Shown piece by piece: positions 1 through 64,000 of a DNA stretch of 64,000 nucleotides. Origin of the DNA: Gammaproteobacteria bacterium. Lineage in GTDB: Bacteria > Pseudomonadota > Gammaproteobacteria > CAKMZV01. The position numbers and the translations under genes were made by a program. Under the pieces are notes generated by a model, which saw nothing but the letters and a program-made list of their open reading frames with translations, ran no database searches and had not been told where the DNA came from. Within the stretch, counting starts at the first letter, position 1. Each line of letters starts with the position of its first letter. The stretch is from contig CBDCOD010000023.1 of assembly GCA_965219665.1 (NCBI GenBank), positions 56,114-120,113 of the forward strand. Direction: 5' to 3'.

Positions 1-1220
1 CTGCATCTAAGTTGGCTATGGCTTGTTGCACAGCTGGGTTGTGCACTTTAGATGAGGCTTTACGACTAGCAATTGCAGCAGCATTTTCTTGTAAATAGAC
101 TTGTAAAGCATCGGCTTGGTTATTGACTACAGCTGTTATGGCTTGTAGTTCTTCTAATTTTTGGCGTGCAAAAGCTAACCAGTTTTTTACATCGGGATCC
201 AGCTTGTTTTCACTGTTTAGGTCAAAAGGAACATGCAACAATGAGCAAGATGAAGCAATCATGAGATGATCTTGCTGTGTTTCATTCAATGTATTGATGT
301 CATCTACTATTTTTTGAATGTCTGTCTTCCAAATATTACGCCCATTAACAACCCCAGCAGAGAGCACTTTGCCTTTAGGTAGCAGATCAGATGCTTGCCT
401 CAGAGTTATATCAGCGCGTGTAAAATCAATATGGAATGCGTCAAATGGCAATGCAAAATAGTCTTCTAATGGTATAGATGGCGCGTCAAAAAAGCAACTA
501 ATCACAGTTTTAACATTACCAAAATTTATAGTAGCATAGGTTTCTTTCAAAGCAGCAACCCAGCTGGCAGGTAAATCAGTTACCAGTGCAGGCTCGTCAA
601 TTTCTATGCCTGCAATCCCTGCTGAAGTGATTTGGTTTATTAGTTCTTGATAAACTGGAACAAAGCGTTCTAATAGCTCTAATCGGTCGTGAATCCCTGT
701 TTTTTCACGCCCTAACCATAGATAGGTGATTATTCCTGGAAGGACTACTTTAACGTGACCGTAGGCTTGTGCTTCTTTAATTTGCTGTAAGAGTGGCTGC
801 GCGTTACACTTTAACTGCGTGTCAGCCTCAAATTCGGGAACGATGTAGTGGTAGTTGGTATCAAACCATTTGGTTAAACTACAGGCAGGTGCTTCAATGC
901 CGCTAGCAGTGCGGCCACGTGCCATGATAAACTGCGTATCTAAGGCGTTCTCAGTATCTATCAATTTTTGATAACGTGAAGGCACATTACCTAATGCCAC
1001 AGATAAATCTAAAATATTGTCGTAGAAACTAAAATCTCCCACAGTGATTACAGATAAATCAGCTTCTTGTTGCCACTGCCAATTTCTTTTGCGTATTTCG
1101 GTCGCAGTTTGCTGTAGATCGTTTGCGTCGACTTCTTGACGCCAGTATGCTTCTATTGTTTTTTTTAGTTCGCGATTGCTACCAATGCGTGGGAAACCAA
1201 GTATGTGTGATTGTGCCATG
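1..1220 (-). CDS. metE: Cobalamin-independent methionine synthase MetE, N-terminal part; gene runs off the window start
   Basis: Reverse-strand ATG at 1218-1220. My own translation begins MAQSHILGFPRIGSNRELKKTIEAYW, the typical MetE N-terminus, and the frame stays open to position 1. It is not in the ORF track because it is incomplete. Confidence 0.8.
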
Positions 1221-1291
1221 TTCGAGTCCTTAAAATTAAAGATAATGAAAGCTCTCAAAGAACTATTTCAGGGGCGCATTATAGAGTTGTG

Positions 1292-1319
1292 TGTGCATGC
1301 ACATTTTGCAAAGTTTTCA
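1292..1319. promoter_or_regulatory. Palindrome TGTGCATGCACA plus a TGCAAAGTTTTCA (T-N11-A, MetR-like) site upstream of metE
   Basis: Seen directly, 70-100 bp upstream of the metE start on the minus strand. Confidence 0.25.
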
Positions 1320-1366
1320 AGTGCATGTTGAGGGAAATAGGAAAAGGCAGTGTCGTTATTAATTGT

Positions 1367-1900
1367 TTATGACAGTTCTCTATTTTTTTTGAGTAATACT
1401 AGTAAGGCACCTGATCCACCCAAGCGACTGGGGCATGTTTCAAAGGATAGTATAAAAGGGACTTGTTTAAGCCAGTGTGGCAGTTGATTTTTGAGCTTCC
1501 CAGTGCCCTTGCCATGAACAATGTGAACGCATACTATGGACTGCTTATACCAATTTACCAAAGCTTTTGATAAGATTGAACGCGCTTCATCGACTGTTTT
1601 ACCATGTAAATCTAAAGAAGCTTGAATGGGTAGTTTTGCTCTTTTGAGGGCTTTGACATCCTTTTGTCTTGCCTGCGGGCGTTGAAAAGAGTCGTGATTA
1701 AAAGTAGTGTGCCGCAGATTAAGATTGTCCTGAAGTATGAATGTGATGTCAGTTGGTTGATGAGTGTTTGAAGTTATAGGTTCTTGTTTAATGGGTGTGC
1801 GCTCAAAATCATGACTGGCTTTGTCAATATCTTTAAGAGGTTTAACTGATTTTTTGAATTCATCAAATCCCATAAATTTATTAAGTACCTCTGTTATCAA
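1367..1900 (-). CDS. Smr (small MutS-related) domain protein
   Basis: C-terminal DLHGKTVDEA...VHIVHGKGTGKL matches the Smr-domain signature. Confidence 0.55.
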   Translation of the reverse strand: MITEVLNKFMGFDEFKKSVKPLKDIDKASHDFERTPIKQEPITSNTHQPTDITFILQDNLNLRHTTFNHDSFQRPQARQKDVKALKRAKLPIQASLDLHGKTVDEARSILSKALVNWYKQSIVCVHIVHGKGTGKLKNQLPHWLKQVPFILSFETCPSRLGGSGALLVLLKKNRELS

Positions 1901-2075
1901 TGGCTTATCAGTTTTTCATTATACTTAGAAGCAGCAATGAAGCGATTTCTTTTTTGTTTGCGCGCATCTTAACGCAGGCAATGCATAGGAATTACCGTAT
2001 AATCCTTTTGCCTCTTGATTTATGTGTGCATCCTTGATTGTTGATTATTTTTGTTTTGGGAGATAAATTATTTTT

Positions 2076-4055
2076 ATGTGGAAAAATTTAGTTACTTGGC
2101 TTATTGTTGGTTTCGTTGTGATAAGTGTCTTTTCGCATTTTGGTAGTGATCGCTCACTCAGTAATCATCAAGCCATTGATTATACAACTTTTATTGAGCA
2201 AGTTAAATCAGGGCAAGTTAGTTCTGTTGAGATAGAGGGCGGCAATATTTATGGGCAAATGAGCAGCGGCGATCGCTTTCAAACGTACAGTCCTAATGAT
2301 GGTGGGCTTATCGATGATTTGCTTGCAAATAGTGTGCGAATCAAAGCGATTCCTCCAGAAAAACCCAGTTTGCTTATGCAGATTTTAGTGTCATGGTTTC
2401 CATTTATTTTAATCGCACTTATCTGGTTCATGTTTATGCGACCTGGTGGTTCTGGTGGCGGCATGGGAGGGAGAAATCCTTTCTCTTTTGGTAAAAGTAA
2501 AGCCAGAATGTTGGCTGCTGACGAAATTCAGGTGACTTTTAAAGATGTTGCTGGTGTTGATGAGGCCAAGCAGGAAGTGTCTGAGTTGGTGGATTTTTTG
2601 CGTTCTCCTGATAAATATCAAAAACTAGGTGGCAAAATTCCTAAAGGCGTATTGATGATTGGTCAGCCCGGAACAGGCAAAACACTGCTTGCCAAAGCAA
2701 TTGCTGGCGAAGCCAGTGTGCCTTTCTTTACCATTTCAGGCTCTGATTTTGTGGAGATGTTTGTAGGTGTTGGAGCGTCGAGGGTGCGTGATATGTTTAC
2801 GCAGGCTAAAGAAAATGCGCCTTGTATCATATTTATTGACGAAATTGATGCAGTAGGTCGCCATCGTGGTGCAGGTGCTGGATTTGGTGGTGGTAATGAT
2901 GAGCGTGAGCAAACGCTTAACCAGATGCTGGTTGAAATGGATGGTTTTGATGGGCATGAGGGAATCATCGTGATTGCAGCAACCAACCGTGCAGATGTTT
3001 TAGATCCTGCTTTGCTACGCCCAGGTCGTTTTGATCGGCAAGTGGTTGTGCCGTTGCCCGATTTGAAAGGACGCGAGCAGATTCTGGCAGTGCATTCTAA
3101 AAAAACGCCTATGAGTTCGGATGTAGATGTATCCATAATTGCTCGTGGTACGCCAGGATTTTCAGGTGCGGATTTGGCTAATTTAGTTAATGAGGCCTCA
3201 CTGATTGCAGCACGCTATAATCGCACTAAAGTGAGCATGCATGAATTTGACTTGGCAAAGGATAAAATTTTAATGGGTGTTGAGCGCAGAAGCATGGCGA
3301 TGACAGAGTCAGAGCGCAGACTTACTGCGTATCATGAGGCAGGTCATGCTATTATTGGCTATTTGATGCCCGACCATGATCCTGTTTACAAAGTGAGCAT
3401 TATTCCTAGAGGGCGAGCACTGGGAGTTACTATGTATTTGCCAGAGCAGGATCGGTATAGTCATTCTAAGCAGCATTTGCTGAGTCAGCTTACCTCAATA
3501 TTTGGTGGCAGAATTGCAGAGGAAATGGTTTTTGGCGCAGATTATGTGACGACTGGTGCTTCTAATGATATCCAGCGTGCTACACATATTGCGCACAGTA
3601 TGGTAACAAAATGGGGGTTATCTGATTTAGGGCCTTTGCTCTACGATGCAGAGGACGATGAGCCTTTTGCACGTGGCATGTCGCCGCGTGGCGGCGCTAA
3701 GCCACACTCTGATGAGACTATGCGAGCAATTGACGCAGAGGTGCGCTCCATTATTGATAGTTGCTATGCTAGGGCACAGGAGCTTTTAACTAAGAACGAA
3801 GATAAACTGCATAAAATGAGTTCAGTGCTATTGGAATATGAAACAATAGAATCTGAGCAAGTTCGCCAAATTATGGAAGGCATTGATGTTACACCGCCTT
3901 CAGGTTGGGATAATGATAAACAGTCACCTCCAGACGATGATCAGCTTGAAGCTGAAGCTGATGATGCAGCACCACAAGAAGAGGAAGAAACCAGCAATAA
4001 GGCGGACAAGGATGCACCTAAAGAGTGGCCACATCCTGATGCTGGCTGGCATTAA
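2076..4055 (+). CDS. ftsH: ATP-dependent zinc metalloprotease FtsH
   Basis: N-terminal transmembrane segment, AAA Walker [14 protein letters not shown], Walker [10 protein letters not shown], zinc site HEAGHA and an acidic C-terminal tail. Confidence 0.95.
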
Positions 4056-4091
4056 TTATTGATTGCTCATTACGCTACTGAGCATAGCTGA

Positions 4092-5225
<1,134 letters not shown>

Positions 5226-5348
5226 TTCTTTATTTGCTGATGTGTTTTGTCGTTAGTTGTATATTCGCGCATAGGCTGCAATCTGTTCAGGTATAATGCC
5301 GCGCCTTATAGTATCCAGTTTAGCGTATTCAAGGAATAATATACCGAT

Positions 5349-5483
5349 ATGAAACGAACTTTTCAGCCCAGTACAATTAAACGCAAGAGAACACACGGTT
5401 TTAGAGCACGTATGTCCACAGTAGCAGGCAGACGCATACTCAATGCGCGTCGCGCAAAAGGTCGTAAAAAATTAAGTGCTTAA
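5349..5483 (+). CDS. rpmH: 50S ribosomal protein L34
   Basis: 44-aa [47 protein letters not shown], below the ORF-track size cutoff, sitting in the canonical position upstream of rnpA. Confidence 0.9.
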
Positions 5484-5517
5484 ACGTTTCTCGCTTTAAC
5501 GATTTACGTTCGTTAGT

Positions 5518-5871
5518 ATGTCATTGGACTACAGTTACCCTCAGAAAATGAGGTTGCTAAAGTCTCAACAATTTGATGCAGTGTTTAGCCAAGCGCGCTC
5601 TTTTAAGGTCAAGGGTTGGACAGTGTTAGCTGTTAATAATGCTGAAGGGCATCCTCGCTTAGGGCTCGTTGTTAGTAAACGCCATCTACCTCAAGCGGTT
5701 TTACGCAATCGTTTCAAACGTCAAGTACGCGAAACCTTTAGACTCATGCAACACACTCTAAAATTTTTAGATTTTGTGGTTATTCCTTCACCTAAGGCAC
5801 GTTATCTGGCGATAAAAGATTTACGCAGTCAGTTAGAGCATGCCTTATTAAACCTTTCTCGTACTTTCTAA
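5518..5871 (+). CDS. rnpA: RNase P protein component
   Basis: Basic 117-aa protein between rpmH and yidC with RnpA-like RLGLVVSKR and RNRFKRQ motifs. Confidence 0.85.
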   Translation: MSLDYSYPQKMRLLKSQQFDAVFSQARSFKVKGWTVLAVNNAEGHPRLGLVVSKRHLPQAVLRNRFKRQVRETFRLMQHTLKFLDFVVIPSPKARYLAIKDLRSQLEHALLNLSRTF

Positions 5872-5873
5872 TT

Positions 5874-7583
5874 ATGGAACAAATTCGTTGGTTTTGGTTG
5901 CTAATCTTTATGGTTAGCTTAACATGGTTAGGAGTACAGTTTGCAGAGTTTAGGCAAAACGTGGATACGCACAGGCAGTTAAGTTATACACAAAAGAATG
6001 CACAACAAGAAGCGACCATTAACGGTAGTGCTACTGCCTCTAAGGGGCAGAATGTAGTTGAAAATCCAACTAAGAATGCGGCTGCTACACCTTCTTTTGA
6101 TGCTGAAATTGCTGCTATTCCCAATCTTGACAAGACAACCATAGCAGATTCCAAACAGAGTGATCATAAGATTCGTGTTGAAACGGATAATTTTATCGTG
6201 CATATCAATACACTTGGAGGCACTATAGATAGAGCTGCCCTAAAGCGTTATCCAGTGAGTTTAGAGAATAAAGATATTCCTACTGATATTTTGGAGACAG
6301 GTAGTTATGAAATTCAGATGGGATTGGTTGCACAAGAGCAAGAGCGCGCGCCTCTGCATACTAATGCGGTGTTTGTTTCAGACCAGAACGAATACATTAT
6401 GGAGCCTAATAAACCGTTAGAAGTCGCTCTAAAATGGCAAAACCAAGGAGTGTCCATCACACGCTATTACTTGTTTGAGCCCAACACTTATGGCATAAAA
6501 GTACGTACGGTGGTTGATAACCGTAGCAATAATGCATGGTCAGCATTGGCATATACCCAATTAGTACGTAAACGTCCCAGTGATGATAGCTCGAGCCAGT
6601 TTATTTATACATACACCGGTCCAGCAGTTTATACACCTGAAAATGGCTATCAAAAAATCAGTTTTGATGACATTGATGATGGAGAGACCGATCAGCATGA
6701 GGCACTTGATCGCACTGTTGAGGGAAGTTGGTTGGGCATGCTGCAACACTACTTTTTTGCTGCAATTGTGCCTTCAGCCACAAATTCTATAAAAATACAA
6801 GCATTGAAAAATGAAACGGATAAACAGTACTATTTGCGTGCAATTCAAGAGTTAAGTGCTGGTGCTGGGCAGCAATCCAGCATGGAGCAGGTGATTGCAA
6901 TTGGTCCTACAGTGCAAGAGGAGTTGCTTAAATTGCACCCTGAACTAAGTTATGCTGTAGATTATGGTGTGTTTCATGTTATTGCTGCTCCGCTGTTTTG
7001 GCTGCTCAAACAGATTTATGACATAGTAGGTAACTGGGGCGTATCCATTATTCTGGTCACTGTTCTGATTAAGCTGGCTTTCTATAAACTTTCTGAGAAA
7101 AGTTATCGCTCAATGGCAAATTTGCGCAAATTAACCCCACGTATTCAGCAGATTCGTGAGAGATACGGTGATGATAAACAAGCCATCAATAAGAAGATGA
7201 TGGAAATCTATAAAAAAGAAAAAATCAATCCATTAGGTGGATGCTTGCCCGTACTGGTGCAGATTCCTGTGTTTATTAGCCTGTACTGGGCATTGATTGA
7301 AAGTGCTGAAATTCGCCAAGCGCCCTTTGCTTTATGGATACACGATTTAAGCGCTGCTGATCCATATTTTGTTTTGCCGATATTAATGGGGATATCCATG
7401 TTTATTCAGCAAAAACTCAATCCTGCACCTACAGATCCTATGCAAGCTAGAATCATGCAATTTTTACCGTTTATATTCACAGTGTTCTTCTTGTTTTTTC
7501 CAGCAGGATTAGTACTCTATTGGGTAACCAATAATATTTTATCTATTACCCAGCAATGGTACATTACTAAGAAAATCGTCTAA
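5874..7583 (+). CDS. yidC: Membrane protein insertase YidC
   Basis: 569 aa with an N-terminal TM, a large periplasmic domain and conserved C-terminal TM helices (LPILMGISMFIQQKL, FPAGLVLYWVTNNILSI). Confidence 0.95.
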   Translation: MEQIRWFWLLIFMVSLTWLGVQFAEFRQNVDTHRQLSYTQKNAQQEATINGSATASKGQNVVENPTKNAAATPSFDAEIAAIPNLDKTTIADSKQSDHKIRVETDNFIVHINTLGGTIDRAALKRYPVSLENKDIPTDILETGSYEIQMGLVAQEQERAPLHTNAVFVSDQNEYIMEPNKPLEVALKWQNQGVSITRYYLFEPNTYGIKVRTVVDNRSNNAWSALAYTQLVRKRPSDDSSSQFIYTYTGPAVYTPENGYQKISFDDIDDGETDQHEALDRTVEGSWLGMLQHYFFAAIVPSATNSIKIQALKNETDKQYYLRAIQELSAGAGQQSSMEQVIAIGPTVQEELLKLHPELSYAVDYGVFHVIAAPLFWLLKQIYDIVGNWGVSIILVTVLIKLAFYKLSEKSYRSMANLRKLTPRIQQIRERYGDDKQAINKKMMEIYKKEKINPLGGCLPVLVQIPVFISLYWALIESAEIRQAPFALWIHDLSAADPYFVLPILMGISMFIQQKLNPAPTDPMQARIMQFLPFIFTVFFLFFPAGLVLYWVTNNILSITQQWYITKKIV

Positions 7584-7619
7584 CCCTTTCCCCAAATTCA
7601 AGACTCACGCGTTGGTATC

Positions 7620-8945
7620 GTGCCTATCATAGAATCTACCATTGCAGCGATTGCTACGCCGCACGGTTTCGGCGGAGTGGGCATCATTCGCTTAAGTGGT
7701 TCAGGCGCATTATCTATTGCGCGTTCACTCATTCAGAAAACAGATATAACCCCTCGTTATGCGCACTTTAACTCGTTCTATGATGAGGACGGCATGGTCA
7801 TTGATTATGGTTTGGTGATCTATTTCCCGTCTCCCCATTCGTTTACTGGTGAAGATGTTGTTGAGCTCCAAGCGCACGGTAGCCCCATAGGCCTAGCGCA
7901 GCTATTACAACGCTTGTATCAATTAGGCGCACAGCCAGCAGGTGCTGGGGCATTTTCTGAGCGTGCATTTCTTAATGGCAAAATATCTTTAGAGCAAGCG
8001 GAAGGTTTAATGGATTTTATTCATGCCAGTAGTGTCCGCAGTTCCCAAGCAGCAGCCAATACTCTATCCGGCGCCTTTTCGCAGCAAGTAGATCAAATAG
8101 TGACCTCTATACATGCTTTACGTGTTTGGGTTGAAGCGGCTATTGATTTTCCTGAAGAAGAGATTGATTTTCTTGCAGATAGTGCGTTATTAGGTAAATG
8201 GCAACAATGCTGGGATGCTGTACAAAGCATTCAAACAGTAGCGCATTCAGGCAAGTGCCTGACAGAAGGAGTTCGCAGTGTCATTATTGGTGCGCCCAAT
8301 GTAGGAAAATCCAGCTTATTGAATCATCTTAGCACTGAGCAAACAGCCATTACTTCAGATATTGCAGGTACTACACGCGACATAGTGCGTACAACGGTAC
8401 AAATCAACGGCGTTCCTTTACTATTTAGCGATACAGCAGGGCTGCGTAGCACCAATGATAGGGTAGAGCAAGAAGGTATAAAGCGCGCATTAGAAGAAGT
8501 AAAAAAGGCTGATTTAGTGTTGCTTGTTGCTGATGCAACTAATCCGCAGTGGGGCTTTGAATTTGAAGGTACGGCGCAGATTATTAGAATATTAAATAAA
8601 ATAGACTGCGTTGATGGTGCGACTTTAGAGTCTATAAACAGTGATGCCATTGCAGTTTCAGCAAAAACTGGGGAAGGCATTGATTTTATGAAAGCGCAGA
8701 TATTATCACAGATTGGTTTTGTAGAAAGTGAAGGGCATTTCAGCGTACGTGCACGGCACTTATCTGTCATAGAGGCAGCACAAGCGCACTTGCAAAACGC
8801 ATATCAAGCGTTAGAAAGCAAGGAAGGGGAAATACTGGCAGAAGAGTTACGCTTGTCAGAGCAGGCATTAAGCGAAATTTCTGGAAAGATAAGCAGCGAT
8901 CAGTTGTTGGGCGATATATTTGCTGGTTTCTGTATTGGCAAATAA
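7620..8945 (+). CDS. mnmE: tRNA modification GTPase MnmE
   Basis: GTPase motifs GAPNVGKSSL and DTAGLR, and the C-terminal CIGK tetrapeptide. GTG start. Confidence 0.95.
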   Translation: MPIIESTIAAIATPHGFGGVGIIRLSGSGALSIARSLIQKTDITPRYAHFNSFYDEDGMVIDYGLVIYFPSPHSFTGEDVVELQAHGSPIGLAQLLQRLYQLGAQPAGAGAFSERAFLNGKISLEQAEGLMDFIHASSVRSSQAAANTLSGAFSQQVDQIVTSIHALRVWVEAAIDFPEEEIDFLADSALLGKWQQCWDAVQSIQTVAHSGKCLTEGVRSVIIGAPNVGKSSLLNHLSTEQTAITSDIAGTTRDIVRTTVQINGVPLLFSDTAGLRSTNDRVEQEGIKRALEEVKKADLVLLVADATNPQWGFEFEGTAQIIRILNKIDCVDGATLESINSDAIAVSAKTGEGIDFMKAQILSQIGFVESEGHFSVRARHLSVIEAAQAHLQNAYQALESKEGEILAEELRLSEQALSEISGKISSDQLLGDIFAGFCIGK

Positions 8946-8971
8946 GCCTGCCTATCGTGCAGATTGTTTTT

Positions 8972-9580
8972 TTATTGCGCTATCTCAATCATGACTTCAT
9001 TACGTCGTAAAGGCGGAATAGTCCACGGTGGATTATAGAATGCATATTTTGGTGAATCGAGCGCCTTAATATTATTGGCTTTAATAAAAGCACGTAGTTG
9101 CTCTTCATGCTCCTTTAAGCCAGAGCTGGTACCAGAAAACCGAATAGCAGCAAAAGTTTTTGGTGCAAGTTCTTTCAGGCTAATGCGCTCATCGTTAGGC
9201 TTTGGCAAATCAGCGAGTGTATACTCTGAGGGCATTACAAAACTTATTTGCCAATAATTCTCATCAAGTTGCTGTTGAACAGGCGCTGTCATAGCAATCT
9301 CTTTATTCGTTTTTTGTTCAACTGGAGCAGTCATGGCAATTTCCTGATTCACTGTGTTATCACCAAATATATAACCAGCCAGAATACGAAAGCCTGCTCT
9401 GGCAGCCTCATTGCGCTCTCCTTGAGTTCTCACCTCTGCAAGAATCATTGAGTCATAACGTCTGATTTCTATGTTGCCTTCAGCACGTATAACTTGGTAG
9501 TTAGGGATTTCAACATCACTCATGATAGGTCCTGCCAAAACATATCCAACGAGCACAACTCCTAATACAGTTACAAACAT
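8972..9580 (-). CDS. SOUL/HBP-family heme-binding-like protein with signal peptide
   Basis: Hydrophobic N-terminus plus SOUL-like YEVR-type beta-rich sequence. Contains a 14-aa internal tandem duplication. Confidence 0.5.
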   Translation of the reverse strand: MFVTVLGVVLVGYVLAGPIMSDVEIPNYQVIRAEGNIEIRRYDSMILAEVRTQGERNEAARAGFRILAGYIFGDNTVNQEIAMTAPVEQKTNKEIAMTAPVQQQLDENYWQISFVMPSEYTLADLPKPNDERISLKELAPKTFAAIRFSGTSSGLKEHEEQLRAFIKANNIKALDSPKYAFYNPPWTIPPLRRNEVMIEIAQ

Positions 9581-9753
9581 AATCTATTCTCCTTAATTAT
9601 TATCCATTACTAAACATTATATGCTTCAACGGTAATAATCTCATCTCATCTTGTCTTGTTTTTATTTGCTTTAAGCAAGGAATGGATTAGGATATGTTTG
9701 TATCACATTTTTATGGTAGAGATTTTATTTTGCAAGGGTTAGTAGAATCCCAG

Positions 9754-10308
9754 TTACGGGCAGGGAGCGTGTTGCCAGTTTTGCTTTTGTAGGGTAGCAA
9801 GATGCTTGCCCAGTAGGGTAATAACTGCTCTGGAGGTGACAGTAGCTGCTGTTATAGTATCAAAAGCTGTTGCTGCATCACGCATAGTCCAGTCATTATG
9901 AGCTGTTGCTGCATCAAATTGGCTTATCCAAGGACTTTTAGCATGCTCAATTTTATCACCCAGTCCGGGCGTTTCTTTGTGTTCTAAAACGCGAACAGTA
10001 TTTATTTTCCCTGATGTTCTTACGCCTACAAGTAAGGTTATATTTCCTGCATAGCCGTTAGAAGTAGTGATTTGATCGATCCTTCCAATTAGATGACGCT
10101 GATTGCATACTAGCCAAGTGTTTGAATTAAGAGATGTGGCTTGACCTTGGGGAAATATTTGCTTAAGCGTCCGTTCCTGATGCGCAGTCTTTGCCTTTCT
10201 AACAGCTTCTTCCGTGCTTTGGTAAACAACGTAAAGAATGAGTGAAATGCCAGTGGCAATAATCATAAGACTAAGAATAGGGTTTTGGTAGAGTCTCATG
10301 CTAAGCAA
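9754..10308 (-). CDS. rnfG: Rnf electron transport complex subunit G (FMN-binding)
   Basis: N-terminal TM followed by an FMN-binding domain with the covalent-FMN threonine motif SGATVTS (ATVTSRA in this sequence). Last gene of the rnf operon. Confidence 0.8.
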   Translation of the reverse strand: MLSMRLYQNPILSLMIIATGISLILYVVYQSTEEAVRKAKTAHQERTLKQIFPQGQATSLNSNTWLVCNQRHLIGRIDQITTSNGYAGNITLLVGVRTSGKINTVRVLEHKETPGLGDKIEHAKSPWISQFDAATAHNDWTMRDAATAFDTITAATVTSRAVITLLGKHLATLQKQNWQHAPCP

Positions 10309-10344
10309 ATCTCGTGATAATTAAGAGTAGGGATAAGAAATATT

Positions 10345-11325
10345 TTAGGTTCCATAAGGTTTAGGTCTGGTTAAATAGTCAATAAGTGGCGCGCTTAAAT
10401 TGGATAGTAGTACAGCAAAAGCCAAAGCATCAGGGTAGTTGCCCCATGTTCTGATAATATAGAGAAGGGCAGCAACTAAAGCGCCGAAAACAAAGCGCCC
10501 ACGACGCGTTGTAGCACCACTAACTGGGTCTGTAATGATAAAGAAAGCACCAATCATGGTTGAACCATAAAATAGGTGCAATATGGGTGAGGCATAGCGC
10601 TCTGGGTCTAATAAATAGAATAGCAGGCTAATGAGCGTCAGAGTGGTTAGAAAGGCGGTAACGGATTGCCATTTTGCATGGTTTAGCCAAAGCAAAACAA
10701 TTCCTGATAGTAAAAGTATTACATTAAGAACCATCCATAAATAATTTGAATTTCCTTTATAAAACAAATGGTTATTATGTACTTCATCCGAAAACGAATT
10801 TCTAATAATATCTAAAGGTGTTGCTGAAGTTAAGGTGTCGCTTAAAACATCTGTTCCTATCAAAAAATGCCATGCCTGCTGCAAAGAAGTACCGTTGCTG
10901 GCAGGGATTTGCCATTGAGAGAGTTCTGCAGGAAAAGAGATGAGTATCACTGCATAGCCTAACATTGCTGGATTAAAAGGGTTGAAGCCTAAGCCACCAT
11001 ACAAGTGTTTGCCAAAACCTATCGCAAATAGCATACATATAGCTATCATCCAGAACGGCGTTGTAGGTGGTAGGCAAAAGCAGATTAGCAATGCTGTCAA
11101 AATAGCACTACCGTCTAAAGCAGGTTTCAGTGATTGGTTGCGCAGTCTGAGGAATAAAAATTCTAATATCAGCGCCATGCCAATTGCAAAAACGCCCTGA
11201 AGCAATGCAGACCAGCCCCACATATATCCCCAGAAGATATACGCAGGCATTAAGAGTGCAATCACGCTGAACATGGTGCGTTGTACACTACTGCTATTGT
11301 GAATAAAGGGCGCGTTACGACTCAT
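10345..11325 (-). CDS. rnfD: Rnf complex subunit D
   Basis: Polytopic membrane protein with the RnfD/NqrB-like DPVSGATTRRGR motif. Confidence 0.9.
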   Translation of the reverse strand: MSRNAPFIHNSSSVQRTMFSVIALLMPAYIFWGYMWGWSALLQGVFAIGMALILEFLFLRLRNQSLKPALDGSAILTALLICFCLPPTTPFWMIAICMLFAIGFGKHLYGGLGFNPFNPAMLGYAVILISFPAELSQWQIPASNGTSLQQAWHFLIGTDVLSDTLTSATPLDIIRNSFSDEVHNNHLFYKGNSNYLWMVLNVILLLSGIVLLWLNHAKWQSVTAFLTTLTLISLLFYLLDPERYASPILHLFYGSTMIGAFFIITDPVSGATTRRGRFVFGALVAALLYIIRTWGNYPDALAFAVLLSNLSAPLIDYLTRPKPYGT

Positions 11326-12832
11326 TTTTCTTATTCATGCTAGAGGCTTTGCGTTTCTTAGCAGCTTCAATAGCACGTTGGCGAACATCTTGTGGATTAG
11401 ATGATTTTTGTTGCTCGCTTATTGCTTGCTTTAACTGTATGCGCTTAGCCGCTATACGCTTTTCTCGCTCATTCTTAATGTGTTCCAAACGGCTCTCACG
11501 CTCTTCAAAGCGCTGACGTGCAACAGCTGCCAATTTTCTTTCTTGCTGTGCTTCTCTCAATTCTGCTTTGCTCGTTTTATAGACTTGAGTGAGTGGTATT
11601 TTACTGGGGCATACATAATCACAACAGCCACATTCTATACAATCAAACAATCTGTAAGCCAGCATTTGCTGTTCATTTTTTGCTTTAGAAAAATAGAAAA
11701 GTTGCTGTGGTATCAAATGCATAGGGCAGGCGACTTCACATTCTCCACAACGAATGCATGCCTCTTCCTTCCTGCTGTCATCGTGGTAATTGATAATAAT
11801 GCTAGTGGTCGTTGGTAGTATAGGATATTGAAGATTCAGGAGGCTTTTGCCCATCATAAGCCCTCCTGCTATCGTATCACCCTTGGCCTTATAGGAGAGG
11901 ACTTGTAGTAGCGAGGCAATACTTTGTCCAATATGTGCCCAGATCAACTCACTTTTCTGCTGCTCTATATCAATAAGGCTAATTAAACGTTTTTGTGGAG
12001 GTATTCCTGTTACAACGGCTTGAAATACAGCGTAACAAGTAGCAACATTAAAACTGACTATGCCTATTTCTTGTGGGTAGTGCATGCCACTAATCTGTTT
12101 CCCCCAAATGTATTCTATAATTTGCTTTTCGCCACCTATGGGGTAGTAATCAGTGAGCATTTCTATGCGAATACTGACATCCGTTTGTATTGCCTCAGAG
12201 GCAATCTGAAGTGCTTGAATCGCTTGTGCATTATTGTTTTTTATCGCTATGACAATACTGGGGCATTGTGTTGCTTTTGCCAGTAAAAGAATGCCATTAA
12301 GCACATCAGCCGCCTGCTCAATTAAAAGGCCTTCATCACTGCGTACTAAGGGCTCACATTCACAAGCATTTAGAACAATATGTTTTAAGGGTTGTGTAAG
12401 CTTGAGCGCAGCAGGGAATCCTGCCCCACCCATGCCAACAATGCCTGCTTGAGTGATGCGTTCTACTATACTTTCAGGTGCCCAGTTTAGCGCTTGCTCT
12501 ATGGTGACTGTATGCCAAGCTGTGGTAGCATCACTCTTAATAGCATGATTAGGACTGAGAACAATATAAGGTTGCCCCTCTAAAGCAATGTAGGCTTCTA
12601 TACACGCATTGACTGGGCTAATGACGCATCTGTGTCTCTGTAAAGGGTCTATTTGAATGCATTGCCCTACGGTGACTGTGTCCCCTAGTTTAAGAGGTGC
12701 ATCGCAATCTGTTAATAAAGGTATTAGCCATTGTTTAGGTGATGGTATATGTTGAGGAGCACGCAAAGGTTCATTGCTCTTGCTCAAATTCAGTGTAACA
12801 CCACCTTGCATGTTTTTAATCGACTTGAACAT
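11315..12832 (-). CDS. rnfC: Rnf complex subunit C
   Basis: NADH/FMN-binding GMGGAGFP motif, two 4Fe-4S ferredoxin motifs (CIRCGECEVACP, CIECGCCDYVCP) and a lysine-rich C-terminal tail. Confidence 0.9.
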   Translation of the reverse strand: MFKSIKNMQGGVTLNLSKSNEPLRAPQHIPSPKQWLIPLLTDCDAPLKLGDTVTVGQCIQIDPLQRHRCVISPVNACIEAYIALEGQPYIVLSPNHAIKSDATTAWHTVTIEQALNWAPESIVERITQAGIVGMGGAGFPAALKLTQPLKHIVLNACECEPLVRSDEGLLIEQAADVLNGILLLAKATQCPSIVIAIKNNNAQAIQALQIASEAIQTDVSIRIEMLTDYYPIGGEKQIIEYIWGKQISGMHYPQEIGIVSFNVATCYAVFQAVVTGIPPQKRLISLIDIEQQKSELIWAHIGQSIASLLQVLSYKAKGDTIAGGLMMGKSLLNLQYPILPTTTSIIINYHDDSRKEEACIRCGECEVACPMHLIPQQLFYFSKAKNEQQMLAYRLFDCIECGCCDYVCPSKIPLTQVYKTSKAELREAQQERKLAAVARQRFEERESRLEHIKNEREKRIAAKRIQLKQAISEQQKSSNPQDVRQRAIEAAKKRKASSMNKKNES

Positions 12833-13349
12833 AGGCTGAGAATTGTTTATACAAAGGCGTTATTCTTTGTTTAAGTTCCATTTTGATACAGTTAGTAGGG
12901 CAGACTGGAACACACAACTCGCACCCAGTGCATTCTGATGTAATGACTGTATGCATTTGCTTACTGGCACCAAGGATAGCATCTACTGGACAGGCTTTAA
13001 TGCAGAGCAAGCAGCCAATACATTTCTCTTCTTCAATGAAGGCTATCTGATTTTTATCACTTTCTTGTTCTTGCAAACTAATAGCTTCTCTACCTAATAA
13101 TTCGGCAAGTTTTATAACTGTTTGCTGTCCACCTGGTGGACATCGGTTGATGTCTGCTTCTCCATTAGCGATAGCCTTTGCATAAGGGCGGCATCCAGGA
13201 TAGTCACACTGCCCACATTGTGTTTGTGGCAACAGCTGGTCAATTTGATCTACTAATGGGTTATCTTTGCGTGCATAGCGTTTAGCAATCCAATGCAGCA
13301 GCAAGCCCAGTATAGCAGCTAGCAGAAGTAGATAGAGTATGGTCGTCAT
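12816..13349 (-). CDS. rnfB: Rnf complex subunit B
   Basis: N-terminal TM, a CxxCxxxxC cluster (CGQCDYPGC) and two ferredoxin CxxCxxCxxxCP motifs. Confidence 0.9.
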   Translation of the reverse strand: MTTILYLLLLAAILGLLLHWIAKRYARKDNPLVDQIDQLLPQTQCGQCDYPGCRPYAKAIANGEADINRCPPGGQQTVIKLAELLGREAISLQEQESDKNQIAFIEEEKCIGCLLCIKACPVDAILGASKQMHTVITSECTGCELCVPVCPTNCIKMELKQRITPLYKQFSAYVQVD

Positions 13350-13921
13350 ATAACGCCAGCAAATCCCATAAAAGCAATTGCCATAAATCCAGCCGTAATA
13401 AAGGCAATTGGGGTTCCCTTAAATACTGATGGGACATCTGCTGCTTCTAAGCGCTCTCTAATTGTCGAAAATTGTGCTAAAACTAAGGTGAATCCTAATG
13501 AAGCCCCTAAGCCATACCAAAGCGAGCTAAGTAACGTGGTGTTTTGGTTGATATTAAGGACAGCAACGCCTAAAACAGCGCAGTTTGTAGTAATAAGGGG
13601 TAAATAAACGCCCATCATTTGGTATAGCTGCGGGTTGCTTTTATATAAGAAACTTTCAAGAGAACTTACGACAGCTGCAATTACCATAATAAAGCTGATG
13701 ATTCTTAGGTATTCCAGATTGAGTGGTTGCAAAACATAGTTCCATAACAGATAACTCAGCACTGCAGAAAGTGTGAGCACTAAGGTAGTGGCTAAGCCCA
13801 TTCCAATAGCTACTTCAGGGCGCTTTGAAGTTCCCATAAAGGGACAGAGACCTAAGAACTGGCTTAATATAAAATTATTGATCAGCGCAGTTGAGGTGAT
13901 AATGAGTAGAGCTTCAATCAT
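13346..13921 (-). CDS. rnfA: Rnf complex subunit A
   Basis: 191-aa polytopic protein closely matching RnfA (FLGLCPFMG, LPLITTNCAVLG, TIRERL). Confidence 0.9.
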   Translation of the reverse strand: MIEALLIITSTALINNFILSQFLGLCPFMGTSKRPEVAIGMGLATTLVLTLSAVLSYLLWNYVLQPLNLEYLRIISFIMVIAAVVSSLESFLYKSNPQLYQMMGVYLPLITTNCAVLGVAVLNINQNTTLLSSLWYGLGASLGFTLVLAQFSTIRERLEAADVPSVFKGTPIAFITAGFMAIAFMGFAGVI

Positions 13922-13975
13922 ACTGCTCTTATAAAAATCATATAGTTAGCCATTCTCCCTTGGGATGTACGTTTA

Positions 13976-15991
13976 TTACCGTATAGGAAGCCCTGCCGCT
14001 TGAATATCTTGCTCTTGAGGGGATAAAAGCCACAATCTATCGCCACCATCCACAGTTAGAATCATGCCCTCAGATACTCCAAAGCGCATTTTTCTAGGTT
14101 TTAGATTACTTACATAGGCAGTATAGCGCCCAATTAAGTCATCTGGAGTATAGTGTGCTTTAATACCAGAGAATACTTGACGTGTGCCCAGTTTACCTAA
14201 ATCCAAACGGAGTTTGAGCAACTTATGAGCATCAGGTACTGCTTCAGCTTCTATGATTTTTGCTAAGCGCAGATCCACTTTGTTCAAAGTATCAAGAGAA
14301 ATCATATGATTATTTACATCTATTCCTTCTGTACTCATTTCGTTGTTATTTTTTACTGTTTTAACTGGATCAGGCATTAGTTTTTCAATATTTTTCTTAT
14401 CTAATCTTTGGATTAAAGGAGTGAATTCATTGATTTTGTGTCCTTCTTTCAAAGTTTTATCAAACTGAGGAAAAACATCAATAGACACATTAAGTAGCAT
14501 TTCAGATTGTTTGACAAATTCTGGTATGATGGGTTTAAGCCATCCAACAAGAAAGTAGAATAAATGTATACCCATGCTGGCGCATTGATGTAAGCGCTCT
14601 TTTTGGCTGGCATCTTTTGCCAGCTTCCACGGCTGTTCATCGCTGATGAACTGGTTGACTATATCTGCCATTTTCATGATAGTGCGCACTGCTGAGGCTG
14701 TGTTACAGGCTTCGTAGTTGGCGATTATTGAGTCGTGGTTTTCCTTAAAGGTTGCGATAAGTGTTGCATCGCAAGGTTCTGCAAGGCGACCATCAAAAAA
14801 GCGATGAATAAATGGAAATAAGCGACTGGGGATATTAGCAATTTTCCCTACTAAATCTGAATTATGTTTGTGTAAAAAATCTTGTAAATCCAAATCAATA
14901 TCTTCAACTTTTCCATTCAGTTTGGCAGCCATGTAGTATCGTAAGGAGTCGGCCTCAAAATGCTCTAAATAGTGTTCAGCTGTAATGAAAGTGCCTCGTG
15001 ATTTAGACATTTTTTCACCATTGATGGTCAGAAAGCCATGTACATGGATGCGTGTTGGCTTCCTATAGCCACTTCCTTCCAACATTGCAGGCCAGAATAG
15101 GCAGTGAAAGTTAGTAATATCTTTGCCAATAAAGTGATGTAACTCACAGGTGCTCTCAGGGATAAACCATTCATCAAAATCTATCTGCTTTTGTTGACAG
15201 AAGTACTTAAAACTAGCCATATAGCCAATTGGCGCATCAAGCCATACATAAAAATACTTATCTGTGTTACCAGGAATAGTAAAGCCAAAGTATGGGCTAT
15301 CACGTGTAATATCCCAACTTTGAAGACCCGTTTGCAGCCATTCGTCCATTTTGTTAGAAACACTTTCATTTAAAGTGCCAGAGCGTGTCCATTCTTTCAG
15401 AAAAGCAGTAAATTGTGCCAAATCAAAAAAGTAATGCTCAGTTTGCTTAGTAACAGGTGTTGCATTGGAGAGCGTAGAGCGTGGATTTTTTAATTCAGTA
15501 GAAGTGTACGTTGCACCACACGCTTCGCAGTTGTCTCCATATTGATCTAATGCACCACATTTAGGACATTCTCCTTTAATATAACGATCAGGCAAGAATA
15601 TTTCTGCTTTAGGATCGTATGCTTGAGCTATGCTTTTTTGAGTAATATAGCCAGCTTGATTAAGGCGGTTATAAATAGATTCAGATAGCTCTTTATTTTC
15701 ATCACTATGTGTAGAGTGATAGTGGTCAAAATTGATACCAAACCGTGAGAAGTCACGCTCATGCTCTTTTTTGACTTGATTGATGAGTTTTTCTGGTGTA
15801 ATGCCTTGCTCTTTTGCTTTGAGCATGATGGCTGTGCCATGTGCATCATCAGCACAAACGTAGTAGCATAAATTACCTGACATTTTTTGGAAGCGTACCC
15901 ATACGTCAGTTTGTATGTACTCAACCATGTGTCCAAGGTGAATAGCACCATTAGCATAAGGTAGGGCACTTGTGACAAGAATTTTTTTCAT
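13976..15991 (-). CDS. metG: Methionyl-tRNA synthetase with C-terminal tRNA-binding domain
   Basis: HIGH motif ANGAIHLGH, KMSKS, zinc knuckle CPKCG...CEACG and a C-terminal EMAP-like domain. Confidence 0.95.
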   Translation of the reverse strand: MKKILVTSALPYANGAIHLGHMVEYIQTDVWVRFQKMSGNLCYYVCADDAHGTAIMLKAKEQGITPEKLINQVKKEHERDFSRFGINFDHYHSTHSDENKELSESIYNRLNQAGYITQKSIAQAYDPKAEIFLPDRYIKGECPKCGALDQYGDNCEACGATYTSTELKNPRSTLSNATPVTKQTEHYFFDLAQFTAFLKEWTRSGTLNESVSNKMDEWLQTGLQSWDITRDSPYFGFTIPGNTDKYFYVWLDAPIGYMASFKYFCQQKQIDFDEWFIPESTCELHHFIGKDITNFHCLFWPAMLEGSGYRKPTRIHVHGFLTINGEKMSKSRGTFITAEHYLEHFEADSLRYYMAAKLNGKVEDIDLDLQDFLHKHNSDLVGKIANIPSRLFPFIHRFFDGRLAEPCDATLIATFKENHDSIIANYEACNTASAVRTIMKMADIVNQFISDEQPWKLAKDASQKERLHQCASMGIHLFYFLVGWLKPIIPEFVKQSEMLLNVSIDVFPQFDKTLKEGHKINEFTPLIQRLDKKNIEKLMPDPVKTVKNNNEMSTEGIDVNNHMISLDTLNKVDLRLAKIIEAEAVPDAHKLLKLRLDLGKLGTRQVFSGIKAHYTPDDLIGRYTAYVSNLKPRKMRFGVSEGMILTVDGGDRLWLLSPQEQDIQAAGLPIR

Positions 15992-16078
15992 ATTGTGATG
16001 GTTTTATATTAGGGGTTATGCTATTCCACTCTGTAGTATTTTCTTACCAGCTGAAGGGCAGCACAACATGAGCATGCC

Positions 16079-17410
16079 CTATTCAAACTCTAATTGACGA
16101 AATATCGTAGCAGCGTTTGTGCGTGCCAATTCATGAAAAGTATTAAGATGTTGGAATGCGCTTTGATCTACTTCGTATGCCTCATTTAATCCACCACCTT
16201 CTTCTATAATTTCACGCATAGTGTCACGCATATATACTAAATAGTCATGAGTATATTTGCGTACTTGTGCAACATTAGTTACGCCACCATGTCCGGGTAT
16301 GAGGATATTAGGTTTTAGAGCTTCTAATTTTGCCCAGGTATCTATCCAAGCATTTACATCTGTATATTCAAATACAGCAAGCAAGCGTTCGTGGAAGGCA
16401 ACATCTCCTGCAATCAAGATTTTTTGTTTGGGTAGCCACACACTAATATCGCCAGGGCTGTGTGAGGGACCAAGGTATAAAATTTCTATTTCAAAATCCC
16501 CCAACTCTAAATATTCTGCATCCTCAAAGGTTACTTCTGGAAGTGATAAAGCGGTAAAAGCTGCTTTATTACGGCGATTTCTTTGCATGCGCTCTAGTAC
16601 AGCTCTACCATATTTCTCAATTTCTGCTTCAGCATCTTGATGCGCAATAACACGTGCTCCTTGTTCTTGCCAATAATTCATGCCTAGCATAGCATGTCCT
16701 TGACCATTCTCTAATATGACGTAGCGTACTTTTTCATCGGTTATTTTTTTGATTTCTTCATGCAAAGAACGTGCCAATAAGTAATTATCACCAGCATTGA
16801 TAACTACCACCCCTTCACCTGTCACAATGAAGGATAAATTGTTATTGTGTCCCGAATTAGCATAGGATGGTGGCCCAGCGTCACCAATAGCAGTGTAAAC
16901 GCCTTCCGCCACTTTTTGAGGCTTGCTATACAAAAAAGTGTCTAAAGCACGATCAGGTACATCTACTGGCAGCCCCTTGTCTTTCCATGCAAAGAAGCCA
17001 TCCTGATAGTTCTTTACGTTGGTATATCCCATTTTTTGTAGGGTGAGTGCTGCCAACGGGCTGCGCCTGTTTTGCCCACAGTACACAACAATTTCATCGC
17101 TTTTATTAGGAACAAGATCTTCAACCTGAAACTCTAACCAGCCTCTGTTTACACGAAAAGTATTAGGAGCGTCTATGCTGCCCCCCAGTAGTTCTATTTC
17201 GAAAGGTTGACGCACGTCTAATATGTAGGTTTGTGGTTTTCTCTGTAATAACGTTTGGAGTTGGGTGGTGTTGATATTAGTAATCTTTGCTTGTGCGCTT
17301 TTAAGCAGTTTATCCGCTGTGCTATCAGCATAGGCTGCCGTAGTCGCAGAAACGCTTATGATAAAAGCAAAAATGAGTTGAGCCCTGTTTTTCTGTATTG
17401 GAGTGTGCAT
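16079..17410 (-). CDS. Secreted rhodanese-domain / MBL-fold metallo-hydrolase fusion protein
   Basis: Signal peptide, rhodanese active-site loop VVYCGQNRRS, then MBL-fold motifs (ISVWLPKQKILIAGD, IPGHGG). Confidence 0.65.
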   Translation of the reverse strand: MHTPIQKNRAQLIFAFIISVSATTAAYADSTADKLLKSAQAKITNINTTQLQTLLQRKPQTYILDVRQPFEIELLGGSIDAPNTFRVNRGWLEFQVEDLVPNKSDEIVVYCGQNRRSPLAALTLQKMGYTNVKNYQDGFFAWKDKGLPVDVPDRALDTFLYSKPQKVAEGVYTAIGDAGPPSYANSGHNNNLSFIVTGEGVVVINAGDNYLLARSLHEEIKKITDEKVRYVILENGQGHAMLGMNYWQEQGARVIAHQDAEAEIEKYGRAVLERMQRNRRNKAAFTALSLPEVTFEDAEYLELGDFEIEILYLGPSHSPGDISVWLPKQKILIAGDVAFHERLLAVFEYTDVNAWIDTWAKLEALKPNILIPGHGGVTNVAQVRKYTHDYLVYMRDTMREIIEEGGGLNEAYEVDQSAFQHLNTFHELARTNAATIFRQLEFE

Positions 17411-17468
17411 AATAAAAATGAAATAATGTTTGTGACTTGTAGATAGAGTTTAAGTTATAGCATGTACA

Positions 17469-18008
17469 ATGTCGGCAAATTATACCTCTAATCCCTCACT
17501 GTTAAAGACCATGAAAATCAAAAAAATACTACTGATTCATCTAATTTTCGTATTCTCTCTGCTATCAGCTTGCACACAAGACAAAGGAGAGACATCCTCC
17601 AATGCAATTGAATATAGCTGGAAAGGCATACGCGGTGATACCATTACGCTGAGTGATTATCGTGGTCAATGGCTGGTACTGAACTATTGGGCAACATGGT
17701 GTCCCCCCTGTCGTGAAGAAATGCCAGAGTTAGATGCATTTCACCAACATCATAGCGCTAAAGGTGTAGCAAGTGTTATAGGAGTAAATTATGAGGAAGT
17801 TGACTCAGAAACGTTAAATACTTTTTTGGAGGAGTATTTCATTACATTTCCTATAGTAAAGATGGAAAATTTATCAGGAGTAACACCTTTCGGCAATATA
17901 GTCGGTTTACCGACAACTTTTGTACTTAATCCGCAAGGGGAATTAGTTTTTGGGCGAGCAGGTGTTATTTCCGAATCGGAATTAAATGAGATTATCAGCA
18001 AGAAATAG
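17469..18008 (+). CDS. TlpA/ResA-like thiol-disulfide oxidoreductase, probable lipoprotein
   Basis: Lipobox LLSAC and thioredoxin-fold active site WATWCPPCREEMPEL. Confidence 0.7.
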   Translation: MSANYTSNPSLLKTMKIKKILLIHLIFVFSLLSACTQDKGETSSNAIEYSWKGIRGDTITLSDYRGQWLVLNYWATWCPPCREEMPELDAFHQHHSAKGVASVIGVNYEEVDSETLNTFLEEYFITFPIVKMENLSGVTPFGNIVGLPTTFVLNPQGELVFGRAGVISESELNEIISKK

Positions 18009-18303
18009 CACACAATAAGGTGTGTTTGTGTTCAACGGTTTTTTGCATTTTTCAGTAGTTTATATTCCTTATCAAGCAGTTACATACAAATGTGTATAAG
18101 TTTGCTAGTTATTGTGTAGTTGGAGTTAGCAACACATAGATAATGAAAAACATATTTCATAAAAAAATCAAGAAAAATCAAATAAATACAGGTTTTTTTC
18201 TACTTCACTTTCTTAATATTTTATGCTATTGTATTATGTGGATAACTCTGTTCATAACTTGCAGAAACCCTATAAAAATAGGCATAACAGAACACTGGAT
18301 AAC

Positions 18304-19065
18304 TCACTGGGATTGTGAATCAAATAGGGCTCTTTGCAGCAGGTAAGGAGAAGTCCAATGCACTAAGTCATCAAAATTATTGGCTGCGATTGTATGCTGA
18401 CGATCTCGTAGCACAAAATGCTCGTCGTTATTCATACCCCATCCCAATAATGTTGCTTCACCACTGTTCTCCATAGAATGTTCATCTCCTGTTGCAGCAC
18501 TTTCACCAACAGATAGCAAAATAAAGGGGGCAGTGTTGGTTAGCTGTGTGGCTGTCCCACTGCAATCATTAGCATTGGTGCATACTATTAAGTCACCAAA
18601 CAGTTGCTCATAACTGGTTAAATTTGATAGTCGCTTCCTGTCAAGCCATAAATTGTTGTTTTCTTCGCTTATCGTGTAGCGAATAGGGCGATTCCAACTA
18701 TCTAATAAAAGGCCCTGTGCATTACGTGCACCGTTGAGAGATAGTGTTGTACTGGGTACAAAGCCGTTAGTGGTGCTGCAATTAGGGGTGGGCATTTCTT
18801 GATAGCTTTCTATGCCGCCAGTTGCAGAAGGACAGGGTAGGCGCTTGTTGGCTATTAAAAACTGTACAATCGTAGTCGCTATATTTTGCAGTTGCTGCTC
18901 TGTTTCAGCGTAATGTGTCTGCCGTTGCTGCTCTAATAGTGGCAATACCACGTGATTACTAAGCACAGCAATGATAAGCAAGACAATAGACAGTTCTAAT
19001 ATGGAAAAACCTGTTTGAAGAGTAAGAGCGTGCTGTTTGAGTGCGGTTGAGCGCTTTTGGTGCAT
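18304..19065 (-). CDS. Prepilin-type (pseudo)pilin with an unusually long leader
   Basis: N-terminal ...LQTGFSILELSIVLLIIAVL has the G|F...E5 prepilin-peptidase cleavage and methylation motif preceded by an 18-aa leader. 253 aa. Confidence 0.65.
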   Translation of the reverse strand: MHQKRSTALKQHALTLQTGFSILELSIVLLIIAVLSNHVVLPLLEQQRQTHYAETEQQLQNIATTIVQFLIANKRLPCPSATGGIESYQEMPTPNCSTTNGFVPSTTLSLNGARNAQGLLLDSWNRPIRYTISEENNNLWLDRKRLSNLTSYEQLFGDLIVCTNANDCSGTATQLTNTAPFILLSVGESAATGDEHSMENSGEATLLGWGMNNDEHFVLRDRQHTIAANNFDDLVHWTSPYLLQRALFDSQSQ

Positions 19066-19087
19066 AGTTTAAATCATAATTGCTTGT

Positions 19088-20308
19088 TTAGCAGTTTGCA
19101 AATTGCCAAAGCGTATTTAAGCAAAAATGCTGATCATTGCTTAAGTTTGCTTCTAAATAGTCCTCTACAGATATACTTGGTCGTATTTGGCTTTCTAAGC
19201 GTCTTCCTCCAAAGTGGACGCGTGCAACGTATTGGATACCGTCTATTTCTAAGCAGTTGCCGCCTAAACCACATTGTGGATAACTCTCTAACCACCAGTG
19301 ATCTTTCCACTGTACCCATAAACGACGGTGCGCTTTAACCGTTTTGCTATTGCTATCACTTATATCAATTCTTGAGCCATTGCTTAGTGTAATATTATCA
19401 CAATGTGCGTTTATTCTTGTATTATCTTGTGCCCGAAAAGGGAAACGTCCCAATTGATGACCGCTGCTAGAGCGGTAAGCAGAATTAGAGGGTAGTCTTT
19501 TTATTGTGCTAATTTTTGCTGGCAAGGGCAAACCATTGCTATTTGTTGATGATTGAGCATTTGCAAACGCTCCCAAGCAGAGTACAAGTGCTTCACCCAG
19601 TTCATCCCGTAATTGTGTGAAGCTATGCAGTGTATAAACATCTTTAAAAAGCTCCCTGCTTTTAATTAAATGCACTGAATAACTACTGGTGCTAAGCTCT
19701 AATGGTTGTTGGTTATCTGCTGGTATAACCAGATTAGGTAAGAAACTGCCAACCGTATGATCTGCTCTACAAGGCGTATTATCCCCACGCTGTTTACGCT
19801 TTAAGTTACTGGCATTAGTAGCAACAACTGCCGCTATGCCTGTATTTCCACGGTAGTGTATACGCTCTATCACATCAGCATTATGCAGAGTGTTAGCAGT
19901 TGCCAAGTTAGTCCGTGCATTGTTTGGGACAATATACCAATAGCACTCACCTTGGGCATCAAAAAGAGGCTGCATGCCAATTGAGTACCATGGGATGCGT
20001 GTGACAGACCAATTTGTATTTGCACCTGTGCAATATGATCTTCCGTCCCCTTGATTATTTGAGCCATCACCGCACGGCAAAAAACCATATAAGCCAGTAA
20101 AAGGGTTGTTTGATCTAGAAGTCCTGAGGTGATACGTTCTGGCATAAGAGACTAAATGCCGCGCTATTTTGTGCAATTGGTGGGCATTATGTTGTTTTTT
20201 TTTGTTTTGCAATGGTAAAAGAGAAAGTGATGAGATAGCAATTACTGATAACAGTAAACTCATTACCAAAAATCCTTTTTGATTGCCGTAGTATCTGTAT
20301 TCATTCAT
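19088..20308 (-). CDS. GspK/PilX-like large minor pseudopilin (no Glu+5)
   Basis: N-terminal QKGFLVMSLLLSVIAISSL is a prepilin-like hydrophobic helix lacking E5. Cysteine-rich, 406 aa, adjacent to the pseudopilin gene. Confidence 0.4.
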   Translation of the reverse strand: MNEYRYYGNQKGFLVMSLLLSVIAISSLSLLPLQNKKKQHNAHQLHKIARHLVSYARTYHLRTSRSNNPFTGLYGFLPCGDGSNNQGDGRSYCTGANTNWSVTRIPWYSIGMQPLFDAQGECYWYIVPNNARTNLATANTLHNADVIERIHYRGNTGIAAVVATNASNLKRKQRGDNTPCRADHTVGSFLPNLVIPADNQQPLELSTSSYSVHLIKSRELFKDVYTLHSFTQLRDELGEALVLCLGAFANAQSSTNSNGLPLPAKISTIKRLPSNSAYRSSSGHQLGRFPFRAQDNTRINAHCDNITLSNGSRIDISDSNSKTVKAHRRLWVQWKDHWWLESYPQCGLGGNCLEIDGIQYVARVHFGGRRLESQIRPSISVEDYLEANLSNDQHFCLNTLWQFANC

Positions 20309-20612
20309 GATACTCTATCCATTTGTTTTTTTTCCATTTCCATATACTTCCGTTAACTCTAATTACGCCATGTATTGGGCTTTTATCATTAAGAATAGTA
20401 GTCGAAGGACTGGAGAGTAAGGGGCGATCGACAGCCTCTTTTGTTTGTTTTGTCGTTGTGATTGTTTTTTGTTCTAAATGTTGGCTAACTTGCTTGAATA
20501 ATTGTTGAAAAGGTTGACTTTCAACTGCCAAGGAATCTGTAGTCGTATTTGCTGTTATCAGCAGTAAGGCTCCATGCAAAAAAGGCGATAGAGTAGGGCG
20601 AGTTATCTTCAT
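20301..20612 (-). CDS. Small periplasmic protein, possible PilP/GspC-like secretin-interacting component
   Basis: Signal peptide, then Thr-rich linker and a short beta-rich C-terminus. The call rests mainly on position within the cluster. Confidence 0.3.
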   Translation of the reverse strand: MKITRPTLSPFLHGALLLITANTTTDSLAVESQPFQQLFKQVSQHLEQKTITTTKQTKEAVDRPLLSSPSTTILNDKSPIHGVIRVNGSIWKWKKNKWIEYHE

Positions 20613-20619
20613 AAATCAG

Positions 20620-21024
20620 TCAGTGGTATGTTAGTTCACAATTGGCATTGAGCGCCGCCGGTTCTTTACGCGATACAAATAAACGGCACATATTTAATTT
20701 CAATAAATGCTTGGAGTTAATGAGCTCAGATGCTGCTGTCCAGTATTGGTGCCATGCATGTTCGTTAATTGCAATAAAAGAAAGGGTTACTTTTTTATTA
20801 TGCCGCTCCCGCTTCAATTGCAGGGCAAGCTCATTTTTATGTGCAAGCCTTTGGAGATCATCTAACTGCTTATATAACTCTTGCAAATTAGTTTTTTGTG
20901 GCAATTTTGGACTGATTGGCCTGATGATGGGCTTATCGTTTATAGCATTATGACGCTCAAAATATATAAAATACATCATTGTGCAAATGCATAGACCCAA
21001 TAGTAATGACAGTACGCTATACAT
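20620..21024 (-). CDS. Bitopic membrane protein, possible GspM/PilO-like assembly component
   Basis: N-terminal TM helix followed by a predicted coiled-coil periplasmic region. Position only. Confidence 0.3.
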   Translation of the reverse strand: MYSVLSLLLGLCICTMMYFIYFERHNAINDKPIIRPISPKLPQKTNLQELYKQLDDLQRLAHKNELALQLKRERHNKKVTLSFIAINEHAWHQYWTAASELINSKHLLKLNMCRLFVSRKEPAALNANCELTYH

Positions 21025-21028
21025 ATTT

Positions 21029-21835
21029 CTACCCTTTTGCTTGAAGATTGATTTGTAAAAAAGCGTTTTTTTTGCCTAAATAATCAATAAATAGGGGAGG
21101 ATCAGGAACGAAATATTGCTGCGTAAGCGCAATATGCAATCGATTCCAATCACCAGCTTGCTGACTAAGCGTTTTATCTGCACTAGCCCACTGCAGCTGT
21201 AGCTCCATTTGTTTACCCTTCCATATAAAAGCATGTACTGAAATAGATGGAAATTCATCCAAAATACGCGCTAATTGTCGTATGTGTTTTGTATAGTCCT
21301 TGGGAGTGTAAACGGAAGGAGTTGCAGTTAGAAGTGGGGCAATATGGGCTGAGGATAGAGGCTCTTGCAGAGGTTGAGTATTGATGTAAGTATGCCACTG
21401 ATTTGCACAAAGCCCACTTAGAAAACATAGTAAACCCATCAAGATATAGCAAGCATATCTCATAGTCACGGAAATATTGCTTGTGTCAAAAAGAAATTTT
21501 TTTGAAGGCATAGTGTGCTGCTGTACCAGGTGTTGGTGCTTCTGATTTCGCTGAACCGGTTTAATCGCTAACAACCCCTGTTCATCGGACTCTACTAAGT
21601 ACAAACAATACGGGCTGAAAACACAAGCACTTGAACCATGGATTTGTATACCCATAGCCCAACTAGATACTCTAAGATGCTTAGCTTGTTGCAATTTGCT
21701 TGCCAAGCAGCCTGCAAAAGACCAGCCATGCAGTCTGTGCCAACTGTGTTGAAGATTATCTAAAATGAGAATACCGCTTGGCGGCAGCACACTGTTCGCC
21801 TTGATTTGATGACAAAAATATGTTTTGATGCTCAT
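21029..21835 (-). CDS. Bitopic protein with cytoplasmic N-domain, possible reduced GspL / PilM-N-like component
   Basis: Cytoplasmic domain of about 120 aa, a central TM (MRYACYILMGLLCFLSGLCA) and a periplasmic domain of about 130 aa. The gene overlaps the gspF-like gene, and the ORF start is uncertain. Confidence 0.3.
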   Translation of the reverse strand: MSIKTYFCHQIKANSVLPPSGILILDNLQHSWHRLHGWSFAGCLASKLQQAKHLRVSSWAMGIQIHGSSACVFSPYCLYLVESDEQGLLAIKPVQRNQKHQHLVQQHTMPSKKFLFDTSNISVTMRYACYILMGLLCFLSGLCANQWHTYINTQPLQEPLSSAHIAPLLTATPSVYTPKDYTKHIRQLARILDEFPSISVHAFIWKGKQMELQLQWASADKTLSQQAGDWNRLHIALTQQYFVPDPPLFIDYLGKKNAFLQINLQAKG

Positions 21836-22851
21836 AGCTGATACAAGGGCAGAAGAAAGGTAATAATAAATAGCAATACAAACATGGCAGATATCATGGT
21901 TAATACTGGCTCAACTAAGGGCTCTAACTGCTCTAAGTTGGTATGAACTCGTTGTTCAAAAAGTTGAGCCAATTTTTCCCAAAATAGCGACTGTTTTTGG
22001 GCGGAGTAAAAGGCAGCTGTATAGCGTGTTATTTCCTTGGGCACATCAGAATTCCCTAATATAGCAATAAAATCCTCTCCATTTAGCATACGCTGGCGAA
22101 CTTCTAACCATAATTTACGCTTCTTGGTAGACTTGATAGTGTGGCAAGCAAAATATAGCTGTTTATCCAATTGCATGCTCGTATGTTGCAGTAAACTCAT
22201 GTATCTAAAAAAACGAGCCATTTCAATATTGCTTATCAGGCCCTTGGGGTTAGTGTAAGATACTAGCCATTTAGCACTGTTTATTAGCTTGTGTCGCATA
22301 TGAAAGGTAAGAGCTATAAGTAAAAGGAGAGCAAACACTGCATATTGCAGATTGCTGCTTACCCAGTATGCCATTTGTAAAGCAAAACCAGGTTCTGGTA
22401 TAGCGACTTGTAGGGTAGGTGCTAGCAATAATATTGCAGCCATTAAAGCACAGCTAATTAAACAGAGAACTATTATGGGGTAACGTGCTATCTGCTTAAT
22501 CCGGTTTGTCCACCGTTGCTGCCATTTTAGCCATTTTGCCCATTGCTCAAAATGCGCTGCTAAGGTACCATCTAATTCGCCACTTCTACATAGTTGAATC
22601 AATCCAGGGTCATTGAACCATTGGGTTAGACTTAATGCCTGAGAGAAATCCTGACCGCTAAATAAGCGCTGCTCTATGTTCTGCAATTCTTTCTTCCAAG
22701 CATTATTTTGTATATTGGCGCACACCATAGTCACAGAAGTCATTGGAGTGAGCCCTTGTTTAAGCAGTAAGGCTGTTTCTTCACAAAAAAACAATTGAAA
22801 TTTTGCTTTGTTATGCGGATTTGGTGCGTGCTGAGTGAGTGCTTTAAGCAT
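21832..22851 (-). CDS. GspF/PilC-family inner-membrane platform protein (shortened)
   Basis: T2SSF-like cytoplasmic repeats, three TM segments and the hallmark C-terminal ...LLPLYQL ending. 339 aa against roughly 400 for typical GspF. Confidence 0.7.
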   Translation of the reverse strand: MLKALTQHAPNPHNKAKFQLFFCEETALLLKQGLTPMTSVTMVCANIQNNAWKKELQNIEQRLFSGQDFSQALSLTQWFNDPGLIQLCRSGELDGTLAAHFEQWAKWLKWQQRWTNRIKQIARYPIIVLCLISCALMAAILLLAPTLQVAIPEPGFALQMAYWVSSNLQYAVFALLLLIALTFHMRHKLINSAKWLVSYTNPKGLISNIEMARFFRYMSLLQHTSMQLDKQLYFACHTIKSTKKRKLWLEVRQRMLNGEDFIAILGNSDVPKEITRYTAAFYSAQKQSLFWEKLAQLFEQRVHTNLEQLEPLVEPVLTMISAMFVLLFIITFLLPLYQL

Positions 22852-24403
22852 TTATATCCCCCCCGAATACCCTATCTACCTCAGTTTGAGTGGTGCACTC
22901 TGATAGCACTAAATCTTGTGCAGAATCATGGAGACGCTTGCTCCATGTCAGATCACTCAATTGTGTAGAATGGTGGATATTGTGTGCCATCTCTAACACC
23001 AATACCCTACCATCGTAACCACTTTCAGCGCATTGAGAGCAACCTTTTGATTTACAAACAGTACATGCTTTGCGCAGCAAGCGTTGTGCAATGCACGCAA
23101 GAGATTGTTCAATAAGCACCTTACTATCTACCCCTAAACTTTGCATGCGGTGATAAATGCCTTCAACATCTCCTGCATGCACTGTTGCCAACACTAAATG
23201 GCCTGTCATGCTAGACTTTAAAGCCAATTCAGCTGTTTTAGCATCCCGAATTTCACCTAGCAAAATGACGTCAGGATCTTGTCTTAAAACTGCTTTAAGG
23301 ACATTGTAAAAATCCATACCATATTCAGAGCGCACGTTTATTTGCCTAATGCCTGTCTGACGGTACTCAACTGGATCTTCTAAAGTAATGATATTAAGCT
23401 GTTCATAGTCTAACAAATTAAGTAGGGTATATAAGGTCGTGCTTTTACCGCTACCGGTAGGTCCTGCAATTAAAACGAGCCCAGAGGGTTGTCGCATTAC
23501 GTTAGTAAGTGCTTGTTGTGTGATTGGCGGTAACTGCATATCTTGCAAGTCCAATTTATGGGAATTTGATAGAAAGCGAAGTACAAGATGTTCTCCCGCA
23601 ATGCCTGGCAACAGTGAGAGTCGCACATCAGTATCTGTATCCCCATACTGGAATGAGAAGCGTCCTTCTTGAATGGTATGAATTGATGTACTATCTACAT
23701 TTGCCATGATTTTATAGCGGATACAGAGTGCCTTCCATAAATGGAGATGCATATAGTGCATAGAGCGCAAAACTCCATCAATTCGATAACGAATCAGGCA
23801 GGCATGTTGTTGTGGATCACAGTGTATGTCAGAGGTCTTAAGCATTATTGCCTCATGCAGTAATGCGTAAGCAAGGCGCACAACTAAGTGCTGTTCCTCC
23901 TGTATCACGTTGCGAAGTTGATGCGGATCAGAGCTAATCGTACATAATATAGTGCTTACTTGGTTGTCATTTTGCAGTTGTTTTAGATAGTTTTGAAACT
24001 GCGAGTAGTACACCCAGCTCGTTTTTATGGGATGGGCAAAGTTGATTTTTTCCAATAAGATGTGTAGTGCCTGATCGGCATAAGGTGCCGCCATCGCAAC
24101 AATTAAATGTCCTTCAGGATCAACATATAGTGGTAGTATCAAGTTATTTTTAATCCAGGCTATACCCAGGATATCAGCCCAATCGGGTTGTATGGCAATT
24201 GCATCCTCTGCTTCTAAATACTCCATAGCATAATTCCTGCTAATATAAGCACTCCATTTAGAATGCTCCAGCCAGTTCGCCTTTAGTATAAATTTGACAG
24301 GGTCGTCCTCGGTTAAATTTGCTTGATAAAGTGCAATTTCATATTGAGTTGCTGTTATAACACCCTGATCCAGCAAAGAGGATAATAAGCTATAGTTAGG
24401 CAT
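22844..24403 (-). CDS. GspE/PilB-family secretion ATPase
   Basis: Walker A GPTGSGKSTT, Walker B DPDVILLGEIRD, His box ATVHAGD and a tetracysteine zinc motif CTVCKSKGCSQC. An N1E-like N-terminal domain is present. Confidence 0.9.
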   Translation of the reverse strand: MPNYSLLSSLLDQGVITATQYEIALYQANLTEDDPVKFILKANWLEHSKWSAYISRNYAMEYLEAEDAIAIQPDWADILGIAWIKNNLILPLYVDPEGHLIVAMAAPYADQALHILLEKINFAHPIKTSWVYYSQFQNYLKQLQNDNQVSTILCTISSDPHQLRNVIQEEQHLVVRLAYALLHEAIMLKTSDIHCDPQQHACLIRYRIDGVLRSMHYMHLHLWKALCIRYKIMANVDSTSIHTIQEGRFSFQYGDTDTDVRLSLLPGIAGEHLVLRFLSNSHKLDLQDMQLPPITQQALTNVMRQPSGLVLIAGPTGSGKSTTLYTLLNLLDYEQLNIITLEDPVEYRQTGIRQINVRSEYGMDFYNVLKAVLRQDPDVILLGEIRDAKTAELALKSSMTGHLVLATVHAGDVEGIYHRMQSLGVDSKVLIEQSLACIAQRLLRKACTVCKSKGCSQCAESGYDGRVLVLEMAHNIHHSTQLSDLTWSKRLHDSAQDLVLSECTTQTEVDRVFGGDINA

Positions 24404-24561
24404 ACATTCTTATCCATTCATACGAAAACCATCCTATAAAAAGCAGAGTAATACTGCTAATAGTAAGCATGGCAATTTCTATCATCATGCGTTGACGATA
24501 CTTGGGAGATGTTGGAAAGAGTTTAGGGTTGGTAGAAGGAAGCCAAGACAGTTTCATTTTC

Positions 24562-26013
24562 TTATATTTCTAAAACGGTTGGACGAATGAAAATAACCAA
24601 CTCGGTGTTACGTTTGCCATTTTGCTTATTTCCTAAGGATTGCAAATAAGGTAAATAGGATTTTTGATCTTGTGTGCTCTGCTGTATAAGTCCTGCAATA
24701 ATGGCTATTTCACCCGACTTTACTCTTAAAACAGATTCTAATTCTCTCTCCTGTATTATCGGTATTTCTGAAACAACACCACGATCTGCAAGCAGCGGGT
24801 GAGGGTCTCTTACCACACCAGACATCCGAGATAGTATAGGGCGAATATTTAATGTAACCATACCACTGTGTTCGATAAAAGGGGTAAGTGATAAAATCAA
24901 ACCGACTGGTATAGTATTGGCTTTTGTATTGAAGTTAGTAACAGATGTATTTTGATTTAAAGAAGTTATTGAGTCGATAGTGAAATACACCAAGTTATCA
25001 ACCACTTTAAGTACTGCTGTTTGATTATTGATAACTTGCAATTGAGGTGAAGAAAGCACTTTGCTGCTACCGAATTGGTTAAACCAGCTAATCTGCGTGC
25101 TTAAATCAGCATTGGGTGCATTGATGAAGGTGTTTAATTGACCAGAAATTGATGGTATAACAGGCGTGTTCTGAGATAACGTATTATTCCCTAATACTGC
25201 ATTCCACTGTATTCCTTGTTGATTATCCTCACTAAGTTCAATTTCAATAATTGCAACATCTAAAATAACTTGACGCTTTTGTGTAGCAACGATCTGGCTA
25301 ATATACTGATCAAGTTGGATATGCATGTATTGAGAAGCCAATGCTGTAATCAGTCCTGCTTCAGGATTGACAATCACAGACTCCTTGTTCCCTACTAAAC
25401 GCTCAGTATTGCGTTGTATATCTTCCCAAAATTGATGCTTGAATTGATTATGAATTTCTGTTCCTGCTTTTTTTGTATTCAAAGCTGAGTTAATGTTTTG
25501 GTTAAAGGACAGTGCAGAGGCACTTTGCCTCTGCATATTAAGGATAGGAATGCTATGGCTTTTCCAGTAAGGTGCATTGCTTAAAAACACCACACTATCG
25601 TTGTTAAATTCTGCACGCATATCTATTTGTGCTGCTACCTGATTGAATAATGTACTGAGCGCTACTTTTTTGCCTTGATAGTTAATGGCTTTATCACTCT
25701 GTATAGCTATAGAATAGTTAAAAGACAACCTCTGACTTAAGCCAGTTAATAATGTAGTTAACGGCATATTTTTAATATCTAAATCAACCGTTTCTTGCCA
25801 AATATCATACTGAATCATTGCGCTTTTTTCTGTGTGCGCTTGTGGCTTAGATTGCGCAATAAAGTTATATATGTGAGGCGAGGGTGAAAATACGGGATGA
25901 CGTGTTGCCGTAGTGCCTTCTTCACTACTTTTCTCTTTTTGAGAAGTGCTACATGCTGATAATGCTAAAAACATAACAGCAACCCCTTTTTTTATCCGGA
26001 TACACGTTGCCAT
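24562..26013 (-). CDS. Secretin (GspD/PilQ family), probable lipoprotein
   Basis: C-terminal secretin domain ending ...VPYLQSLGNKQNGKRNTELVIFIRPTVLEI. The ORF-track start is 26055; the start at 26013 (MATCIRIKKGVAVMFLALSAC) gives a signal peptide plus an LSAC lipobox. Confidence 0.8.
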   Translation of the reverse strand: MATCIRIKKGVAVMFLALSACSTSQKEKSSEEGTTATRHPVFSPSPHIYNFIAQSKPQAHTEKSAMIQYDIWQETVDLDIKNMPLTTLLTGLSQRLSFNYSIAIQSDKAINYQGKKVALSTLFNQVAAQIDMRAEFNNDSVVFLSNAPYWKSHSIPILNMQRQSASALSFNQNINSALNTKKAGTEIHNQFKHQFWEDIQRNTERLVGNKESVIVNPEAGLITALASQYMHIQLDQYISQIVATQKRQVILDVAIIEIELSEDNQQGIQWNAVLGNNTLSQNTPVIPSISGQLNTFINAPNADLSTQISWFNQFGSSKVLSSPQLQVINNQTAVLKVVDNLVYFTIDSITSLNQNTSVTNFNTKANTIPVGLILSLTPFIEHSGMVTLNIRPILSRMSGVVRDPHPLLADRGVVSEIPIIQERELESVLRVKSGEIAIIAGLIQQSTQDQKSYLPYLQSLGNKQNGKRNTELVIFIRPTVLEI

Positions 26014-27155
26014 TGATTGCCCCCAATAGATTCGACCACTCCCGTTAATTCCCACTCTAATAATTTGCTTTGAGTGCTCGGAAAGTCATAATTGTTTAAC
26101 TCTAATAATTGCTCGAATGACCATACATCAAAGCCCATTAGTGACAAGAGTGCATCGCTTGTTTCATCAAATTGCGTTGCAGACGCTTGCTGCGTGGCAT
26201 GTTCAAGATCTATAACACGTAGAATATCATTCGCGCAAGTAAGCAGATGTGCTCCTTGTTGGATAATTTTATGACAGCCTGCGCTTACTGGAGAAAGGGT
26301 ACTGCCAGGTAGTGCAAATACTTCTCTCCCTTGCTCTAAGGCTTGTGTTGCTGTGATGAGTGTGCCACTTTTCACTGCTGCTTCAATCACGACTGTTGCC
26401 AGTGAAATGCCACTAATAATGCGATTGCGCGGTGGAAAATTGGCAGAATTCGGGGGAGTAGATAGAGGCACCTCACTAACCAGCGCACCGCCATTTTCTA
26501 ATATAGAGTCAGCTAGTTTGATATGCTGTTTGGGGTAGAGAATGTTGACGCCTGTCCCAAGAATAGCTATTGATGGGGCAGATGTACTCAAGGTGGCTTG
26601 ATGCGCGATGCCATCAATGCCCAGCGCCAATCCACTACAAATCACCCATCCTTTGTTGGCTAATTCCGTAGCTATTTCATGTGCAGAACGCGTTCCCTGT
26701 GCTGTTGGTTTTCGAGTACCTACTATTGAAACCGCATTTTGCTGCAGGCACTCTAATGAACCTCTAACATACAAAACTGGAGGTGGGTCATAGATAGTTT
26801 TAAGCAAAGAGGGGTAATTACTATTATTAAATTCAAGCAAGTGAATTTTTTCTTGTTTGCATTTTTCCAGAGTTAGCTCTATTTTGGAGGCTGCTTGCAG
26901 CCATTTACTGAATAGTCGAGAGTTGTGCTTTTCTAGCCAGAGTGCAAACACATCATGACAGAAAGTGGGTTTTTTCTGCAAATACTGACCAAAGGAGCGG
27001 CTTCCTAATCCTTGGGTTAGCGACCACTGCAAACAAAAATAATCATTCCTATGATTACGCGCAGTAGTGCTTTCAATTTGCTCGTGTTTCATACCGCGCA
27101 CTATAAAAACAATGCATGGACAATCTTGTGGGTCAGTGCTATATAAAATAGACAA
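25992..27155 (-). CDS. dprA: DNA processing protein DprA (Smf)
   Basis: Rossmann-like DprA core: VSIVGTRKPT, LALGIDGIAHQATL, ILGTGVNILYP, FPPRNRIISGIS, KSGTLITATQALEQGREVFALPG. Confidence 0.9.
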   Translation of the reverse strand: MSILYSTDPQDCPCIVFIVRGMKHEQIESTTARNHRNDYFCLQWSLTQGLGSRSFGQYLQKKPTFCHDVFALWLEKHNSRLFSKWLQAASKIELTLEKCKQEKIHLLEFNNSNYPSLLKTIYDPPPVLYVRGSLECLQQNAVSIVGTRKPTAQGTRSAHEIATELANKGWVICSGLALGIDGIAHQATLSTSAPSIAILGTGVNILYPKQHIKLADSILENGGALVSEVPLSTPPNSANFPPRNRIISGISLATVVIEAAVKSGTLITATQALEQGREVFALPGSTLSPVSAGCHKIIQQGAHLLTCANDILRVIDLEHATQQASATQFDETSDALLSLMGFDVWSFEQLLELNNYDFPSTQSKLLEWELTGVVESIGGNQWQRVSG

Positions 27156-27347
27156 TTTGGAATAGTATGGTAGTTTTAGAGTATGCTATAGGCCTGACCA
27201 TAGCCTAAAAGCGACTTTCCCTAGCAAAGACTATGCGATAATATAGGGCAGGGCGTATTAATGTGCTTTCTCTACATCATATTCTGGAAATAAATATTAA
27301 ACGTCACAGATAAGACCTTTCGCCTGTGCCTTAGGAGCCAGTCATTC

Positions 27348-27821
27348 ATGAATAAAAAAAATCTCAGTGATTCTGCTGCATCGTTTGCAACGGGTATTTG
27401 TATATTAAGCAGCCAGCAAGCAGGTTATGAGACACCTTTTGGTATGACTATTAATACTTTTGTGTCACTGTCTTTTGTTCCCCCGCTTATTGGATTCGCA
27501 TTGGTAAATAATTGCAAAATGCGCCAAGAATTACAGGTAAACAGCGTTATCGGTCTTTCCATTTTGGCCGAAAATCAAGAGCGGCTAAGCCATTGGTTTG
27601 CAAACCTAACACAAGAGCAACCGCCATTGCAGTGGAATTATGAATTATCTGTGCCCCTAATAGAGGAAAGTGCGGCTTGGTACGCAGCGACTATCTATCA
27701 GATGTATCCAGCAGGTGACCATCAGTTTTATGTGGCAAAAGTAAGTGCAACTCGTGCTTTCTCCCGCGCACCGCTGCTATACTTCAATCGCAAATATCGT
27801 CAGCTTAAACCCAGTAATTAA
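27348..27821 (+). CDS. Flavin reductase-like (HpaC/RutF family) protein
   Basis: FMN-binding split-barrel motifs FGMTINTFVSLSFVPPLIGF and AGDHQFYVAKV. Confidence 0.65.
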   Translation: MNKKNLSDSAASFATGICILSSQQAGYETPFGMTINTFVSLSFVPPLIGFALVNNCKMRQELQVNSVIGLSILAENQERLSHWFANLTQEQPPLQWNYELSVPLIEESAAWYAATIYQMYPAGDHQFYVAKVSATRAFSRAPLLYFNRKYRQLKPSN

Positions 27822-27829
27822 ACTGCCTC

Positions 27830-30800
27830 ATGCAGAGAGTTGGCAACGTCACCACAGGCAGTTTTGCATATTATCTTGCGCAAAATATTGATGCCACAGC
27901 CCAAAGCCTTATTATTGAAAAGGACATCTACCAAGCACAACGTACTGCTGCTTTATTACGTATGTTTCAGCCAAAATGGCATGTGGAATTATTTCCTGAT
28001 TATGAAACGCTACCGTTTGACAGCGTATCCCCACCAATAGAATGCATATCACAGCGTTTTAGAGTGCTACGCGCTTTGGCTGAAGGTGAAAACATCATTG
28101 TAGTGGCATCCTGCTCAACGGCAATGCACTATCTACCGCCTAAGCCATGGCTTGTAGATGCTCATTTTTCTTATAAAACAGGCGATACTTTAGATACACA
28201 ACAGTTCTCTAATCAGTTGGTCAATGCTGGCTACAGTTTAGTATCGACTGTGCTTGATGCAGGGCAATTTGCAGTACGAGGCGCTATCTTTGATTTATTC
28301 CCCGTTGGCAGTCCGCATCCTTTTAGATTAGAGTTGTTCGATAATATCTGCGAAAGCATCCGCATATTTGATGTGGAAAGTCAACGAACTATCTCATTAT
28401 GCGACTCTATCAGTATGCTCCCTACACAAGCCATTGAGCTATCAGAGAGCAATATTATGCATTTTCGCAGCATGTTTTACCAAAAATTCCCCAATTCAAT
28501 CCGCCATGATAGTTATCGATCTATCAGTGATGGTAAGGTATTTGCTGGCATTGAGTACTTTATCCCATGGTTGCACCAACAGCCTTTGGATACTTTATGG
28601 GATTATATGCAGGAAAGTTGTCAATGTTTCTATGCCCCGAGCGTTAAAAAAAGCGCACAGCAGTTTGAAAAAAATTATAGGCAGCGTTATAGTAGCATGA
28701 TAGATTTTGAACAAATTGCTCTAGACCCTTCATTACTTTTTTTAACCTACAAAGAGCTCTTAGATGCTCCCAAAATGCATGCACAATGGCTGTATGTAGA
28801 TAAGCAGCCAGATAGTCATAATGCGTCATTGCAAAAAATCCCAGCTCTTGCATATGGTTTTAAGGGAATAAAGCACCTGCAAAAACAACATGCGCAAAAC
28901 ATAATATGCGCGGTTGAAAGCGCCAGATATGTTGAACAGTGTCGTAATGAGTTAGGGCAATTAGGGATCATATCACAAGTAGCGGATAGTTGGCAGCAAG
29001 CTAAAGAATTTAACCTAGCACAACAAGGCGTTGCACTGATTATTGCCCCTATAGAAAAAGGTTTCATAGATACCGAGAAGCAATTAGTTGTACTGTCGCA
29101 GTTAGAATTATTTGATCAGCCAGCCATTTTTGAGCAGAAAAGCACCACGCAGCAGTCTCAGGTTCAGCATAAAGATTTTCAAACAGCACTGCATAGTATC
29201 AGCCAATTAGAAATAGGATCCCCCGTTGTTCATATTGAGTATGGTGTAGGGCGATACGATGGGCTGCACACCGTTAATACCAGTGATGAACAACAACAGG
29301 ATTTTATTCGTGTGCTGTATGCTGAGCAAGAGAGTTTATATTTGCCGATTGCCGGCACTTCACTGCTTAGTCCTTATATAGGCAACCCTGATGAAGCACC
29401 ATTGCACAAATTAACGGCTAATAGGGCGTGGAAAAGAGAGCGTGAAAAAGCGGAAAAAAATGTAGAAGATATTGCTGCACATTTATTAGATGCGCATGCA
29501 CGTAGAACAATGCATAGTAGCAAATCAATAATGCCTGATGAGCGTTATCAAAAATTTTGCACATTATGTCCTTTTATTGAAACGGAAGGGCAACAAAAGG
29601 CTATTCAGGATGTCCTCACGGATATGAAAAGCAATATTCCTATGGATCGCTTAGTCTGTGGGGATGTGGGTTTTGGCAAAACTGAAGTAGCAATACGTGC
29701 TGCCTTTGTTGCTGCCAGTGCAGGTGTACAAGTGGCATTGCTGGTTCCTACAACATTGTTAGCAAACCAGCACTATGAGCAATTCCAAGATAGGATGACA
29801 GGATGGCCTATTCGCATAGGTTTACTATCACGCTTGCAAAATAGCAGCGAGAATGAATCAGTATTAGAGCGACTGCGAGCGGGTAAATTAGACATTGTTA
29901 TTGGTACGCATCGCCTATTACAAAAAGATGTTCAGTTTCCTCAGTTAGGCTTGTTGATTATTGATGAAGAGCACCGCTTTGGTGTTAAACAAAAAGAACA
30001 GTTCAAGCATATGCGTTCTCAAGTTAATATCTTGGCGATGACTGCAACCCCTATTCCCAGAACGCTCAATATCGCATTCTCTAAATTGAGAGAGATTTCA
30101 GTTATCGCAACACCACCACCTGGCAGAGTGTCAATAAAAACCTTTGTGCGTAACTGGGACAATGCACTCATTAAAACGGCTATAGAACGTGAATTGCAGC
30201 GGGGTGGTCAAGTTTTCTTTGTGCACAACAATATTAAGTCGCTACAAAGAATTAAGCATGACCTGCAAAAAATACTACCTGCAGCTCAAATTGGGATAGC
30301 ACATGGACAAATGGTAGAGCGTGAAATGGCACAAGTGATGGCTGATTTTCATCACCAACGTCAACATGTTTTGTTATGTACAACTATTATCGAAAACGGC
30401 ATTGATATGGCTAATGTTAATACGATTATTATTAACCGTGCTGATCAATTTGGCTTAGCGCAGCTACACCAATTACGAGGAAGAGTAGGGCGCTCTACGC
30501 ATCAAGCTTACGCTTATTTTATTACCCCTGATATTACACAAATAAAAACAGACGCAAAAAAAAGACTAAATGCTATTGCTAAGGCACATGACTTAGGTGC
30601 TGGCTTTCAATTAGCAATACAAGATTTAGAAATACGTGGTGCAGGTGAGCTGCTAGGGGATCAGCAGAAAGGACATATTCAGAAAATAGGCTTTAACTTA
30701 TATATGGAAATGTTAGCGCGAGCTGTTGATAATCTATCTGTAACATCTGAGGGGAATGCCCAAAAATCATCTACACAAGCTGTTGCTGATATAAAACTAC

Positions 30801-31246
30801 CCAGTGAAATAAATTTGGGCTTTAGTGCTATTATTCCCGATGAATATATAGATGATGTTCCTACTAGACTACAGTTCTACCAGCGCATGAATAGTACGCA
30901 AAATATACAAGAATTAGATGTTATACGTGCAGAGCTGCTTGACCGGTTCGGTAGTATTCCACAAGTATTAGAAATGCTTTTTGAAACGCATAGTATTAGG
31001 CATAGAATAGGTAATATGGGCATAAAGCGCATTGATGCATTTGCAGAAAGAATCTACTTTGAGTTATATGATAGCGCACATTTTAATCATGAGGCACTCG
31101 TTCAACATTTACAGGAAAAGCCCTCAATATGGAATATGAAAAGTCCGAAAATTTTGCAGATTAAACGAAACACTACAGATGCTGAACAGCGCATTGCCGA
31201 AGTCATACAAGTGATTGACATACTCAAGCCAAATAGAACCAAATAG
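27830..31246 (+). CDS. mfd: Transcription-repair coupling factor Mfd
   Basis: 1138 aa with a UvrB-homology N-terminus, a RecG-like helicase core (GDVGFGKTEVA, DEEHRFG) and a TRG motif. Confidence 0.95.
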   Translation: MQRVGNVTTGSFAYYLAQNIDATAQSLIIEKDIYQAQRTAALLRMFQPKWHVELFPDYETLPFDSVSPPIECISQRFRVLRALAEGENIIVVASCSTAMHYLPPKPWLVDAHFSYKTGDTLDTQQFSNQLVNAGYSLVSTVLDAGQFAVRGAIFDLFPVGSPHPFRLELFDNICESIRIFDVESQRTISLCDSISMLPTQAIELSESNIMHFRSMFYQKFPNSIRHDSYRSISDGKVFAGIEYFIPWLHQQPLDTLWDYMQESCQCFYAPSVKKSAQQFEKNYRQRYSSMIDFEQIALDPSLLFLTYKELLDAPKMHAQWLYVDKQPDSHNASLQKIPALAYGFKGIKHLQKQHAQNIICAVESARYVEQCRNELGQLGIISQVADSWQQAKEFNLAQQGVALIIAPIEKGFIDTEKQLVVLSQLELFDQPAIFEQKSTTQQSQVQHKDFQTALHSISQLEIGSPVVHIEYGVGRYDGLHTVNTSDEQQQDFIRVLYAEQESLYLPIAGTSLLSPYIGNPDEAPLHKLTANRAWKREREKAEKNVEDIAAHLLDAHARRTMHSSKSIMPDERYQKFCTLCPFIETEGQQKAIQDVLTDMKSNIPMDRLVCGDVGFGKTEVAIRAAFVAASAGVQVALLVPTTLLANQHYEQFQDRMTGWPIRIGLLSRLQNSSENESVLERLRAGKLDIVIGTHRLLQKDVQFPQLGLLIIDEEHRFGVKQKEQFKHMRSQVNILAMTATPIPRTLNIAFSKLREISVIATPPPGRVSIKTFVRNWDNALIKTAIERELQRGGQVFFVHNNIKSLQRIKHDLQKILPAAQIGIAHGQMVEREMAQVMADFHHQRQHVLLCTTIIENGIDMANVNTIIINRADQFGLAQLHQLRGRVGRSTHQAYAYFITPDITQIKTDAKKRLNAIAKAHDLGAGFQLAIQDLEIRGAGELLGDQQKGHIQKIGFNLYMEMLARAVDNLSVTSEGNAQKSSTQAVADIKLPSEINLGFSAIIPDEYIDDVPTRLQFYQRMNSTQNIQELDVIRAELLDRFGSIPQVLEMLFETHSIRHRIGNMGIKRIDAFAERIYFELYDSAHFNHEALVQHLQEKPSIWNMKSPKILQIKRNTTDAEQRIAEVIQVIDILKPNRTK

Positions 31247-31298
31247 CAGTGATACACAATAGGTTGCCTTGTTATAATACGCGGCGCTTTCATTTAGT

Positions 31299-31375
31299 GG
31301 CGGACGTAGCTCAGTAGGTAGAGCACAAGATTGTGACTCTTGTGGTCGCGGGTTCGATCCCCGTCGTTCGCCCCA
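31299..31375 (+). tRNA. tRNA-His (anticodon GTG) with G-1 and CCA
   Basis: Cloverleaf folded by hand: acceptor GCGGACG/CGTTCGC, extra G at -1, anticodon loop TTGTGAC, T-loop TTCGATC, discriminator C and encoded CCA. Confidence 0.85.
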
Positions 31376-31427
31376 TACACATATATAATATAAGGTACAA
31401 AGAGAACAGCACTTAAAAATCAGTATT

Positions 31428-31455
31428 ATTCGTGATTATTTACATAATCACGAAT
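31428..31455. other. Perfect 12-bp-arm inverted repeat ATTCGTGATTAT-ttac-ATAATCACGAAT, 53 nt downstream of tRNA-His
   Basis: Seen directly. The stem is AT-rich and the downstream T-tract is weak on both strands. Confidence 0.3.
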
Positions 31456-31512
31456 GTATAAAAATAATATATATCAATAACATAACCAAAAAATAACATA
31501 GCCTTAATATAA

Positions 31513-32652
31513 ATGAGCGTTCAACTCATTATTTTCTCCACAGTTGCATTTAGTATGATGTGGCTCATACATGCGTATGTTTTTCACCGCCTACAGTTTT
31601 GGTTACAATTTAAATTACCTCGACACACGTGGAAAGTAATCACACTGTATGCAGCCAGTATATTACTATATAAGTTTTATTACGAAAGTCGCTTAGTTCC
31701 CGAGTTAACGGCTATTATGCGCTCTTGGTACATTGTTATTGGCTGGTTTATTCTTGGTGCCTGTCTGTTTCTTATAGCTGACGTAATTCGTCTATTGACT
31801 TTTGTGCTTTCTGCCTATCATCCTATTCGCATGCTGCACAACCGTTTGAAAACGGCTTCAGCTGGCTGGGTCATGCTACTGCTGATTACAAGCTTATCTG
31901 CCTATGGGCATTATCAATTTAGACAGCCAATTACTGTTGAAAGCTACGTGCTACATTCTGCAAAGATTAGCAAGCCGCAGCATATTATCCACATGAGTGA
32001 CTTGCAGTTAGGTAGCACTTCACCAGAATATCTTATTAGTGTAGCTGAAACGATAACAGCAATCGTAGATAAATATCCCAGTGATGAGCCTATTTTAGCC
32101 GTTCTTAACACGGGTGATCACGTGGACACATCAAACTACACAAAGCAGCAACTTGCACCACTGGCTTTTGAGCATTTGCCAACTCTTTTTTCATTGGGTA
32201 ATCATGAGTTTTACCATGGGCATAATCGCTTAATGCGCATATTGCAAGAATTAGGCTACACAATATTACGCAGCAGTAGTGAAACATTATCCGAGTTGAA
32301 TGTTATTGGCATTGACGATAGTACAAACCCCGATCAAGTTAATCGAATATTGCAAAACAATACGGCACTTGTTGATAAAAACAAGTTCAATATCCTAATG
32401 TATCATCGCCCTGTTGGCGTCAAAGATGCTGCACGTAATGGTATTGATCTGATGCTCAGTGGTCATACTCATGGTGGACAATTTTTTCCTTTTACTTTAG
32501 TCGTTGAATGGATGTTTGGTGTGCCACAAGGTTTATCTAAGCACGATAATATGTGGCTTCATTTGAGCGATGGCGCGGGTCTTTGGGGACCTAGTCTGCG
32601 CTTGGGAACGAGAAATGAACTGGCTGTAATCAGCATTATGCCCGATGCCTAA
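31513..32652 (+). CDS. Membrane-anchored calcineurin-like metallophosphoesterase
   Basis: Four N-terminal TM helices, then phosphoesterase motifs (HMSDLQ, GDHVD, GNHE, GHTHGGQ). Confidence 0.7.
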   Translation: MSVQLIIFSTVAFSMMWLIHAYVFHRLQFWLQFKLPRHTWKVITLYAASILLYKFYYESRLVPELTAIMRSWYIVIGWFILGACLFLIADVIRLLTFVLSAYHPIRMLHNRLKTASAGWVMLLLITSLSAYGHYQFRQPITVESYVLHSAKISKPQHIIHMSDLQLGSTSPEYLISVAETITAIVDKYPSDEPILAVLNTGDHVDTSNYTKQQLAPLAFEHLPTLFSLGNHEFYHGHNRLMRILQELGYTILRSSSETLSELNVIGIDDSTNPDQVNRILQNNTALVDKNKFNILMYHRPVGVKDAARNGIDLMLSGHTHGGQFFPFTLVVEWMFGVPQGLSKHDNMWLHLSDGAGLWGPSLRLGTRNELAVISIMPDA

Positions 32653-33136
32653 ATGGATTAAACATTTATTAGAATGGGGATTATGGGGCATATTATTTTG
32701 TGCCATTTTTTTTGGTGTGCAAATTTGGCGCAACCAAGATACGGGCACTTCCATGCCTACTTGGCAGCTAAGCGATTTACAACAGCAAACAGTTAATGCT
32801 CCTGCAAATGGGGCATATATCGTCCATTTTTTTGCTGAATGGTGCCCTATTTGTAAAGTGGGATATAGTAATTTTGTAGATTTGGCGCAAGACTATCCAG
32901 TTATCCATATAGCTACTTTTAGCGAATCAACTGCCGCCTTGCGAGCTTTTTTAATAGAAAATGGCTATCCGCTTACTGTGGCAGTTGACCGTGACAGCCA
33001 GCTGGCCAAACAATTGAATATTCACGGTGTACCTACCACTTTAATTGTCAAACAGGACGGCACTATCGCTTATACACATAGCGGGTATATGCCTAAATGG
33101 CTGTTAAAACTGATGTTTATTTTCGTCTACAGTTGA
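32645..33136 (+). CDS. Membrane-anchored thioredoxin-like (TlpA/DsbE-like) protein
   Basis: N-terminal TM and a CxxC active site FFAEWCPICK. The start overlaps the phosphoesterase gene by 8 nt. Confidence 0.65.
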   Translation: MPKWIKHLLEWGLWGILFCAIFFGVQIWRNQDTGTSMPTWQLSDLQQQTVNAPANGAYIVHFFAEWCPICKVGYSNFVDLAQDYPVIHIATFSESTAALRAFLIENGYPLTVAVDRDSQLAKQLNIHGVPTTLIVKQDGTIAYTHSGYMPKWLLKLMFIFVYS

Positions 33137-33157
33137 AAGTGTACTACTTTGAGTAAC

Positions 33158-33234
33158 TGGTCGGGACGGCAGGATTTGAACCTGCGACCCCCACAACCCC
33201 ATTGTGGTGCGCTACCAGGCTGCGCTACGCCCCG
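33158..33234 (-). tRNA. tRNA-Pro (anticodon GGG)
   Basis: Reverse complement folds as acceptor CGGGGCG/CGTCCCG (C1:G72), anticodon stem CCACA/TGTGG, loop ATGGGGT, T-loop TTCAAAT and CCA. Confidence 0.85.
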
Positions 33235-33261
33235 AAAAGGCGCCATTGTACGCTGTTCTAT

Positions 33262-33498
33262 TCATTTATGTTTATCTGTGGCACTATTTGAAGGCACTGG
33301 ATCGTATCCTTGCCCGCCCCAAGGATGACAGCGCAGTAAGCGTCCTACCCCTAGCCTGAGTCCATGTGCCACACCGTGCTGCTCTAATGCTTCTACTAAG
33401 TAAGCAGAACAACTGGGGAAGTAGCGGCATCTATTTCCTAAAATGGGGCTGATGATTAGTTGGTAGATTCGTACTACTATGATAATAATTCTGGCCAT
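33262..33498 (-). CDS. yidD: Membrane protein insertion efficiency factor YidD
   Basis: 78 aa. [22 protein letters not shown]...[12 protein letters not shown] is the YidD signature. Confidence 0.85.
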
Positions 33499-33753
33499 AC
33501 TATTACTTGCTCATCTAACAATCAAACGTAACGAGAGACGTAGCTGCCCATTGCTGAGTTACTGTTAGGGGGTGCATTGTACTACTGCTAGCATGTACTA
33601 GTTCCGCGAATAACTGCAAACAAAAGGATGTGAGAAGTTAAAAAAAATGTTATGTTTGTTAAGGTGGCGTTATAGAATGACGCTAAGGAAATTGTGACAC
33701 AAATGGCACAATTGGATTACTATTGACCACTTACTATTGACCACACATCACTT

Positions 33754-34371
33754 ATGAAATTATTTGCTTCCCCAACTTCTCCGTACACTCGTTTAGTTCG
33801 AGTCGTTTTAGATATTCTGGACACGCCAGTTGAGTTGATTATGCTTAACCCACACGAGCGACCACAAGAGTTACTGGCTTACAATCCTCTTTCTACTATT
33901 CCAACTTTAGTGTTGGATGATGGTACTGCTTTAGTAGACAGCCGTTTAATTATGCGCTTTCTACAAAGGATATCTGTAGATGCCTCCACTCAGAAACAGT
34001 TATTCTTAACAGAAGATGATTGGCAGGGATTAAGCCACTTAGAATTACTGCATGGCGCTATTGAGTATACTGTAAGCATGGCCATGGAATCTCTGATGCG
34101 CGAGTCTGATCATCAAAGTGAGCGCGTATATAAAATGGCTTGGCTCTCTATTCGGCGTATACTGGATTTATTTGAGCAAAAAGTGATTGATTTACCAGAA
34201 GAATTAGATTTAACACACATTTATCTAATGGTACTATTGGATTATATAGATTTGCGTGCAGAAGCAGCACATGTTAATACCTATTGTTTGTGGAGAACAG
34301 AGTATCCATTAATTTCAGCTTGGCATGAAGCGCACCAATCTTTATCTTGCTATACTAAGACTAGAGCCTAA
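33754..34371 (+). CDS. Glutathione S-transferase-like protein
   Basis: Thioredoxin-like GST N-domain (SPYTRLVRVVL...IPTLVLDD) and a helical C-domain. Confidence 0.55.
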   Translation: MKLFASPTSPYTRLVRVVLDILDTPVELIMLNPHERPQELLAYNPLSTIPTLVLDDGTALVDSRLIMRFLQRISVDASTQKQLFLTEDDWQGLSHLELLHGAIEYTVSMAMESLMRESDHQSERVYKMAWLSIRRILDLFEQKVIDLPEELDLTHIYLMVLLDYIDLRAEAAHVNTYCLWRTEYPLISAWHEAHQSLSCYTKTRA

Positions 34372-34374
34372 GTC

Positions 34375-35565
34375 ATGCCCGATATTTTTAGTACATTACA
34401 GATTGGCACTGCAGCGGCAGGCATAAAAAAAGCAGGTATAGATTGCGTGGTAATCATCCTGCCTAAAAACAGTTGTAGTGCAGTTATTTTTACACAAAAT
34501 CAATATTGTGCTGCTCCTGTGACAGTTGGTCGTCAACATATTAGCCAGACAAATAACTGCCGTGCTTTATTGGTTAACAGTGGTAACGCTAATTGTGGTT
34601 TAGGGGAAGCAGGTATAGCAGTTGCTCATGATAGTGCCAATTATGTTGCAGAACGCATTGGTTGCAATGCCAATCAAGTATTGCCTTTCTCTACAGGCGT
34701 TATCAATCAACCCCTACCCTACTCTACTATAAAGGCAGGGATTGACGGGTGTTTCAAGCGGTTAGGGGAACAAAGTTTAGGCGATGCAGCCACTGCAATT
34801 ATGACAACAGATACTGTGTCCAAACAAGCACAGCAGAGTGCACAAGTTGGTGATTACAGCATTCATGTTGCAGGGATTGCTAAAGGTTCTGGTATGATTC
34901 ACCCTAATATGGCAACCATGCTTGCTTTCTTATTTACTAATGTGACTATGCCGGCTGCGCTGCTACAAAAAGCATTGAAACACGCTGCTGATCAAACTTT
35001 TAATCGAATTAGTGTAGATGGTGACACTTCAACCAATGATGCCTGCACTCTAAGCACAGTAACAGATTCTAATTGTGTTATAGAAGATGAACACAGTCCG
35101 CTATGGCAGCCGTTCATAGACGTATTAACCTCAGTATGCAAGGATTTAGCTATAGCTATAGTGGATGATGCTGAAGGGGCTACCAAGCGCTTTTTTATAC
35201 AAGTAGAAAGTTGTCAAAGCGAGCAGGAAGGATTACAAGCTGCTTATACAATTGCTCATTCTCCTTTAGTAAAAACTGCTTTATTTGCCGGCGATCCCAA
35301 CTTAGGGCGGATTGCCGCAGCTTTGGGTAGGAGCGGTATTGAAAATATTGATTGGGATAAAGTCAATATGTATCTAGGAAATGAATGTATTATGGAAAAA
35401 GGCAAGTTACCAGTCAGTTATTGTGAGGACGCTTTACAAGAAATAATGAGCAATCGGTGTATTGATTTGCGCATTGAGCTAAATCGTGGTACGCAGCGTG
35501 CACATGTCTGGAGTTGTGATTTATCCTACGAATACGTCAAAATCAATGCGGAATATCGTTCATAG
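34375..35565 (+). CDS. argJ: Bifunctional ornithine acetyltransferase / N-acetylglutamate synthase ArgJ
   Basis: Autoproteolytic ATML site (MIHPNMATMLAFLFTN) and an ArgJ beta-chain. Confidence 0.9.
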   Translation: MPDIFSTLQIGTAAAGIKKAGIDCVVIILPKNSCSAVIFTQNQYCAAPVTVGRQHISQTNNCRALLVNSGNANCGLGEAGIAVAHDSANYVAERIGCNANQVLPFSTGVINQPLPYSTIKAGIDGCFKRLGEQSLGDAATAIMTTDTVSKQAQQSAQVGDYSIHVAGIAKGSGMIHPNMATMLAFLFTNVTMPAALLQKALKHAADQTFNRISVDGDTSTNDACTLSTVTDSNCVIEDEHSPLWQPFIDVLTSVCKDLAIAIVDDAEGATKRFFIQVESCQSEQEGLQAAYTIAHSPLVKTALFAGDPNLGRIAAALGRSGIENIDWDKVNMYLGNECIMEKGKLPVSYCEDALQEIMSNRCIDLRIELNRGTQRAHVWSCDLSYEYVKINAEYRS

Positions 35566-35590
35566 TAGTTTGTATGCAACTTGAAAGACC

Positions 35591-38500
35591 ATGAAAAGGG
35601 ATCAATCACTATCACAAACACCTCAATTTGATATTCTAAATACACCACTAAATACGACTGGTTTTCACTTATTAGAAGCCAGTGCAGGCAGTGGCAAGAC
35701 ATATTCTATTAGCTTTATTGTTCTGCGTCTGCTTGTTGAATTACAAGCGCCTGTAGAACAAATACTCATCACAACGTTTACCCGCGCAGCAACTGCCGAA
35801 TTACGCTTACGTATTCGTCAGGTGTTGCAGAATGCATTATATGCCTTAAGCAATAAGCCTATACAAGAGGCATTGATTCAGACATGGGCTAATAATATCC
35901 AAGATAAAAAGGCAGCTTGCAATGTGCTGCGCAACGCGTATCTTCAAATGGAGCGCTTTAATATCCTATCTAATGATGGGTTATTTCAATATCTTATCCA
36001 TTATCACCTACCCCAATTAGAGTACGCTATCCCTGAGAGCAATCCTATCAACATTCGTAATATCTTACCTGATATAAATAGGCGTTTGCATCATCAGAGT
36101 TGGCAAGTATGGCAACAGCACTCAACGCGCGCGGGCAATCTATTTATTTTGTTATTTCCTCTACCCTACTCCAAAATAGAAACAGAGCACTGCCATTTAC
36201 CAAGTGCCCATCAAACATTAGAAGACCATCAGACACTACAAAAAACTATTTGTAATTTGCTTGATAGCTGTGACTATTCTGAGATTATCCAAGCCATGCA
36301 GATGCTGTCTCAGGATAAAAACATCAATATGAATAAAAAGAATATTCTTTTAGAACTGCTAAATATCGCGCAAGCACTACATACAAACACGCCCTGCTCT
36401 CTTACGCGCTTTAAGTCGTGGTTGGGCAGAGAGAAAGGCGTTCCACGAGCACAGGATATAGCTAAAAAAGCAGGTATTGAGCATGTGGAAAAAATGTTGG
36501 CAGATTGCACTGCTTTGAGCGTTTTTCATCAATTACATTCACTATTCAACCGATATAAAGATGCACAAATTGTGCACTGGTTTGGGCAAATAGCATCGCA
36601 ATGCTATTTATTCATGCACAAGACCAACCAATGGAGTTATGATAGCGTGCAGTACCATTTGGCGAATCACGTCCAAGAAAATGCACATTCACCGATTAAG
36701 GGCGCTTTTAAGCATGTTGTTATTGACGAGTTTCAAGATACCAGCACGCGCCAATGGTCGGTGCTGAAACATTTAATTAACCCAGCAGAAGGCAGCGCTT
36801 TTCTTATTGGTGATCCTAAGCAAGCTATTTATCGTTTTCGCGCAGCGGATTTATCTGTGTATTTTCAGGCAAAAGAACTATGCAGCCATATCTATACACT
36901 CCCTTTTAATTGGCGTTCACAGCCAAAGGTTATTGACGCTTTTAATCAAATTTTTAACCTGGAAAACAGCTTTGGTAATCAGTTCATAGAATATAGTCCT
37001 GCTTTGCCAAGAATACAGCAAGATACAGGCAGTGCACAGTTTGTTTATTGGTCGCAAATTCAGGAGAATGAAAAAGAGTCTCTTGCAAGCGTAACAGATG
37101 GTACGCGTAATTCGCAATTGCATCAGGAAATTGTTTATCAGTGCCAGAAGAGCTTGCAAGATGGAGTTATGCCAGAGGATATCCTCATTCTGGTTGATAC
37201 AAATGACAGGGCAACTAAAATCCATCAAACTTTAATGTTCTACGGCATCCCATCAACTTATTCACGTAATAAAGATATTAAAATCTACCAAGATCGTATG
37301 CTGTGGCTAATTGATAGTATACAAAAACCACATCACGCAAATTATGCTTTTCAACGCGGGGTGTTATTATGCGATAAGCAAAGTATTCAAAGTGCTATTG
37401 ATATAGCACCATTGCTTCAGAAACTGCCCTCTATTTATGCAAAAAGCAGTTTATTAGGTGTTTGGCAGTACCTATTAGACAATACATCTATTTGCCAAAA
37501 TTGGGAGAAACAAGGGGAGAAATTTGGTCTAAAAGTCATGCAACAATGCTGTGAATATTTACAGAAGTATATACATGATACACTGGTAAAAAATGATTAT
37601 CAGCAGTTGGTAGAGGAGGCATTCCGTTTTTTTGAGCAAGATGTGAACTTATCCTTGCAAAATAATAGTGTCCGCATATTAACATATTTTGGGGCAAAGG
37701 GCTTAGAAGCAAAAATTGTTATATGCCCTTATATCTTATCCTATCCTAAAGTATCAAAGAAAAAATCACCTTATTTTCTTACTAATCAACATAATCAATC
37801 AATATCAATTGATGTGCTATCTGAGTCCCCTCCAGAAGAATATGAACAAGAATACATAAATGAACAATTTAGGCTGAGTTACGTAGCGATCACACGCGCT
37901 TGCGATAAATTGATTGTTTTTGTATATGATGTTGACAGCAAGAATACAAAGAGTGCAAGAGAAATTATGCCTCTGTTCCAAACAAAATTGATTGAACAGC
38001 AAGACATGGATACTTGGAAAAATACGCTAGAAAAATGGACTTTTGTCCCCGCACAAGACCCCCAACAGTTATTTCCTCAGAGGGTGACAGCAGAGCATAG
38101 TGAGGAAGAGATTTTAAAAGCGATACAAGTTAACAAATATTATAAAAGCAGTTTCACAAGTTTTGTAAGCAGTGCAAAACACAGCCCTATTAAAGTATCG
38201 ACAATAGCAACAGAAGCAGAAACAGTAGCACATTATCCTGAGTTACCTAGGGGTGGGATGACAGGAAATGCAGTGCATGCTATTCTGGAGTTTTTACTTA
38301 CTGATAGTGAAGCACTGTCTGGCAAGATAGATGAGCACAGAAGTTTCATCCAGAAGATTATGGGTACCCATAATCTTGCTATTCATCACATGCCACTTTT
38401 AGAAAAAACATTATCTGAAATTATGCACTGCCCTATCCCACATTTAGGCAATGCCAGTTTAGCATCATTAGCTATAAACTGTGATATTCAGACAGAAATG

Positions 38501-38938
38501 CCTTTTAAATTGTTTGTTCCCAATGCACTTGAACAAAAGAAAATATCGCAGTTATATCAACAATATAAACAACAATGGGGCTTGAAAATGCCTCCTAATA
38601 CTTTAGCTGCTGGTTTATTTAGTGGCATTATTGATTTGGTAGTAGAGATAAACGGTGTATATTGGATTATAGACTATAAGACTAACTGGCTCCAAAGTTA
38701 CACGGACAAGAGCTTGTCACAAAGCATGCAAGATAACTACTATGGCTGGCAAGCTAGTTTTTATTTGTTAGCATTACATCGTTATTTACAGCGTGCACTC
38801 CCAAACTATGACATTAATAAGCATCTTGGGGGCGCACTCTATTTTTTTGTGCGTGGCATTGGTAAAGAAGATAACAATGGCATCTATTTACTGCCCACAA
38901 ATCTCAACTGGATAGAAGATTTAGATCGTGCAGTTTAG
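35591..38938 (+). CDS. recB: RecB-like UvrD-family helicase with C-terminal PD-(D/E)XK nuclease
   Basis: N-terminus LLEASAGSGKTYSI...ITTFTRAATAELRLRIR parallels RecB. The C-terminal nuclease motif GIIDLVVEINGVYWIIDYKTNW matches the RecB nuclease site. Confidence 0.75.
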   Translation: MKRDQSLSQTPQFDILNTPLNTTGFHLLEASAGSGKTYSISFIVLRLLVELQAPVEQILITTFTRAATAELRLRIRQVLQNALYALSNKPIQEALIQTWANNIQDKKAACNVLRNAYLQMERFNILSNDGLFQYLIHYHLPQLEYAIPESNPINIRNILPDINRRLHHQSWQVWQQHSTRAGNLFILLFPLPYSKIETEHCHLPSAHQTLEDHQTLQKTICNLLDSCDYSEIIQAMQMLSQDKNINMNKKNILLELLNIAQALHTNTPCSLTRFKSWLGREKGVPRAQDIAKKAGIEHVEKMLADCTALSVFHQLHSLFNRYKDAQIVHWFGQIASQCYLFMHKTNQWSYDSVQYHLANHVQENAHSPIKGAFKHVVIDEFQDTSTRQWSVLKHLINPAEGSAFLIGDPKQAIYRFRAADLSVYFQAKELCSHIYTLPFNWRSQPKVIDAFNQIFNLENSFGNQFIEYSPALPRIQQDTGSAQFVYWSQIQENEKESLASVTDGTRNSQLHQEIVYQCQKSLQDGVMPEDILILVDTNDRATKIHQTLMFYGIPSTYSRNKDIKIYQDRMLWLIDSIQKPHHANYAFQRGVLLCDKQSIQSAIDIAPLLQKLPSIYAKSSLLGVWQYLLDNTSICQNWEKQGEKFGLKVMQQCCEYLQKYIHDTLVKNDYQQLVEEAFRFFEQDVNLSLQNNSVRILTYFGAKGLEAKIVICPYILSYPKVSKKKSPYFLTNQHNQSISIDVLSESPPEEYEQEYINEQFRLSYVAITRACDKLIVFVYDVDSKNTKSAREIMPLFQTKLIEQQDMDTWKNTLEKWTFVPAQDPQQLFPQRVTAEHSEEEILKAIQVNKYYKSSFTSFVSSAKHSPIKVSTIATEAETVAHYPELPRGGMTGNAVHAILEFLLTDSEALSGKIDEHRSFIQKIMGTHNLAIHHMPLLEKTLSEIMHCPIPHLGNASLASLAINCDIQTEMPFKLFVPNALEQKKISQLYQQYKQQWGLKMPPNTLAAGLFSGIIDLVVEINGVYWIIDYKTNWLQSYTDKSLSQSMQDNYYGWQASFYLLALHRYLQRALPNYDINKHLGGALYFFVRGIGKEDNNGIYLLPTNLNWIEDLDRAV

Positions 38939-40745
38939 CAATATACAAGCAACACTCTCACTAAAAAAAATACCCCAAAAACCTGGAGTTTATCAGTTTG
39001 TAGATCAGAAAAACACCATTCTTTATATTGGTAAGGCTTCTTCACTGCGCAGTCGCCTACAGTCCTATTTTAGGAGCAATGGCTTATCGCCAAAAACGCA
39101 AACCATGATGCGCCAGGCATATCATTTACACTGTACGCTAACCGAGAGCGAAGAGGAGGCATTATTGCTGGAAAACACCTTAATCAAGCAGCATAAACCG
39201 CGCTATAACATTTTGTTTCGTGATGATAAAAGTTATCCCTATATTCATCTATCTGATGAAACCTATCCACGCCTAAGTTATCATCGTGGCTCACAGTCTG
39301 TTCGCGGTGAGTACTTTGGTCCCTTTCCTAACGCTAATGCAGTTCATAGAAGTTTGAATTTACTACAAAAAATATTCCCAGTACGCCAATGCGAGAATAC
39401 TGTATTTAGCAATCGATCCAGACCGTGCTTACAGTACCAAATAAAACGATGTAATGCTCCTTGTGTTGGGCTAACCACTCCTAAAGAATACGCGGAAGGT
39501 GTGCAAAGTACTCGTGACTTTTTAAAAGGTCAAGACAAGCAGCTGCTTAGCACTTTACATAAACAAATGGAGCAGGCTAGTGAAACTTTAGATTTTGAAA
39601 AGGCAGCCCAAGTGCGCGATCAAATACGTGCTTTAAAACAGGTGTTAGAAAAACAGCGTATAGAAAGCAACAATCAACATATTAATGCCGATGTTGTCGC
39701 CTTAGTTTTGAATAATGATAATGCTTTGATTTATTTGGCTTTTGTTCGTAATGGGCGTTATTTAGGTGGAAAAAACATACAATTAAAACGGAGCGAAATG
39801 GCGGATGAGGCAAGCATTATGTGTCAATTTCTAACACAGCATTATCTTAGCTACCCCGCCCCAACAGAAATACTTGTATCACATGCTCCATTGCAACTAC
39901 GGGCTCTTAATAACATTATTAATAACAACCAGCAAACGAGTTGCACTATTAAGCACAATGTACGAGGTGATCGTGCGCAGTGGCTTAAATTGAGCATGGA
40001 AAATGCTCGTATAGGTATTGAGCAACATAGTCAAAAAAAACGCCGTGCTACCAAGCAATTACAACTTCTACAGTCTATTTTGCATTTAGAAGTTACTCCC
40101 AAGCACATAGAATGTTTTGATATCAGCCATACGCAGGGCGAACAAACTCAAGCATCTTGTGTTGTTTTTATAAATGGACTACCTGCCAATAGACTTTACA
40201 GGCGCTTCAAAATTAGTGGAGTCACTAAGGCAGATGATTATGCAGCGATGCAACAAACCATTAAAAGACGCTATCAGCATCAAATAGAGGAAAACAATGC
40301 ATTGCCTGACTTGATTCTCATAGATGGAGGGAAAGGACAGGTAAATGCTGCGCAAAATATTATGGATGAATTGGGCCTACACCATACCATGCTGCTCGGT
40401 ATTTCAAAAGGCGAGGCACGCAAAGCTGGTGAGGAACGTTTTTGGCTGAGTCATAATGCACAGCAAGGCAATTTAGCATCTACTTCTGCTGCTTTTCATT
40501 TACTCCAATATATTCGTGATGAGGCGCACCGTTTTGCTATTAGTGGACATCGAAAAGCACGCAGCCAAGCATCGCTCTCCAATGCTTTGGAACAAATCAA
40601 AGGAATTGGCCCTCTGATGCGACAACGCCTATTAACCCATTTTGGCACTATTAAAGCAGTGCAAACAGCAAGTATTCATACGCTAATCCAAGTGCCCGGC
40701 ATCAGTCGAGGCCTAGCTCAACGCATCCATTCTCATTTTAAGTAG
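38928..40745 (+). CDS. uvrC: Excinuclease ABC subunit C
   Basis: GIY-YIG domain (GVYQFVD...LYIGKA), a UvrBC domain and a C-terminal HhH. Confidence 0.95.
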   Translation: MQFSNIQATLSLKKIPQKPGVYQFVDQKNTILYIGKASSLRSRLQSYFRSNGLSPKTQTMMRQAYHLHCTLTESEEEALLLENTLIKQHKPRYNILFRDDKSYPYIHLSDETYPRLSYHRGSQSVRGEYFGPFPNANAVHRSLNLLQKIFPVRQCENTVFSNRSRPCLQYQIKRCNAPCVGLTTPKEYAEGVQSTRDFLKGQDKQLLSTLHKQMEQASETLDFEKAAQVRDQIRALKQVLEKQRIESNNQHINADVVALVLNNDNALIYLAFVRNGRYLGGKNIQLKRSEMADEASIMCQFLTQHYLSYPAPTEILVSHAPLQLRALNNIINNNQQTSCTIKHNVRGDRAQWLKLSMENARIGIEQHSQKKRRATKQLQLLQSILHLEVTPKHIECFDISHTQGEQTQASCVVFINGLPANRLYRRFKISGVTKADDYAAMQQTIKRRYQHQIEENNALPDLILIDGGKGQVNAAQNIMDELGLHHTMLLGISKGEARKAGEERFWLSHNAQQGNLASTSAAFHLLQYIRDEAHRFAISGHRKARSQASLSNALEQIKGIGPLMRQRLLTHFGTIKAVQTASIHTLIQVPGISRGLAQRIHSHFK

Positions 40746-40808
40746 TGTTATTTTTAGGTGATCAATAGAATTGTTATTGTTGCATTTGAATAGATTACAA
40801 TACCGCGC

Positions 40809-41327
40809 ATGAAAAAAATTGGCTTATTCTATGGCACAGATACTGGAAACAGTGAGCGAGTAGCACAAGATATTGAAGAACGGCTAGAAGGTGTTGCTCA
40901 AGTCGAGCTACACGATATGATAGACGTAGAGGTTAAGAGCTTTGAGCCCTATAAATACATTATTTTGGGACATCCCACTTGGTATTATGGTGAACTACAA
41001 AGCCATTGGGAAGATTTCTGGGAAGAATTTAAGCAAGTGGATTTTTCTGGAAAGCATATCGCATGTTTTGGTCTAGGAGATCAATATGATTACGCTGAGT
41101 ATTTTCTGGATGCTATGGGGCTAACGCATGATATTGCTGTGGAAAACGGTGCTACGCCACATGGATATACCAGCACGGAGTCTTTCGATTTCGAGGCTTC
41201 AAAGGCTGTAACAGAAGATAATGCCTTTTTTGTTGGCTTGGCATTAGACGATGACCAGCAACCTGAATTAAGCAGCACGCGAATAGATGCTTGGGTAGAA
41301 CAAATCAAAGAAGATTTTGAATTATAA
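40809..41327 (+). CDS. fldA: Flavodoxin
   Basis: 172 aa, starting GLFYGTDTGNSE (the FMN phosphate-binding loop), long-chain flavodoxin. Confidence 0.85.
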   Translation: MKKIGLFYGTDTGNSERVAQDIEERLEGVAQVELHDMIDVEVKSFEPYKYIILGHPTWYYGELQSHWEDFWEEFKQVDFSGKHIACFGLGDQYDYAEYFLDAMGLTHDIAVENGATPHGYTSTESFDFEASKAVTEDNAFFVGLALDDDQQPELSSTRIDAWVEQIKEDFEL

Positions 41328-42603
41328 AATGGAGCTACCTATTCATGCTCACTCGCTATCTCAGCAAGATAGTAGCATACTGCTCCACCCGTATGCCAAT
41401 CCTATAGATACGTACCCTGCCTTACCTGTTAGCCATACTGATGGTTGCAAGATTTTTTTAAGTGATGGTCAAGGCTTGGTAGATGCTATGGCTTCCTGGT
41501 GGTCGGTCATTCATGGATACAACCACCCCGCATTGACGCAAGCTGCTAAAGAGCAGATAGATTCCATGCCACACGTTATGTTCGGTGGGCTCACACATGC
41601 TCCTGCGGTCAAACTGGCACAAAAATTGCTATCCTATGTACCTTACATGAGCAAAGTTTTTTTTGCTGATAGTGGCTCTGTTGCAGTTGAGGTTGCTCTC
41701 AAGATGGCTCTACAATGTGGCTTAGCTCAGTCACGGAATAAAATACTTACTGTGCGCGGTGGCTATCACGGTGATACACTTAATGCTATGAGTGTTTGCG
41801 ATCCCATCAATGGAATGCATAGCTATTTTCAAGGTATATTAACGCAGCAGATTTTTGCTCCACAGCCTAACTTAACAAATGATACAGGGGATATCGATGC
41901 TTTTGAACGCTTAATCAGAGAAAATCATGATTGTATCGCCGCTGTAATTTTAGAACCTATCTTGCAAGGGGCAAGCGGAATGCGGCATTACCGACCAGCT
42001 TACTTGAGCGCAGTTCGCGCACTGTGCTCACAGTATGATATTCTGCTCATTGCTGATGAAATTGCTACAGGTTTTGGGCGGACAGGTACTCTGTTTGCTT
42101 GTGAACATGCCAATATAGAACCTGATATTCTCTGTGTCGGGAAAGCATTAACTGGCGGATTTATGAGTTTAGCAGCCACATTATGCACGCAACAAGTTGC
42201 CGAAAAAATTGCCGCTACAGCACCATCTGTAATAATGCATGGGCCAACCTTTATGGCAAATCCTTTAGCTTGTGCGGTTGCTCATGCCAGTTTGACTTTA
42301 TTAGATAGCGGTGAGTGGAGTCATCAAGTACGTCATATTGAGCAGCATTTTAATAAGCACTTGATGCCGCTTAAAAATTGTGAAGAAGTAGCAGATGTTC
42401 GTGTAATAGGCGCTGTTGGAGTCGTTGAGTTGACGTACCCTCTATCTCCTGAAGACTATACACCATTGCTGCTTGAACACGGCGTATGGCTAAGACCTTT
42501 TGGCAAACTGCTCTACAGTATGCCGCCATATAATATCTCAAGTGAGGAACTCTCCCAAATTACAGCAGCAATGTGTGCTATTGTGCTTATGTGCAGTGCT
42601 TGA
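41317..42603 (+). CDS. bioA: Adenosylmethionine-8-amino-7-oxononanoate aminotransferase
   Basis: Class-III aminotransferase with BioA-like SWWSVIHGY and a PLP lysine region CVGKALTGG. The true start may be the internal Met at 41329. Confidence 0.8.
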   Translation: MNYKMELPIHAHSLSQQDSSILLHPYANPIDTYPALPVSHTDGCKIFLSDGQGLVDAMASWWSVIHGYNHPALTQAAKEQIDSMPHVMFGGLTHAPAVKLAQKLLSYVPYMSKVFFADSGSVAVEVALKMALQCGLAQSRNKILTVRGGYHGDTLNAMSVCDPINGMHSYFQGILTQQIFAPQPNLTNDTGDIDAFERLIRENHDCIAAVILEPILQGASGMRHYRPAYLSAVRALCSQYDILLIADEIATGFGRTGTLFACEHANIEPDILCVGKALTGGFMSLAATLCTQQVAEKIAATAPSVIMHGPTFMANPLACAVAHASLTLLDSGEWSHQVRHIEQHFNKHLMPLKNCEEVADVRVIGAVGVVELTYPLSPEDYTPLLLEHGVWLRPFGKLLYSMPPYNISSEELSQITAAMCAIVLMCSA

Positions 42604-43237
42604 TGAAGTGCTGATCAATAACCTGTATTTCTTCTACACACACTTCATGCCCCATAGGGAAATCATGCCACACACAATTTTCAGGATGATTATGGGCAAT
42701 AGCATCAAAAGTGTCTCTGGCTGAAGAGTACGGTATCACTTCATCGGCATGCCCATGTATCATAGCAAGTTGTGTGTATTCAAAGAAGCGTAGTGCATCC
42801 GCATGAGGATGATAGGTAGATAGTGCTAACACACTTGAGACAGGCACTAATTCTGCAGCCGATAGTGCAATCAAACCACCTTGGGAAAAGCCTGCCAAGT
42901 GCAATGAACTGTCTCTCTGTCCTTCTTGTGCTTGCTGCTCAAATAAAAGGGCTGCAACATACTCAGCACTACATTTGACATCAGTCATATTTGTGCTCTT
43001 TGCCAGATTGATATTACTAATGTCGTACCAAGAAGGCATCTTCATACCATTGTTAATGGTGACTGGCATAATAGGTGCATAAGGAAAAATCCAGCGAACA
43101 AAAGGTAATTGAGCTGCTTGCTGGAGATAAGGGACGAGAGAATAGAAATCGTGCGCATCCGCACCCAAACCATGTAGCCATACAACGCAGTGCTTAGCCT
43201 GTACTTTAGGTTCAATAATGAGTGGTTTCTTATACAT
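42587..43237 (-). CDS. Phospholipase/carboxylesterase-family alpha/beta hydrolase
   Basis: VVWLHGLGAD, the nucleophile elbow LAGFSQGG and a catalytic His near the C-terminus. Confidence 0.75.
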   Translation of the reverse strand: MYKKPLIIEPKVQAKHCVVWLHGLGADAHDFYSLVPYLQQAAQLPFVRWIFPYAPIMPVTINNGMKMPSWYDISNINLAKSTNMTDVKCSAEYVAALLFEQQAQEGQRDSSLHLAGFSQGGLIALSAAELVPVSSVLALSTYHPHADALRFFEYTQLAMIHGHADEVIPYSSARDTFDAIAHNHPENCVWHDFPMGHEVCVEEIQVIDQHFIKHCT

Positions 43238-43298
43238 GGGTTATAAACAAGTATTATAATCCTGCGCCTTCTACTCTCAACTGGAAAATTATAAAACC

Positions 43299-44456
43299 GT
43301 GACAAATTCATATGTTTTTTCTTCTGAATCGGTCTCTGAAGGTCATCCAGACAAGATAGCCGATCGCATTTCTGATGCTGTTTTAGATGCTGTTTTAGAA
43401 CAAGATAAGACAGCACGTGTTGCGTGCGAGACTTTGGTGAAAACAGGCATGGTTTTAGTTTCAGGCGAAATGAGAACATCAGCCTGGGTTAATATTGAGC
43501 AGTTAGTGCGTGAGGAATTGGCAGAAATTGGCTACAACGCTACCGAATTAGGGTTTGACTGCAATAGCTGCTCTGTACTATCTGCTATTGGTGAGCAATC
43601 AAAAGATATAGCACAAGGTGTAGATGGTGATGGTGATGATATTTTAAGCATAGGTGCCGGTGATCAAGGTATTATGTTTGGCTACGCGTGTGATGAGACA
43701 GACTCATATATGCCAGCCCCAATTGCTTATGCACACCAATTAATGCAGAAACAAGCAAAATTGCGCAAAGAAGGGCACATTCCATGGCTGCGCCCTGATG
43801 CAAAAAGCCAAATCACGCTGCGTTATGCCTCAAATGGCAGCATATTAGGTGTTGATACCGTTGTACTCTCTACGCAGCATGATCCTGATATAGGATTAAA
43901 AGATATAGAAGAGTGTGTACGTGAGGAAATCATCAAGACCACTCTCCCCCCTGAATGGCTCAACAAGAACACTTCATATCTTATCAACCCAACTGGTAAA
44001 TTCATTATTGGCGGTCCTGTTGGTGATTGCGGAATAACTGGACGCAAAATTATTGTGGATACTTATGGAGGCAGTGCACGTCATGGTGGTGGCGCATTTT
44101 CAGGAAAAGATCCAACTAAAGTGGATCGTACTGGTGGATATGCTGCTCGATACGTAGCAAAAAATATCGTTGCTGCAGGTCTTGCAAAACGCTGTGAAAT
44201 ACAAGTGGCTTACGCTATTGGTGTAGTAGACCCTGTTTCCCTTTTTGTGAATACATATGGAACAGGTAGTATTTCTGATTCAGAAATACAAAAACGTATT
44301 GCTCAATGCTTTGATTTTAGACCCGGAGCGATTATTCAGTATTTTGATTTAATGCGCCCCATATACAAGCAAACCAGTAGTTATGGACACTTTGGTCGAG
44401 AAATTTTTCCATGGGAAAAAACAGATTCTCTGGCAAACAAACTGCTTAATACCTGA
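43299..44456 (+). CDS. metK: S-adenosylmethionine synthetase
   Basis: [33 protein letters not shown] and the [15 protein letters not shown] motifs. Confidence 0.95.
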
Positions 44457-44474
44457 TTTTTAATTACCGCTGGT

Positions 44475-45191
44475 TTGCATAGACTATTTACTTCAGGAAT
44501 ACTTGCAGTTGGCGCCACCGTTTCTTTTAGCAGAGAGCAGAGTCACTATATACAAAATGTGTTGCGCCTAAAGCATAAGACAGAGGTACATCTTTTTAAC
44601 GGGGATGGCTGTGATTATTGTGCTACTATAGAGCTTTCTGAACGAAAAAACTGGACTGGAAGGATATATAAACGCTTAGAGAATGCAACGGCTCAGCCAC
44701 GGATTGGTTTAATTCAAGGTTTAGCAAAACAAAGCAAGATGGACTTTATTATCCAGAAAGCGACTGAGCTAGGTGTAGCAGCTATACAACCCATCCATAC
44801 AGAGCATAGTGCGGTTAAGTTAGATGCTCAGCGCAGTAACAGGCGCCACACGCACTGGCAAAAAATCATATATAGTGCTTGCGAGCAAAGCGGACGTGCC
44901 TTGATTCCGCTATTGCAGCCAGTAAGTAGTTTGCCTAATATTACCACTTTGCTTGGGAACACACATGCACTGCATCCAAACAGTCCACTAATCTGGGAAA
45001 ACCCTATATACAGTGAACATAAAGATGCGCCAATCCAATGGGTAGCGATTGGTCCTGAAGGTGGTTTTAGCAACCATGAAATTGATTATATGGTTCAGCA
45101 CGGCGCGCGCGTCATGCGATGGGGAACAGCAATTCTTCGCTGTGAAACATGCGCTATTGCCTCTTTATCACAAGCACTGTATAGATTCTAA
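44475..45191 (+). CDS. rsmE: 16S rRNA (uracil1498-N3)-methyltransferase RsmE
   Basis: PUA-like N-terminus and a SPOUT domain with IGPEGGFS and a C-terminal TETCAIASL. Confidence 0.85.
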   Translation: MHRLFTSGILAVGATVSFSREQSHYIQNVLRLKHKTEVHLFNGDGCDYCATIELSERKNWTGRIYKRLENATAQPRIGLIQGLAKQSKMDFIIQKATELGVAAIQPIHTEHSAVKLDAQRSNRRHTHWQKIIYSACEQSGRALIPLLQPVSSLPNITTLLGNTHALHPNSPLIWENPIYSEHKDAPIQWVAIGPEGGFSNHEIDYMVQHGARVMRWGTAILRCETCAIASLSQALYRF

Positions 45192-45262
45192 ACAAAACAC
45201 TGAAATAACACAGGTTGCTGAGAATTTTCTAGATTTTCTGATAACTTAGTAAGCAAACATTG

Positions 45263-45483
45263 TTGCATATTATGCAATGCATTATAATACCCTCAATCAG
45301 TTTCGTGAAACATTGAAAATAACTATAACGCAAGTTGTTTTTAATTTTAAAAATCAACAGCTTATATTGAATTGCATTTTATGCAATTCTTTTGATTTTC
45401 TTTCAAAAAAGACCGCATATTAAAGTTAATGCGTTATGAATGATATTCCTTTTTTAACTTTTAAAATCAATGCGTTAACGCAT
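45263..45483. promoter_or_regulatory. Three perfect palindromes in an AT-rich intergenic region
   Basis: TTGCATA-T-TATGCAA at 45263-45277, GAATTGCAT-TTT-ATGCAATTC at 45369-45389 and ATGCGTTAACGCAT at 45470-45483. The half-site AATGCGTTA also recurs at 45428. Confidence 0.4.
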
Positions 45484-45582
45484 AGAATTGTAAAAAAAAG
45501 GAAGTATTGCTAATAAGTGCTTGATTTTATGAATACATATTGATTAGAATGTTTAACCGTTGTTGCACAAATTAAGATAAAG

Positions 45583-45783
45583 ATGAAAAACATATCGCGC
45601 CTCATTGTTTTTAAGAAAATCTCCCTCCTGATGGCAGGTGCTAGTTTATTTATAGTCCTGGCTTCCAGCGAAACCCATACAGATTTAGACATAGTTCGTG
45701 GCAAATTAGTACAGTTAGAATTAAAATCTATGCCAACAAAATCATCTACGCACTACCCTGCCCTACTTAAAATATTCACTTAA
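45583..45783 (+). CDS. Small secreted hypothetical protein (66 aa)
   Basis: ORF with a signal-peptide-like N-terminus, lying downstream of a palindrome-rich intergenic region. Could be spurious. Confidence 0.2.
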   Translation: MKNISRLIVFKKISLLMAGASLFIVLASSETHTDLDIVRGKLVQLELKSMPTKSSTHYPALLKIFT

Positions 45784-46036
45784 AGATACTCAAAGTTTAG
45801 TGAGCATCAATTTTTTGGTATTTTGAGACAGCATGAAGCGAGATTAGACGGTTCAGTATATACATCGTGTGAATGGGATAAGTCCTGCTATTTACTATAA
45901 TTGATTTGTGTATCAGTATGAAACCCATGTAAATAATAATATTTTCAACCTTGCTAACGTGCTAGGTTACTGCTTTGCTCTGACAGCTACACTTTCTATC
46001 TTATAGAAATATCTCTTTCCTGTTACAATCGCGCCT

Positions 46037-46441
46037 ATGCCGCTCGCAGTTAAAAGCCTGTTTCATCCTTTATTCATCAATGCTTACTGCCTTACTGACT
46101 TAGAAAAAATCCCTCCTATACGCGCCAATGGCATAGACTCTTTAGAAGATAATCGCTGGCGTACTGATACTATCCATCAAGCATTTGTCTCTTTAGACTC
46201 GTTATTTGAGTACTACCCTTTATTTGCACACCCTATGGTTCAGCGTGTCCAGCAACGCTATAACGCATACAATGTGCCCGTTAGTTGTGATACACTCTTT
46301 AATTGGCATTTCTGGGGTTTTTTGCGATGTCCAAATGAGCGTAGTGAGTGGCGCTATTTTTCCTTGTCTGAAATTTTTCTAAATCGCTTTATAATACCAG
46401 TAAAAATGCATAACATTAAGGTCAGAAACTTTATACGATAA
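46037..46441 (+). CDS. Hypothetical protein (134 aa)
   Basis: ORF preceded by a TGTTACAAT -10-like element. No family recognised. Confidence 0.35.
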   Translation: MPLAVKSLFHPLFINAYCLTDLEKIPPIRANGIDSLEDNRWRTDTIHQAFVSLDSLFEYYPLFAHPMVQRVQQRYNAYNVPVSCDTLFNWHFWGFLRCPNERSEWRYFSLSEIFLNRFIIPVKMHNIKVRNFIR

Positions 46442-46466
46442 GCACAAAAAAAAACCTGCTTTTAGT

Positions 46467-46751
46467 TTGTTGGGTTTGAGTACAAATAGTTGGTTGCCTT
46501 CAACTCCAAACGATCGCACTGAGCAGCGCTTTCTCGGAGATGCTTATTTAGATTTTAACCATTATGCTAAAGCACGTGGATTCTGGTACTACCACCAGAA
46601 ACGATACAGGTCATTTATCCGAGCATTAGCAACATTAGATAGCAGCGATAGTAATAATCCTCTACATCCTCCTCTGCGCTCAATTTATGAGCAGATTGAT
46701 TTTCCATGCTACGCACCTATCAAGTCACCCTTTGAGTTAAACAATGCTTAA
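46467..46751 (+). CDS. Hypothetical protein (94 aa; TTG start in the track, with the frame open upstream to 46404)
   Basis: Reading frame is +1 relative to the preceding ORF and overlaps its 3' end. No family recognised. Confidence 0.25.
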   Translation: MLGLSTNSWLPSTPNDRTEQRFLGDAYLDFNHYAKARGFWYYHQKRYRSFIRALATLDSSDSNNPLHPPLRSIYEQIDFPCYAPIKSPFELNNA

Positions 46752-46875
46752 AAGTCTATTATTATCAGCTACGCTTTGCGCTTTGCTTATCCTGGGCGGA
46801 CCTGTTTCATGCGCAACTAAAGGTGAGCTCTTTTTACCACCAACAGATACTTCAAAAGATACCGGTAGTAAATAG
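46744..46875 (+). CDS. 43-aa small signal-peptide/lipoprotein-like peptide directly upstream of the T1SS ABC gene
   Basis: MLKSLLLSATLCALLILGGPVSC|ATKGELFLPPTDTSKDTGSK. The stop lies 2 nt before the ABC transporter ATG. Below the ORF-track size cutoff. Confidence 0.25.
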   Translation: MLKSLLLSATLCALLILGGPVSCATKGELFLPPTDTSKDTGSK

Positions 46876-46877
46876 CG

Positions 46878-49010
46878 ATGGTTACGCAACAGGTAAATAA
46901 CAATTTGCTAGAGCAATTCTGTTGCTTATTGCAAGCGCAACACCACGCGATAGATTTTAAGTCTTTACAAGCCCTATCAGCAACGCCTTCTGTTAATTTG
47001 AATGACTTAGAGCAAATGGCGAGCCAATTGCACTTTAGAGCAAATATTATCAAGCAGCCGTGGAACAAACTCCTACTTACAGAATCGCTGCCTTTGCTGT
47101 TACAGTGCAAAAATGGACAAGCTACTACGCTGCTACACATTGAAAATAATCAGGCGATTGTTGCAGAATTGACGAGTACAGGTACCTCTAAGCAGCGTTT
47201 TCACAGTTTAGAAAATTTAGAGCAAGAGTATGCTGGAATAGCATTCTCTATAGAGCCCATTATAGATGTTCTTGCAAGATCAGGCGAAAGCCATCTATTC
47301 TCTGAATTCACTAAAAAAGAGTTTGTTTGGCGTCTTTTTGAGATTTTCCTTGCATCTAGCATTATCGGTGTTTTTCAGTTAGCGCTGCCGTTGTTTACGA
47401 TGAATGTGTATGACAAGGTTATTCCTCATGCAGCAGAAGATACGCTATGGGTGCTTGCAAGCGGCATTGTGCTTGTTTTTATCATGGAGTATGCTTTACG
47501 CTCAACACGCTTGCATATACTAGAATCTTTGTCCCAAAGAATAGCAAAAGCGATGGATTTACAACTGTTTCGCAAACTAATGGGACAGCCACGCCAGATA
47601 GAAGAGAGTATAGGGGTTAATACCGAACTTTTTCAAGAAATGCAAGGATTTCGCCAGTCTTTTTTCTCAAAAATACTAGTGGACTTGATTGAATTGCCTG
47701 TTATCTTTTTATTCCTATTTGTTATCTATTTAATTTCCCCTGCCCTCACCTTCATACCAATAATGACTGGCATAGTCGCCGTCATAGTGCACTTTATTCA
47801 CTATATTCCAATCACTAAATTAGGTGGAGAGCTTTTTGTATACCGCCGCCAGCGTGAGAATTTTTTGATAGAGACTTTACAGGGTAATGAGTCTATACAA
47901 CTAAGCAATGCATTTGCGCGCTTTATTAAATTTTGGCAGGCGCAATTGAGCCACGGAATGAATTTGGCGCGGAAATCACAATTATGGAATGGCAATTTGA
48001 GCAATATCACACCGATTATGGTGCAATCAGTTAGCGTCTTGGTTATATTTTTTGGTGCATTCCAGATATTTGGTGGTCAACTTAGTGTGGGCGGACTTAT
48101 CGCAGTTTCCATTCTTTCTGCACGCTCCATTTTACCTATCCTTAATTGCTCTTCCGCCTTAGTACGATTATATAGCAGCATGCCCATGATAAGACAATGG
48201 CGGAAAACTCTAAAGAAATCAGGAATATATGATGATACTTTATCATTAGCCAATAGTTCAAAAAAAACAGGGCTTCTGCAATTTAAGGCAGTTAGCTTTA
48301 GTTACGCCGGTAGTAGCCGTAATCATGTGGAAAACATAAGTTTCACTATAACACCAGGTGAACACATTGCTGTTATTGGCAGGTCCGGCGCTGGGAAAAG
48401 TACTTTACTACGCCTTGCCGCTGGCTTGGAAACACCGCAACAAGGACATATTCTCTTAGAATCCTATAATTTAAAAGATTTACATACTTTGGAGCAACAC
48501 AATCATATTAGTTTTATGCCACAAAACCCTTCCTTCTTCGCAGGAACACTACGTGACAATATAAACTTAAATAAGCACCCTGATGGCGACATATTCTTAC
48601 AGAATATTATCAAAGACCTAGAGATAGCTGATTTAATGGATAATGTGTCGGATTCTGGACTGGGCTTTAATGTGGGGGATAGAGGAAATCGTTTATCAGG
48701 TGGTCAAAAACAGTTAGTGGCTTTAATGAGAGCCTTGATTGGAAATCATTCCATCTATCTGCTTGATGAACCTACATCAGGCATTGATTCTGGCTTAGAG
48801 TTGCAAATTATTAATTATTTGAAAGAAAAACTGCGCTCTAAAACATTGATTCTTGTGACGCATCGCAGTAGCCTATTCGCTCTTGTGGATCGTATGATAG
48901 TCTTTGAAGGTGGAAAAATAGTTGCAGATGGTCCAAAAGAGGAAATTTTACAACAATTCTATAAAACGCAGGCGCCTATGAATAATGGGGCTTGGAGTGA
49001 TCGTGTTTAG
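46878..49010 (+). CDS. Type I secretion ABC transporter (HlyB-like) with an N-terminal C39-like domain lacking the catalytic Cys
   Basis: N-terminal C39-fold region of about 130 aa aligning to the HlyB C39-like domain with no Cys at the catalytic position. Six-TM domain, Walker A GRSGAGKST, signature LSGGQKQ and Walker B YLLDEPTS. Confidence 0.85.
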   Translation: MVTQQVNNNLLEQFCCLLQAQHHAIDFKSLQALSATPSVNLNDLEQMASQLHFRANIIKQPWNKLLLTESLPLLLQCKNGQATTLLHIENNQAIVAELTSTGTSKQRFHSLENLEQEYAGIAFSIEPIIDVLARSGESHLFSEFTKKEFVWRLFEIFLASSIIGVFQLALPLFTMNVYDKVIPHAAEDTLWVLASGIVLVFIMEYALRSTRLHILESLSQRIAKAMDLQLFRKLMGQPRQIEESIGVNTELFQEMQGFRQSFFSKILVDLIELPVIFLFLFVIYLISPALTFIPIMTGIVAVIVHFIHYIPITKLGGELFVYRRQRENFLIETLQGNESIQLSNAFARFIKFWQAQLSHGMNLARKSQLWNGNLSNITPIMVQSVSVLVIFFGAFQIFGGQLSVGGLIAVSILSARSILPILNCSSALVRLYSSMPMIRQWRKTLKKSGIYDDTLSLANSSKKTGLLQFKAVSFSYAGSSRNHVENISFTITPGEHIAVIGRSGAGKSTLLRLAAGLETPQQGHILLESYNLKDLHTLEQHNHISFMPQNPSFFAGTLRDNINLNKHPDGDIFLQNIIKDLEIADLMDNVSDSGLGFNVGDRGNRLSGGQKQLVALMRALIGNHSIYLLDEPTSGIDSGLELQIINYLKEKLRSKTLILVTHRSSLFALVDRMIVFEGGKIVADGPKEEILQQFYKTQAPMNNGAWSDRV

Positions 49011-50247
49011 GTCTGCCGCAACTATCTGGTTACTTGCGGCTATCTTAGGGGCTTTCCTTGCTTGGGCTGCTTTATTTGAGTTAGATCAAGTCGTTCGCTC
49101 ACAAGGAAAGGTTGTACCCAGTGGACAGAACAAGTTAGTTCAACATTTAGAGGGTGGCATCATTGCAGATATTTTTATCAATGAAGGGGACCTTGTAAAA
49201 ATAAATCAGCCACTTTTTCGTTTAGAAAACATCTCTGCTAAAGCACGGCTGTTAGATGTTGAGATAGATAGGTTGTCATTACTATACCGTAAAACCCGCT
49301 TAGAGCAGCAGATACAAGGCAAAAAAACTATTCGCTTTCCTACAGACTCTCATGCTGAAGCTGCTCAAATCAAACAGAATGAACTGGAGTTGTACCGCTC
49401 TGAAATAGCAGATTTTTTGAACCAACAAAATGTCCTAATAACTTCTATTAAATTCAAAAAAGCAACTTTAACCGAACAAGAAATTCTATTGGACAACCTG
49501 AAGAATGAGTTAAGGTTAGCACAAGAAGACTTGGTATTGCTACGGCGGCTAGAAAAAAGCGGCGCAGTTTCACGTCGCGAATTATTAGTCTCAGAAGGCA
49601 AAATACAAGCAATCAAAACACGTCTCGATAGTACAAACGCTTCCATCCCATCTGCAAAAGCAGAGATAAAAACCGCACAAGCACGCTTAAAGCAAAACAA
49701 ATCAAATTACACATTGAGTCTACAAAATGAACTCAATGATATTAGCCTCAGACTAAGCAAAGCTGTTGAACAGCAACGCGCTAATAAAGACCGTGAACAG
49801 CGCACTATCATCAATTCACCTGTTGATGGTATTATAAATCGCCTCTTAGTTAACACAAAAGGCGGCATCATTCAACCAGGAGATACTTTAGCAGAGATTA
49901 CGCCTTTGAACGAAATGCTCATAGTAGAAGCGCAAATTGCAGTACGTGATCGAGGTGATATTTGGCTAAATCAGGCAGTAAAAATCAAAATAAGTGCTTA
50001 TGATTTTACAAAATATGGGGTTTTGGAAGGATACATCACTCAAATCAGCCCCGATAGCTCCAGCGATAATCAAGGTAATTTTTTCTACACAGCCCGTATC
50101 AATGTTAGTCAAAATTTTGGTGAGGACAAACCTATTATTCCAGGTATGGTAGCCCAAATAGATATCATTACCGGAAAGAAAACTATACTGGAATACTTGC
50201 TTAACCCTATTCGTCGCTCACTATCTACTGCATTACGCGAGAATTAG
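48985..50247 (+). CDS. HlyD-family type I secretion periplasmic adaptor
   Basis: N-terminal TM, a long coiled-coil and a C-terminal beta domain. Overlaps the ABC gene. Confidence 0.85.
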   Translation: MGLGVIVFRSAATIWLLAAILGAFLAWAALFELDQVVRSQGKVVPSGQNKLVQHLEGGIIADIFINEGDLVKINQPLFRLENISAKARLLDVEIDRLSLLYRKTRLEQQIQGKKTIRFPTDSHAEAAQIKQNELELYRSEIADFLNQQNVLITSIKFKKATLTEQEILLDNLKNELRLAQEDLVLLRRLEKSGAVSRRELLVSEGKIQAIKTRLDSTNASIPSAKAEIKTAQARLKQNKSNYTLSLQNELNDISLRLSKAVEQQRANKDREQRTIINSPVDGIINRLLVNTKGGIIQPGDTLAEITPLNEMLIVEAQIAVRDRGDIWLNQAVKIKISAYDFTKYGVLEGYITQISPDSSSDNQGNFFYTARINVSQNFGEDKPIIPGMVAQIDIITGKKTILEYLLNPIRRSLSTALREN

Positions 50248-50337
50248 AAAGAATCTTTACATGGTACTTGTTTATAATATGGTGTAAGCATAGTTTATTC
50301 TAATCTGTATTAAACCGTATTCTGAAAATAAAACCGT

Positions 50338-51510
50338 ATGACAACAGTTGGCATTGACTCTATAGCACTATATACTCCTTCTTTTTATATGGACTTGGCA
50401 GAACTTGCAACAGTGCATAATTGCCCTAAAGATAAATATTATTCAGGCATAGGACAAGAGCGCATGAGCGTCCTACCTCCAGATGAAGATGCGGTAACTT
50501 TGGCCGCAAATGCTGCAAACATAACACTTTGCGGTGAAGACCTGAGTAAAATAAAGGCGGTGCTGTTTGCAACTGAAACAAGTGTTGACCAATCAAAATC
50601 TGCAGGCGTTTTCCTACACCAACTCCTCAATTTGCCAGATGATTGCCGCATTATTGAAATGAAACAGGCTTGCTATAGTAGCACATTTGCCTTGCAAACT
50701 GCCCGTATGATGGTACAAGCCAATCCCGAAAGCAAAGTGCTCGTTATTGGATCTGATAATGCGCGTTACACGCTAAATACTCCTGGAGAAGCCACTCAAG
50801 GATGTGGGGCCGTTGCTATGCTGGTTAGCAGTGATCCGCGTATTTTACAACTCAATGATCAATCAGCAGTATACAGTAGCCATACTATGGATTTTTGGCG
50901 ACCTAACTACCTAAACTCAGCTATTGTAGATGGCAAATATTCTACAAAAATTTATTTATCTGCCCTTAAAGAGTGCTGGAAGCGATACCACTCTCTTTCA
51001 GGTAGGTTGCATGAGATTAGTTATCTTGTATTTCATCTTCCATTTACACGCATAGCTGAGAAGGCATTGAAAATTTTATTTAGTGGGGACAAAACCAAAT
51101 TACAGGATAGTTTAGAGCGTGCCAAATCCAGTTTAGTGTACAACCGCTTAGTCGGAAACTCCTACACAGCCTCTCTTTACATAGCGCTCTGCTCCTTGTT
51201 GGATAACACTGATACAGACCTAAGTTACGAGCAAATTGCATTGTTTAGTTATGGTTCTGGCTTTACAGCAGAGCTTTTCACAGGTACGCTGGTACAAGGC
51301 TATAAGGAGCACCTTCATGCCGAGCAGCACCGCGATATTTTACAGAAACGTAAAGCTCTAAGTTACGAAGAATATTTGCATTTTTACAATTATCAACTTC
51401 CTGAAAGTGGTGAAGAACATACCATTAAATCTTATACAAAAGGTCGTTTTAGATTAGCAGGAGTTAACAACCACAAGCGCATATATGAACAGAGTAAACA
51501 TTATGAATAA
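50338..51510 (+). CDS. mvaS: Hydroxymethylglutaryl-CoA synthase family protein
   Basis: Catalytic triad context: [10 protein letters not shown] (Cys), [21 protein letters not shown] (His), YTASLYIAL and FSYGSG match bacterial HMGS. Confidence 0.8.
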
Positions 51511-51898
51511 AACACAAAAATTACATCAAAAGCAGAAAGGATTTACGCTAATAGAAATTATGGTCGTGGTGGTCATTCTTGGTATTTTAGCTACCATTGT
51601 GGTGCCTAAAATTCTGGATAGACCTGATGAAGCACGCGTTCAAAAAGCCAGGCAAGATATCCGTGCTTTCGAAGGTGCCCTCAGTTTATACAAATTGGAT
51701 AATTTTTCTTACCCGGATACCGGAGAAGGTTTAGGAGCATTGCAAGGGCGCTATATGGAACGCATACCAAATGATCCTTGGGGAAATGAATACCAGTACA
51801 TCAGCCCAGGAACCTCCGGCAGTTACGACATCTATTCCTTCGGCGCAGATGGCACTCCTGGTGGTGATGGTGTCAATGCAGACATTGGTAACCTTTAA
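51503..51898 (+). CDS. gspG: Type II secretion major pseudopilin GspG
   Basis: [25 protein letters not shown] prepilin motif and a GspG core ([33 protein letters not shown]). The ORF track starts at an upstream Met at 51485. Confidence 0.85.
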
Positions 51899-52210
51899 GT
51901 CATCCGGTAACTTGTTTCTGTTATACAATAAGAAAACCAATGCAATCAGAACCTTTTTCTCATCCATACTGAGTTGAAAATGACGCAACTGTACGTTTTT
52001 TTCGGTACACTACTCGCCCAAAAAAAAGAACCCGAAAACGCGCTAGGCAGTCAAAATACTCAAAATGACCCACCCTAGTCCAAATTGTGTCCGCTTAACT
52101 ACCCAATGACGCACCTTATAGGACTTTATCAAGATCTTGTGGCTCTTTTATCTGCAGTCAGTAACAAGGCTGCATTTTAAGTATACTGTTATTTTTTGTA
52201 GGAGAACAAA

Positions 52211-53902
52211 TTGAAATTAACTGGTGCGCAGATATTAGTAGAAGCATTGAAATGTGAAGGTGTTAAGAGTATATGGGGATACCCAGGTGGGGCTGTGCTG
52301 CATATTTATGATGCACTTCACAAAGACAAAGACCTTGAGCATATTTTAGTTCGCCATGAGCAAGCTGCCACACACGCAGCGGATGGATACGCTCGTTCAA
52401 CGGGTGAGACTGGTGTTGTTCTGGTTACCTCTGGGCCAGGCGCTACAAATGCTATAACCGGCATTGCTACCGCATATATGGACTCAATACCAATGGTCGT
52501 TATTTCTGGTCAAGTCCCTACCCCGCTCATTGGTTATGATTCTTTTCAAGAAGTTGATATGGTAGGCGTTAGCCGCCCAGTGGTTAAACATAATTTTTTG
52601 GTTAAGGACGTCAATAGCCTTGCTATGACTATTAAAAAAGCTTTTTATTTGGCAGCGAATGGACGACCCGGTCCAGTTGTTATTGACATTCCAAAAGACA
52701 TAACTGCAGATAGCTGCGAGTTTAAATACCCTGATTCCATCACGATGCGCACTTTTCAGCCAGCTGAACGTGGTCATTTAGGTCAAATTAGAAAAGCGCT
52801 GTCTCTCATGCTACAGAGCAAACGTCCCGTGTTATATACTGGGGGCGGTGTCATATTAGGAAAAGCGTGTGACAATCTTGTCAAATTAACAAAACATCTA
52901 AACTTTCCTATTACCAACACACTCATGGGTTTAGGTGCTTTTCCTGGAAATGATGCGCTTTTTTTGGGCATGCTGGGCATGCATGGTACTTATGAGGCAA
53001 ATCTTGCCATGCATAACTGTGACGTACTTGTAGCCATTGGAGCACGCTTTGACGATCGAGTTACTGGGAAATTAGAGCGTTTTTGTCCTTACGCTAAAGT
53101 CATTCACATTGACATTGACCCTTCCAGTATAGCCAAAAACGTAGAAGTAGATGTGCCCATTGTAGGCAATGTTAATGCGGTTTTGGAGGATATGCTAGCT
53201 GAGTTACAAACTGAAGATTTCAGCAAAGTACCCGTAATTGATGATTGGTGGGAGCAAATTAACGAGTGGCGTAAAGAAGAATGCTTGGCATATAAACTTT
53301 CCAGTACACGCATCAAACCACAACAAGTTATAGAAACTATTTATGAATTGACTAATGGCGATGCTTACATCACTTCTGATGTAGGGCAGCATCAAATGTG
53401 GGCTGCACAGTATTACAAATTCTCTAAGCCTCACCGCTGGATTAATTCAGGCGGATTGGGAACGATGGGATTTGGCTTCCCAGCTGCTATGGGTGTGAAA
53501 CTTGCGCATAGAGATGAAGAAGTTATTTGTGTAACAGGTGAAGGTAGTATACAAATGATGCTACAAGAAATATCGACCTGTTCCCAATATAACCTACCAG
53601 TCAAAATTTTATGTCTAAATAATGGCTATTTAGGTATGGTGCGTCAATGGCAAGAATTCTTCTATGAAAGTCGTTATGCGATGTCTTACATGGAATCTCT
53701 GCCTGATTTTGTTAAATTGGTAGAGTCCTACGGCCATGTTGGTATTCGGATTGAAAAACCTGAAGAATTACGCTCTGGCATAGAACAGGCCTTAAGTATA
53801 CGAGACAAATTAGTGTTTATTGATGTTATCACAGATCGGGAGGAAAATGTATTCCCTATGATCCCAGCTGGTGCTGGCCAAGATGAAATGATTTTAAACT
53901 AG
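52211..53902 (+). CDS. ilvI: Acetolactate synthase large subunit
   Basis: ThDP-enzyme motifs, FAD and ThDP domains. TTG start 7 nt after a GGAG. Confidence 0.95.
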
Positions 53903-53915
53903 GGAGTTACTCGTT

Positions 53916-54413
53916 ATGTCATACCACATTATTTCTATTCTGCTTGAAAATGAGACTGGCGCGCTTTCTCGTCTTGTTGGGCTTTTCTCTGCACGAGGTT
54001 ACAATATTGAGTCTTTAGTTGTCGCACCTACTGAAAATGACTCTTTATCGCGCCTTGTATTGACAACAAAAGGGTCGGACACCGTTATCGAGCAAATTGT
54101 AAAACAGCTCAATAAATTAGCAGATATTGTTAAAGTTATTGATATGACACATAGCAAGCATATTGAGCGCGAAGCCTTATTGATTAAGTTAGATGCTCAA
54201 TTGCCCAGTAATCGTGATGAAATACTCCGATTAGTAGATATATTTCGCGGTCAAATAATTGATGTATCTCAGCAAATTTATATTGTTCAGTTATTGGGAA
54301 CAAAAGAAAAAATCGCTGCGTTTATTCAGGCAGTGGACGAAGGTCTGATTATAGAAATTGTTCGAACAGGACCACTTGGCATTCAGCGCGGCAGAAAAGC
54401 ATTAACCCTCTGA
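53916..54413 (+). CDS. ilvH: Acetolactate synthase small (regulatory) subunit
   Basis: ACT domain with the ISILLENETGALSRLVGLFSARGYNIESL motif. Confidence 0.9.
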   Translation: MSYHIISILLENETGALSRLVGLFSARGYNIESLVVAPTENDSLSRLVLTTKGSDTVIEQIVKQLNKLADIVKVIDMTHSKHIEREALLIKLDAQLPSNRDEILRLVDIFRGQIIDVSQQIYIVQLLGTKEKIAAFIQAVDEGLIIEIVRTGPLGIQRGRKALTL

Positions 54414-54431
54414 ATATTCAGAGGCATTTAA

Positions 54432-55465
<1,034 letters not shown>

Positions 55466-55466
<1 letters not shown>

Positions 55467-57373
55467 TGCTCACTATTACACTCCCTGACGGGACTCAGCA
55501 ACAGCATGGTGCACCTGTCACCCCCTTTGATATTGCAGAACGCATTAGCCCACACTTAGCAAAAGCAGCAGTTGCTGCAGTTGTCGATGATTCTGAGTGT
55601 GATTTATCTGATGCTATTACGAAAAATGCCAATATTCGCCTGTTGACACTCAAAGATGAGGCAGGCATTGACGTAATGCGCCACAGTTGTGCACATTTAC
55701 TTGGTCACGCCCTCAAGCAACTGTACCCTCACGCTAAAATGGCTATTGGACCAGTAATTGAACATGGATTTTATTACGATATAGATTTAGATCATGCGTT
55801 AACTCCTGATGATTTACCACGCATTGAGCAACGCATGCTAGAGTTGGCAAAAACAAATTATGCCGTTGAGAAGCGTATAACCCCTCGTGAAGAAGCAATA
55901 CGCATTTTTACAGAGCGTCAGGAAGATTATAAGCTGGCTCTTATTGCAGATATGCCTGATGAAAATTCTTTAGGTTTGTATCATCATGAAGAGTATGTGG
56001 ATATGTGTCGTGGCCCTCACCTACCTCAAATGGGCTTTTGTAAATTCTTTAAGTTAACGCATCTTGCTGGTGCATATTGGCGAGGAAATTCAGATAACAA
56101 AATGCTACAACGCATTTATGGTGTTGCCTTCCCAGACAAAAGCAAGCTTAAAGCACATCTGAATATGCTAGAAGAGGCTAAAAAGCGCGACCACCGTAAA
56201 ATTGGCAAAGCACTTTCACTATTCCATCTACAAGAAGAAGCTCCAGGCATGGTTTTTTGGCATGCTCGCGGAATGACTTTATATAAGTTGGTGGAGGAGC
56301 ACATGCGCAAAAAAATATCAATGCATGGTTATGAAGAAATCCGCACACCCTTAATTTTAGACCGCGTTTTGTGGGAGCAGTCAGGCCACTGGGAAAAATT
56401 CTCAGACAATATGTTCACCACACACACTGAAAATCGTGATTATGCGATAAAACCTATGAACTGCCCCGGTCACGTCCAAATATTTAACCAACGCTTAAAT
56501 AGTTATCGGGATTTGCCTATCAGGTTGGCTGAATTTGGACATTGCCACCGCAATGAGGCTTCTGGCACACTACACGGCTTGATGCGTGTGCGCTCTTTTA
56601 CACAAGATGATGCGCATGTATTTTGTTCCGATAATCAAATCAAACAAGAAGTACAGGCATGCATGGACTTGATTTTTGAGGTATACCGTGATTTTGGATT
56701 CGAGGATATACTACTCAAATTGTCTACACGCCCTGAACAGCGAGTGGGCAGTGACTATATCTGGGATAAATCTGAAAAAGCGCTTGAAGAAGTCCTTGAT
56801 AGCTGTGATTACCCTTGGGAATTGCAGCCAGGCGAAGGAGCATTTTATGGACCAAAGATTGAATTCTCTTTAACAGACTGCATTGGACGTGTATGGCAGT
56901 GCGGAACCGTTCAGGTGGATTTTTCAATGCCTGAGAGGCTCAACGCACACTATATAGATGAAAATGGCGAGAGACAAGTCCCCGTAATGATTCATCGTGC
57001 TGTATTAGGATCCTTAGAGCGTTTTATTGGCATCCTTATAGAAAACTATGAAGGCAAGTTGCCCATATGGCTATCGCCTGTTCAAGTTATTGTTATGGGT
57101 ATAAGTCAAAATCAGAACAGTTACACCAGTCAAGTCTGCAATCAATTAATAGATGCTGGTATTAGAGCAGAAGTTGATTTGCGTAATGAAAAAATTGGGT
57201 ATAAGATCCGTGAACATACCTTACAGCGCATCCCTCTATTATTGATTGCAGGCGAGCGTGAAGTCGAAAACAATACTATAGCAATTAGACAGCGCAATGG
57301 CAAAGATTTAGGCAGCCAGAGCATCCCCGATTTTATCAATTGGCTAAAACAACATCCCAATCTAACTAACTAA
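55466..57373 (+). CDS. thrS: Threonyl-tRNA synthetase
   Basis: TGS and editing domains plus class II core motifs across the full length. The start ATG overlaps the ilvC stop (TAATG). Confidence 0.95.
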
Positions 57374-57392
57374 CCTAAGAGACACATTACTT

Positions 57393-57944
57393 ATGAAAAG
57401 ACGCGGTGGGCGACGCCCGCAACAAAAAATTATTTTGCCTGATATTAGAGCAAATAACCGTATCAATGCAGAAAATGTCCTTCTCCTTGATGAAGAAGGG
57501 AGTTCATTAGGTGTAGTACCTACCAAAGATGCCTTAGAAGAATCACAAAAAAGAGATTTAGATTTGGTTGAAATTGCTCCTCAAGCCAAGCCACCTGTTT
57601 GCAAAATCATGAACTTTAGCAGACACCTTTTTGAATTAAAAAAACGTAAGGCAGAGGCGAAGAAAAACCAGAAGAAAATCATACATAAATCTATAAAATT
57701 TCGCCCCAATACTGATACAGGAGACTATGATGTAAAACTCCGTAAAATCACGGAATTCATTGAGCGCGGTAATCATGTAAAAATACTGGTTTGGTTTAGA
57801 GGGCGAGAACTTATGCATCATGATCTGGGTGAACGATTGCTAGAGCGCATAAAAAACGACCTGAAGGATAAAGTTACCGTACAATCAGATGCCAAATTAG
57901 AAGGGCGTCAAATGATTATGGTTCTGTGTCCATTGATTAAATAA
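57393..57944 (+). CDS. infC: Translation initiation factor IF-3
   Basis: 183 aa, directly downstream of thrS, with an IF3 N- and C-domain pattern. The real start codon may be a non-ATG upstream of the ORF-track start. Confidence 0.85.
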   Translation: MKRRGGRRPQQKIILPDIRANNRINAENVLLLDEEGSSLGVVPTKDALEESQKRDLDLVEIAPQAKPPVCKIMNFSRHLFELKKRKAEAKKNQKKIIHKSIKFRPNTDTGDYDVKLRKITEFIERGNHVKILVWFRGRELMHHDLGERLLERIKNDLKDKVTVQSDAKLEGRQMIMVLCPLIK

Positions 57945-57961
57945 TAAGTAGTATACACATA

Positions 57962-58882
57962 ATGAATTTTGCAGATAAAGACGGACTAATTTGGTTTGAT
58001 GGGCAGTGGGTGGACTGGCGTGATGCAAAAATCCACGTACTAACGCACACCCTACATTATGGCATGGGTGTGTTTGAAGGAGTTCGTGCCTATACAACAG
58101 AACATGGTCCCGCCATATTCCGTTTAACAGAGCATACCGAGCGCTTATTTAACTCTGCTAAAATCATGCAGATGTCCATCCCCTTTGATGCAGACACCCT
58201 TAATCAAGCACAGTTAGAATCCGTTTCGCGCAATCAGTTAGACTCTGCCTACATAAGGCCTATGGCATTTTATGGTTCTGAAGGCATGGGCTTGCGCGCA
58301 GACAATCTCAAGGTACATGTTATCATTGCCTCATGGTCGTGGGGCGCTTATTTAGGTAAAGAAAATTTAGAAAAAGGCATTCGTATTCGCACCTCTTCCT
58401 TTTCACGCCATCATGTTAATGCAACTATGTGCCGTGCAAAAGCCAATGGTAACTATATCAACTCTATGCTTGCACTATCAGATGCCCTGCGCGACGGATA
58501 TGATGAGGCCTTGCTGCTGGATGTAAATGGATATGTTGCAGAAGGCAGTGGCGAAAACTTCTTCCTGGTAAAAGATGGTGCGCTACACACTCCAACGCTC
58601 ACTTCGGCGTTAGACGGAATCACAAGAAAAACTATAATACAACTGGCTCATGATAATGCCATCCCTCTGATTGAAAGACAAATTACGCGTGATGAGGTGT
58701 ATTGTGCTGATGAAGCATTTTTTACTGGAACTGCTGCTGAAGTTACTCCAATTCGTGAGTTAGATGGACGCACGATTGGTTGTGGCTCACGAGGACCCAT
58801 TACCGAAACACTACAGCAACAATACTTTGATTTAGTAGCTGGCAAGACAGCTGCATATAAGCACTGGCTTAGATGGGTTTAA
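57962..58882 (+). CDS. ilvE: Branched-chain amino acid aminotransferase
   Basis: Class IV aminotransferase with GVFEGVRAY and PLP-binding lysine context. Confidence 0.9.
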   Translation: MNFADKDGLIWFDGQWVDWRDAKIHVLTHTLHYGMGVFEGVRAYTTEHGPAIFRLTEHTERLFNSAKIMQMSIPFDADTLNQAQLESVSRNQLDSAYIRPMAFYGSEGMGLRADNLKVHVIIASWSWGAYLGKENLEKGIRIRTSSFSRHHVNATMCRAKANGNYINSMLALSDALRDGYDEALLLDVNGYVAEGSGENFFLVKDGALHTPTLTSALDGITRKTIIQLAHDNAIPLIERQITRDEVYCADEAFFTGTAAEVTPIRELDGRTIGCGSRGPITETLQQQYFDLVAGKTAAYKHWLRWV

Positions 58883-58902
58883 TCAAGTATTCAGATATAA
58901 TT

Positions 58903-59088
58903 ATGAACAAAGAGTCCAAAGTACACATTAGCGAACACGATTTGCCGCTCTACTGTCCTGTAAAAGAGATTTGGGATGGTCATCCTAAAGTGTTTATCCC
59001 GATTGAAAAAACCGAGGGTTCAAAAGCTCTATGCCCCTACTGCGGGACACTCTATATTCTTTCCTATACATCAAGCAATAATAATTAA
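58903..59088 (+). CDS. Small zinc-finger (zf-CHCC-like) protein
   Basis: CP...HPKVFIPI...CPYCGTLY resembles the CHCC zinc-finger family. Start taken at the internal Met. Confidence 0.45.
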   Translation: MNKESKVHISEHDLPLYCPVKEIWDGHPKVFIPIEKTEGSKALCPYCGTLYILSYTSSNNN

Positions 59089-59091
59089 TTA

Positions 59092-59655
59092 ATGTCTTTT
59101 AATGATACGCTACATGAGCACCAAAAAGTTTTTGAGGAATTAGCCGCTTTAACGCCTCAAATAGAGAACATAACGGCACTTTGTGTTAATACTATACAAA
59201 AAGGCAGAACTTTATTTTGGGCAGGAAATGGTGGAAGTGCTGCTGATGCACAACACATGGCAGCTGAACTGGTCGTGCGTTATGTGAAAAATCGTAGTGC
59301 AATCCGCTCTATAGCTCTAACAACAGATACTTCAATTTTAACTGCTTGTGGCAACGACTTAGGATATGAGCATATTTTTGCACGACAAATAGAAGCGCTT
59401 GCTGTTTCAGAAGACACTCTCATCCTACTAAGCACTTCAGGAAATAGCCCTAACTGTGTTTTAGGCTTGGAACAAGCTGACAAACAAAACGTTACAACCA
59501 TATCCATCACTGGCCAAGAATCATCGAAACTTTCAGAAAAATCACATTATTGTCTACAAGTGCCCTCTCTCACTACTGCACGTATCCAAGAAGCAACCAC
59601 CTTAATTGCACACTATATATGCCAACAAGTTGAAAGCATAGCTACAAAAACATGA
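59092..59655 (+). CDS. gmhA: Phosphoheptose isomerase (SIS domain)
   Basis: SIS-domain GNGGSAADAQH motif, 187 aa, upstream of hldE. Confidence 0.8.
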   Translation: MSFNDTLHEHQKVFEELAALTPQIENITALCVNTIQKGRTLFWAGNGGSAADAQHMAAELVVRYVKNRSAIRSIALTTDTSILTACGNDLGYEHIFARQIEALAVSEDTLILLSTSGNSPNCVLGLEQADKQNVTTISITGQESSKLSEKSHYCLQVPSLTTARIQEATTLIAHYICQQVESIATKT

Positions 59656-61070
59656 ATATCAATTTTGCTCAAGCTCGGGTACTCGTTATCGGTGATGTAA
59701 TGCTAGATCGATATTGGCATGGATCAACTCAACGAATATCACCCGAGGCTCCTATTCCAATCGTAACGATTGCCAGAGAGGAGCAAAGACCTGGCGGAGC
59801 GGCTAATGTAGCGCTGAATGCTGCTACTTTGGGAGCAGATGTTACGTTAATTGGAGTCGTTGGTGAAGATGAGAGTGCTAACCAGTTGCATGACATCCTA
59901 AGCAGTGCTGGCGTACATTGCGCTTTCATTAAGAGCAAAAATATACGCACTACAGAAAAATTGCGCATCTTAGGTCAGGAGCAACAAATGCTGCGCGCAG
60001 ACTTTGAAAATGAACTCACTATTGAACCTCGTACCATCGGAAAGTACTTGGAAGAATATCTGGCAACTGCTGATGTCATTATATGCTCTGACTATAACAA
60101 AGGTGCCCTACACCATATTGAGTTACTCATTAGCATGGCTAATGATGCAGGAAAAATAATAATAGTAGATCCCAAAGGCTTAGACTTTGGGCGCTACAGT
60201 AAAGCGACCACTATAACGCCTAACGCTAAAGAATTTGAAGCTGTTGTTGGTTCTTGGCAAGATGAAAATGATTTTATCAACAAGGCGCAACTATTGATTG
60301 AAACAACAGAGATTAACTCAATTTTGGTTACACGTGGTGACCGTGGAATGACTTGGGTTAGCAATGACTCCGAAGTAATTCATGTCCCTACTGTTGCTCA
60401 AGAGATCTTTGATGTCTCAGGAGCCGGGGATACTGTCATTGCCACTTTAGGCATTTGTATGGCACTAAGAATGCCTATAAAGCAAGCCCTAACACTTGCT
60501 AATAATGCAGCCGGTATAGTGGTTGGGAAACAAGGAACTGCAATTGTGACCCCTGCTGAGTTAAACAACCGAGCAACTAACACTCCGAGTAAAGTGTACA
60601 GTTCAGATGCTCTCCAACAGATTGTCAGATATGCACAGGAACGAGGAGAAACTGTCGTCATGACGAATGGTTGCTTTGATATCTTACATTCAGGGCATAT
60701 TGATTCACTTAGGCAAGCCAAAGAGCATGGAGAACGTCTTATTATTGCGCTTAACTCCGATGCTTCCATAAAACGCCTTAAAGGAGAGCAGCGCCCTATC
60801 AACTCATTAGAACACCGTATAGCTGTCCTACAGGCGTTATCTTATGTTGATTGGATTGTCGTTTTTGGAGACGACCCAGAGGAACATGATTGCCCTGAGA
60901 AACTATATAGCCAGCTATTGCCTGATGTTATTGCAAAGGGCGGAGATTACACAGAAGAACAAGTTGCTGGCTCAGAAGCAGTTAAATCCAATGGTGGTAA
61001 AGTAGTTATCATTGATTTTATAGATAATATCTCCACTTCTTCCATTATTACTAAAATAAAAGAAGGATGA
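59652..61070 (+). CDS. hldE: Bifunctional D-beta-D-heptose 7-phosphate kinase / heptose 1-phosphate adenylyltransferase
   Basis: N-terminal PfkB-type kinase (GDVMLDRYWHG, DVSGAGDT) and C-terminal cytidylyltransferase (TNGCFDILHSGH). Confidence 0.9.
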   Translation: MNINFAQARVLVIGDVMLDRYWHGSTQRISPEAPIPIVTIAREEQRPGGAANVALNAATLGADVTLIGVVGEDESANQLHDILSSAGVHCAFIKSKNIRTTEKLRILGQEQQMLRADFENELTIEPRTIGKYLEEYLATADVIICSDYNKGALHHIELLISMANDAGKIIIVDPKGLDFGRYSKATTITPNAKEFEAVVGSWQDENDFINKAQLLIETTEINSILVTRGDRGMTWVSNDSEVIHVPTVAQEIFDVSGAGDTVIATLGICMALRMPIKQALTLANNAAGIVVGKQGTAIVTPAELNNRATNTPSKVYSSDALQQIVRYAQERGETVVMTNGCFDILHSGHIDSLRQAKEHGERLIIALNSDASIKRLKGEQRPINSLEHRIAVLQALSYVDWIVVFGDDPEEHDCPEKLYSQLLPDVIAKGGDYTEEQVAGSEAVKSNGGKVVIIDFIDNISTSSIITKIKEG

Positions 61071-62023
61071 GCAGTAGAGTTGTTGTTACAGGTGCAGCTG
61101 GTATGATTGGCTCAAACTTGCTACGTGCCTTAAACTGTCATGGCATTGACGATATCATTGCTGTCGATAATCTGAAAGATGGTAGGAAGTTCTCTAATTT
61201 GGTTGGCTGCCAAATAAGTGACTACATAGACAAACTAGATTTTTTAGAACGCCTTGATGACTTAGGGAATATTGACTGTATATTCCATCAAGGTGCCTGC
61301 TCAAAAACTACGGAGTGGGATGGGCGTTATATGATGGAAAATAACTATACATATAGCAAAAAATTATATCAGTGGAGCATGAAGAATAACACACGCTTGA
61401 TATATGCATCTTCTGCAGCAGTATATGGCATGGGCGCTAATGGTTTTAGGGAATGTCCTGATTGTGAAGCGCCTCTAAATGTATATGGCTACTCCAAACT
61501 CTTATTTGATAACTATATACGCTTTCATCACAAGAGCGCAAACTTCCCCCAAGTAGCAGGATTGAGATACTTTAATGTGTATGGGCCTTATGAGCAACAT
61601 AAGGACTCTATGGCATCTGTTGCATGGCATCTGTATCAGCAACAAAAAAATGGCACGTCAATCAAATTATTTGGTGCTTGGGATGGCTATGAAGCGGGCA
61701 TGCAGCAACGTGATTTTATTTATGTTGCTGATGCTGTTGCGGTTAATATTTGGCTGTATAACAACAAAGATATCAGCGGGATTTTTAACTGTGGCAGCGG
61801 GGAAGCACGCCCTTTCAAGCAGATTGCAGAAATTATTCATGCACAATTCCCAAAGTCAGCCATAGAGTATATCCCCTTCCCTGAGCATCTAAAGGGTAGT
61901 TATCAGAGCTTTACTCAAGCAGACATGCATGCTTTGCGCGCTGCAGGATTCGATAGGCCATTTTACGATCTATCTGAAGGAGTGAAACAATACATATCAC
62001 ACTTAGAAAACACACCTGTATAA
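61067..62023 (+). CDS. hldD: ADP-L-glycero-D-manno-heptose 6-epimerase
   Basis: SDR-fold VVTGAAGMIGSN and YxxxK. Confidence 0.85.
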   Translation: MSSRVVVTGAAGMIGSNLLRALNCHGIDDIIAVDNLKDGRKFSNLVGCQISDYIDKLDFLERLDDLGNIDCIFHQGACSKTTEWDGRYMMENNYTYSKKLYQWSMKNNTRLIYASSAAVYGMGANGFRECPDCEAPLNVYGYSKLLFDNYIRFHHKSANFPQVAGLRYFNVYGPYEQHKDSMASVAWHLYQQQKNGTSIKLFGAWDGYEAGMQQRDFIYVADAVAVNIWLYNNKDISGIFNCGSGEARPFKQIAEIIHAQFPKSAIEYIPFPEHLKGSYQSFTQADMHALRAAGFDRPFYDLSEGVKQYISHLENTPV

Positions 62024-62038
62024 ACTAAATAATAATTT

Positions 62039-62794
62039 ATGACTCAAGTTAGAATAAAGCAACAGTTAATTCTGGGTAACTGGAAAATGAATGGATCACG
62101 ACATACCAATAAATTACTCTTGCAAGCATTTTCTACCTATTTAGGCAGCGCAAAGCTTGGCATTTGTGCGCCTTCAATCTATATTAGCCAAGGTGCAGAG
62201 CTATTAGCAAATAGTATGGTAGACCTCGGAGCACAAGACTGTAGTATTCATGATACAGGGGCTTATACTGGTGAAATATCTGCGGCTATGTTAGCAGATT
62301 TTGGAGTCCGATGGTGTTTAGTAGGTCATTCTGAGCGCCGCCTATATCATAATGAAAGCAATGAGCAAGTAATTGCTAAAGCAAATAGATTAAGCAAGCA
62401 CGGCATCTGCCCTGTCATCTGTATAGGAGAAAATTTGGAGCAGCGCCAATCAAACGCTACACATTCTGTTATCAGTGATCAAATGGATTCCATATTAACT
62501 GGTTCAACACCAGATACTCGCCGCTTGATGGTTATTGCTTATGAGCCTGTTTGGGCTATTGGAACAGGAAAAACAGCCACACCAGAACAAGCACAGGAAA
62601 TACACGCACTTATACGCAGACTATGCACGCAATTTGATGCTGCCTTAAGCGATCTATACATCCTATATGGGGGTAGTATGAACCCTAATAATGCTGAAAA
62701 ACTTTTGCAGCAAAGGGATATTGATGGCGGGCTTATAGGTGGTTCCTCTTTGCATGCTTCTGACTTTCTAGCTATAGCAAACCAAGCAGCATGA
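62039..62794 (+). CDS. tpiA: Triosephosphate isomerase
   Basis: NWKMNG, VGHSERR and AYEPVWAIGTG motifs. Confidence 0.9.
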   Translation: MTQVRIKQQLILGNWKMNGSRHTNKLLLQAFSTYLGSAKLGICAPSIYISQGAELLANSMVDLGAQDCSIHDTGAYTGEISAAMLADFGVRWCLVGHSERRLYHNESNEQVIAKANRLSKHGICPVICIGENLEQRQSNATHSVISDQMDSILTGSTPDTRRLMVIAYEPVWAIGTGKTATPEQAQEIHALIRRLCTQFDAALSDLYILYGGSMNPNNAEKLLQQRDIDGGLIGGSSLHASDFLAIANQAA

Positions 62795-63696
62795 AACTCG
62801 CTCAAATTAACGCCTTTGTTACACTTGTTGATAGCGACCTTAATATCTCGCAGACTGCTGAAAAACTACACACAGCCCAATCTGCGGTTAGTCGCTATAT
62901 TCAACTATTAGAGCATGAATTAGGTGTCTGTCTATTTGAGCGCAGAGGAAAGCGATTGGTTAGTCTAAGTCCCTTTGGTGAAATTTTACTCCAACATGCA
63001 CAGATGATGCTAAAGGAAGAGCAGCACATATTAAAAGTAGCGCAAGAATTTTCTAACCCTGAAAGCGGCATTTTACGTATAGCAACGACTCATACGCAGG
63101 CTAAATACTTTCTGCCTGCTGCAATTGAGCACGTGTATAAAAAATTCCCTAAAATCCAGCTACGTCTGCATCAAGGAACACCTAAAGAAATTATTCACAT
63201 GCTAAACAAGCAAACTGCAGATATAGCGGTATGCACAGAAGAATTAAGCAACCATGCCCATTTGAATGTTAAAGAATGTTATACCTGGCATCACTGTGTT
63301 ATTGTTCCTAAAAATCACCCTTTAGCAAATCGTGAGCACATCGCATTAAAAGATCTCCGATTTTGGCCACTAATCACGTATGTCTTTGGGTTTACTGGTC
63401 GCTCCGCTCTACAGGCACATTTTGAAGAAAACAATGTCACCCCTAATGTTGTGCTATCTGCATCAGATACTGATATCATAAAATCTTATGTACGCCTACA
63501 GTTCGGCATAGGTATCATAGCCGACATTGCCTTTTCTAAAGAAGACTCTCAGCACCTTGTACGCATCCCGATTAGCGATGTCATGTCATCAACTACTTCT
63601 GTAGCATGGCAAAAGAACTCTTTTTCTCCATCGCACATAAAAGAGACCATTGATATTATTTCTTCAACAGAAAGCCCTTACTGGGAAGGACTATGA
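62791..63696 (+). CDS. LysR-family transcriptional regulator, CysB-like
   Basis: N-terminal wHTH (NISQTAEKLHTAQSAVSRYIQLLEHELG) and a co-inducer domain. Resembles CysB/Cbl over the first 150 residues. Confidence 0.75.
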   Translation: MKLAQINAFVTLVDSDLNISQTAEKLHTAQSAVSRYIQLLEHELGVCLFERRGKRLVSLSPFGEILLQHAQMMLKEEQHILKVAQEFSNPESGILRIATTHTQAKYFLPAAIEHVYKKFPKIQLRLHQGTPKEIIHMLNKQTADIAVCTEELSNHAHLNVKECYTWHHCVIVPKNHPLANREHIALKDLRFWPLITYVFGFTGRSALQAHFEENNVTPNVVLSASDTDIIKSYVRLQFGIGIIADIAFSKEDSQHLVRIPISDVMSSTTSVAWQKNSFSPSHIKETIDIISSTESPYWEGL

Positions 63697-64000
63697 TACA
63701 TCAGGCAACATTTGTTAGCTATGTAGTCATTATCTTTGTGCTTATACGCCAAGCTGCCATGCATGGTCACTTGAAGATGCAAACCTTCCATTGGGCTGCA
63801 ACATTATTTATAAGTTTGTTGCATATTGCTTTGCTGAGAGAAATTACTGTGCAGTATGAACATCTTACTGCTCTTCTTGCGCTTTCAAACGTCTCTATAC
63901 TGATTGCACTCTGCTTCTGGATTTGGGTGCTATTACTCACTATCTTTGTTAATAATGCAGCATTGATGATGATTATTGCCTGTGCCAATGCTTTCGTATT
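63693..64000 (+). CDS. Polytopic membrane protein, 5' part; gene runs off the window end
   Basis: ATG at 63693 overlapping the LysR stop. The frame is open to the window end and hydrophobic. Not in the ORF track. Confidence 0.3.
   Translation, partial: MIHQATFVSYVVIIFVLIRQAAMHGHLKMQTFHWAATLFISLLHIALLREITVQYEHLTALLALSNVSILIALCFWIWVLLLTIFVNNAALMMIIACANAFV

What the first reader, a model, noticed from the sequence alone, without database searches (positions are those of the whole stretch)
20301..21835. Three consecutive unassignable ORFs (268, 134 and 103 aa) where GspL/M/C or PilM-N/O/P would be expected
Their topologies mimic assembly-platform components: a cytoplasmic domain plus one TM plus a periplasmic domain; a TM plus coiled-coil; and a signal peptide plus small beta domain. 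Each is far smaller than canonical GspL (about 400 aa), GspM/PilO (about 160-200 aa) or PilP/GspC, and shows no motif I can recognise. They may be a new, miniaturised inner-membrane sub-complex.
Basis: inference. Interest (0 to 1): 0.6.

Follow-up and report, generated by a model that had tools for sequence, protein, structure and literature searches.

The report
Shrunken pilus-machine alignment proteins
The three unnamed genes are real. They are cut-down, fast-evolving versions of the membrane proteins that connect the motor of a pilus-type machine to its outer-membrane pore, so they are a reduced variant of a known kind of part, not a new kind of complex.

Summary
The three ORFs exist as described, on the minus strand (268, 134 and 103 aa). 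They lie in a tightly packed operon: dprA, MshL-type secretin, PilB/GspE ATPase, short PilC/GspF, A, B, C, a GspK-like 406-aa protein, and a 253-aa pseudopilin. None of the three matches Pfam, NCBIfam, PHROGs or PDB sequences.

The same nine-gene operon occurs in two roughly 2.1-Mb Gammaproteobacteria MAG chromosomes. There A and B are under purifying selection (dN/dS about 0.15), and C more weakly (0.54).

The conserved 406-aa gene served as a marker and recovered more than 40 metagenomic loci of a larger, MSHA-related system. In these, full-size proteins occupy the same three slots (medians 521, 208 and 153 aa). Profile comparisons and shared motifs link each window ORF to its own slot.

An AlphaFold model of a full-size A protein has a two-lobed actin-like cytoplasmic domain, one TM helix and a periplasmic alpha/beta domain. 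Its best Foldseek hits are GspL and PilM.

So A, B and C are most likely reduced counterparts of GspL/MshI, GspM/MshJ and PilP/MshK. The "miniaturised" reading is supported. "New sub-complex" is overstated.

Two things remain unassigned: the window protein's own model is poor, and so is its 120-aa cytoplasmic domain.

The parts
21029..21835 (-). orfA, 268 aa. About 120 aa cytoplasmic, one TM (aa ~121-145), about 120 aa periplasmic. Reduced counterpart of the ~520-aa family-A protein (GspL / PilM-PilN-fusion type).
   Evidence: ORF and TM. Only distant homologue is P0016, which lies in a syntenic operon. hhalign against family A: prob 61%, E 8e-5, aa 160-225 ~ 345-419. hhalign against PilN/MshI2: E 3e-3. 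AF2 gives alpha-beta-beta-alpha at aa 178-238 with pLDDT 60-75. The cytoplasmic part is unassigned.
20620..21024 (-). orfB, 134 aa. N-terminal TM (aa 4-22), a short helical linker and a periplasmic domain of about 80 aa. Reduced counterpart of the ~208-aa family-B protein (GspM/PilO/MshJ-like).
   Evidence: 32% identical to the L001 orthologue over the C-terminal 80 aa. hhalign B-B: prob 44%, E 2e-4. It keeps the QxLDxL motif (= RLDWIE), the NEH motif (= LLHE) and both conserved Cys of family B.
20301..20612 (-). orfC, 103 aa. Weak signal peptide, a conserved N-terminal motif, a polar linker and a tiny C-terminal beta-hairpin. Truncated counterpart of the ~153-aa family-C protein (MshK/PilP-like).
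   Evidence: Occupies the same slot in L001/L003 and in 33 canonical loci. Motifs FQQLFKQVSQHLEQ ~ LGRLFFTPEQRxQLD and GVIRVNGS..W ~ NGIVxRxGGxxTVWING. Profile scores are weak: E 0.03-0.1.
21832..22851 (-). Short PilC/GspF/MshG-type inner-membrane platform protein, 339 aa (family median 400).
   Evidence: Pfam T2SSF 1e-24. NCBIfam HofC/GspF/ComGB. 33% identical to L001.
22844..24403 (-). PilB/GspE/MshE-type assembly ATPase, 519 aa (family median 577).
   Evidence: Pfam T2SSE 1e-93, with a weak MshEN match. NCBIfam PilB/GspE.
24562..26055 (-). MshL-type secretin. The likely true start is the ATG at 26013, which gives a lipoprotein-type signal (…FLALSAC).
   Evidence: Pfam Secretin 6e-27. TIGR02519 MshL 9e-55, below its cutoff. 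Sequence read.
25992..27155 (-). dprA (DNA-processing protein A). It overlaps the secretin start, and the same linkage is kept in L001/L003.
   Evidence: Pfam DNA_processg_A 2e-77. TIGR00732 above cutoff. Synteny.
19088..20308 (-). orfD, 406 aa. GspK-like prepilin leader without Glu5 and a WxxWKDHW motif. Marker of the system family.
   Evidence: More than 466 metagenomic matches. N-terminus against GspK: prob 37% over 20 residues. No Pfam or NCBIfam hit.
18304..19065 (-). orfE, 253-aa pseudopilin with a G|FSILE class-III signal.
   Evidence: TIGR02532 above cutoff; weak GspG/GspH matches. Homologues in 70 loci.
51485..51898 (+). Orphan GspG-type major pseudopilin, 137 aa. A possible filament subunit for this machine, but the link is unproven.
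   Evidence: tblastn with E. coli GspG: 47% identity, E 4e-35. Pfam T2SSG 1e-31 and N_methyl 1e-10.

Best explanation
The three ORFs are functional, co-transcribed genes. They encode a size-reduced inner-membrane/periplasmic alignment module of an MSHA-related type IV filament machine.

- A is a bitopic protein. Its TM helix and periplasmic alpha/beta domain correspond to PilN and to the periplasmic part of GspL. Its full-size relatives also carry an actin-like GspL/PilM-type cytoplasmic domain.
- B is a PilO/GspM/MshJ-type partner: an N-terminal TM helix plus a small periplasmic domain that probably carries a disulfide.
- C is a secreted MshK/PilP-type connector, reduced to an N-terminal docking motif and a beta-hairpin.

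Inferred mechanism: A and B pair through their periplasmic domains. The cytoplasmic end of A contacts the ATPase and platform. C bridges A and B to the lipoprotein secretin. Together they line up the motor with the outer-membrane pore so that pseudopilins (orfE, orfD and perhaps the orphan GspG) can be assembled.

Shown: the genes are real and conserved, they are orthologous by synteny plus profile or motif evidence, and the full-size A protein has a GspL/PilM-like fold. Inferred: the interactions and the function. The whole machine is reduced in this lineage: MshM and MshN were not detected in the window or in the L001/L003 loci, and every component is shorter.
For: Operon packing.

The same nine-gene operon occurs in L001/L003, with identities of 47% (DprA), 44% (secretin), 43% (ATPase), 33% (PilC), 22% (A), 32% (B), about 0% (C), 35% (D) and 40% (E).

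Purifying selection between L001 and L003: A 0.16, B 0.14, C 0.54.

Canonical loci have the order MshM, MshL, MshN, MshE, MshG, A(521), B(208), C(153), D, E. In 42 of 77 loci A, B and D are collinear.

hhalign of the window clade against each family: A-A prob 61% (E 8e-5) and B-B prob 44% (E 2e-4). All cross pairs are below 2%.

Retained motifs, including both conserved Cys in B and the motifs in C.

AF2 model of full-size A: two beta-beta-beta-alpha-beta-alpha lobes, a long TM/coil helix and a periplasmic alpha-beta-beta-alpha-beta-beta domain.

Foldseek top hits for that model: GspL cytoplasmic domain 4pht (E 3.9e-6, prob 1.00), PilM 5eou, EpsL 1yf5 and FtsA.

The best reference partner of each family is the expected one: A-MshI1 E 1e-3, A-PilN E 5e-3, window A-PilN E 3e-3, B-MshJ E 0.017, C-MshK E 0.045. 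Family B also resembles the TM-plus-periplasmic part of A (prob 12.8%).
Against: - No Pfam, NCBIfam or PDB-sequence match for A, B or C, even with family profiles or across all family members.
- The full-size A model has only medium confidence (pLDDT 60, pTM 0.32), and its Foldseek TM-scores are low (0.15-0.30).
- The window A model is poor (pLDDT 41.5) and has no significant fold hit.
- The cytoplasmic 120 aa of window A shows no profile similarity to the actin-like domain (prob 0.2%).
- The links of B and C to MshJ and MshK are individually non-significant.
- C has almost no sequence conservation even between the two reduced lineages.
- No interaction was tested.
Confidence: 0.7

Rival explanations
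1. The ORFs are decaying remnants. In a reduced genome the alignment proteins have been truncated and no longer work, or the whole machine is being lost.
For: Every component is shorter than the family median. MshM and MshN were not detected. C is barely conserved. A, B and C change faster than the ATPase and PilC between sister strains.
Against: There are no frameshifts or stops. Lengths are identical in the sister strain. The same reduced architecture is kept in a lineage that diverged to 22-47% identity. dN/dS is 0.14-0.16 for A and B, and the indels in C are in frame. Core motifs and both Cys are retained.
Confidence: 0.12
2. They are lineage-specific accessory proteins unrelated in fold to GspL/M/C or PilN/O/P, for example competence-specific factors recruited together with dprA. 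On this view the positional match to the A/B/C slots is replacement, not descent.
For: No family-model hits. The cytoplasmic domain of A is unassignable. The window A model gave no fold hit. The C-C profile score is insignificant.
Against: The A-A and B-B profile matches are slot-specific and collinear. Motifs and both Cys are conserved. TM topology is the same as in the full-size proteins.
Confidence: 0.1
3. They are minor pilins, like ComGD to ComGG that follow ComGB in Gram-positive competence operons.
For: The PilC-like protein matches ComGB end to end. The three small genes directly follow it, and dprA lies upstream.
Against: None has a class-III (G|FxxxE) signal. The TM of A is in the middle of the protein, B starts with a TM segment that lacks the cleavage motif, and C has a type-I-like signal. 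The real prepilin-type proteins are orfD and orfE.
Confidence: 0.02

Closest known systems
MSHA pilus biogenesis proteins MshI (MshI1 + MshI2/PilN), MshJ and MshK (Vibrio, Aeromonas, Legionella)
   Same: Both systems have an MshL-type lipoprotein secretin and an MshE/MshG-type motor. Both have three proteins with the same topologies and similar sizes: Legionella 312+206, 241 and 115 aa; Aeromonas 291+197, 215 and 121 aa. The best, though weak, profile partner of each family is the matching Msh protein. The family-C motif LxLNGIVxRxGGxRTVWING resembles MshK's LKLQSIIIGHGKRVALINN (by eye).
   Different: Here the module lies after the platform gene, not before the secretin. The PilM-like and PilN-like parts are fused in one protein. 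No Pfam PilN, PilM_2 or T2SSM_b match was found. MshM and MshN were not detected in the window or in the L001/L003 loci. The downstream pilin set is only a GspK-like protein and one pseudopilin.
Type II secretion GspL, GspM and GspC
   Same: GspL has the same architecture: an actin-like cytoplasmic domain, one TM helix and a periplasmic ferredoxin-like domain. The model of full-size A hits GspL cytoplasmic domains first. The L-like gene is followed by an M-like gene. orfD has a GspK-type leader. An orphan GspG lies in the window.
   Different: No sequence-model match to T2SSL, GspL_C, T2SSM or T2SSC, apart from one family-B member at 2e-4, below cutoff. C has a cleavable signal, not a TM anchor plus PDZ domain. 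The secretin is MshL-type, not GspD-type. Window A keeps only 120 cytoplasmic residues.
Type IVa pilus PilM/PilN/PilO/PilP, including E. coli HofMNOP (DNA utilisation)
   Same: The alignment sub-complex logic is the same. PilM is the second-best fold hit. Window A matches PilN profiles at E 3e-3. HofO (146 aa) and HofP (134 aa) show that small versions exist. Linkage to DNA uptake is plausible in both.
   Different: There is no separate PilM gene. C is not an obvious lipoprotein. The gene order differs: there the genes lie upstream of the secretin, here downstream of the platform gene.

Membership tests
GspL / PilM-PilN fusion (MshI-type) alignment protein | Cytoplasmic actin-like (ASKHA) domain | tested here: inconclusive
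   The full-size orthologue models with two beta-beta-beta-alpha-beta-alpha lobes, and its top Foldseek hits are GspL and PilM. The window protein's 120-aa cytoplasmic part has pLDDT 23-45 and no profile similarity.
GspL / PilM-PilN fusion (MshI-type) alignment protein | Single TM helix followed by a periplasmic ferredoxin-like (alpha-beta-beta) domain | tested here: met
   TM at aa 121-145. AF2 gives alpha-beta-beta-alpha at aa 178-238 with pLDDT 60-75. hhalign to the family-A periplasmic domain E 8e-5 and to PilN E 3e-3. The fold hits for this small piece were not significant.
GspL / PilM-PilN fusion (MshI-type) alignment protein | Match to curated sequence models (Pfam T2SSL, GspL_C, PilM_2, PilN; NCBIfam) | tested here: not met
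   No hits for the window protein or for 34 full-size members.
GspL / PilM-PilN fusion (MshI-type) alignment protein | Binding of the assembly ATPase N-terminal domain | not testable with these tools
   No multimer prediction or experiment was available.
GspM / PilO / MshJ | N-terminal TM helix, helical linker and small periplasmic alpha/beta domain | tested here: inconclusive
   TM at aa 4-22. Family B resembles the TM-plus-periplasmic part of family A (prob 12.8%). One member gives a weak GspL_C match, 2e-4. No structure could be predicted for B.
GspM / PilO / MshJ | Match to Pfam T2SSM, T2SSM_b or PilO | tested here: not met
   No hits for the window protein or for 44 family-B members.
PilP / MshK / GspC HR-domain connector | Exported protein with a beta-sandwich HR-type domain | tested here: inconclusive
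   Signal peptides are clear in family C and in L001, and weak in the window. There is motif-level resemblance to MshK, and hhalign gives E 0.045. The window protein keeps only about 20 residues of this domain. No structure is available.
MSHA-type type IV filament system (TXSScan/MacSyFinder definition in PMC6668835: mshA, mshE, mshG, mshL, mshM mandatory) | MshL-type secretin, MshE and MshG present | tested here: met
   TIGR02519 is the best model for the secretin (9e-55, below cutoff). ATPase and platform genes are present. Canonical relatives score above the MshL cutoff and carry the MshE c-di-GMP motif.
MSHA-type type IV filament system (TXSScan/MacSyFinder definition in PMC6668835: mshA, mshE, mshG, mshL, mshM mandatory) | MshM (ExeA-like ATPase) present | tested here: not met
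   No MshM or MshN match in the window by tblastn and none detected in L001/L003. Both are present in the canonical loci.
A-B-C-D-E module family defined here by synteny | Order platform gene, A, B, C, D (WKDHW protein), E (pseudopilin), with slot-specific profile similarity | tested here: met

The most novel reading that the evidence does not exclude
The operon is an MSHA-derived type IV filament machine, shrunk in every part, that has been fused to dprA and serves as the DNA-uptake (competence) pilus of a reduced-genome gammaproteobacterial lineage. On this reading its A/B/C proteins define a near-minimal alignment sub-complex: a PilN-like protein with a short novel cytoplasmic head in place of the actin-like domain, a PilO-like core without the coiled coil, and a connector reduced to a docking motif plus one hairpin.
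Probability: 0.25. Interest if true: 0.6.

Novelty: new variant of a known kind. Interest (0 to 1): 0.4.

Why it matters
The result gives a likely function to three orphan genes. It also shows that a five-gene module (A to E) lacks any Pfam or NCBIfam model even though its marker gene, orfD, gave more than 466 matches in metagenomes, so these proteins would go unnamed by those libraries.

The reduced clade is a natural deletion series. It shows which parts of the alignment proteins can be lost (coiled coil, most of the actin-like domain, most of the connector's beta domain) and which cannot (TM helix, the first alpha-beta unit, the Cys pair, the N-terminal motif of C).

The conserved fusion to dprA suggests that an MSHA-type machine may act in DNA uptake. 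That can be tested.

Tried and rejected
- Direct searches with the window proteins led nowhere. For the 268-aa protein, the word-indexed search found only its own cluster. The exhaustive search found one true distant homologue, P0016, and two spurious repeat-protein hits, P0014 and P0015.
- The PilC search was set too strict (1e-10) and returned only the query itself.
- The first genome scan, with the ATPase, found nothing.
- Exact look-up of the 268-aa gene's contig failed.
- PDB sequence searches with the single proteins and with profiles of families A, B and C gave only coiled-coil or chance hits.
- Pfam scans of all members of families A and B gave no recurrent family.
- A concatenated A+B+C profile was used to collect homologues for all three families at once. 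It returned only 11 family-A proteins because of the candidate cap, so B and C could not be given alignments for structure prediction.
- Profile comparisons against single E. coli sequences (HofMNOP, GspL/M/C) were uninformative.
- tblastn of family A against plasmids gave no match.
- The minor-pilin reading was rejected because none of the three has a class-III signal.
- MAFFT placed the cytoplasmic part of window A against family-A residues ~112-212. A dedicated profile comparison did not support this, so it is not claimed.
Full report
**Observation.** The minus strand carries ORFs of 268 aa (21029-21835, here A), 134 aa (20620-21024, B) and 103 aa (20301-20612, C). They belong to a run of genes that overlap or lie 4-8 nt apart:
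- dprA (25992-27155).
- An MshL-type secretin (24562-26055). Its probable start is the ATG at 26013, which gives a lipobox LSAC.
- A PilB/GspE-type ATPase (22844-24403).
- A short PilC/GspF-type platform protein of 339 aa (21832-22851).
- A, B and C.
- A 406-aa protein (D, 19088-20308).
- A 253-aa pseudopilin with a G|FSILE signal (E, 18304-19065).

The flanks hold housekeeping genes: rnf, metG, a thioredoxin-like gene and mfd.

A has one TM segment at about aa 121-145. B has an N-terminal TM at aa 4-22. C has only a weak N-terminal hydrophobic stretch. None of A, B, C or D has a significant match in Pfam, NCBIfam, PHROGs or PDB sequences.

**Are they genes?** Yes.
- A sister strain in the protein collection has all three at identical lengths, with 5/268, 4/134 and 5/103 substitutions. 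PilC has 1/339 and the ATPase 3/519.
- An exhaustive phmmer search with A found one true distant homologue, P0016 (290 aa, 22% identity, same topology), and two spurious repeat proteins.
- P0016 lies on a 2.06-Mb Gammaproteobacteria MAG chromosome (OZ255843.1). The operon there is identical in order: dprA, secretin, ATPase, PilC(338), 290, 139, 115, 425, 247. A sister MAG (OZ255827.1) has the same operon.
- Identity to the window proteins falls from 47% (DprA) to 44% (secretin), 43% (ATPase) and 33% (PilC). It is 22% for A, 32% for B over its C-terminal part, and undetectable for C. D is 35% and E 40%.
- Between the two MAGs dN/dS is 0.16 for A, 0.14 for B and 0.54 for C. In C both ends are conserved and the linker has in-frame indels.

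**The larger family.** D has a strongly conserved WxxWKDHW motif and no Pfam model, so I used it as a marker. It recovered three further genome loci and more than 466 metagenomic matches, of which 80 loci were kept.

Their common order is:
- an MshM-like ExeA-type ATPase;
- an MshL secretin, above the TIGR02519 cutoff;
- an MshN-like TPR protein;
- an MshE-type ATPase with the c-di-GMP motif;
- MshG/PilC (400 aa);
- A (median 521 aa);
- B (median 208 aa);
- C (median 153 aa);
- D (median 500 aa);
- E (median 263 aa).

In 42 of 77 loci A, B and D are collinear.

The full-size proteins look like this:
- A has about 300 cytoplasmic residues, one TM helix near residue 305 and about 195 periplasmic residues.
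- B has an N-terminal TM, a long helical segment and a domain with two conserved Cys.
- C has a signal peptide, the motif LGRLFFTPEQRxQLD, a variable linker and a small beta domain (NGIVxRxGGxxTVWING … KVGQ).

These full-size proteins also have no Pfam, NCBIfam or PDB-sequence matches, either singly or as profiles. One B member hits GspL_C at 2e-4, below cutoff.

**Linking the window ORFs to the family.** Profile-profile comparison of the reduced clade against each family gives A-A prob 61% (E 8e-5; window aa 160-225 against family positions 345-419) and B-B prob 44% (E 2e-4). All cross pairs are below 2%. C-C is weak (HMM searches agree).

Adding the reduced sequences to the family alignments shows what each one keeps:
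- B keeps the TM helix, a QxLDxL version of the RLDWIE motif, an NEH version of LLHE and both conserved Cys. It has lost about 45 residues of the helical linker and some loops.
- C keeps a degenerate N-terminal motif (FQQLFKQVSQHLEQ) and the first hairpin of the beta domain (GVIRVNGS..W), and ends there.

The cytoplasmic 120 residues of A could not be related to the family's cytoplasmic domain (prob 0.2%). A MAFFT placement against positions ~112-212 is therefore not relied on.

**What the module is.** Eleven full-size A proteins were obtained and used for AlphaFold2. The model has mean pLDDT 60 and pTM 0.32. It shows:
- two beta-beta-beta-alpha-beta-alpha lobes in residues 1-260;
- a long helix at 291-364 that spans the membrane;
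- a periplasmic alpha-beta-beta-alpha-beta-beta domain.

Foldseek against the PDB ranks the GspL cytoplasmic domain first (4pht, E 3.9e-6, prob 1.00), followed by PilM, EpsL and FtsA. TM-scores are low (0.15-0.30), as expected for a medium-confidence multidomain model.

The window A protein, modelled with 14 sequences, gave pLDDT 41.5. Only aa 178-238 (alpha-beta-beta-alpha) reached 60-75. Foldseek found nothing significant for it, and the 60-residue matches are generic ferredoxin-like or ACT-like domains.

Reference Msh proteins came from annotated Legionella and unannotated Aeromonas MSHA loci. The best partner of each family is the expected one: A-MshI1 E 1e-3, A-PilN/MshI2 E 5e-3, window A-PilN E 3e-3, B-MshJ E 0.017, C-MshK E 0.045. 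Each of these is weak on its own. Family B also resembles the TM-plus-periplasmic part of family A (prob 12.8%), which fits a PilN/PilO-type paralogous pair.

From established knowledge: GspL equals PilM plus PilN in architecture, GspM and PilO are its partners, and PilP or GspC connects to the secretin.

**Interpretation.** A, B and C are most likely the alignment sub-complex of this machine in reduced form. In this lineage the whole machine is reduced:

| Component | Window | Family median |
|---|---|---|
| Secretin | about 483 aa | 582 aa |
| ATPase | 519 aa | 577 aa |
| Platform (PilC) | 339 aa | 400 aa |
| A | 268 aa | 521 aa |
| B | 134 aa | 208 aa |
| C | 103 aa | 153 aa |
| D | 406 aa | 500 aa |

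MshM and MshN were not detected in the window or in the L001/L003 loci. The sizes of B and C are only modestly below known small homologues: HofO 146 aa, HofP 134 aa, GspM 153 aa and MshK 115-121 aa.

The function of the machine is unknown. The dprA linkage is specific to the reduced clade (3 of 86 loci) and is kept across deep divergence, which suggests a role in DNA uptake. That is inference only.

**Limits.**
- Two fold libraries were unavailable.
- No interfaces were tested.
- Membership in the curated GspL/GspM/PilN/PilO/PilP families fails at the sequence-model level. The claim is therefore 'works like, and probably descends from', not 'is a member of'.

Noticed in passing
window 25992-27155 (-), overlapping the secretin start at 26013/26055: dprA is joined to the head of the filament operon. 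The same dprA-secretin junction is kept in L001/L003, which are about 45% identical in protein sequence, but dprA was not found in any of the other loci. This suggests a link to DNA uptake that is specific to the reduced clade.
   Followed up: partly
window 51485-51898 (+): An orphan GspG-type major pseudopilin (137 aa, 47% identical to E. coli GspG, Pfam T2SSG 1e-31) lies between an HMG-CoA-synthase-like gene and ilvB-type genes. No other T2SS gene and no prepilin peptidase was found in the window. It may be the filament subunit of the operon 30 kb away.
   Followed up: partly
window 19088-20308 (-); loci L001-L086: orfD belongs to a large family with no Pfam or NCBIfam model (more than 466 metagenomic matches). 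It has an invariant WxxWKDHW motif, many conserved Cys and a GspK-like prepilin leader (QRGAAL…) that lacks Glu5. It is probably a tip-type minor pseudopilin.
   Followed up: partly
L053 (BeggDRAFT_10018) 5270-13317; L058: In a Beggiatoa draft contig the A-B-C-D-E module occurs without an adjacent ATPase, platform gene or secretin, and a ParA/MinD-like gene is inserted between C and D. L058 and L030 carry three E-type pilin genes in a row.
   Followed up: no
window 22844-24403 (-) versus L004 4295-6034: ATPases of the canonical family match the MshE c-di-GMP-binding motif model (NF053729, 1e-18). The window ATPase gives only a weak MshEN Pfam match (1.2e-4, below cutoff), and by eye its N-terminus lacks the leading RLG. 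c-di-GMP control may have been lost in the reduced clade.
   Followed up: no
search result, (P0014, P0015): Two long eukaryote-like tandem-repeat proteins scored E 1e-18 and 1e-12 against the 268-aa query through 8-12 summed short stretches. These are repeat-inflated false positives, not homologues.
   Followed up: yes
L005 1743-3524: One orfD homologue carries a long (GGPP)n-type low-complexity insertion in the variable middle region of the protein.
   Followed up: no
L090 (NZ_AP026896.1): A 4.9-Mb Aeromonas caviae record is filed as a plasmid in PLSDB and carries almost no annotation. It is evidently a chromosome. It contains a canonical mshI1-I2-J-K-L-M-N-E-G locus, which was used here as a reference.
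   Followed up: partly

Follow-up and report, generated by a model that had tools for sequence, protein, structure and literature searches.

A dprA gene and a secretin gene lie next to each other on the minus strand of a 64-kb stretch of DNA, the whole of which was analysed and is referred to here as the window. They lead an operon that continues with a small transmembrane (TM) protein, an assembly ATPase, a platform protein, three tightly packed orphan proteins and two prepilin-like proteins. Three gammaproteobacterial lineages share this gene order, two of which are represented by MAGs with genomes of ~2 Mb. The coordinates of the genes and of the signals at the dprA-secretin junction are collected in Table 1.

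Table 1. Genes of the dprA-led operon and sequence features at the start of the secretin gene
Feature	Position	Strand	Evidence or remark
dprA, 366 aa, first operon gene	25992..27092	minus	Public start ATG 27092; open frame to TTG 27155
dprA stop TAA	25992..25994	minus	Direct sequence reading
GTG 26055, most upstream in-frame candidate	26053..26055	minus	64-nt dprA overlap; use unlikely
GGGGG Shine-Dalgarno-like motif	26020..26024	minus	6 nt upstream of ATG 26013, within dprA coding sequence
ATG 26013, preferred secretin start		minus	22-nt overlap with dprA; 483-aa product
AAGGGG SD-like motif of ATG 25974	25988..25983	minus	Duplex -7.3 kcal/mol; 8-nt spacer
ATG 25974, alternative start	25972..25974	minus	17 nt past dprA stop; 470-aa product MFLALSAC...; probably not the functional one
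Predicted signal peptide and lipidated Cys, MATCIRIKKGVAVMFLALSA followed by C	25951..26013	minus	Lipobox rule
Lipobox L-S-A-C	25962..25951	minus	Cys21 codon 25953..25951
MshL-like lipoprotein secretin, 483 aa	24562..26013	minus	Pfam Secretin, TIGR02519, homologues, AF2 model, BfpB match
Single-pass membrane protein ORF, 53 aa, unannotated	24396..24557	minus	Between secretin and ATPase
PilB/GspE/MshE-type assembly ATPase, 519 aa	22844..24403	minus	Pfam T2SSE 314 bits and weak MshEN match
PilC/GspF-type platform protein, 339 aa	21832..22851	minus	Pfam T2SSF 87 bits
Three clade-specific proteins	20301..21835	minus	268 aa, 21029..21835; 134 aa, 20620..21024; 103 aa, 20301..20612
Two large prepilin-like proteins	18304..20308	minus	406 aa, 19088..20308; 253 aa, 18304..19065

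Genes of the operon and their relatives

The product of the first gene is recognized as DprA by TIGR00732 (262 bits, cutoff 191), and Pfam identified a DNA_processg_A domain (259 bits) together with a DprA_WH domain. The second product belongs to the secretin superfamily, with a Pfam PF00263 match at residues 313–481 that scored 94.9 bits against a gathering threshold of 27.5. An AF2 model of the protein has a beta-rich secretin core, and its top matches in the PDB are known secretin structures. The best-scoring family was TIGR02519 (MshL); however, the score of 185.4 bits is below the equivalog cutoff of 250.2. Judged by its sequence, the secretin is only MshL-like and not an MshL equivalog.

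The dprA gene is directly upstream of the secretin gene in only two other lineages, designated L001 and L002, in which the secretin identity is 43–46%. A GTDB genome scan for closer relatives added nothing to these two lineages (46% and 43% identity), and a metagenome scan returned none above 33%, barring partial matches of 36–42% over ~270–360 residues.

Apart from the 22-nt overlap between dprA and the secretin gene, the junctions of the operon range from an 8-nt overlap to a 22-nt gap. The 53-aa ORF begins 4 nt beyond the end of the secretin gene and runs 8 nt into the ATPase gene. It has positional equivalents in L001, L002 and a further relative, L005, while its exact sequence is absent from the protein collection searched. 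The ATPase scored 320 bits with the NCBIfam PilB model and 314 bits with the GspE model, each below its cutoff.

The 268-, 134- and 103-aa proteins had no Pfam, NCBIfam or PDB match, and PDB sequence searches with five uncharacterised operon proteins gave chance-level matches only. The first two of the three have matches in L001 and L002 only, and the 103-aa protein has none at all; they may be components of an alignment complex. A motif scan identified prepilin-like leaders in the 406-aa protein (MNEYRYYGNQKG before FLVMS) and in the 253-aa protein (...LTLQTG before FSILE). The 253-aa protein also matched the N-methylation domain TIGR02532 (21 bits, cutoff 16.3) and, weakly, GspG. Both proteins are conserved in L001 and L002, and a word-indexed search with the 406-aa protein retrieved only itself. 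An exhaustive search identified 587 relatives, only four of which are close, and ten tested relatives carried no NCBIfam name.

Start codon and predicted lipoprotein signal of the secretin

The open frame of the secretin (24562..26055) presents three in-frame start candidates, GTG 26055, ATG 26013 and ATG 25974. A re-reading of the sequence confirmed all of the coordinates in the original prediction, including the end of dprA at 25992, where the TAA occupies 25994–25992, and the overlaps of 22 and 64 nt for starts at 26013 and 26055, respectively. Both of these starts exist, but ATG 25974 had been missed. The idea that the dprA stop overlaps the secretin start holds for the genes but not for the codons, which do not touch: the ATG precedes the first base of the TAA by 19 nt. 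From the evidence below, translation of the secretin most likely begins within the 3' end of dprA, at ATG 26013 with its 22-nt overlap, and not at the annotated ATG 25974, yielding an MshL-like prolipoprotein secretin.

A search for a ribosome binding site upstream of 26013, as had been suggested, identified the GGGGG motif at a spacing of 6 nt. Its duplex with the canonical anti-SD sequence has an energy of -8.4 kcal/mol, and a duplex of -8 or better is reached by ~3% of the internal ATGs in the window. The annotated ATG 25974 has no better match. The earlier preference for 26013 over 26055 is supported by the duplex energies (-8.4 vs -0.1 kcal/mol) and by the signal peptide, which is of normal length only from 26013. 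In the source genome, SD strength is a poor discriminator and was counted as weak evidence only, because internal ATGs score at least as well as the first ATGs of long ORFs.

The peptide encoded from 26013, MATCIRIKKGVAVMFLALSAC, is identical to the one originally quoted. It places 20 residues before Cys21 and a Ser at position +2. An in silico rule of the PROSITE PS51257 type, coded to require R/K within the first seven residues and no charge at -10 to -5 before the Cys, is satisfied from ATG 26013 only among the three candidates. The 25974 form has only seven residues ahead of the Cys and the 26055 form, with its Cys at position 35, has no K/R in the first seven residues. In its strict form, the rule held for 127 of 152 related secretin loci, while the same rule picked out 3 of 293 other long ORFs in these loci that served as a control (~1%). 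Annotated homologues carried a lipobox in 93–102 of 120 cases, and a six-frame scan of the window left just two convincing matches, one in the secretin and the other in a TlpA-like thioredoxin. The lipobox of the secretin exceeds chance expectation. The original reading of an LSAC lipobox behind a positively charged n-region is supported: the rule holds from 26013 and Cys21, which aligns with the lipobox Cys of both L001 and L002, is at least 90% conserved across 45 MshL homologues. From these comparisons, the lipobox is a general trait of MshL-type secretins, which had gone unnoticed, and for that reason it is an ordinary feature of this locus.

Public secretin calls are divided between ATG 25974 (P0001 and P0122; 470 aa) and ATG 26013 (P0121; 483 aa). 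The three entries come from near-identical strains. If the majority annotation were correct, translation would begin past the dprA stop with no overlap and the upstream LSAC would not be a signal. Such a start has a strong SD-like AAGGGG 8 nt upstream (-7.3 kcal/mol), although this AAAAAAGGGG simply encodes the K-K-G of the n-region. A protein made from this start would open with MFLALSA-C; seven residues and no charged n-region are too little for any Sec signal, although a secretin needs export. Relatives all have 15–35 residues before the aligned Cys (median 20), and the same type of mis-call is found in the homologues P0003 (MNGC), P0027 (MLAIAAC) and P0109 (MALAAC). With these points taken together, a start at 25974 is unlikely.

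The GTG at 26055 is the first start codon of the open frame and its use would lengthen the signal peptide to 34 residues, give it a long n-region and place the Cys at the upper limit of the lipobox rule. This start is highly improbable: it has no SD sequence (-0.1 kcal/mol) and no early K/R, its 64-nt dual-coding stretch would be costly, and L002 is without any start upstream of its MAT codon.

A start at 26013 could also be combined with cleavage by SPase I, or with no cleavage, leaving an unlipidated secretin that is targeted via a factor encoded elsewhere. Lipidation in the clade is a prediction from sequence, the box of L002 (F-M-N-G-C, without K/R) is non-canonical and fails the strict rule, and pilotin genes can be situated outside of the operon. 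Set against this, the Cys is at least 90% conserved across the family exactly at the end of the h-region, the Leu at -3 points to SPase II, whose sites typically carry it, and not to SPase I, a pilotin would find no S domain to bind, and acylation is established for BfpB, the lipoprotein that is the nearest relative with a solved structure (PMC12531336). An unlipidated secretin is accordingly quite improbable.

Returning to the prolipoprotein started at 26013, its secretin domain extends to residue 481 of 483 and the AF2 model ends with the last barrel strand; therefore, a C-terminal pilotin-binding S domain is absent. With regard to the features expected of a liposecretin, the protein is without an S domain, and an N-terminal SPase II signal with a lipobox Cys is predicted by the in silico rule only. 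The six-frame lipobox scan detected no gene for a pilotin-like lipoprotein in the operon or the 64-kb window, in agreement with the original prediction. Lipoprotein secretins require no pilotin (PMC4471445, PMC3542185, PMC12531336), and the general claim that a lipidated secretin is usually pilotin-independent is stated likewise in PMC4471445 and PMC12531336. By analogy, pilotin independence would fit the data for this secretin, which lacks an S domain. A lipobox with a missing pilotin is not new biology, and the protein is a predicted liposecretin of the established type.

Expression and proposed function of the operon

The two genes are co-directional and overlapping, by 22 nt if ATG 26013 is used, an arrangement that is characteristic of coupled pairs. 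The overlap is longer than the common overlaps of 1 and 4 nt (PMC10666635, PMC12548453). Coupling is known for overlaps of up to 38–50 nt (PMC12548453) and its efficiency declines with distance (PMC10666635). Translational coupling between dprA and the secretin is plausible. Counting against it are the SD sequence that 26013 has of its own, the lack of a significant inhibitory RNA structure, and a 6-nt gap in L001 which indicates that the overlap is not conserved. In L002, the genes overlap by 19 nt and the secretin starts at the same ATGGCAACG inside dprA, which is also the first possible start in the secretin frame. This recurrence is partly due to DprA conservation, since the ATG arises from a conserved Trp codon after an A.

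RNA folding of 25950–26080 revealed no significant structure occluding the 26013 start (z = 0.01 vs shuffles) and just a weak hairpin over the AUG; an RNA-unfolding switch at the junction was not supported by this result. Frameshifting on the A7 run at 25987–25993, which encodes the K-K of the secretin n-region, was also considered and rejected. The run is located beyond the end of dprA, and ribosomes slipping by -1 out of the secretin frame would soon reach a stop codon. A promoter and terminator scan of 17800–27600 found nothing at the dprA-secretin junction, including any intervening terminator-like site of the kind that had been named as an argument against the original prediction. As promoter-like matches in this region were fewer than in shuffles, the scan gave no indication of an internal promoter. 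A search with Rfam across the whole window found two tRNAs and nothing else, and inspection by eye of the dprA upstream regions from the three lineages yielded nothing convincing as a shared CRP-S-like motif.

In the proposed explanation, dprA and the secretin gene would be co-transcribed, with ribosomes finishing dprA probably aiding initiation at 26013, a start that also has its own SD-like motif. The secretin would follow the standard lipoprotein route, in which Sec export would precede the addition of diacylglycerol to Cys21 by Lgt, the cut by signal peptidase II between Ala20 and Cys21, and N-acylation of the Cys by Lnt. With Ser at +2, the Lol pathway would carry the secretin to the outer membrane. 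A linker of ~45 residues (22–67) that is predicted to be disordered would tether the N0-N3-secretin domains, which in turn may oligomerise to form the pore of a type IV filament machine. The remainder of this machine would be supplied by the operon, from the small TM protein to the two prepilin-like proteins. The lipid anchor would thus substitute for the targeting route that is provided by a pilotin and an S domain, as for HxcQ and BfpB.

The conservation of an operon led by dprA is a hint of a machine for DNA uptake, for which cytoplasmic DprA would be co-expressed, and perhaps translationally coupled, with an outer-membrane pore. It is conceivable, as a tentative proposal, that the operon encodes an undescribed type IV filament machine, derived from MSH and streamlined, whose dedicated role would be DNA uptake in natural transformation.

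The main use of the finding is the correction of a mis-called secretin start codon. For MshL-type secretins, gene callers have repeatedly chosen a start within the signal peptide; two of the three public assemblies here and several homologues are affected. Since a mis-called start hides the lipoprotein signal, along with any overlap with the upstream gene, localisation predictions will be wrong as a result. The dprA-headed MshL-like liposecretin operon is kept in a small clade, whose members are uncultured bacteria with small genomes, and it may serve as a pointer that their divergent pilus-like machine takes up DNA.

Comparison with known secretins and filament systems

The best family match is MshL of MSHA-type pili. 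The lipobox is present at the same aligned Cys and is followed by a linker, N0/N3 domains and a secretin domain, with a MshE/MshG-like ATPase and platform pair encoded downstream. The MshL protein of Shewanella is a predicted outer-membrane lipoprotein (PMC3223724). In contrast to most homologues at 535–631 aa, this secretin has 483 aa, and its identity to typical MshL proteins is only 30–36%. The operon also differs from that of MSHA in that there is no mshM/mshN and no mshI/J/K upstream; instead, dprA is located upstream and a small TM ORF downstream. Profile and motif scans of the operon detected no MshM-like protein (ExeA-type AAA), no MshN and no small major pilin. As a result, the operon falls outside of the definition that Denise et al. 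2019 (PMC6668835) give for the MSH system, although MshE-, MshG- and MshL-like genes are present.

The PilQ/HofQ/ComE secretins of competence and type IVa pili are likewise outer-membrane pores of type IV filament machines, with which a DNA-uptake role may be shared given the linkage to dprA. The PilQ and HofQ models scored 43 and 23.5 bits on this secretin, both far under cutoff. Secretins of this group are generally assisted by PilF/PilW lipoproteins (PMC4471445); no gene for a PilF/PilW-like lipoprotein was found in the 64-kb window.

HxcQ, the secretin of the Pseudomonas aeruginosa Hxc T2SS, bears a lipid anchor at its own N terminus, is Lol-targeted and uses no pilotin, according to Viarre et al. 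2009 as cited in PMC3542185. The comparison is drawn from the literature and not from a sequence test. HxcQ differs in being a GspD-type secretin for protein secretion, and with the GspD model the present protein reached only 90 bits (cutoff 351).

Among solved structures, the best relative is BfpB (PDB: 9u5s), one of the lipoprotein secretins of type IVb pili, to which TcpC belongs by extension. The sequence match has an E-value of 4.5e-16 and the fold match an E-value of 5e-22 with a TM score of 0.42; however, the identity is ~16% and the operon is not of type IVb. BfpB needs a periplasmic partner on its LG domain, BfpG, which is not a pilotin, whereas no BfpG homologue is recognisable here and the linker is predicted to be disordered instead of forming an LG domain. 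BfpB is N-terminally acylated and lacks an S domain; a segment at its N terminus spans the distance between the lipid anchor and N0 (PMC12531336).

The dprA-secretin junction and the secretin start

The dprA gene and the secretin gene are both read on the minus strand, and dprA ends where the original prediction placed its stop. The two secretin starts it proposed, GTG 26055 and ATG 26013, and their overlaps with dprA are borne out by the sequence, as is the N-terminal peptide it quoted from 26013, MATCIRIKKGVAVMFLALSAC; a third in-frame candidate, ATG 25974, had been missed. The dprA stop was also said to overlap the secretin start. This holds for the reading frames, but the codons themselves do not touch, the ATG being 19 nt upstream of the TAA.

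The public calls of the secretin are in conflict. Two (P0001 and P0122) are 470 aa in length with the N-terminus MFLALSAC from 25974, while the call in a third assembly from the same species, P0121, has 483 aa and the N-terminus MATC from 26013. Shine-Dalgarno (SD) strength was scored as pairing to the canonical anti-SD, which was assumed for a window that contains no 16S gene. Upstream of ATG 26013, where a ribosome binding site was sought, there is an SD-like GGGGG at 6 nt (-8.4 kcal/mol); ATG 25974 has AAGGGG at 8 nt (-7.3 kcal/mol) and GTG 26055 has no SD pairing (-0.1 kcal/mol). Only a few percent of internal ATGs score as high as these two ATGs and, since SD strength is a poor discriminator in this genome, the choice of start is not settled by it. 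The SD-like AAAAAAGGGG ahead of 25974 is merely the K-K-G codons of the n-region in the 26013 form.

Export across the inner membrane is required of a secretin. In the 25974 product the Cys is preceded by just seven residues, and the n-region is without charge. The 26013 product has the positively charged n-region originally described (R6, K8, K9), a nine-residue h-region and an L-S-A-C lipobox whose Cys is residue 21, followed by Ser at +2, and it conforms to the PROSITE PS51257-type lipoprotein rule coded for this analysis. Given that the signal features are found in the 26013 form and not in the 25974 form, 26013 is preferred, and the start used by P0001 and P0122, two of the three public calls, is a mis-call.

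Features of the dprA-secretin operon, the secretin, other window genes and related loci (L-handles denote fetched loci, with their own coordinates)
Feature	Position	Strand	Detail
dprA-led operon	18304..27155	-	
dprA	25992..27155	-	public start ATG 27092, 366 aa; stop TAA 25994-25992
Secretin open frame	26055 to stop at 24562	-	window sequence
Start candidate GTG	26055	-	64-nt overlap with dprA
Start candidate ATG	26013	-	22-nt overlap with dprA
Start candidate ATG	25974	-	17 nt past dprA stop
Signal peptide and Ser/Thr/Pro/Glu-rich linker	residues 1-67		low confidence, AlphaFold model
Linker between Cys and N0	residues 22-67 (~25813..25950)		
N0-like domain	residues 70-160		AlphaFold model
N3 domain	residues 195-260		AlphaFold model
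Secretin core	residues 300-481		AlphaFold model
Inverted repeat	25513..25535	-	
Unannotated small ORF, between secretin and ATPase	24396..24557	-	53 aa
Small ORF equivalent	L001 11452..11601		49 aa
Small ORF equivalent	L002 11419..11616		65 aa
Small ORF equivalent	L005 4332..4601		89 aa
406-aa protein	19088..20308	-	
TlpA/AhpC-like thioredoxin	17511..18008	+	longest ORF begins at 17469
GspG-type pseudopilin	51485..51898	+	
Gammaproteobacteria MAG	L001/L003		46% secretin identity; dprA-linked
MAG labelled uncultured Thiomicrospira	L002/L004		43% secretin identity; dprA-linked
Non-canonical lipobox	L002 9947..10012		

Beyond the window, close loci with a linked dprA came from just two lineages, represented by four fetched loci, each with dprA directly upstream of the secretin and a gene order identical to the window; no dprA was found in the flanks of the remaining ~150 MshL loci. 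In L002, ATG 9947 is the first start codon of its frame and the only one yielding a signal peptide. It is situated within the same ATGGCAACG (read as M-A-T), where DprA has its conserved K/Q-W-Q-R, with a 19-nt dprA overlap, and the public call (MNGC...) is likewise too short. In L001, the corresponding frame is closed by a stop and the secretin starts 6 nt past the dprA stop. Thus, the tight linkage is conserved while the overlap itself is not.

The remaining operon junctions in the window range from an 8-nt overlap to a 22-nt gap, and the terminator scan identified no terminator-like site at the dprA-secretin junction. The scan did flag a perfect 10-bp inverted repeat (TGCAGAGGCA aag TGCCTCTGCA) within the secretin coding region, which has no real T tract. 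Co-transcription of dprA and the secretin is well supported. For translational coupling, which is plausible, there is precedent in overlaps as long as 38-50 nt (PMC12548453). Against it, coupling efficiency drops with distance (PMC10666635), 26013 has its own SD, and folding of the junction found no significant RNA structure occluding this ATG. The original observation is confirmed, and its interpretation is supported.

Conservation of the lipobox

The secretin lipobox is beyond chance. Of the 293 other long ORFs in related loci, the rule picks out 3. Of 152 related secretin loci, drawn from both genomes and metagenomes, it matches 127, and most of those that fail still present L-x-[AG]-C. Among 120 annotated homologues, the strict rule matches 93 and a relaxed rule 102; several more have starts called within the signal peptide, as in P0001. 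When 45 homologues are aligned, Cys21 shows at least 90% conservation, and in both close relatives the lipobox Cys lines up with it. The L002 box is non-canonical (L-F-M-N-G-C, with no basic residue in the n-region), and lipidation within the clade may not be uniform.

Across all six frames of the window there are two convincing lipobox cases, the secretin and a TlpA/AhpC-like thioredoxin. The latter (MKIKKILLIHLIFVFSLLSAC) shares the LSAC box and resembles the secretin in its IKK n-region; its longest ORF begins 14 codons further upstream.

The dprA-led operon

The operon contains MshL-, MshE- and MshG-like genes. MshM and MshN are absent and the operon therefore falls outside the published MSH definition (PMC6668835). 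Unlike other MshL loci, there is no mshI/J/K upstream of the secretin, and the platform gene is followed by three clade-specific proteins of 268, 134 and 103 aa. The remaining operon genes have relatives within the clade only or no detectable match, with the exception of the 406-aa pilin-like protein. That protein has distant relatives; its family counts 587 representatives at E<=1e-3, just 4 of them close, and none of ten relatives tested has an NCBIfam name. The public call, P0126, is 391 aa and starts at Met16, cutting off a prepilin-like leader, MNEYRYYGNQKG|FLVMS; this loss makes a second start mis-call in the same operon probable.

The seeming gap between secretin and ATPase is occupied by the small ORF, which encodes a basic N-terminus and, after it, a single TM helix. 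It and its equivalents start at most 4 nt from, or overlap, the secretin stop, and all of them run into the start codon of the ATPase gene. The 53-aa sequence had no exact match in the public protein collection. The order secretin, small TM ORF, ATPase is shared with L005 (36% identity), which lacks dprA.

With dprA as the first gene of the operon in each of the three lineages, a role in DNA uptake would be a reasonable reading of the gene order. A literature search found nothing on dprA and mshL linked in one operon. A gene for a GspG-type major pseudopilin (109 bits to Pfam T2SSG, 41 bits to N_methyl) stands as an orphan between an HMG-CoA-synthase-like gene and acetolactate synthase genes; since a small major pilin is missing from the dprA operon, one could be supplied by this gene. 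The parts that deserve further attention are the operon as led by dprA and its unannotated small ORF.

Secretin architecture and comparison with BfpB

Pfam assigns the protein a Secretin domain (95 bits), and its top NCBIfam match is MshL at 185 bits, under the 250-bit equivalog cutoff; GspD, R64 PilN, PilQ, SctC and HofQ all score much lower. The AlphaFold model has a mean pLDDT of 72.5. By sequence, the protein is a predicted MshL-like liposecretin, which is an ordinary feature. The closest solved relative, both by sequence (E 4.5e-16) and by fold (E 5e-22; runner-up 1e-14), is BfpB, which serves the EPEC bundle-forming pilus as its lipoprotein secretin. From Pfam and the AlphaFold model, nothing is present past the secretin core and hence no C-terminal pilotin-binding S domain, which BfpB also lacks (PMC12531336).

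The original prediction held that a lipidated secretin usually does not need a separate pilotin. This agrees with the literature: acylation of BfpB does away with the requirement (PMC12531336), and Berry and Pelicic make the same statement on lipoprotein secretins of type IV filament systems generally (PMC4471445). HxcQ, of type II secretion, is a self-piloted secretin according to work cited in PMC3542185. With Shewanella MshL earlier listed as a predicted outer-membrane lipoprotein (PMC3223724), these reports make the lipobox a known trait of the MshL family. The absence of a pilotin-like gene holds within the 64 kb scanned, where no credible lipobox was found in any other operon protein or in any ORF besides the TlpA-like protein.

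The N-terminal segment of BfpB bridges the anchor to N0 (PMC12531336), and the secretin linker likewise precedes N0. This linker is predicted to be disordered; H39 and P58 within it are near-invariant among MshL homologues, a conservation that may point to a role in binding, as for the LG domain of BfpB. BfpB still depends on a non-lipoprotein partner, BfpG (PMC12531336), and the small proteins of unknown role in the operon could act as a partner of this kind.

What the first reader, a model, noticed from the sequence alone, without database searches (positions are those of the whole stretch)
50338..51898. A lone HMG-CoA synthase whose stop codon overlaps the start of an orphan gspG
The HMGS-family enzyme (catalytic Cys, His and Glu contexts present) has no HMG-CoA reductase, mevalonate kinase or polyketide beta-branching partners (ACP, KS, ECH) anywhere in the window. 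Its last codons (TAT GAA TAA) contain the ATG of the GspG pseudopilin (t-ATG-AAT-AAA), so the two are translationally coupled. GspG is otherwise separated from every other secretion gene. Linking an isoprenoid or beta-branching enzyme to a pseudopilin is not an arrangement I know.
Basis: partly seen in the sequence, partly recalled or inferred. Interest (0 to 1): 0.7.

Follow-up and report, generated by a model that had tools for sequence, protein, structure and literature searches.

The report
Conserved mevalonate-synthase / pseudopilin two-gene operon
An ordinary mevalonate-pathway enzyme gene (mvaS) and an ordinary type II secretion pseudopilin gene (gspG) overlap by 8 bases; this pairing is kept in five related uncultured gammaproteobacterial lineages while everything around it has been reshuffled, which most likely reflects shared expression rather than shared chemistry.

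Summary
mvaS (50338-51510) ends in TAT GAA TAA, and the gspG ATG (51503) lies inside those codons, giving an 8-nt overlap. Both genes are standard family members: HMGS scores 453 bits on TIGR01835 (cutoff 360) and GspG scores 151 bits on TIGR01710 (cutoff 89).

The "lone HMGS" puzzle is resolved. In relatives the gene order is mvaA-fni-mvaS-gspG (L001) or fni-mvaS-gspG (L088). In one 2.1-Mb chromosome, mvaA-fni lies about 590 kb from mvaS-gspG. The window's own species also has an HMG-CoA reductase on the same 556-kb contig. The enzyme is therefore a normal mevalonate-pathway MvaS whose operon broke upstream of it.

The mvaS-gspG link is real and old. Five lineages (HMGS 65-76% identical to one another) keep a stop/start overlap (ATGA, TGATG or ATGNNTAA). 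Their flanks are otherwise unrelated. None of 152 other HMGS loci with room downstream has gspG there.

The best reading is that gspG lost its own expression signals and depends on mvaS transcription and translational coupling, so the pair cannot be split. A true physiological link between isoprenoid synthesis and secretion is not excluded, but no evidence supports it. No canonical gsp genes are in the window. I rate this moderately interesting: a new operon variant built from known parts.

The parts
50338..51510 (+). mvaS, bacterial HMG-CoA synthase (390 aa)
   Evidence: It scores 453 bits on TIGR01835 against a cutoff of 360 and has Pfam HMG_CoA_synt_N and HMG_CoA_synt_C. It scores 300-314 bits to solved MvaS structures 3LEH, 1X9E and 1XPK, against about 135 bits to PksG/CurD. 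E80, C112 and H233 are invariant.
51503..51898 (+). gspG, type II secretion major pseudopilin (131 aa). It has a 13-aa leader, a G|FTLIE cleavage/methylation motif and a C-terminal [17 protein letters not shown] loop.
   Evidence: It scores 151 bits on TIGR01710 against a cutoff of 88.85 and has Pfam T2SSG plus N_methyl. It aligns to PulG 5WDA and XcpT 2KEP. It is 74-79% identical to the mvaS-linked GspG of four other lineages.
51503..51510 (+). 8-nt stop/start overlap (ATGAATAA), the proposed site of termination-reinitiation coupling
   Evidence: This is read directly from the sequence. The equivalent overlaps are ATGA in L087 and L003, ATGATG in L001 and ATGCATAA in L088.
51485..51502 (+). 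Alternative, probably unused, upstream in-frame ATG of gspG. The weak purine-rich stretch GAACAGAG here replaces the GAGGAA Shine-Dalgarno of relatives.
   Evidence: Anti-SD duplex energy is +0.1 kcal/mol before 51485 and -2.4 before 51503, against -5.3 to -6.3 in relatives. Relatives start at the overlapping ATG.
50248..50337 (+). 90-nt spacer between lssD and mvaS. It contains a promoter-like site (TTTACA-16-TATGGT, 50256-50283) and no terminator-like hairpin. Transcription of mvaS-gspG starts here or reads through from lssBD (inferred).
   Evidence: The promoter/terminator scan supports this. The consensus match is not above the shuffle expectation.
46878..50247 (+). lssB-like ABC exporter (46878-49010) and HlyD-family adaptor (48985-50247). 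These are upstream neighbours in this lineage only and are possibly co-transcribed.
   Evidence: TIGR03375 scores 544 bits, below its 693 cutoff. TIGR01843 scores 352 bits, above its 209 cutoff. Neither gene is present next to mvaS in any relative.
52153..52174 (+). First terminator-like hairpin downstream of gspG (7-bp stem followed by TTTTAAGTAT), 255 nt after the gspG stop and 37 nt before ilvI
   Evidence: It appears in the scan and persists in the centroid fold. Its function is untested. It could instead be an ilv leader element.

Best explanation
mvaS and gspG form a two-gene expression unit. It is the surviving tail of an ancestral mevalonate operon, mvaA-fni-mvaS-gspG.

mvaS is the ordinary first committed enzyme of the mevalonate route to isoprenoids. 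gspG is the ordinary major pseudopilin of a type II secretion system whose other genes lie elsewhere.

gspG has no promoter of its own. Its ribosome-binding region lies inside the last mvaS codons and its ATG overlaps the mvaS stop. It is therefore made from the mvaS message, largely by ribosomes that terminate on mvaS and restart on gspG.

Any breakpoint between the two genes would destroy gspG expression, so the pair stays together. Meanwhile the operon was broken upstream, between fni and mvaS, and downstream several times. In the window's lineage the pair ended up behind a type I secretion gene pair and in front of ilvIH.

Shown: the gene identities, the overlap, its conservation, the ancestral operon, and the presence of a reductase elsewhere. 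Inferred: co-transcription, translational coupling, the absence of a biochemical link, and the existence of the rest of the T2SS.
For: - **Identities:**
- **Overlap:** it is present in five lineages, as ATGAATAA, ATGA, ATGATG, ATGA and ATGCATAA.
- **Ribosome-binding site:** a GAGGAA/GAAGGGA Shine-Dalgarno sits in the conserved HMGS 'YEE/YEG' codons of relatives, at -5.3 to -6.3 kcal/mol. It is weak in the window (-2.4), which makes coupling more necessary there.
- **Internal signals:** there is no promoter-like site on the + strand between 50400 and 51500, and no terminator between the genes.
- **Ancestral order:** L001 has ffh | dctPQM, mvaA, fni, mvaS, gspG, gst. L088 has fni-mvaS-gspG-recG.
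- **Operon breakage:** in the 2,106,115-bp chromosome, ffh | mvaA-fni is followed by hsdMSR at about 600 kb, while mvaS-gspG lies at about 10 kb.
- **Unrelated flanks:** across window, L001, L003, L087 and L088, the only gene shared apart from the pair is uvrC in L087.
- **Specificity:** 0 of 152 other HMGS loci with room downstream have gspG there, while 114 of 165 have HMGR and 125 of 165 have fni within 10 kb.
- **Selection on GspG:** it is under purifying selection, at 67-79% identity across the lineages, as conserved as HMGS.
- **Composition:** GC is uniform at about 40% across the pair.
- **Precedent:** in Legionella, T2SS genes are dispersed over five loci and some are co-transcribed with unrelated genes (PMC6617341).
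Against: - There are no expression data, so co-transcription and coupling are inferred from anatomy alone.
- The junction was remodelled at least twice (three overlap types, not matching the HMGS similarity pattern) yet always kept an overlap. This could mean active selection for coupled dosage rather than mere inability to separate.
- A major pseudopilin is normally needed in far greater amounts than a biosynthetic enzyme, which sits oddly with simple 1:1 coupling.
- I could not show that the rest of a T2SS exists in these genomes.
- About 7 flank rearrangements with none at the junction is only marginally non-random: (2/3)^7 is about 0.06 if the three junctions were equal targets.
Confidence: 0.6

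Rival explanations
1. There is a genuine physiological link. The cell ties pseudopilin supply to mevalonate/isoprenoid flux. Possible reasons are that pseudopilus assembly, pseudopilin modification or envelope homeostasis in this clade depends on an isoprenoid lipid, or that both respond to the same acetyl-CoA or growth signal. The operon would then be kept by selection for co-regulation.
For: The mvaS-gspG junction outlived the mvaS-fni junction, that is, the enzyme's link to its own pathway, in at least three lineages. The overlap was rebuilt in three different forms but never lost. The arrangement spans soil or sediment long-read assemblies and a TARA ocean sample.
Against: No known biochemistry connects GspG to isoprenoids, and no paper holds both terms. 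No other secretion or pilin-modification gene travels with the pair. In the nearest outgroups gspG is not near mvaS. An overlapping gene pair offers no neutral breakpoint, which explains its persistence without invoking function.
Confidence: 0.15
2. The gspG-like gene is not part of a classical T2SS. It would serve another type-IV-filament machine, such as the divergent secretin/ATPase/platform cluster at 18.3-26 kb, or act as an orphan pilin in a genome that lacks GspC-F and GspL-M.
For: No canonical gsp gene lies in the 64-kb window or in the 21-kb loci of relatives. A filament machine with only weak family scores lies in the window. [quoted passage not shown]
Against: The protein scores far above the GspG equivalog cutoff. 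It keeps the GspG-specific C-terminal loop DG..GG.G.NADIGN seen in PulG and XcpT. The 18-26 kb cluster carries its own pilin-like genes. Strong purifying selection on a GspG-type fold argues for a cognate T2SS.
Confidence: 0.1
3. The HMGS is not a mevalonate-pathway enzyme. It would be a PksG-like beta-branching or otherwise repurposed condensing enzyme acting with unknown partners.
For: There are no pathway partners in the window.
Against: It is above the TIGR01835 equivalog cutoff. It scores 300+ bits to MvaS structures against about 135 to PksG/CurD. mvaA and type-2 IDI lie directly upstream in relatives. There is no ACP, KS or ECH anywhere nearby.
Confidence: 0.02
4. The juxtaposition is an assembly chimera or annotation artefact.
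For: The source is a metagenome assembly.
Against: The same junction occurs in at least 12 independent assemblies made with different assemblers and from different samples, including closed 2.06-2.11 Mb chromosomes.
Confidence: 0.01

Closest known systems
Bacterial mevalonate-pathway operons containing mvaS (for example mvaS/mvaA in Enterococcus and Staphylococcus, or mvaA-fni-mvaS in Oceanospirillales-type gammaproteobacteria)
   Same: The enzyme family and catalytic residues are the same. Relatives keep the mvaA-fni-mvaS order. Most other HMGS loci have HMGR and fni within 10 kb.
   Different: Here the operon carries a secretion-system structural gene as its last, overlapping cistron. In the window's lineage mvaS has been cut off from mvaA and fni but not from gspG.
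Dispersed type II secretion genes of Legionella (lsp genes in five loci, PMC6617341)
   Same: T2SS genes lie away from a single gsp operon, and some are co-transcribed with non-secretion genes.
   Different: In Legionella, lspG stays with lspF and lspH-K. Here gspG alone, without gspH-K, is attached to a metabolic gene.
Translationally coupled overlapping gene pairs (ATGA / TAATG type, as in the E. coli trpE-trpD and trpB-trpA junctions; textbook knowledge, not tested here)
   Same: There is a stop/start overlap of 1-8 nt with the Shine-Dalgarno inside the upstream coding sequence.
   Different: Classical coupled pairs encode subunits or steps of one complex or pathway. These two products have no known common function.
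PksG/CurD-type HMGS cassettes for polyketide beta-branching
   Same: They share the thiolase-fold HMGS superfamily.
   Different: Similarity is much lower (about 135 bits). There are no ACP, KS or ECH partners, so this is not a member.

Membership tests
Bacterial HMG-CoA synthase MvaS (TIGR01835) | Whole-protein score above the curated equivalog cutoff | tested here: met
   453.3 bits against a cutoff of 360.35, covering 4-383 of 390 aa.
Bacterial HMG-CoA synthase MvaS (TIGR01835) | Catalytic Glu/Cys/His triad in the conserved motifs | tested here: met
   E80 ([10 protein letters not shown]), C112 (KQACYS) and H233 (FHLPF) are invariant in 8 homologues and aligned to 3LEH.
Bacterial HMG-CoA synthase MvaS (TIGR01835) | Genomic association with other mevalonate-pathway genes | tested here: inconclusive
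   This is not met in the 64-kb window. It is met in relatives L001 and L088. An HMGR (P0252) lies on a contig of the same length (556,269 bp) as the one holding this species' HMGS and GspG. The lower-pathway kinases were not located.
Bacterial HMG-CoA synthase MvaS (TIGR01835) | Condenses acetyl-CoA with acetoacetyl-CoA | not testable with these tools
   This needs an enzyme assay.
PksG-like HMGS of beta-branching cassettes | Closest similarity to PksG/CurD and neighbouring ACP, KS and ECH genes | tested here: not met
   132-137 bits to PksG/CurD against 300-314 bits to MvaS. No such neighbours were found.
T2SS major pseudopilin GspG (TIGR01710) | Score above the equivalog cutoff with a full-length T2SSG domain | tested here: met
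   151.1 bits against a cutoff of 88.85. Pfam T2SSG covers 1-107 of 108 positions.
T2SS major pseudopilin GspG (TIGR01710) | Short basic leader, G|F cleavage site, Glu at +5 and a hydrophobic helix | tested here: met
   The sequence is [13 protein letters not shown]|[18 protein letters not shown]_methyl scores 41 bits.
T2SS major pseudopilin GspG (TIGR01710) | C-terminal GspG-specific (calcium-site) loop | tested here: met
   [17 protein letters not shown] aligns with GADGKEGGSDNDADIGN of XcpT 2KEP. Metal binding itself was not tested.
T2SS major pseudopilin GspG (TIGR01710) | Encoded within, or accompanied in the genome by, gspC-F, H-M and O | tested here: inconclusive
   No canonical gsp gene lies in the window or in the relatives' loci. 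The rest of the genome could not be searched.
Translationally coupled overlapping cistrons | Stop of the upstream gene overlaps or abuts the start of the downstream gene, with the SD inside the upstream gene | tested here: met
   The overlap is 8 nt in the window and 1-8 nt in four relatives. The SD is -5.3 to -6.3 kcal/mol in relatives and weak (-2.4) in the window.
Translationally coupled overlapping cistrons | Downstream translation depends on upstream translation | not testable with these tools
   This needs reporter or nonsense-mutant experiments. No conserved RNA structure was found at the junction.

The most novel reading that the evidence does not exclude
In this gammaproteobacterial clade, type II secretion (or pseudopilus assembly) is functionally tied to mevalonate-derived isoprenoids. 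Selection for co-dosage of HMG-CoA synthase and the major pseudopilin would then explain why the gspG link outlasted mvaS's link to its own pathway genes.
Probability: 0.12. Interest if true: 0.6.

Novelty: new variant of a known kind. Interest (0 to 1): 0.33.

Why it matters
Both proteins are textbook members of their families, so nothing new is learned about either one. What is new is a conserved, overlapping operon that joins a lipid-precursor enzyme to a secretion-machine subunit, in a poorly known lineage with genomes of about 2 Mb.

It is a clean natural example of a start/stop overlap holding two functionally unrelated genes together more durably than a pathway operon holds its own steps. 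That is relevant to anyone who infers function from conserved gene neighbourhood: guilt-by-association would mislead here.

If the link turned out to be physiological, it would point to an unrecognised dependence of type II secretion on isoprenoid lipids.

Tried and rejected
- **Exact-protein look-ups.** Look-ups of the window's own HMGS, GspG and the species' HMGR (P0001, P0121, P0252) found no indexed contig. I therefore could not walk beyond the window. I relied on contig-length fingerprints instead.
- **JGI metagenome scan.** It found no close relatives; the best HMGS identity was 54%. It served only as a negative background.
- **RNA structure at the junction.** RNAalifold predicted 0 pairs.
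- **Rfam.** A scan of the window found only two tRNAs and no leader or riboswitch near the pair.
- **gspG-ilvI spacer.** Its fold is no more stable than shuffles, z = +1.07.
- **Beta-branching HMGS idea.** Rejected.
- **Horizontal-island idea for the pair.** There is no GC anomaly.
- **18-26 kb cluster as the missing GspDEF.** All its scores are far below the GspD/E/F cutoffs, and its secretin is closer to MshL.
- **Outgroup proteins upstream of gspG.** They have no convincing Pfam family even at E <= 0.5.
- **Taxonomy.** It could not be fixed beyond 'Gammaproteobacteria bacterium', the record title of L003.

Full report
**1. The observation**

The + strand carries an ORF at 50338-51510 (390 aa), followed by an ORF that ends at 51898. 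The mvaS frame ends with TAT GAA TAA at 51502-51510. The ATG at 51503-51505 opens the second frame, so the two genes overlap by 8 nt. An earlier in-frame ATG at 51485 exists. It has no ribosome-binding complementarity (+0.1 kcal/mol), and it has no equivalent in relatives: in L087 and L001 an in-frame stop lies just upstream of the overlapping ATG, and all four relatives start there. I take 51503 as the start. Either choice overlaps mvaS.

**2. What the two genes are**

The first protein is a bacterial HMG-CoA synthase.
- It scores 453 bits on TIGR01835, cutoff 360.
- It has both Pfam HMGS domains.
- It scores 300-314 bits to solved MvaS enzymes (3LEH, 1X9E, 1XPK) but only about 135 bits to the beta-branching enzymes PksG and CurD.
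- E80, C112 and H233 are invariant among eight homologues.

The second protein is a major pseudopilin GspG.
- It scores 151 bits on TIGR01710, cutoff 89.
- Its T2SSG domain is full length.
- Its leader and cleavage motif read [13 protein letters not shown]|FTLIE.
- Its C-terminal loop [17 protein letters not shown] aligns with that of PulG and XcpT.
- Its only peculiarity is a deletion of about 14 residues in the alpha-beta loop relative to PulG and XcpT.

**3. The surroundings in the window**

I ran Pfam or NCBIfam on the 56 ORFs of >=120 aa. Most are housekeeping genes: ftsH, tgt, yidC, mnmE, rnf, metG, mfd, argJ, uvrC, metK, rsmE, ilvIH, ilvC, thrS, infC, ilvE-like and tpiA. There is no HMG-CoA reductase, mevalonate kinase, ACP, KS or ECH, and no canonical gsp gene.

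Two secretion-related features do occur.
- An lssB-like ABC exporter and a HlyD adaptor lie at 46878-50247, immediately upstream on the same strand.
- A divergent type-IV-filament cluster lies at 18304-26055 on the minus strand, next to dprA. Its secretin is MshL-like (186 bits, below the 250 cutoff). Its ATPase scores 320 bits on PilB and 314 on GspE, both far below cutoff. It also has a platform protein and pilin-like ORFs.

So gspG is separate from canonical T2SS genes, but it is not far from every secretion gene.

**4. Relatives**

The nearest HMGS homologues are unnamed metagenome proteins. I recovered context for four lineages whose HMGS is 65-76% identical to the window's.

| Locus | Source | Gene order around the pair |
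|---|---|---|
| L001 | 317-kb contig | ffh(-), dctPQM, mvaA, fni (TIGR02151, 376 bits), mvaS, gspG, gst |
| L003 | closed 2.1-Mb chromosome OZ255827.1 | GATase, mvaS, gspG, then minus-strand methyltransferase and glmS |
| L087 | 2.6-kb Logan contig | uvrC, mvaS, gspG |
| L088/L089 | TARA ocean and one other assembly | fni, mvaS, gspG, recG |

In all four, the gspG ATG overlaps the mvaS stop. The forms are ATGA (L087, L003), ATGATG (L001) and ATGCATAA (L088). Cluster membership shows the same pair in at least 12 assemblies. Apart from the pair itself, the loci share nothing with the window or with each other, except uvrC in L087.

**5. Specificity**

The genome scan (GTDB species representatives) and the JGI metagenome scan, together with the loci fetched by exact-protein look-up, gave 165 HMGS loci.
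- Only the five from this clade have gspG adjacent.
- None of the other 152 with room downstream does.
- 114 of 165 have HMGR and 125 of 165 have fni within 10 kb.

The pairing is therefore a clade-specific, single-origin trait. It is not a general property of HMGS genes.

**6. Why the HMGS looks 'lone'**

In the L003-lineage chromosome, mvaA-fni sits next to ffh at about 600 kb and is followed by a type I restriction-modification system. mvaS-gspG lies at about 10 kb. The ancestral operon ffh | mvaA-fni-mvaS-gspG, still seen in L001, was therefore cut between fni and mvaS.

The window's species has a reductase (P0252, 61% identical to L001's). The enzyme is thus an ordinary mevalonate-pathway MvaS, and its partners are elsewhere in the genome.

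**7. How it probably works**

- No promoter-like site lies on the + strand inside the 3' two-thirds of mvaS, and no terminator lies between the genes.
- In relatives, the conserved HMGS C-terminal codons (tat/tac GAG GAA) double as a Shine-Dalgarno for gspG, at -5.3 to -6.3 kcal/mol.
- In the window this is degraded to GAACAGAG (-2.4), so restart by terminating ribosomes is likely to matter more here.
- No conserved RNA structure was found at the junction.
- The 90-nt lssD-mvaS spacer has a promoter-like match and no terminator, so transcription may begin there or read through from lssBD.
- The first terminator-like hairpin downstream of gspG is at 52153-52174.

I infer a bicistronic mvaS-gspG message with translational coupling. 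None of this is experimentally shown.

**8. Why the pair persists**

Across the five lineages, the upstream neighbour of mvaS changed at least three times (fni, GATase, uvrC, lssD). The downstream neighbour of gspG is different in all five. The mvaS|gspG junction never broke.

The simplest cause is that overlapping genes leave no neutral breakpoint and gspG has no expression signals of its own. Against pure inertia, the junction was rebuilt in three forms that do not follow HMGS similarity: the window and L088 share the 8-nt type, while the window's closest relative L087 has ATGA. That hints at selection for keeping an overlap.

GspG is under purifying selection, with 67-79% identity among the lineages. 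None of the other 119 GspG homologues listed lies on a contig whose length matches those of these genomes, so this is probably their main gspG. That evidence is weak, because only the top 120 hits are listed.

**9. Outgroups**

The next-closest GspG proteins (72-78% identical) are not linked to mvaS. They follow a conserved block of three family-less proteins and a TolC-like OEP, and they precede a second pseudopilin. In one of these genomes, HMGS lies 31 kb away on the same contig. In this wider group, then, gspG is generally detached from a classical gsp operon. This recalls the five dispersed lsp loci of Legionella (PMC6617341).

**10. Comparison, novelty and verdict**

The components are known. 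The arrangement is not described: a full-text search for 'HMG-CoA synthase' together with 'pseudopilin' found no paper. I classify it as a new variant of a known kind: a T2SS major pseudopilin gene embedded as the overlapping last cistron of a mevalonate operon, and retained after that operon fragmented.

| Explanation | Confidence |
|---|---|
| Expression hitch-hiking without a biochemical link | about 0.6 |
| Genuine isoprenoid-secretion link | about 0.12-0.15 |
| Non-T2SS role for the pilin | about 0.1 |
| Beta-branching HMGS or assembly artefact | effectively excluded |

Interest is moderate, 0.33. Its 'lone enzyme' puzzle is explained. Its sense that the linkage is unusual is justified, but the linkage is more likely regulatory or structural than functional.

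Noticed in passing
window 18304-26055 (-), next to dprA 25992-27155 (-): This is a divergent type-IV-filament gene cluster. It has a secretin closest to MshL (186 bits, below cutoff), a PilB/GspE-like ATPase, a PilC/GspF-like platform protein and three ORFs with no family. It also has a 406-aa ORF with a pilin-like N-terminus and a 253-aa prepilin-like protein (GFSILE). Its position beside dprA suggests a DNA-uptake pilus, but this is untested.
   Followed up: partly
window 45200-50247 (+): An lssB/lssD-like type I secretion pair is preceded by an AT-rich stretch (about 30% GC, 45200-46000) and two ORFs without any family (46037-46441 and 46467-46751). No TolC-like partner is in the window. 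This block is absent next to mvaS in every relative, so it may be an insertion.
   Followed up: partly
L083 5375-10965; L084 1672-7483; L090 5417-11195: In the nearest outgroups, gspG is preceded by a conserved block of three proteins without Pfam families (about 530, 262 and 283 aa) plus a TolC-like OEP. It is followed by a 171-216-aa N-methyl pseudopilin. This gene neighbourhood matches no family in Pfam, and I did not look for it in the literature.
   Followed up: partly
L171 12545-17573: A type I restriction-modification system (hsdM, hsdS, hsdR) sits directly after mvaA-fni. That is exactly where mvaS-gspG follows in L001. It marks the operon breakpoint in the 2.1-Mb chromosome.
   Followed up: no
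window 51503-51898: This GspG, like many 128-136-aa homologues, lacks about 14 residues of the alpha-beta loop present in PulG (5WDA) and XcpT (2KEP).
   Followed up: no
window 50318-50340: mvaS itself has no Shine-Dalgarno complementarity upstream of its ATG (+0.4 kcal/mol) and sits in an A/U-rich leader. Other genes in the window, such as ilvI and ilvC, have clear SDs.
   Followed up: no
L003 1006-8775: Upstream of the mvaS-gspG pair in the closed chromosome lie a GmrSD-type restriction endonuclease and an HTH/M78-peptidase plus DUF4411/PIN pair. This is a defence or toxin-antitoxin style neighbourhood near the record start.
   Followed up: no
window 8972-13921 (-): An rnf-type electron-transport gene set (RnfA, B, C, D and G-like) is followed by a SOUL haem-binding-domain protein (8972-9580), a family best known from eukaryotes.
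   Followed up: no
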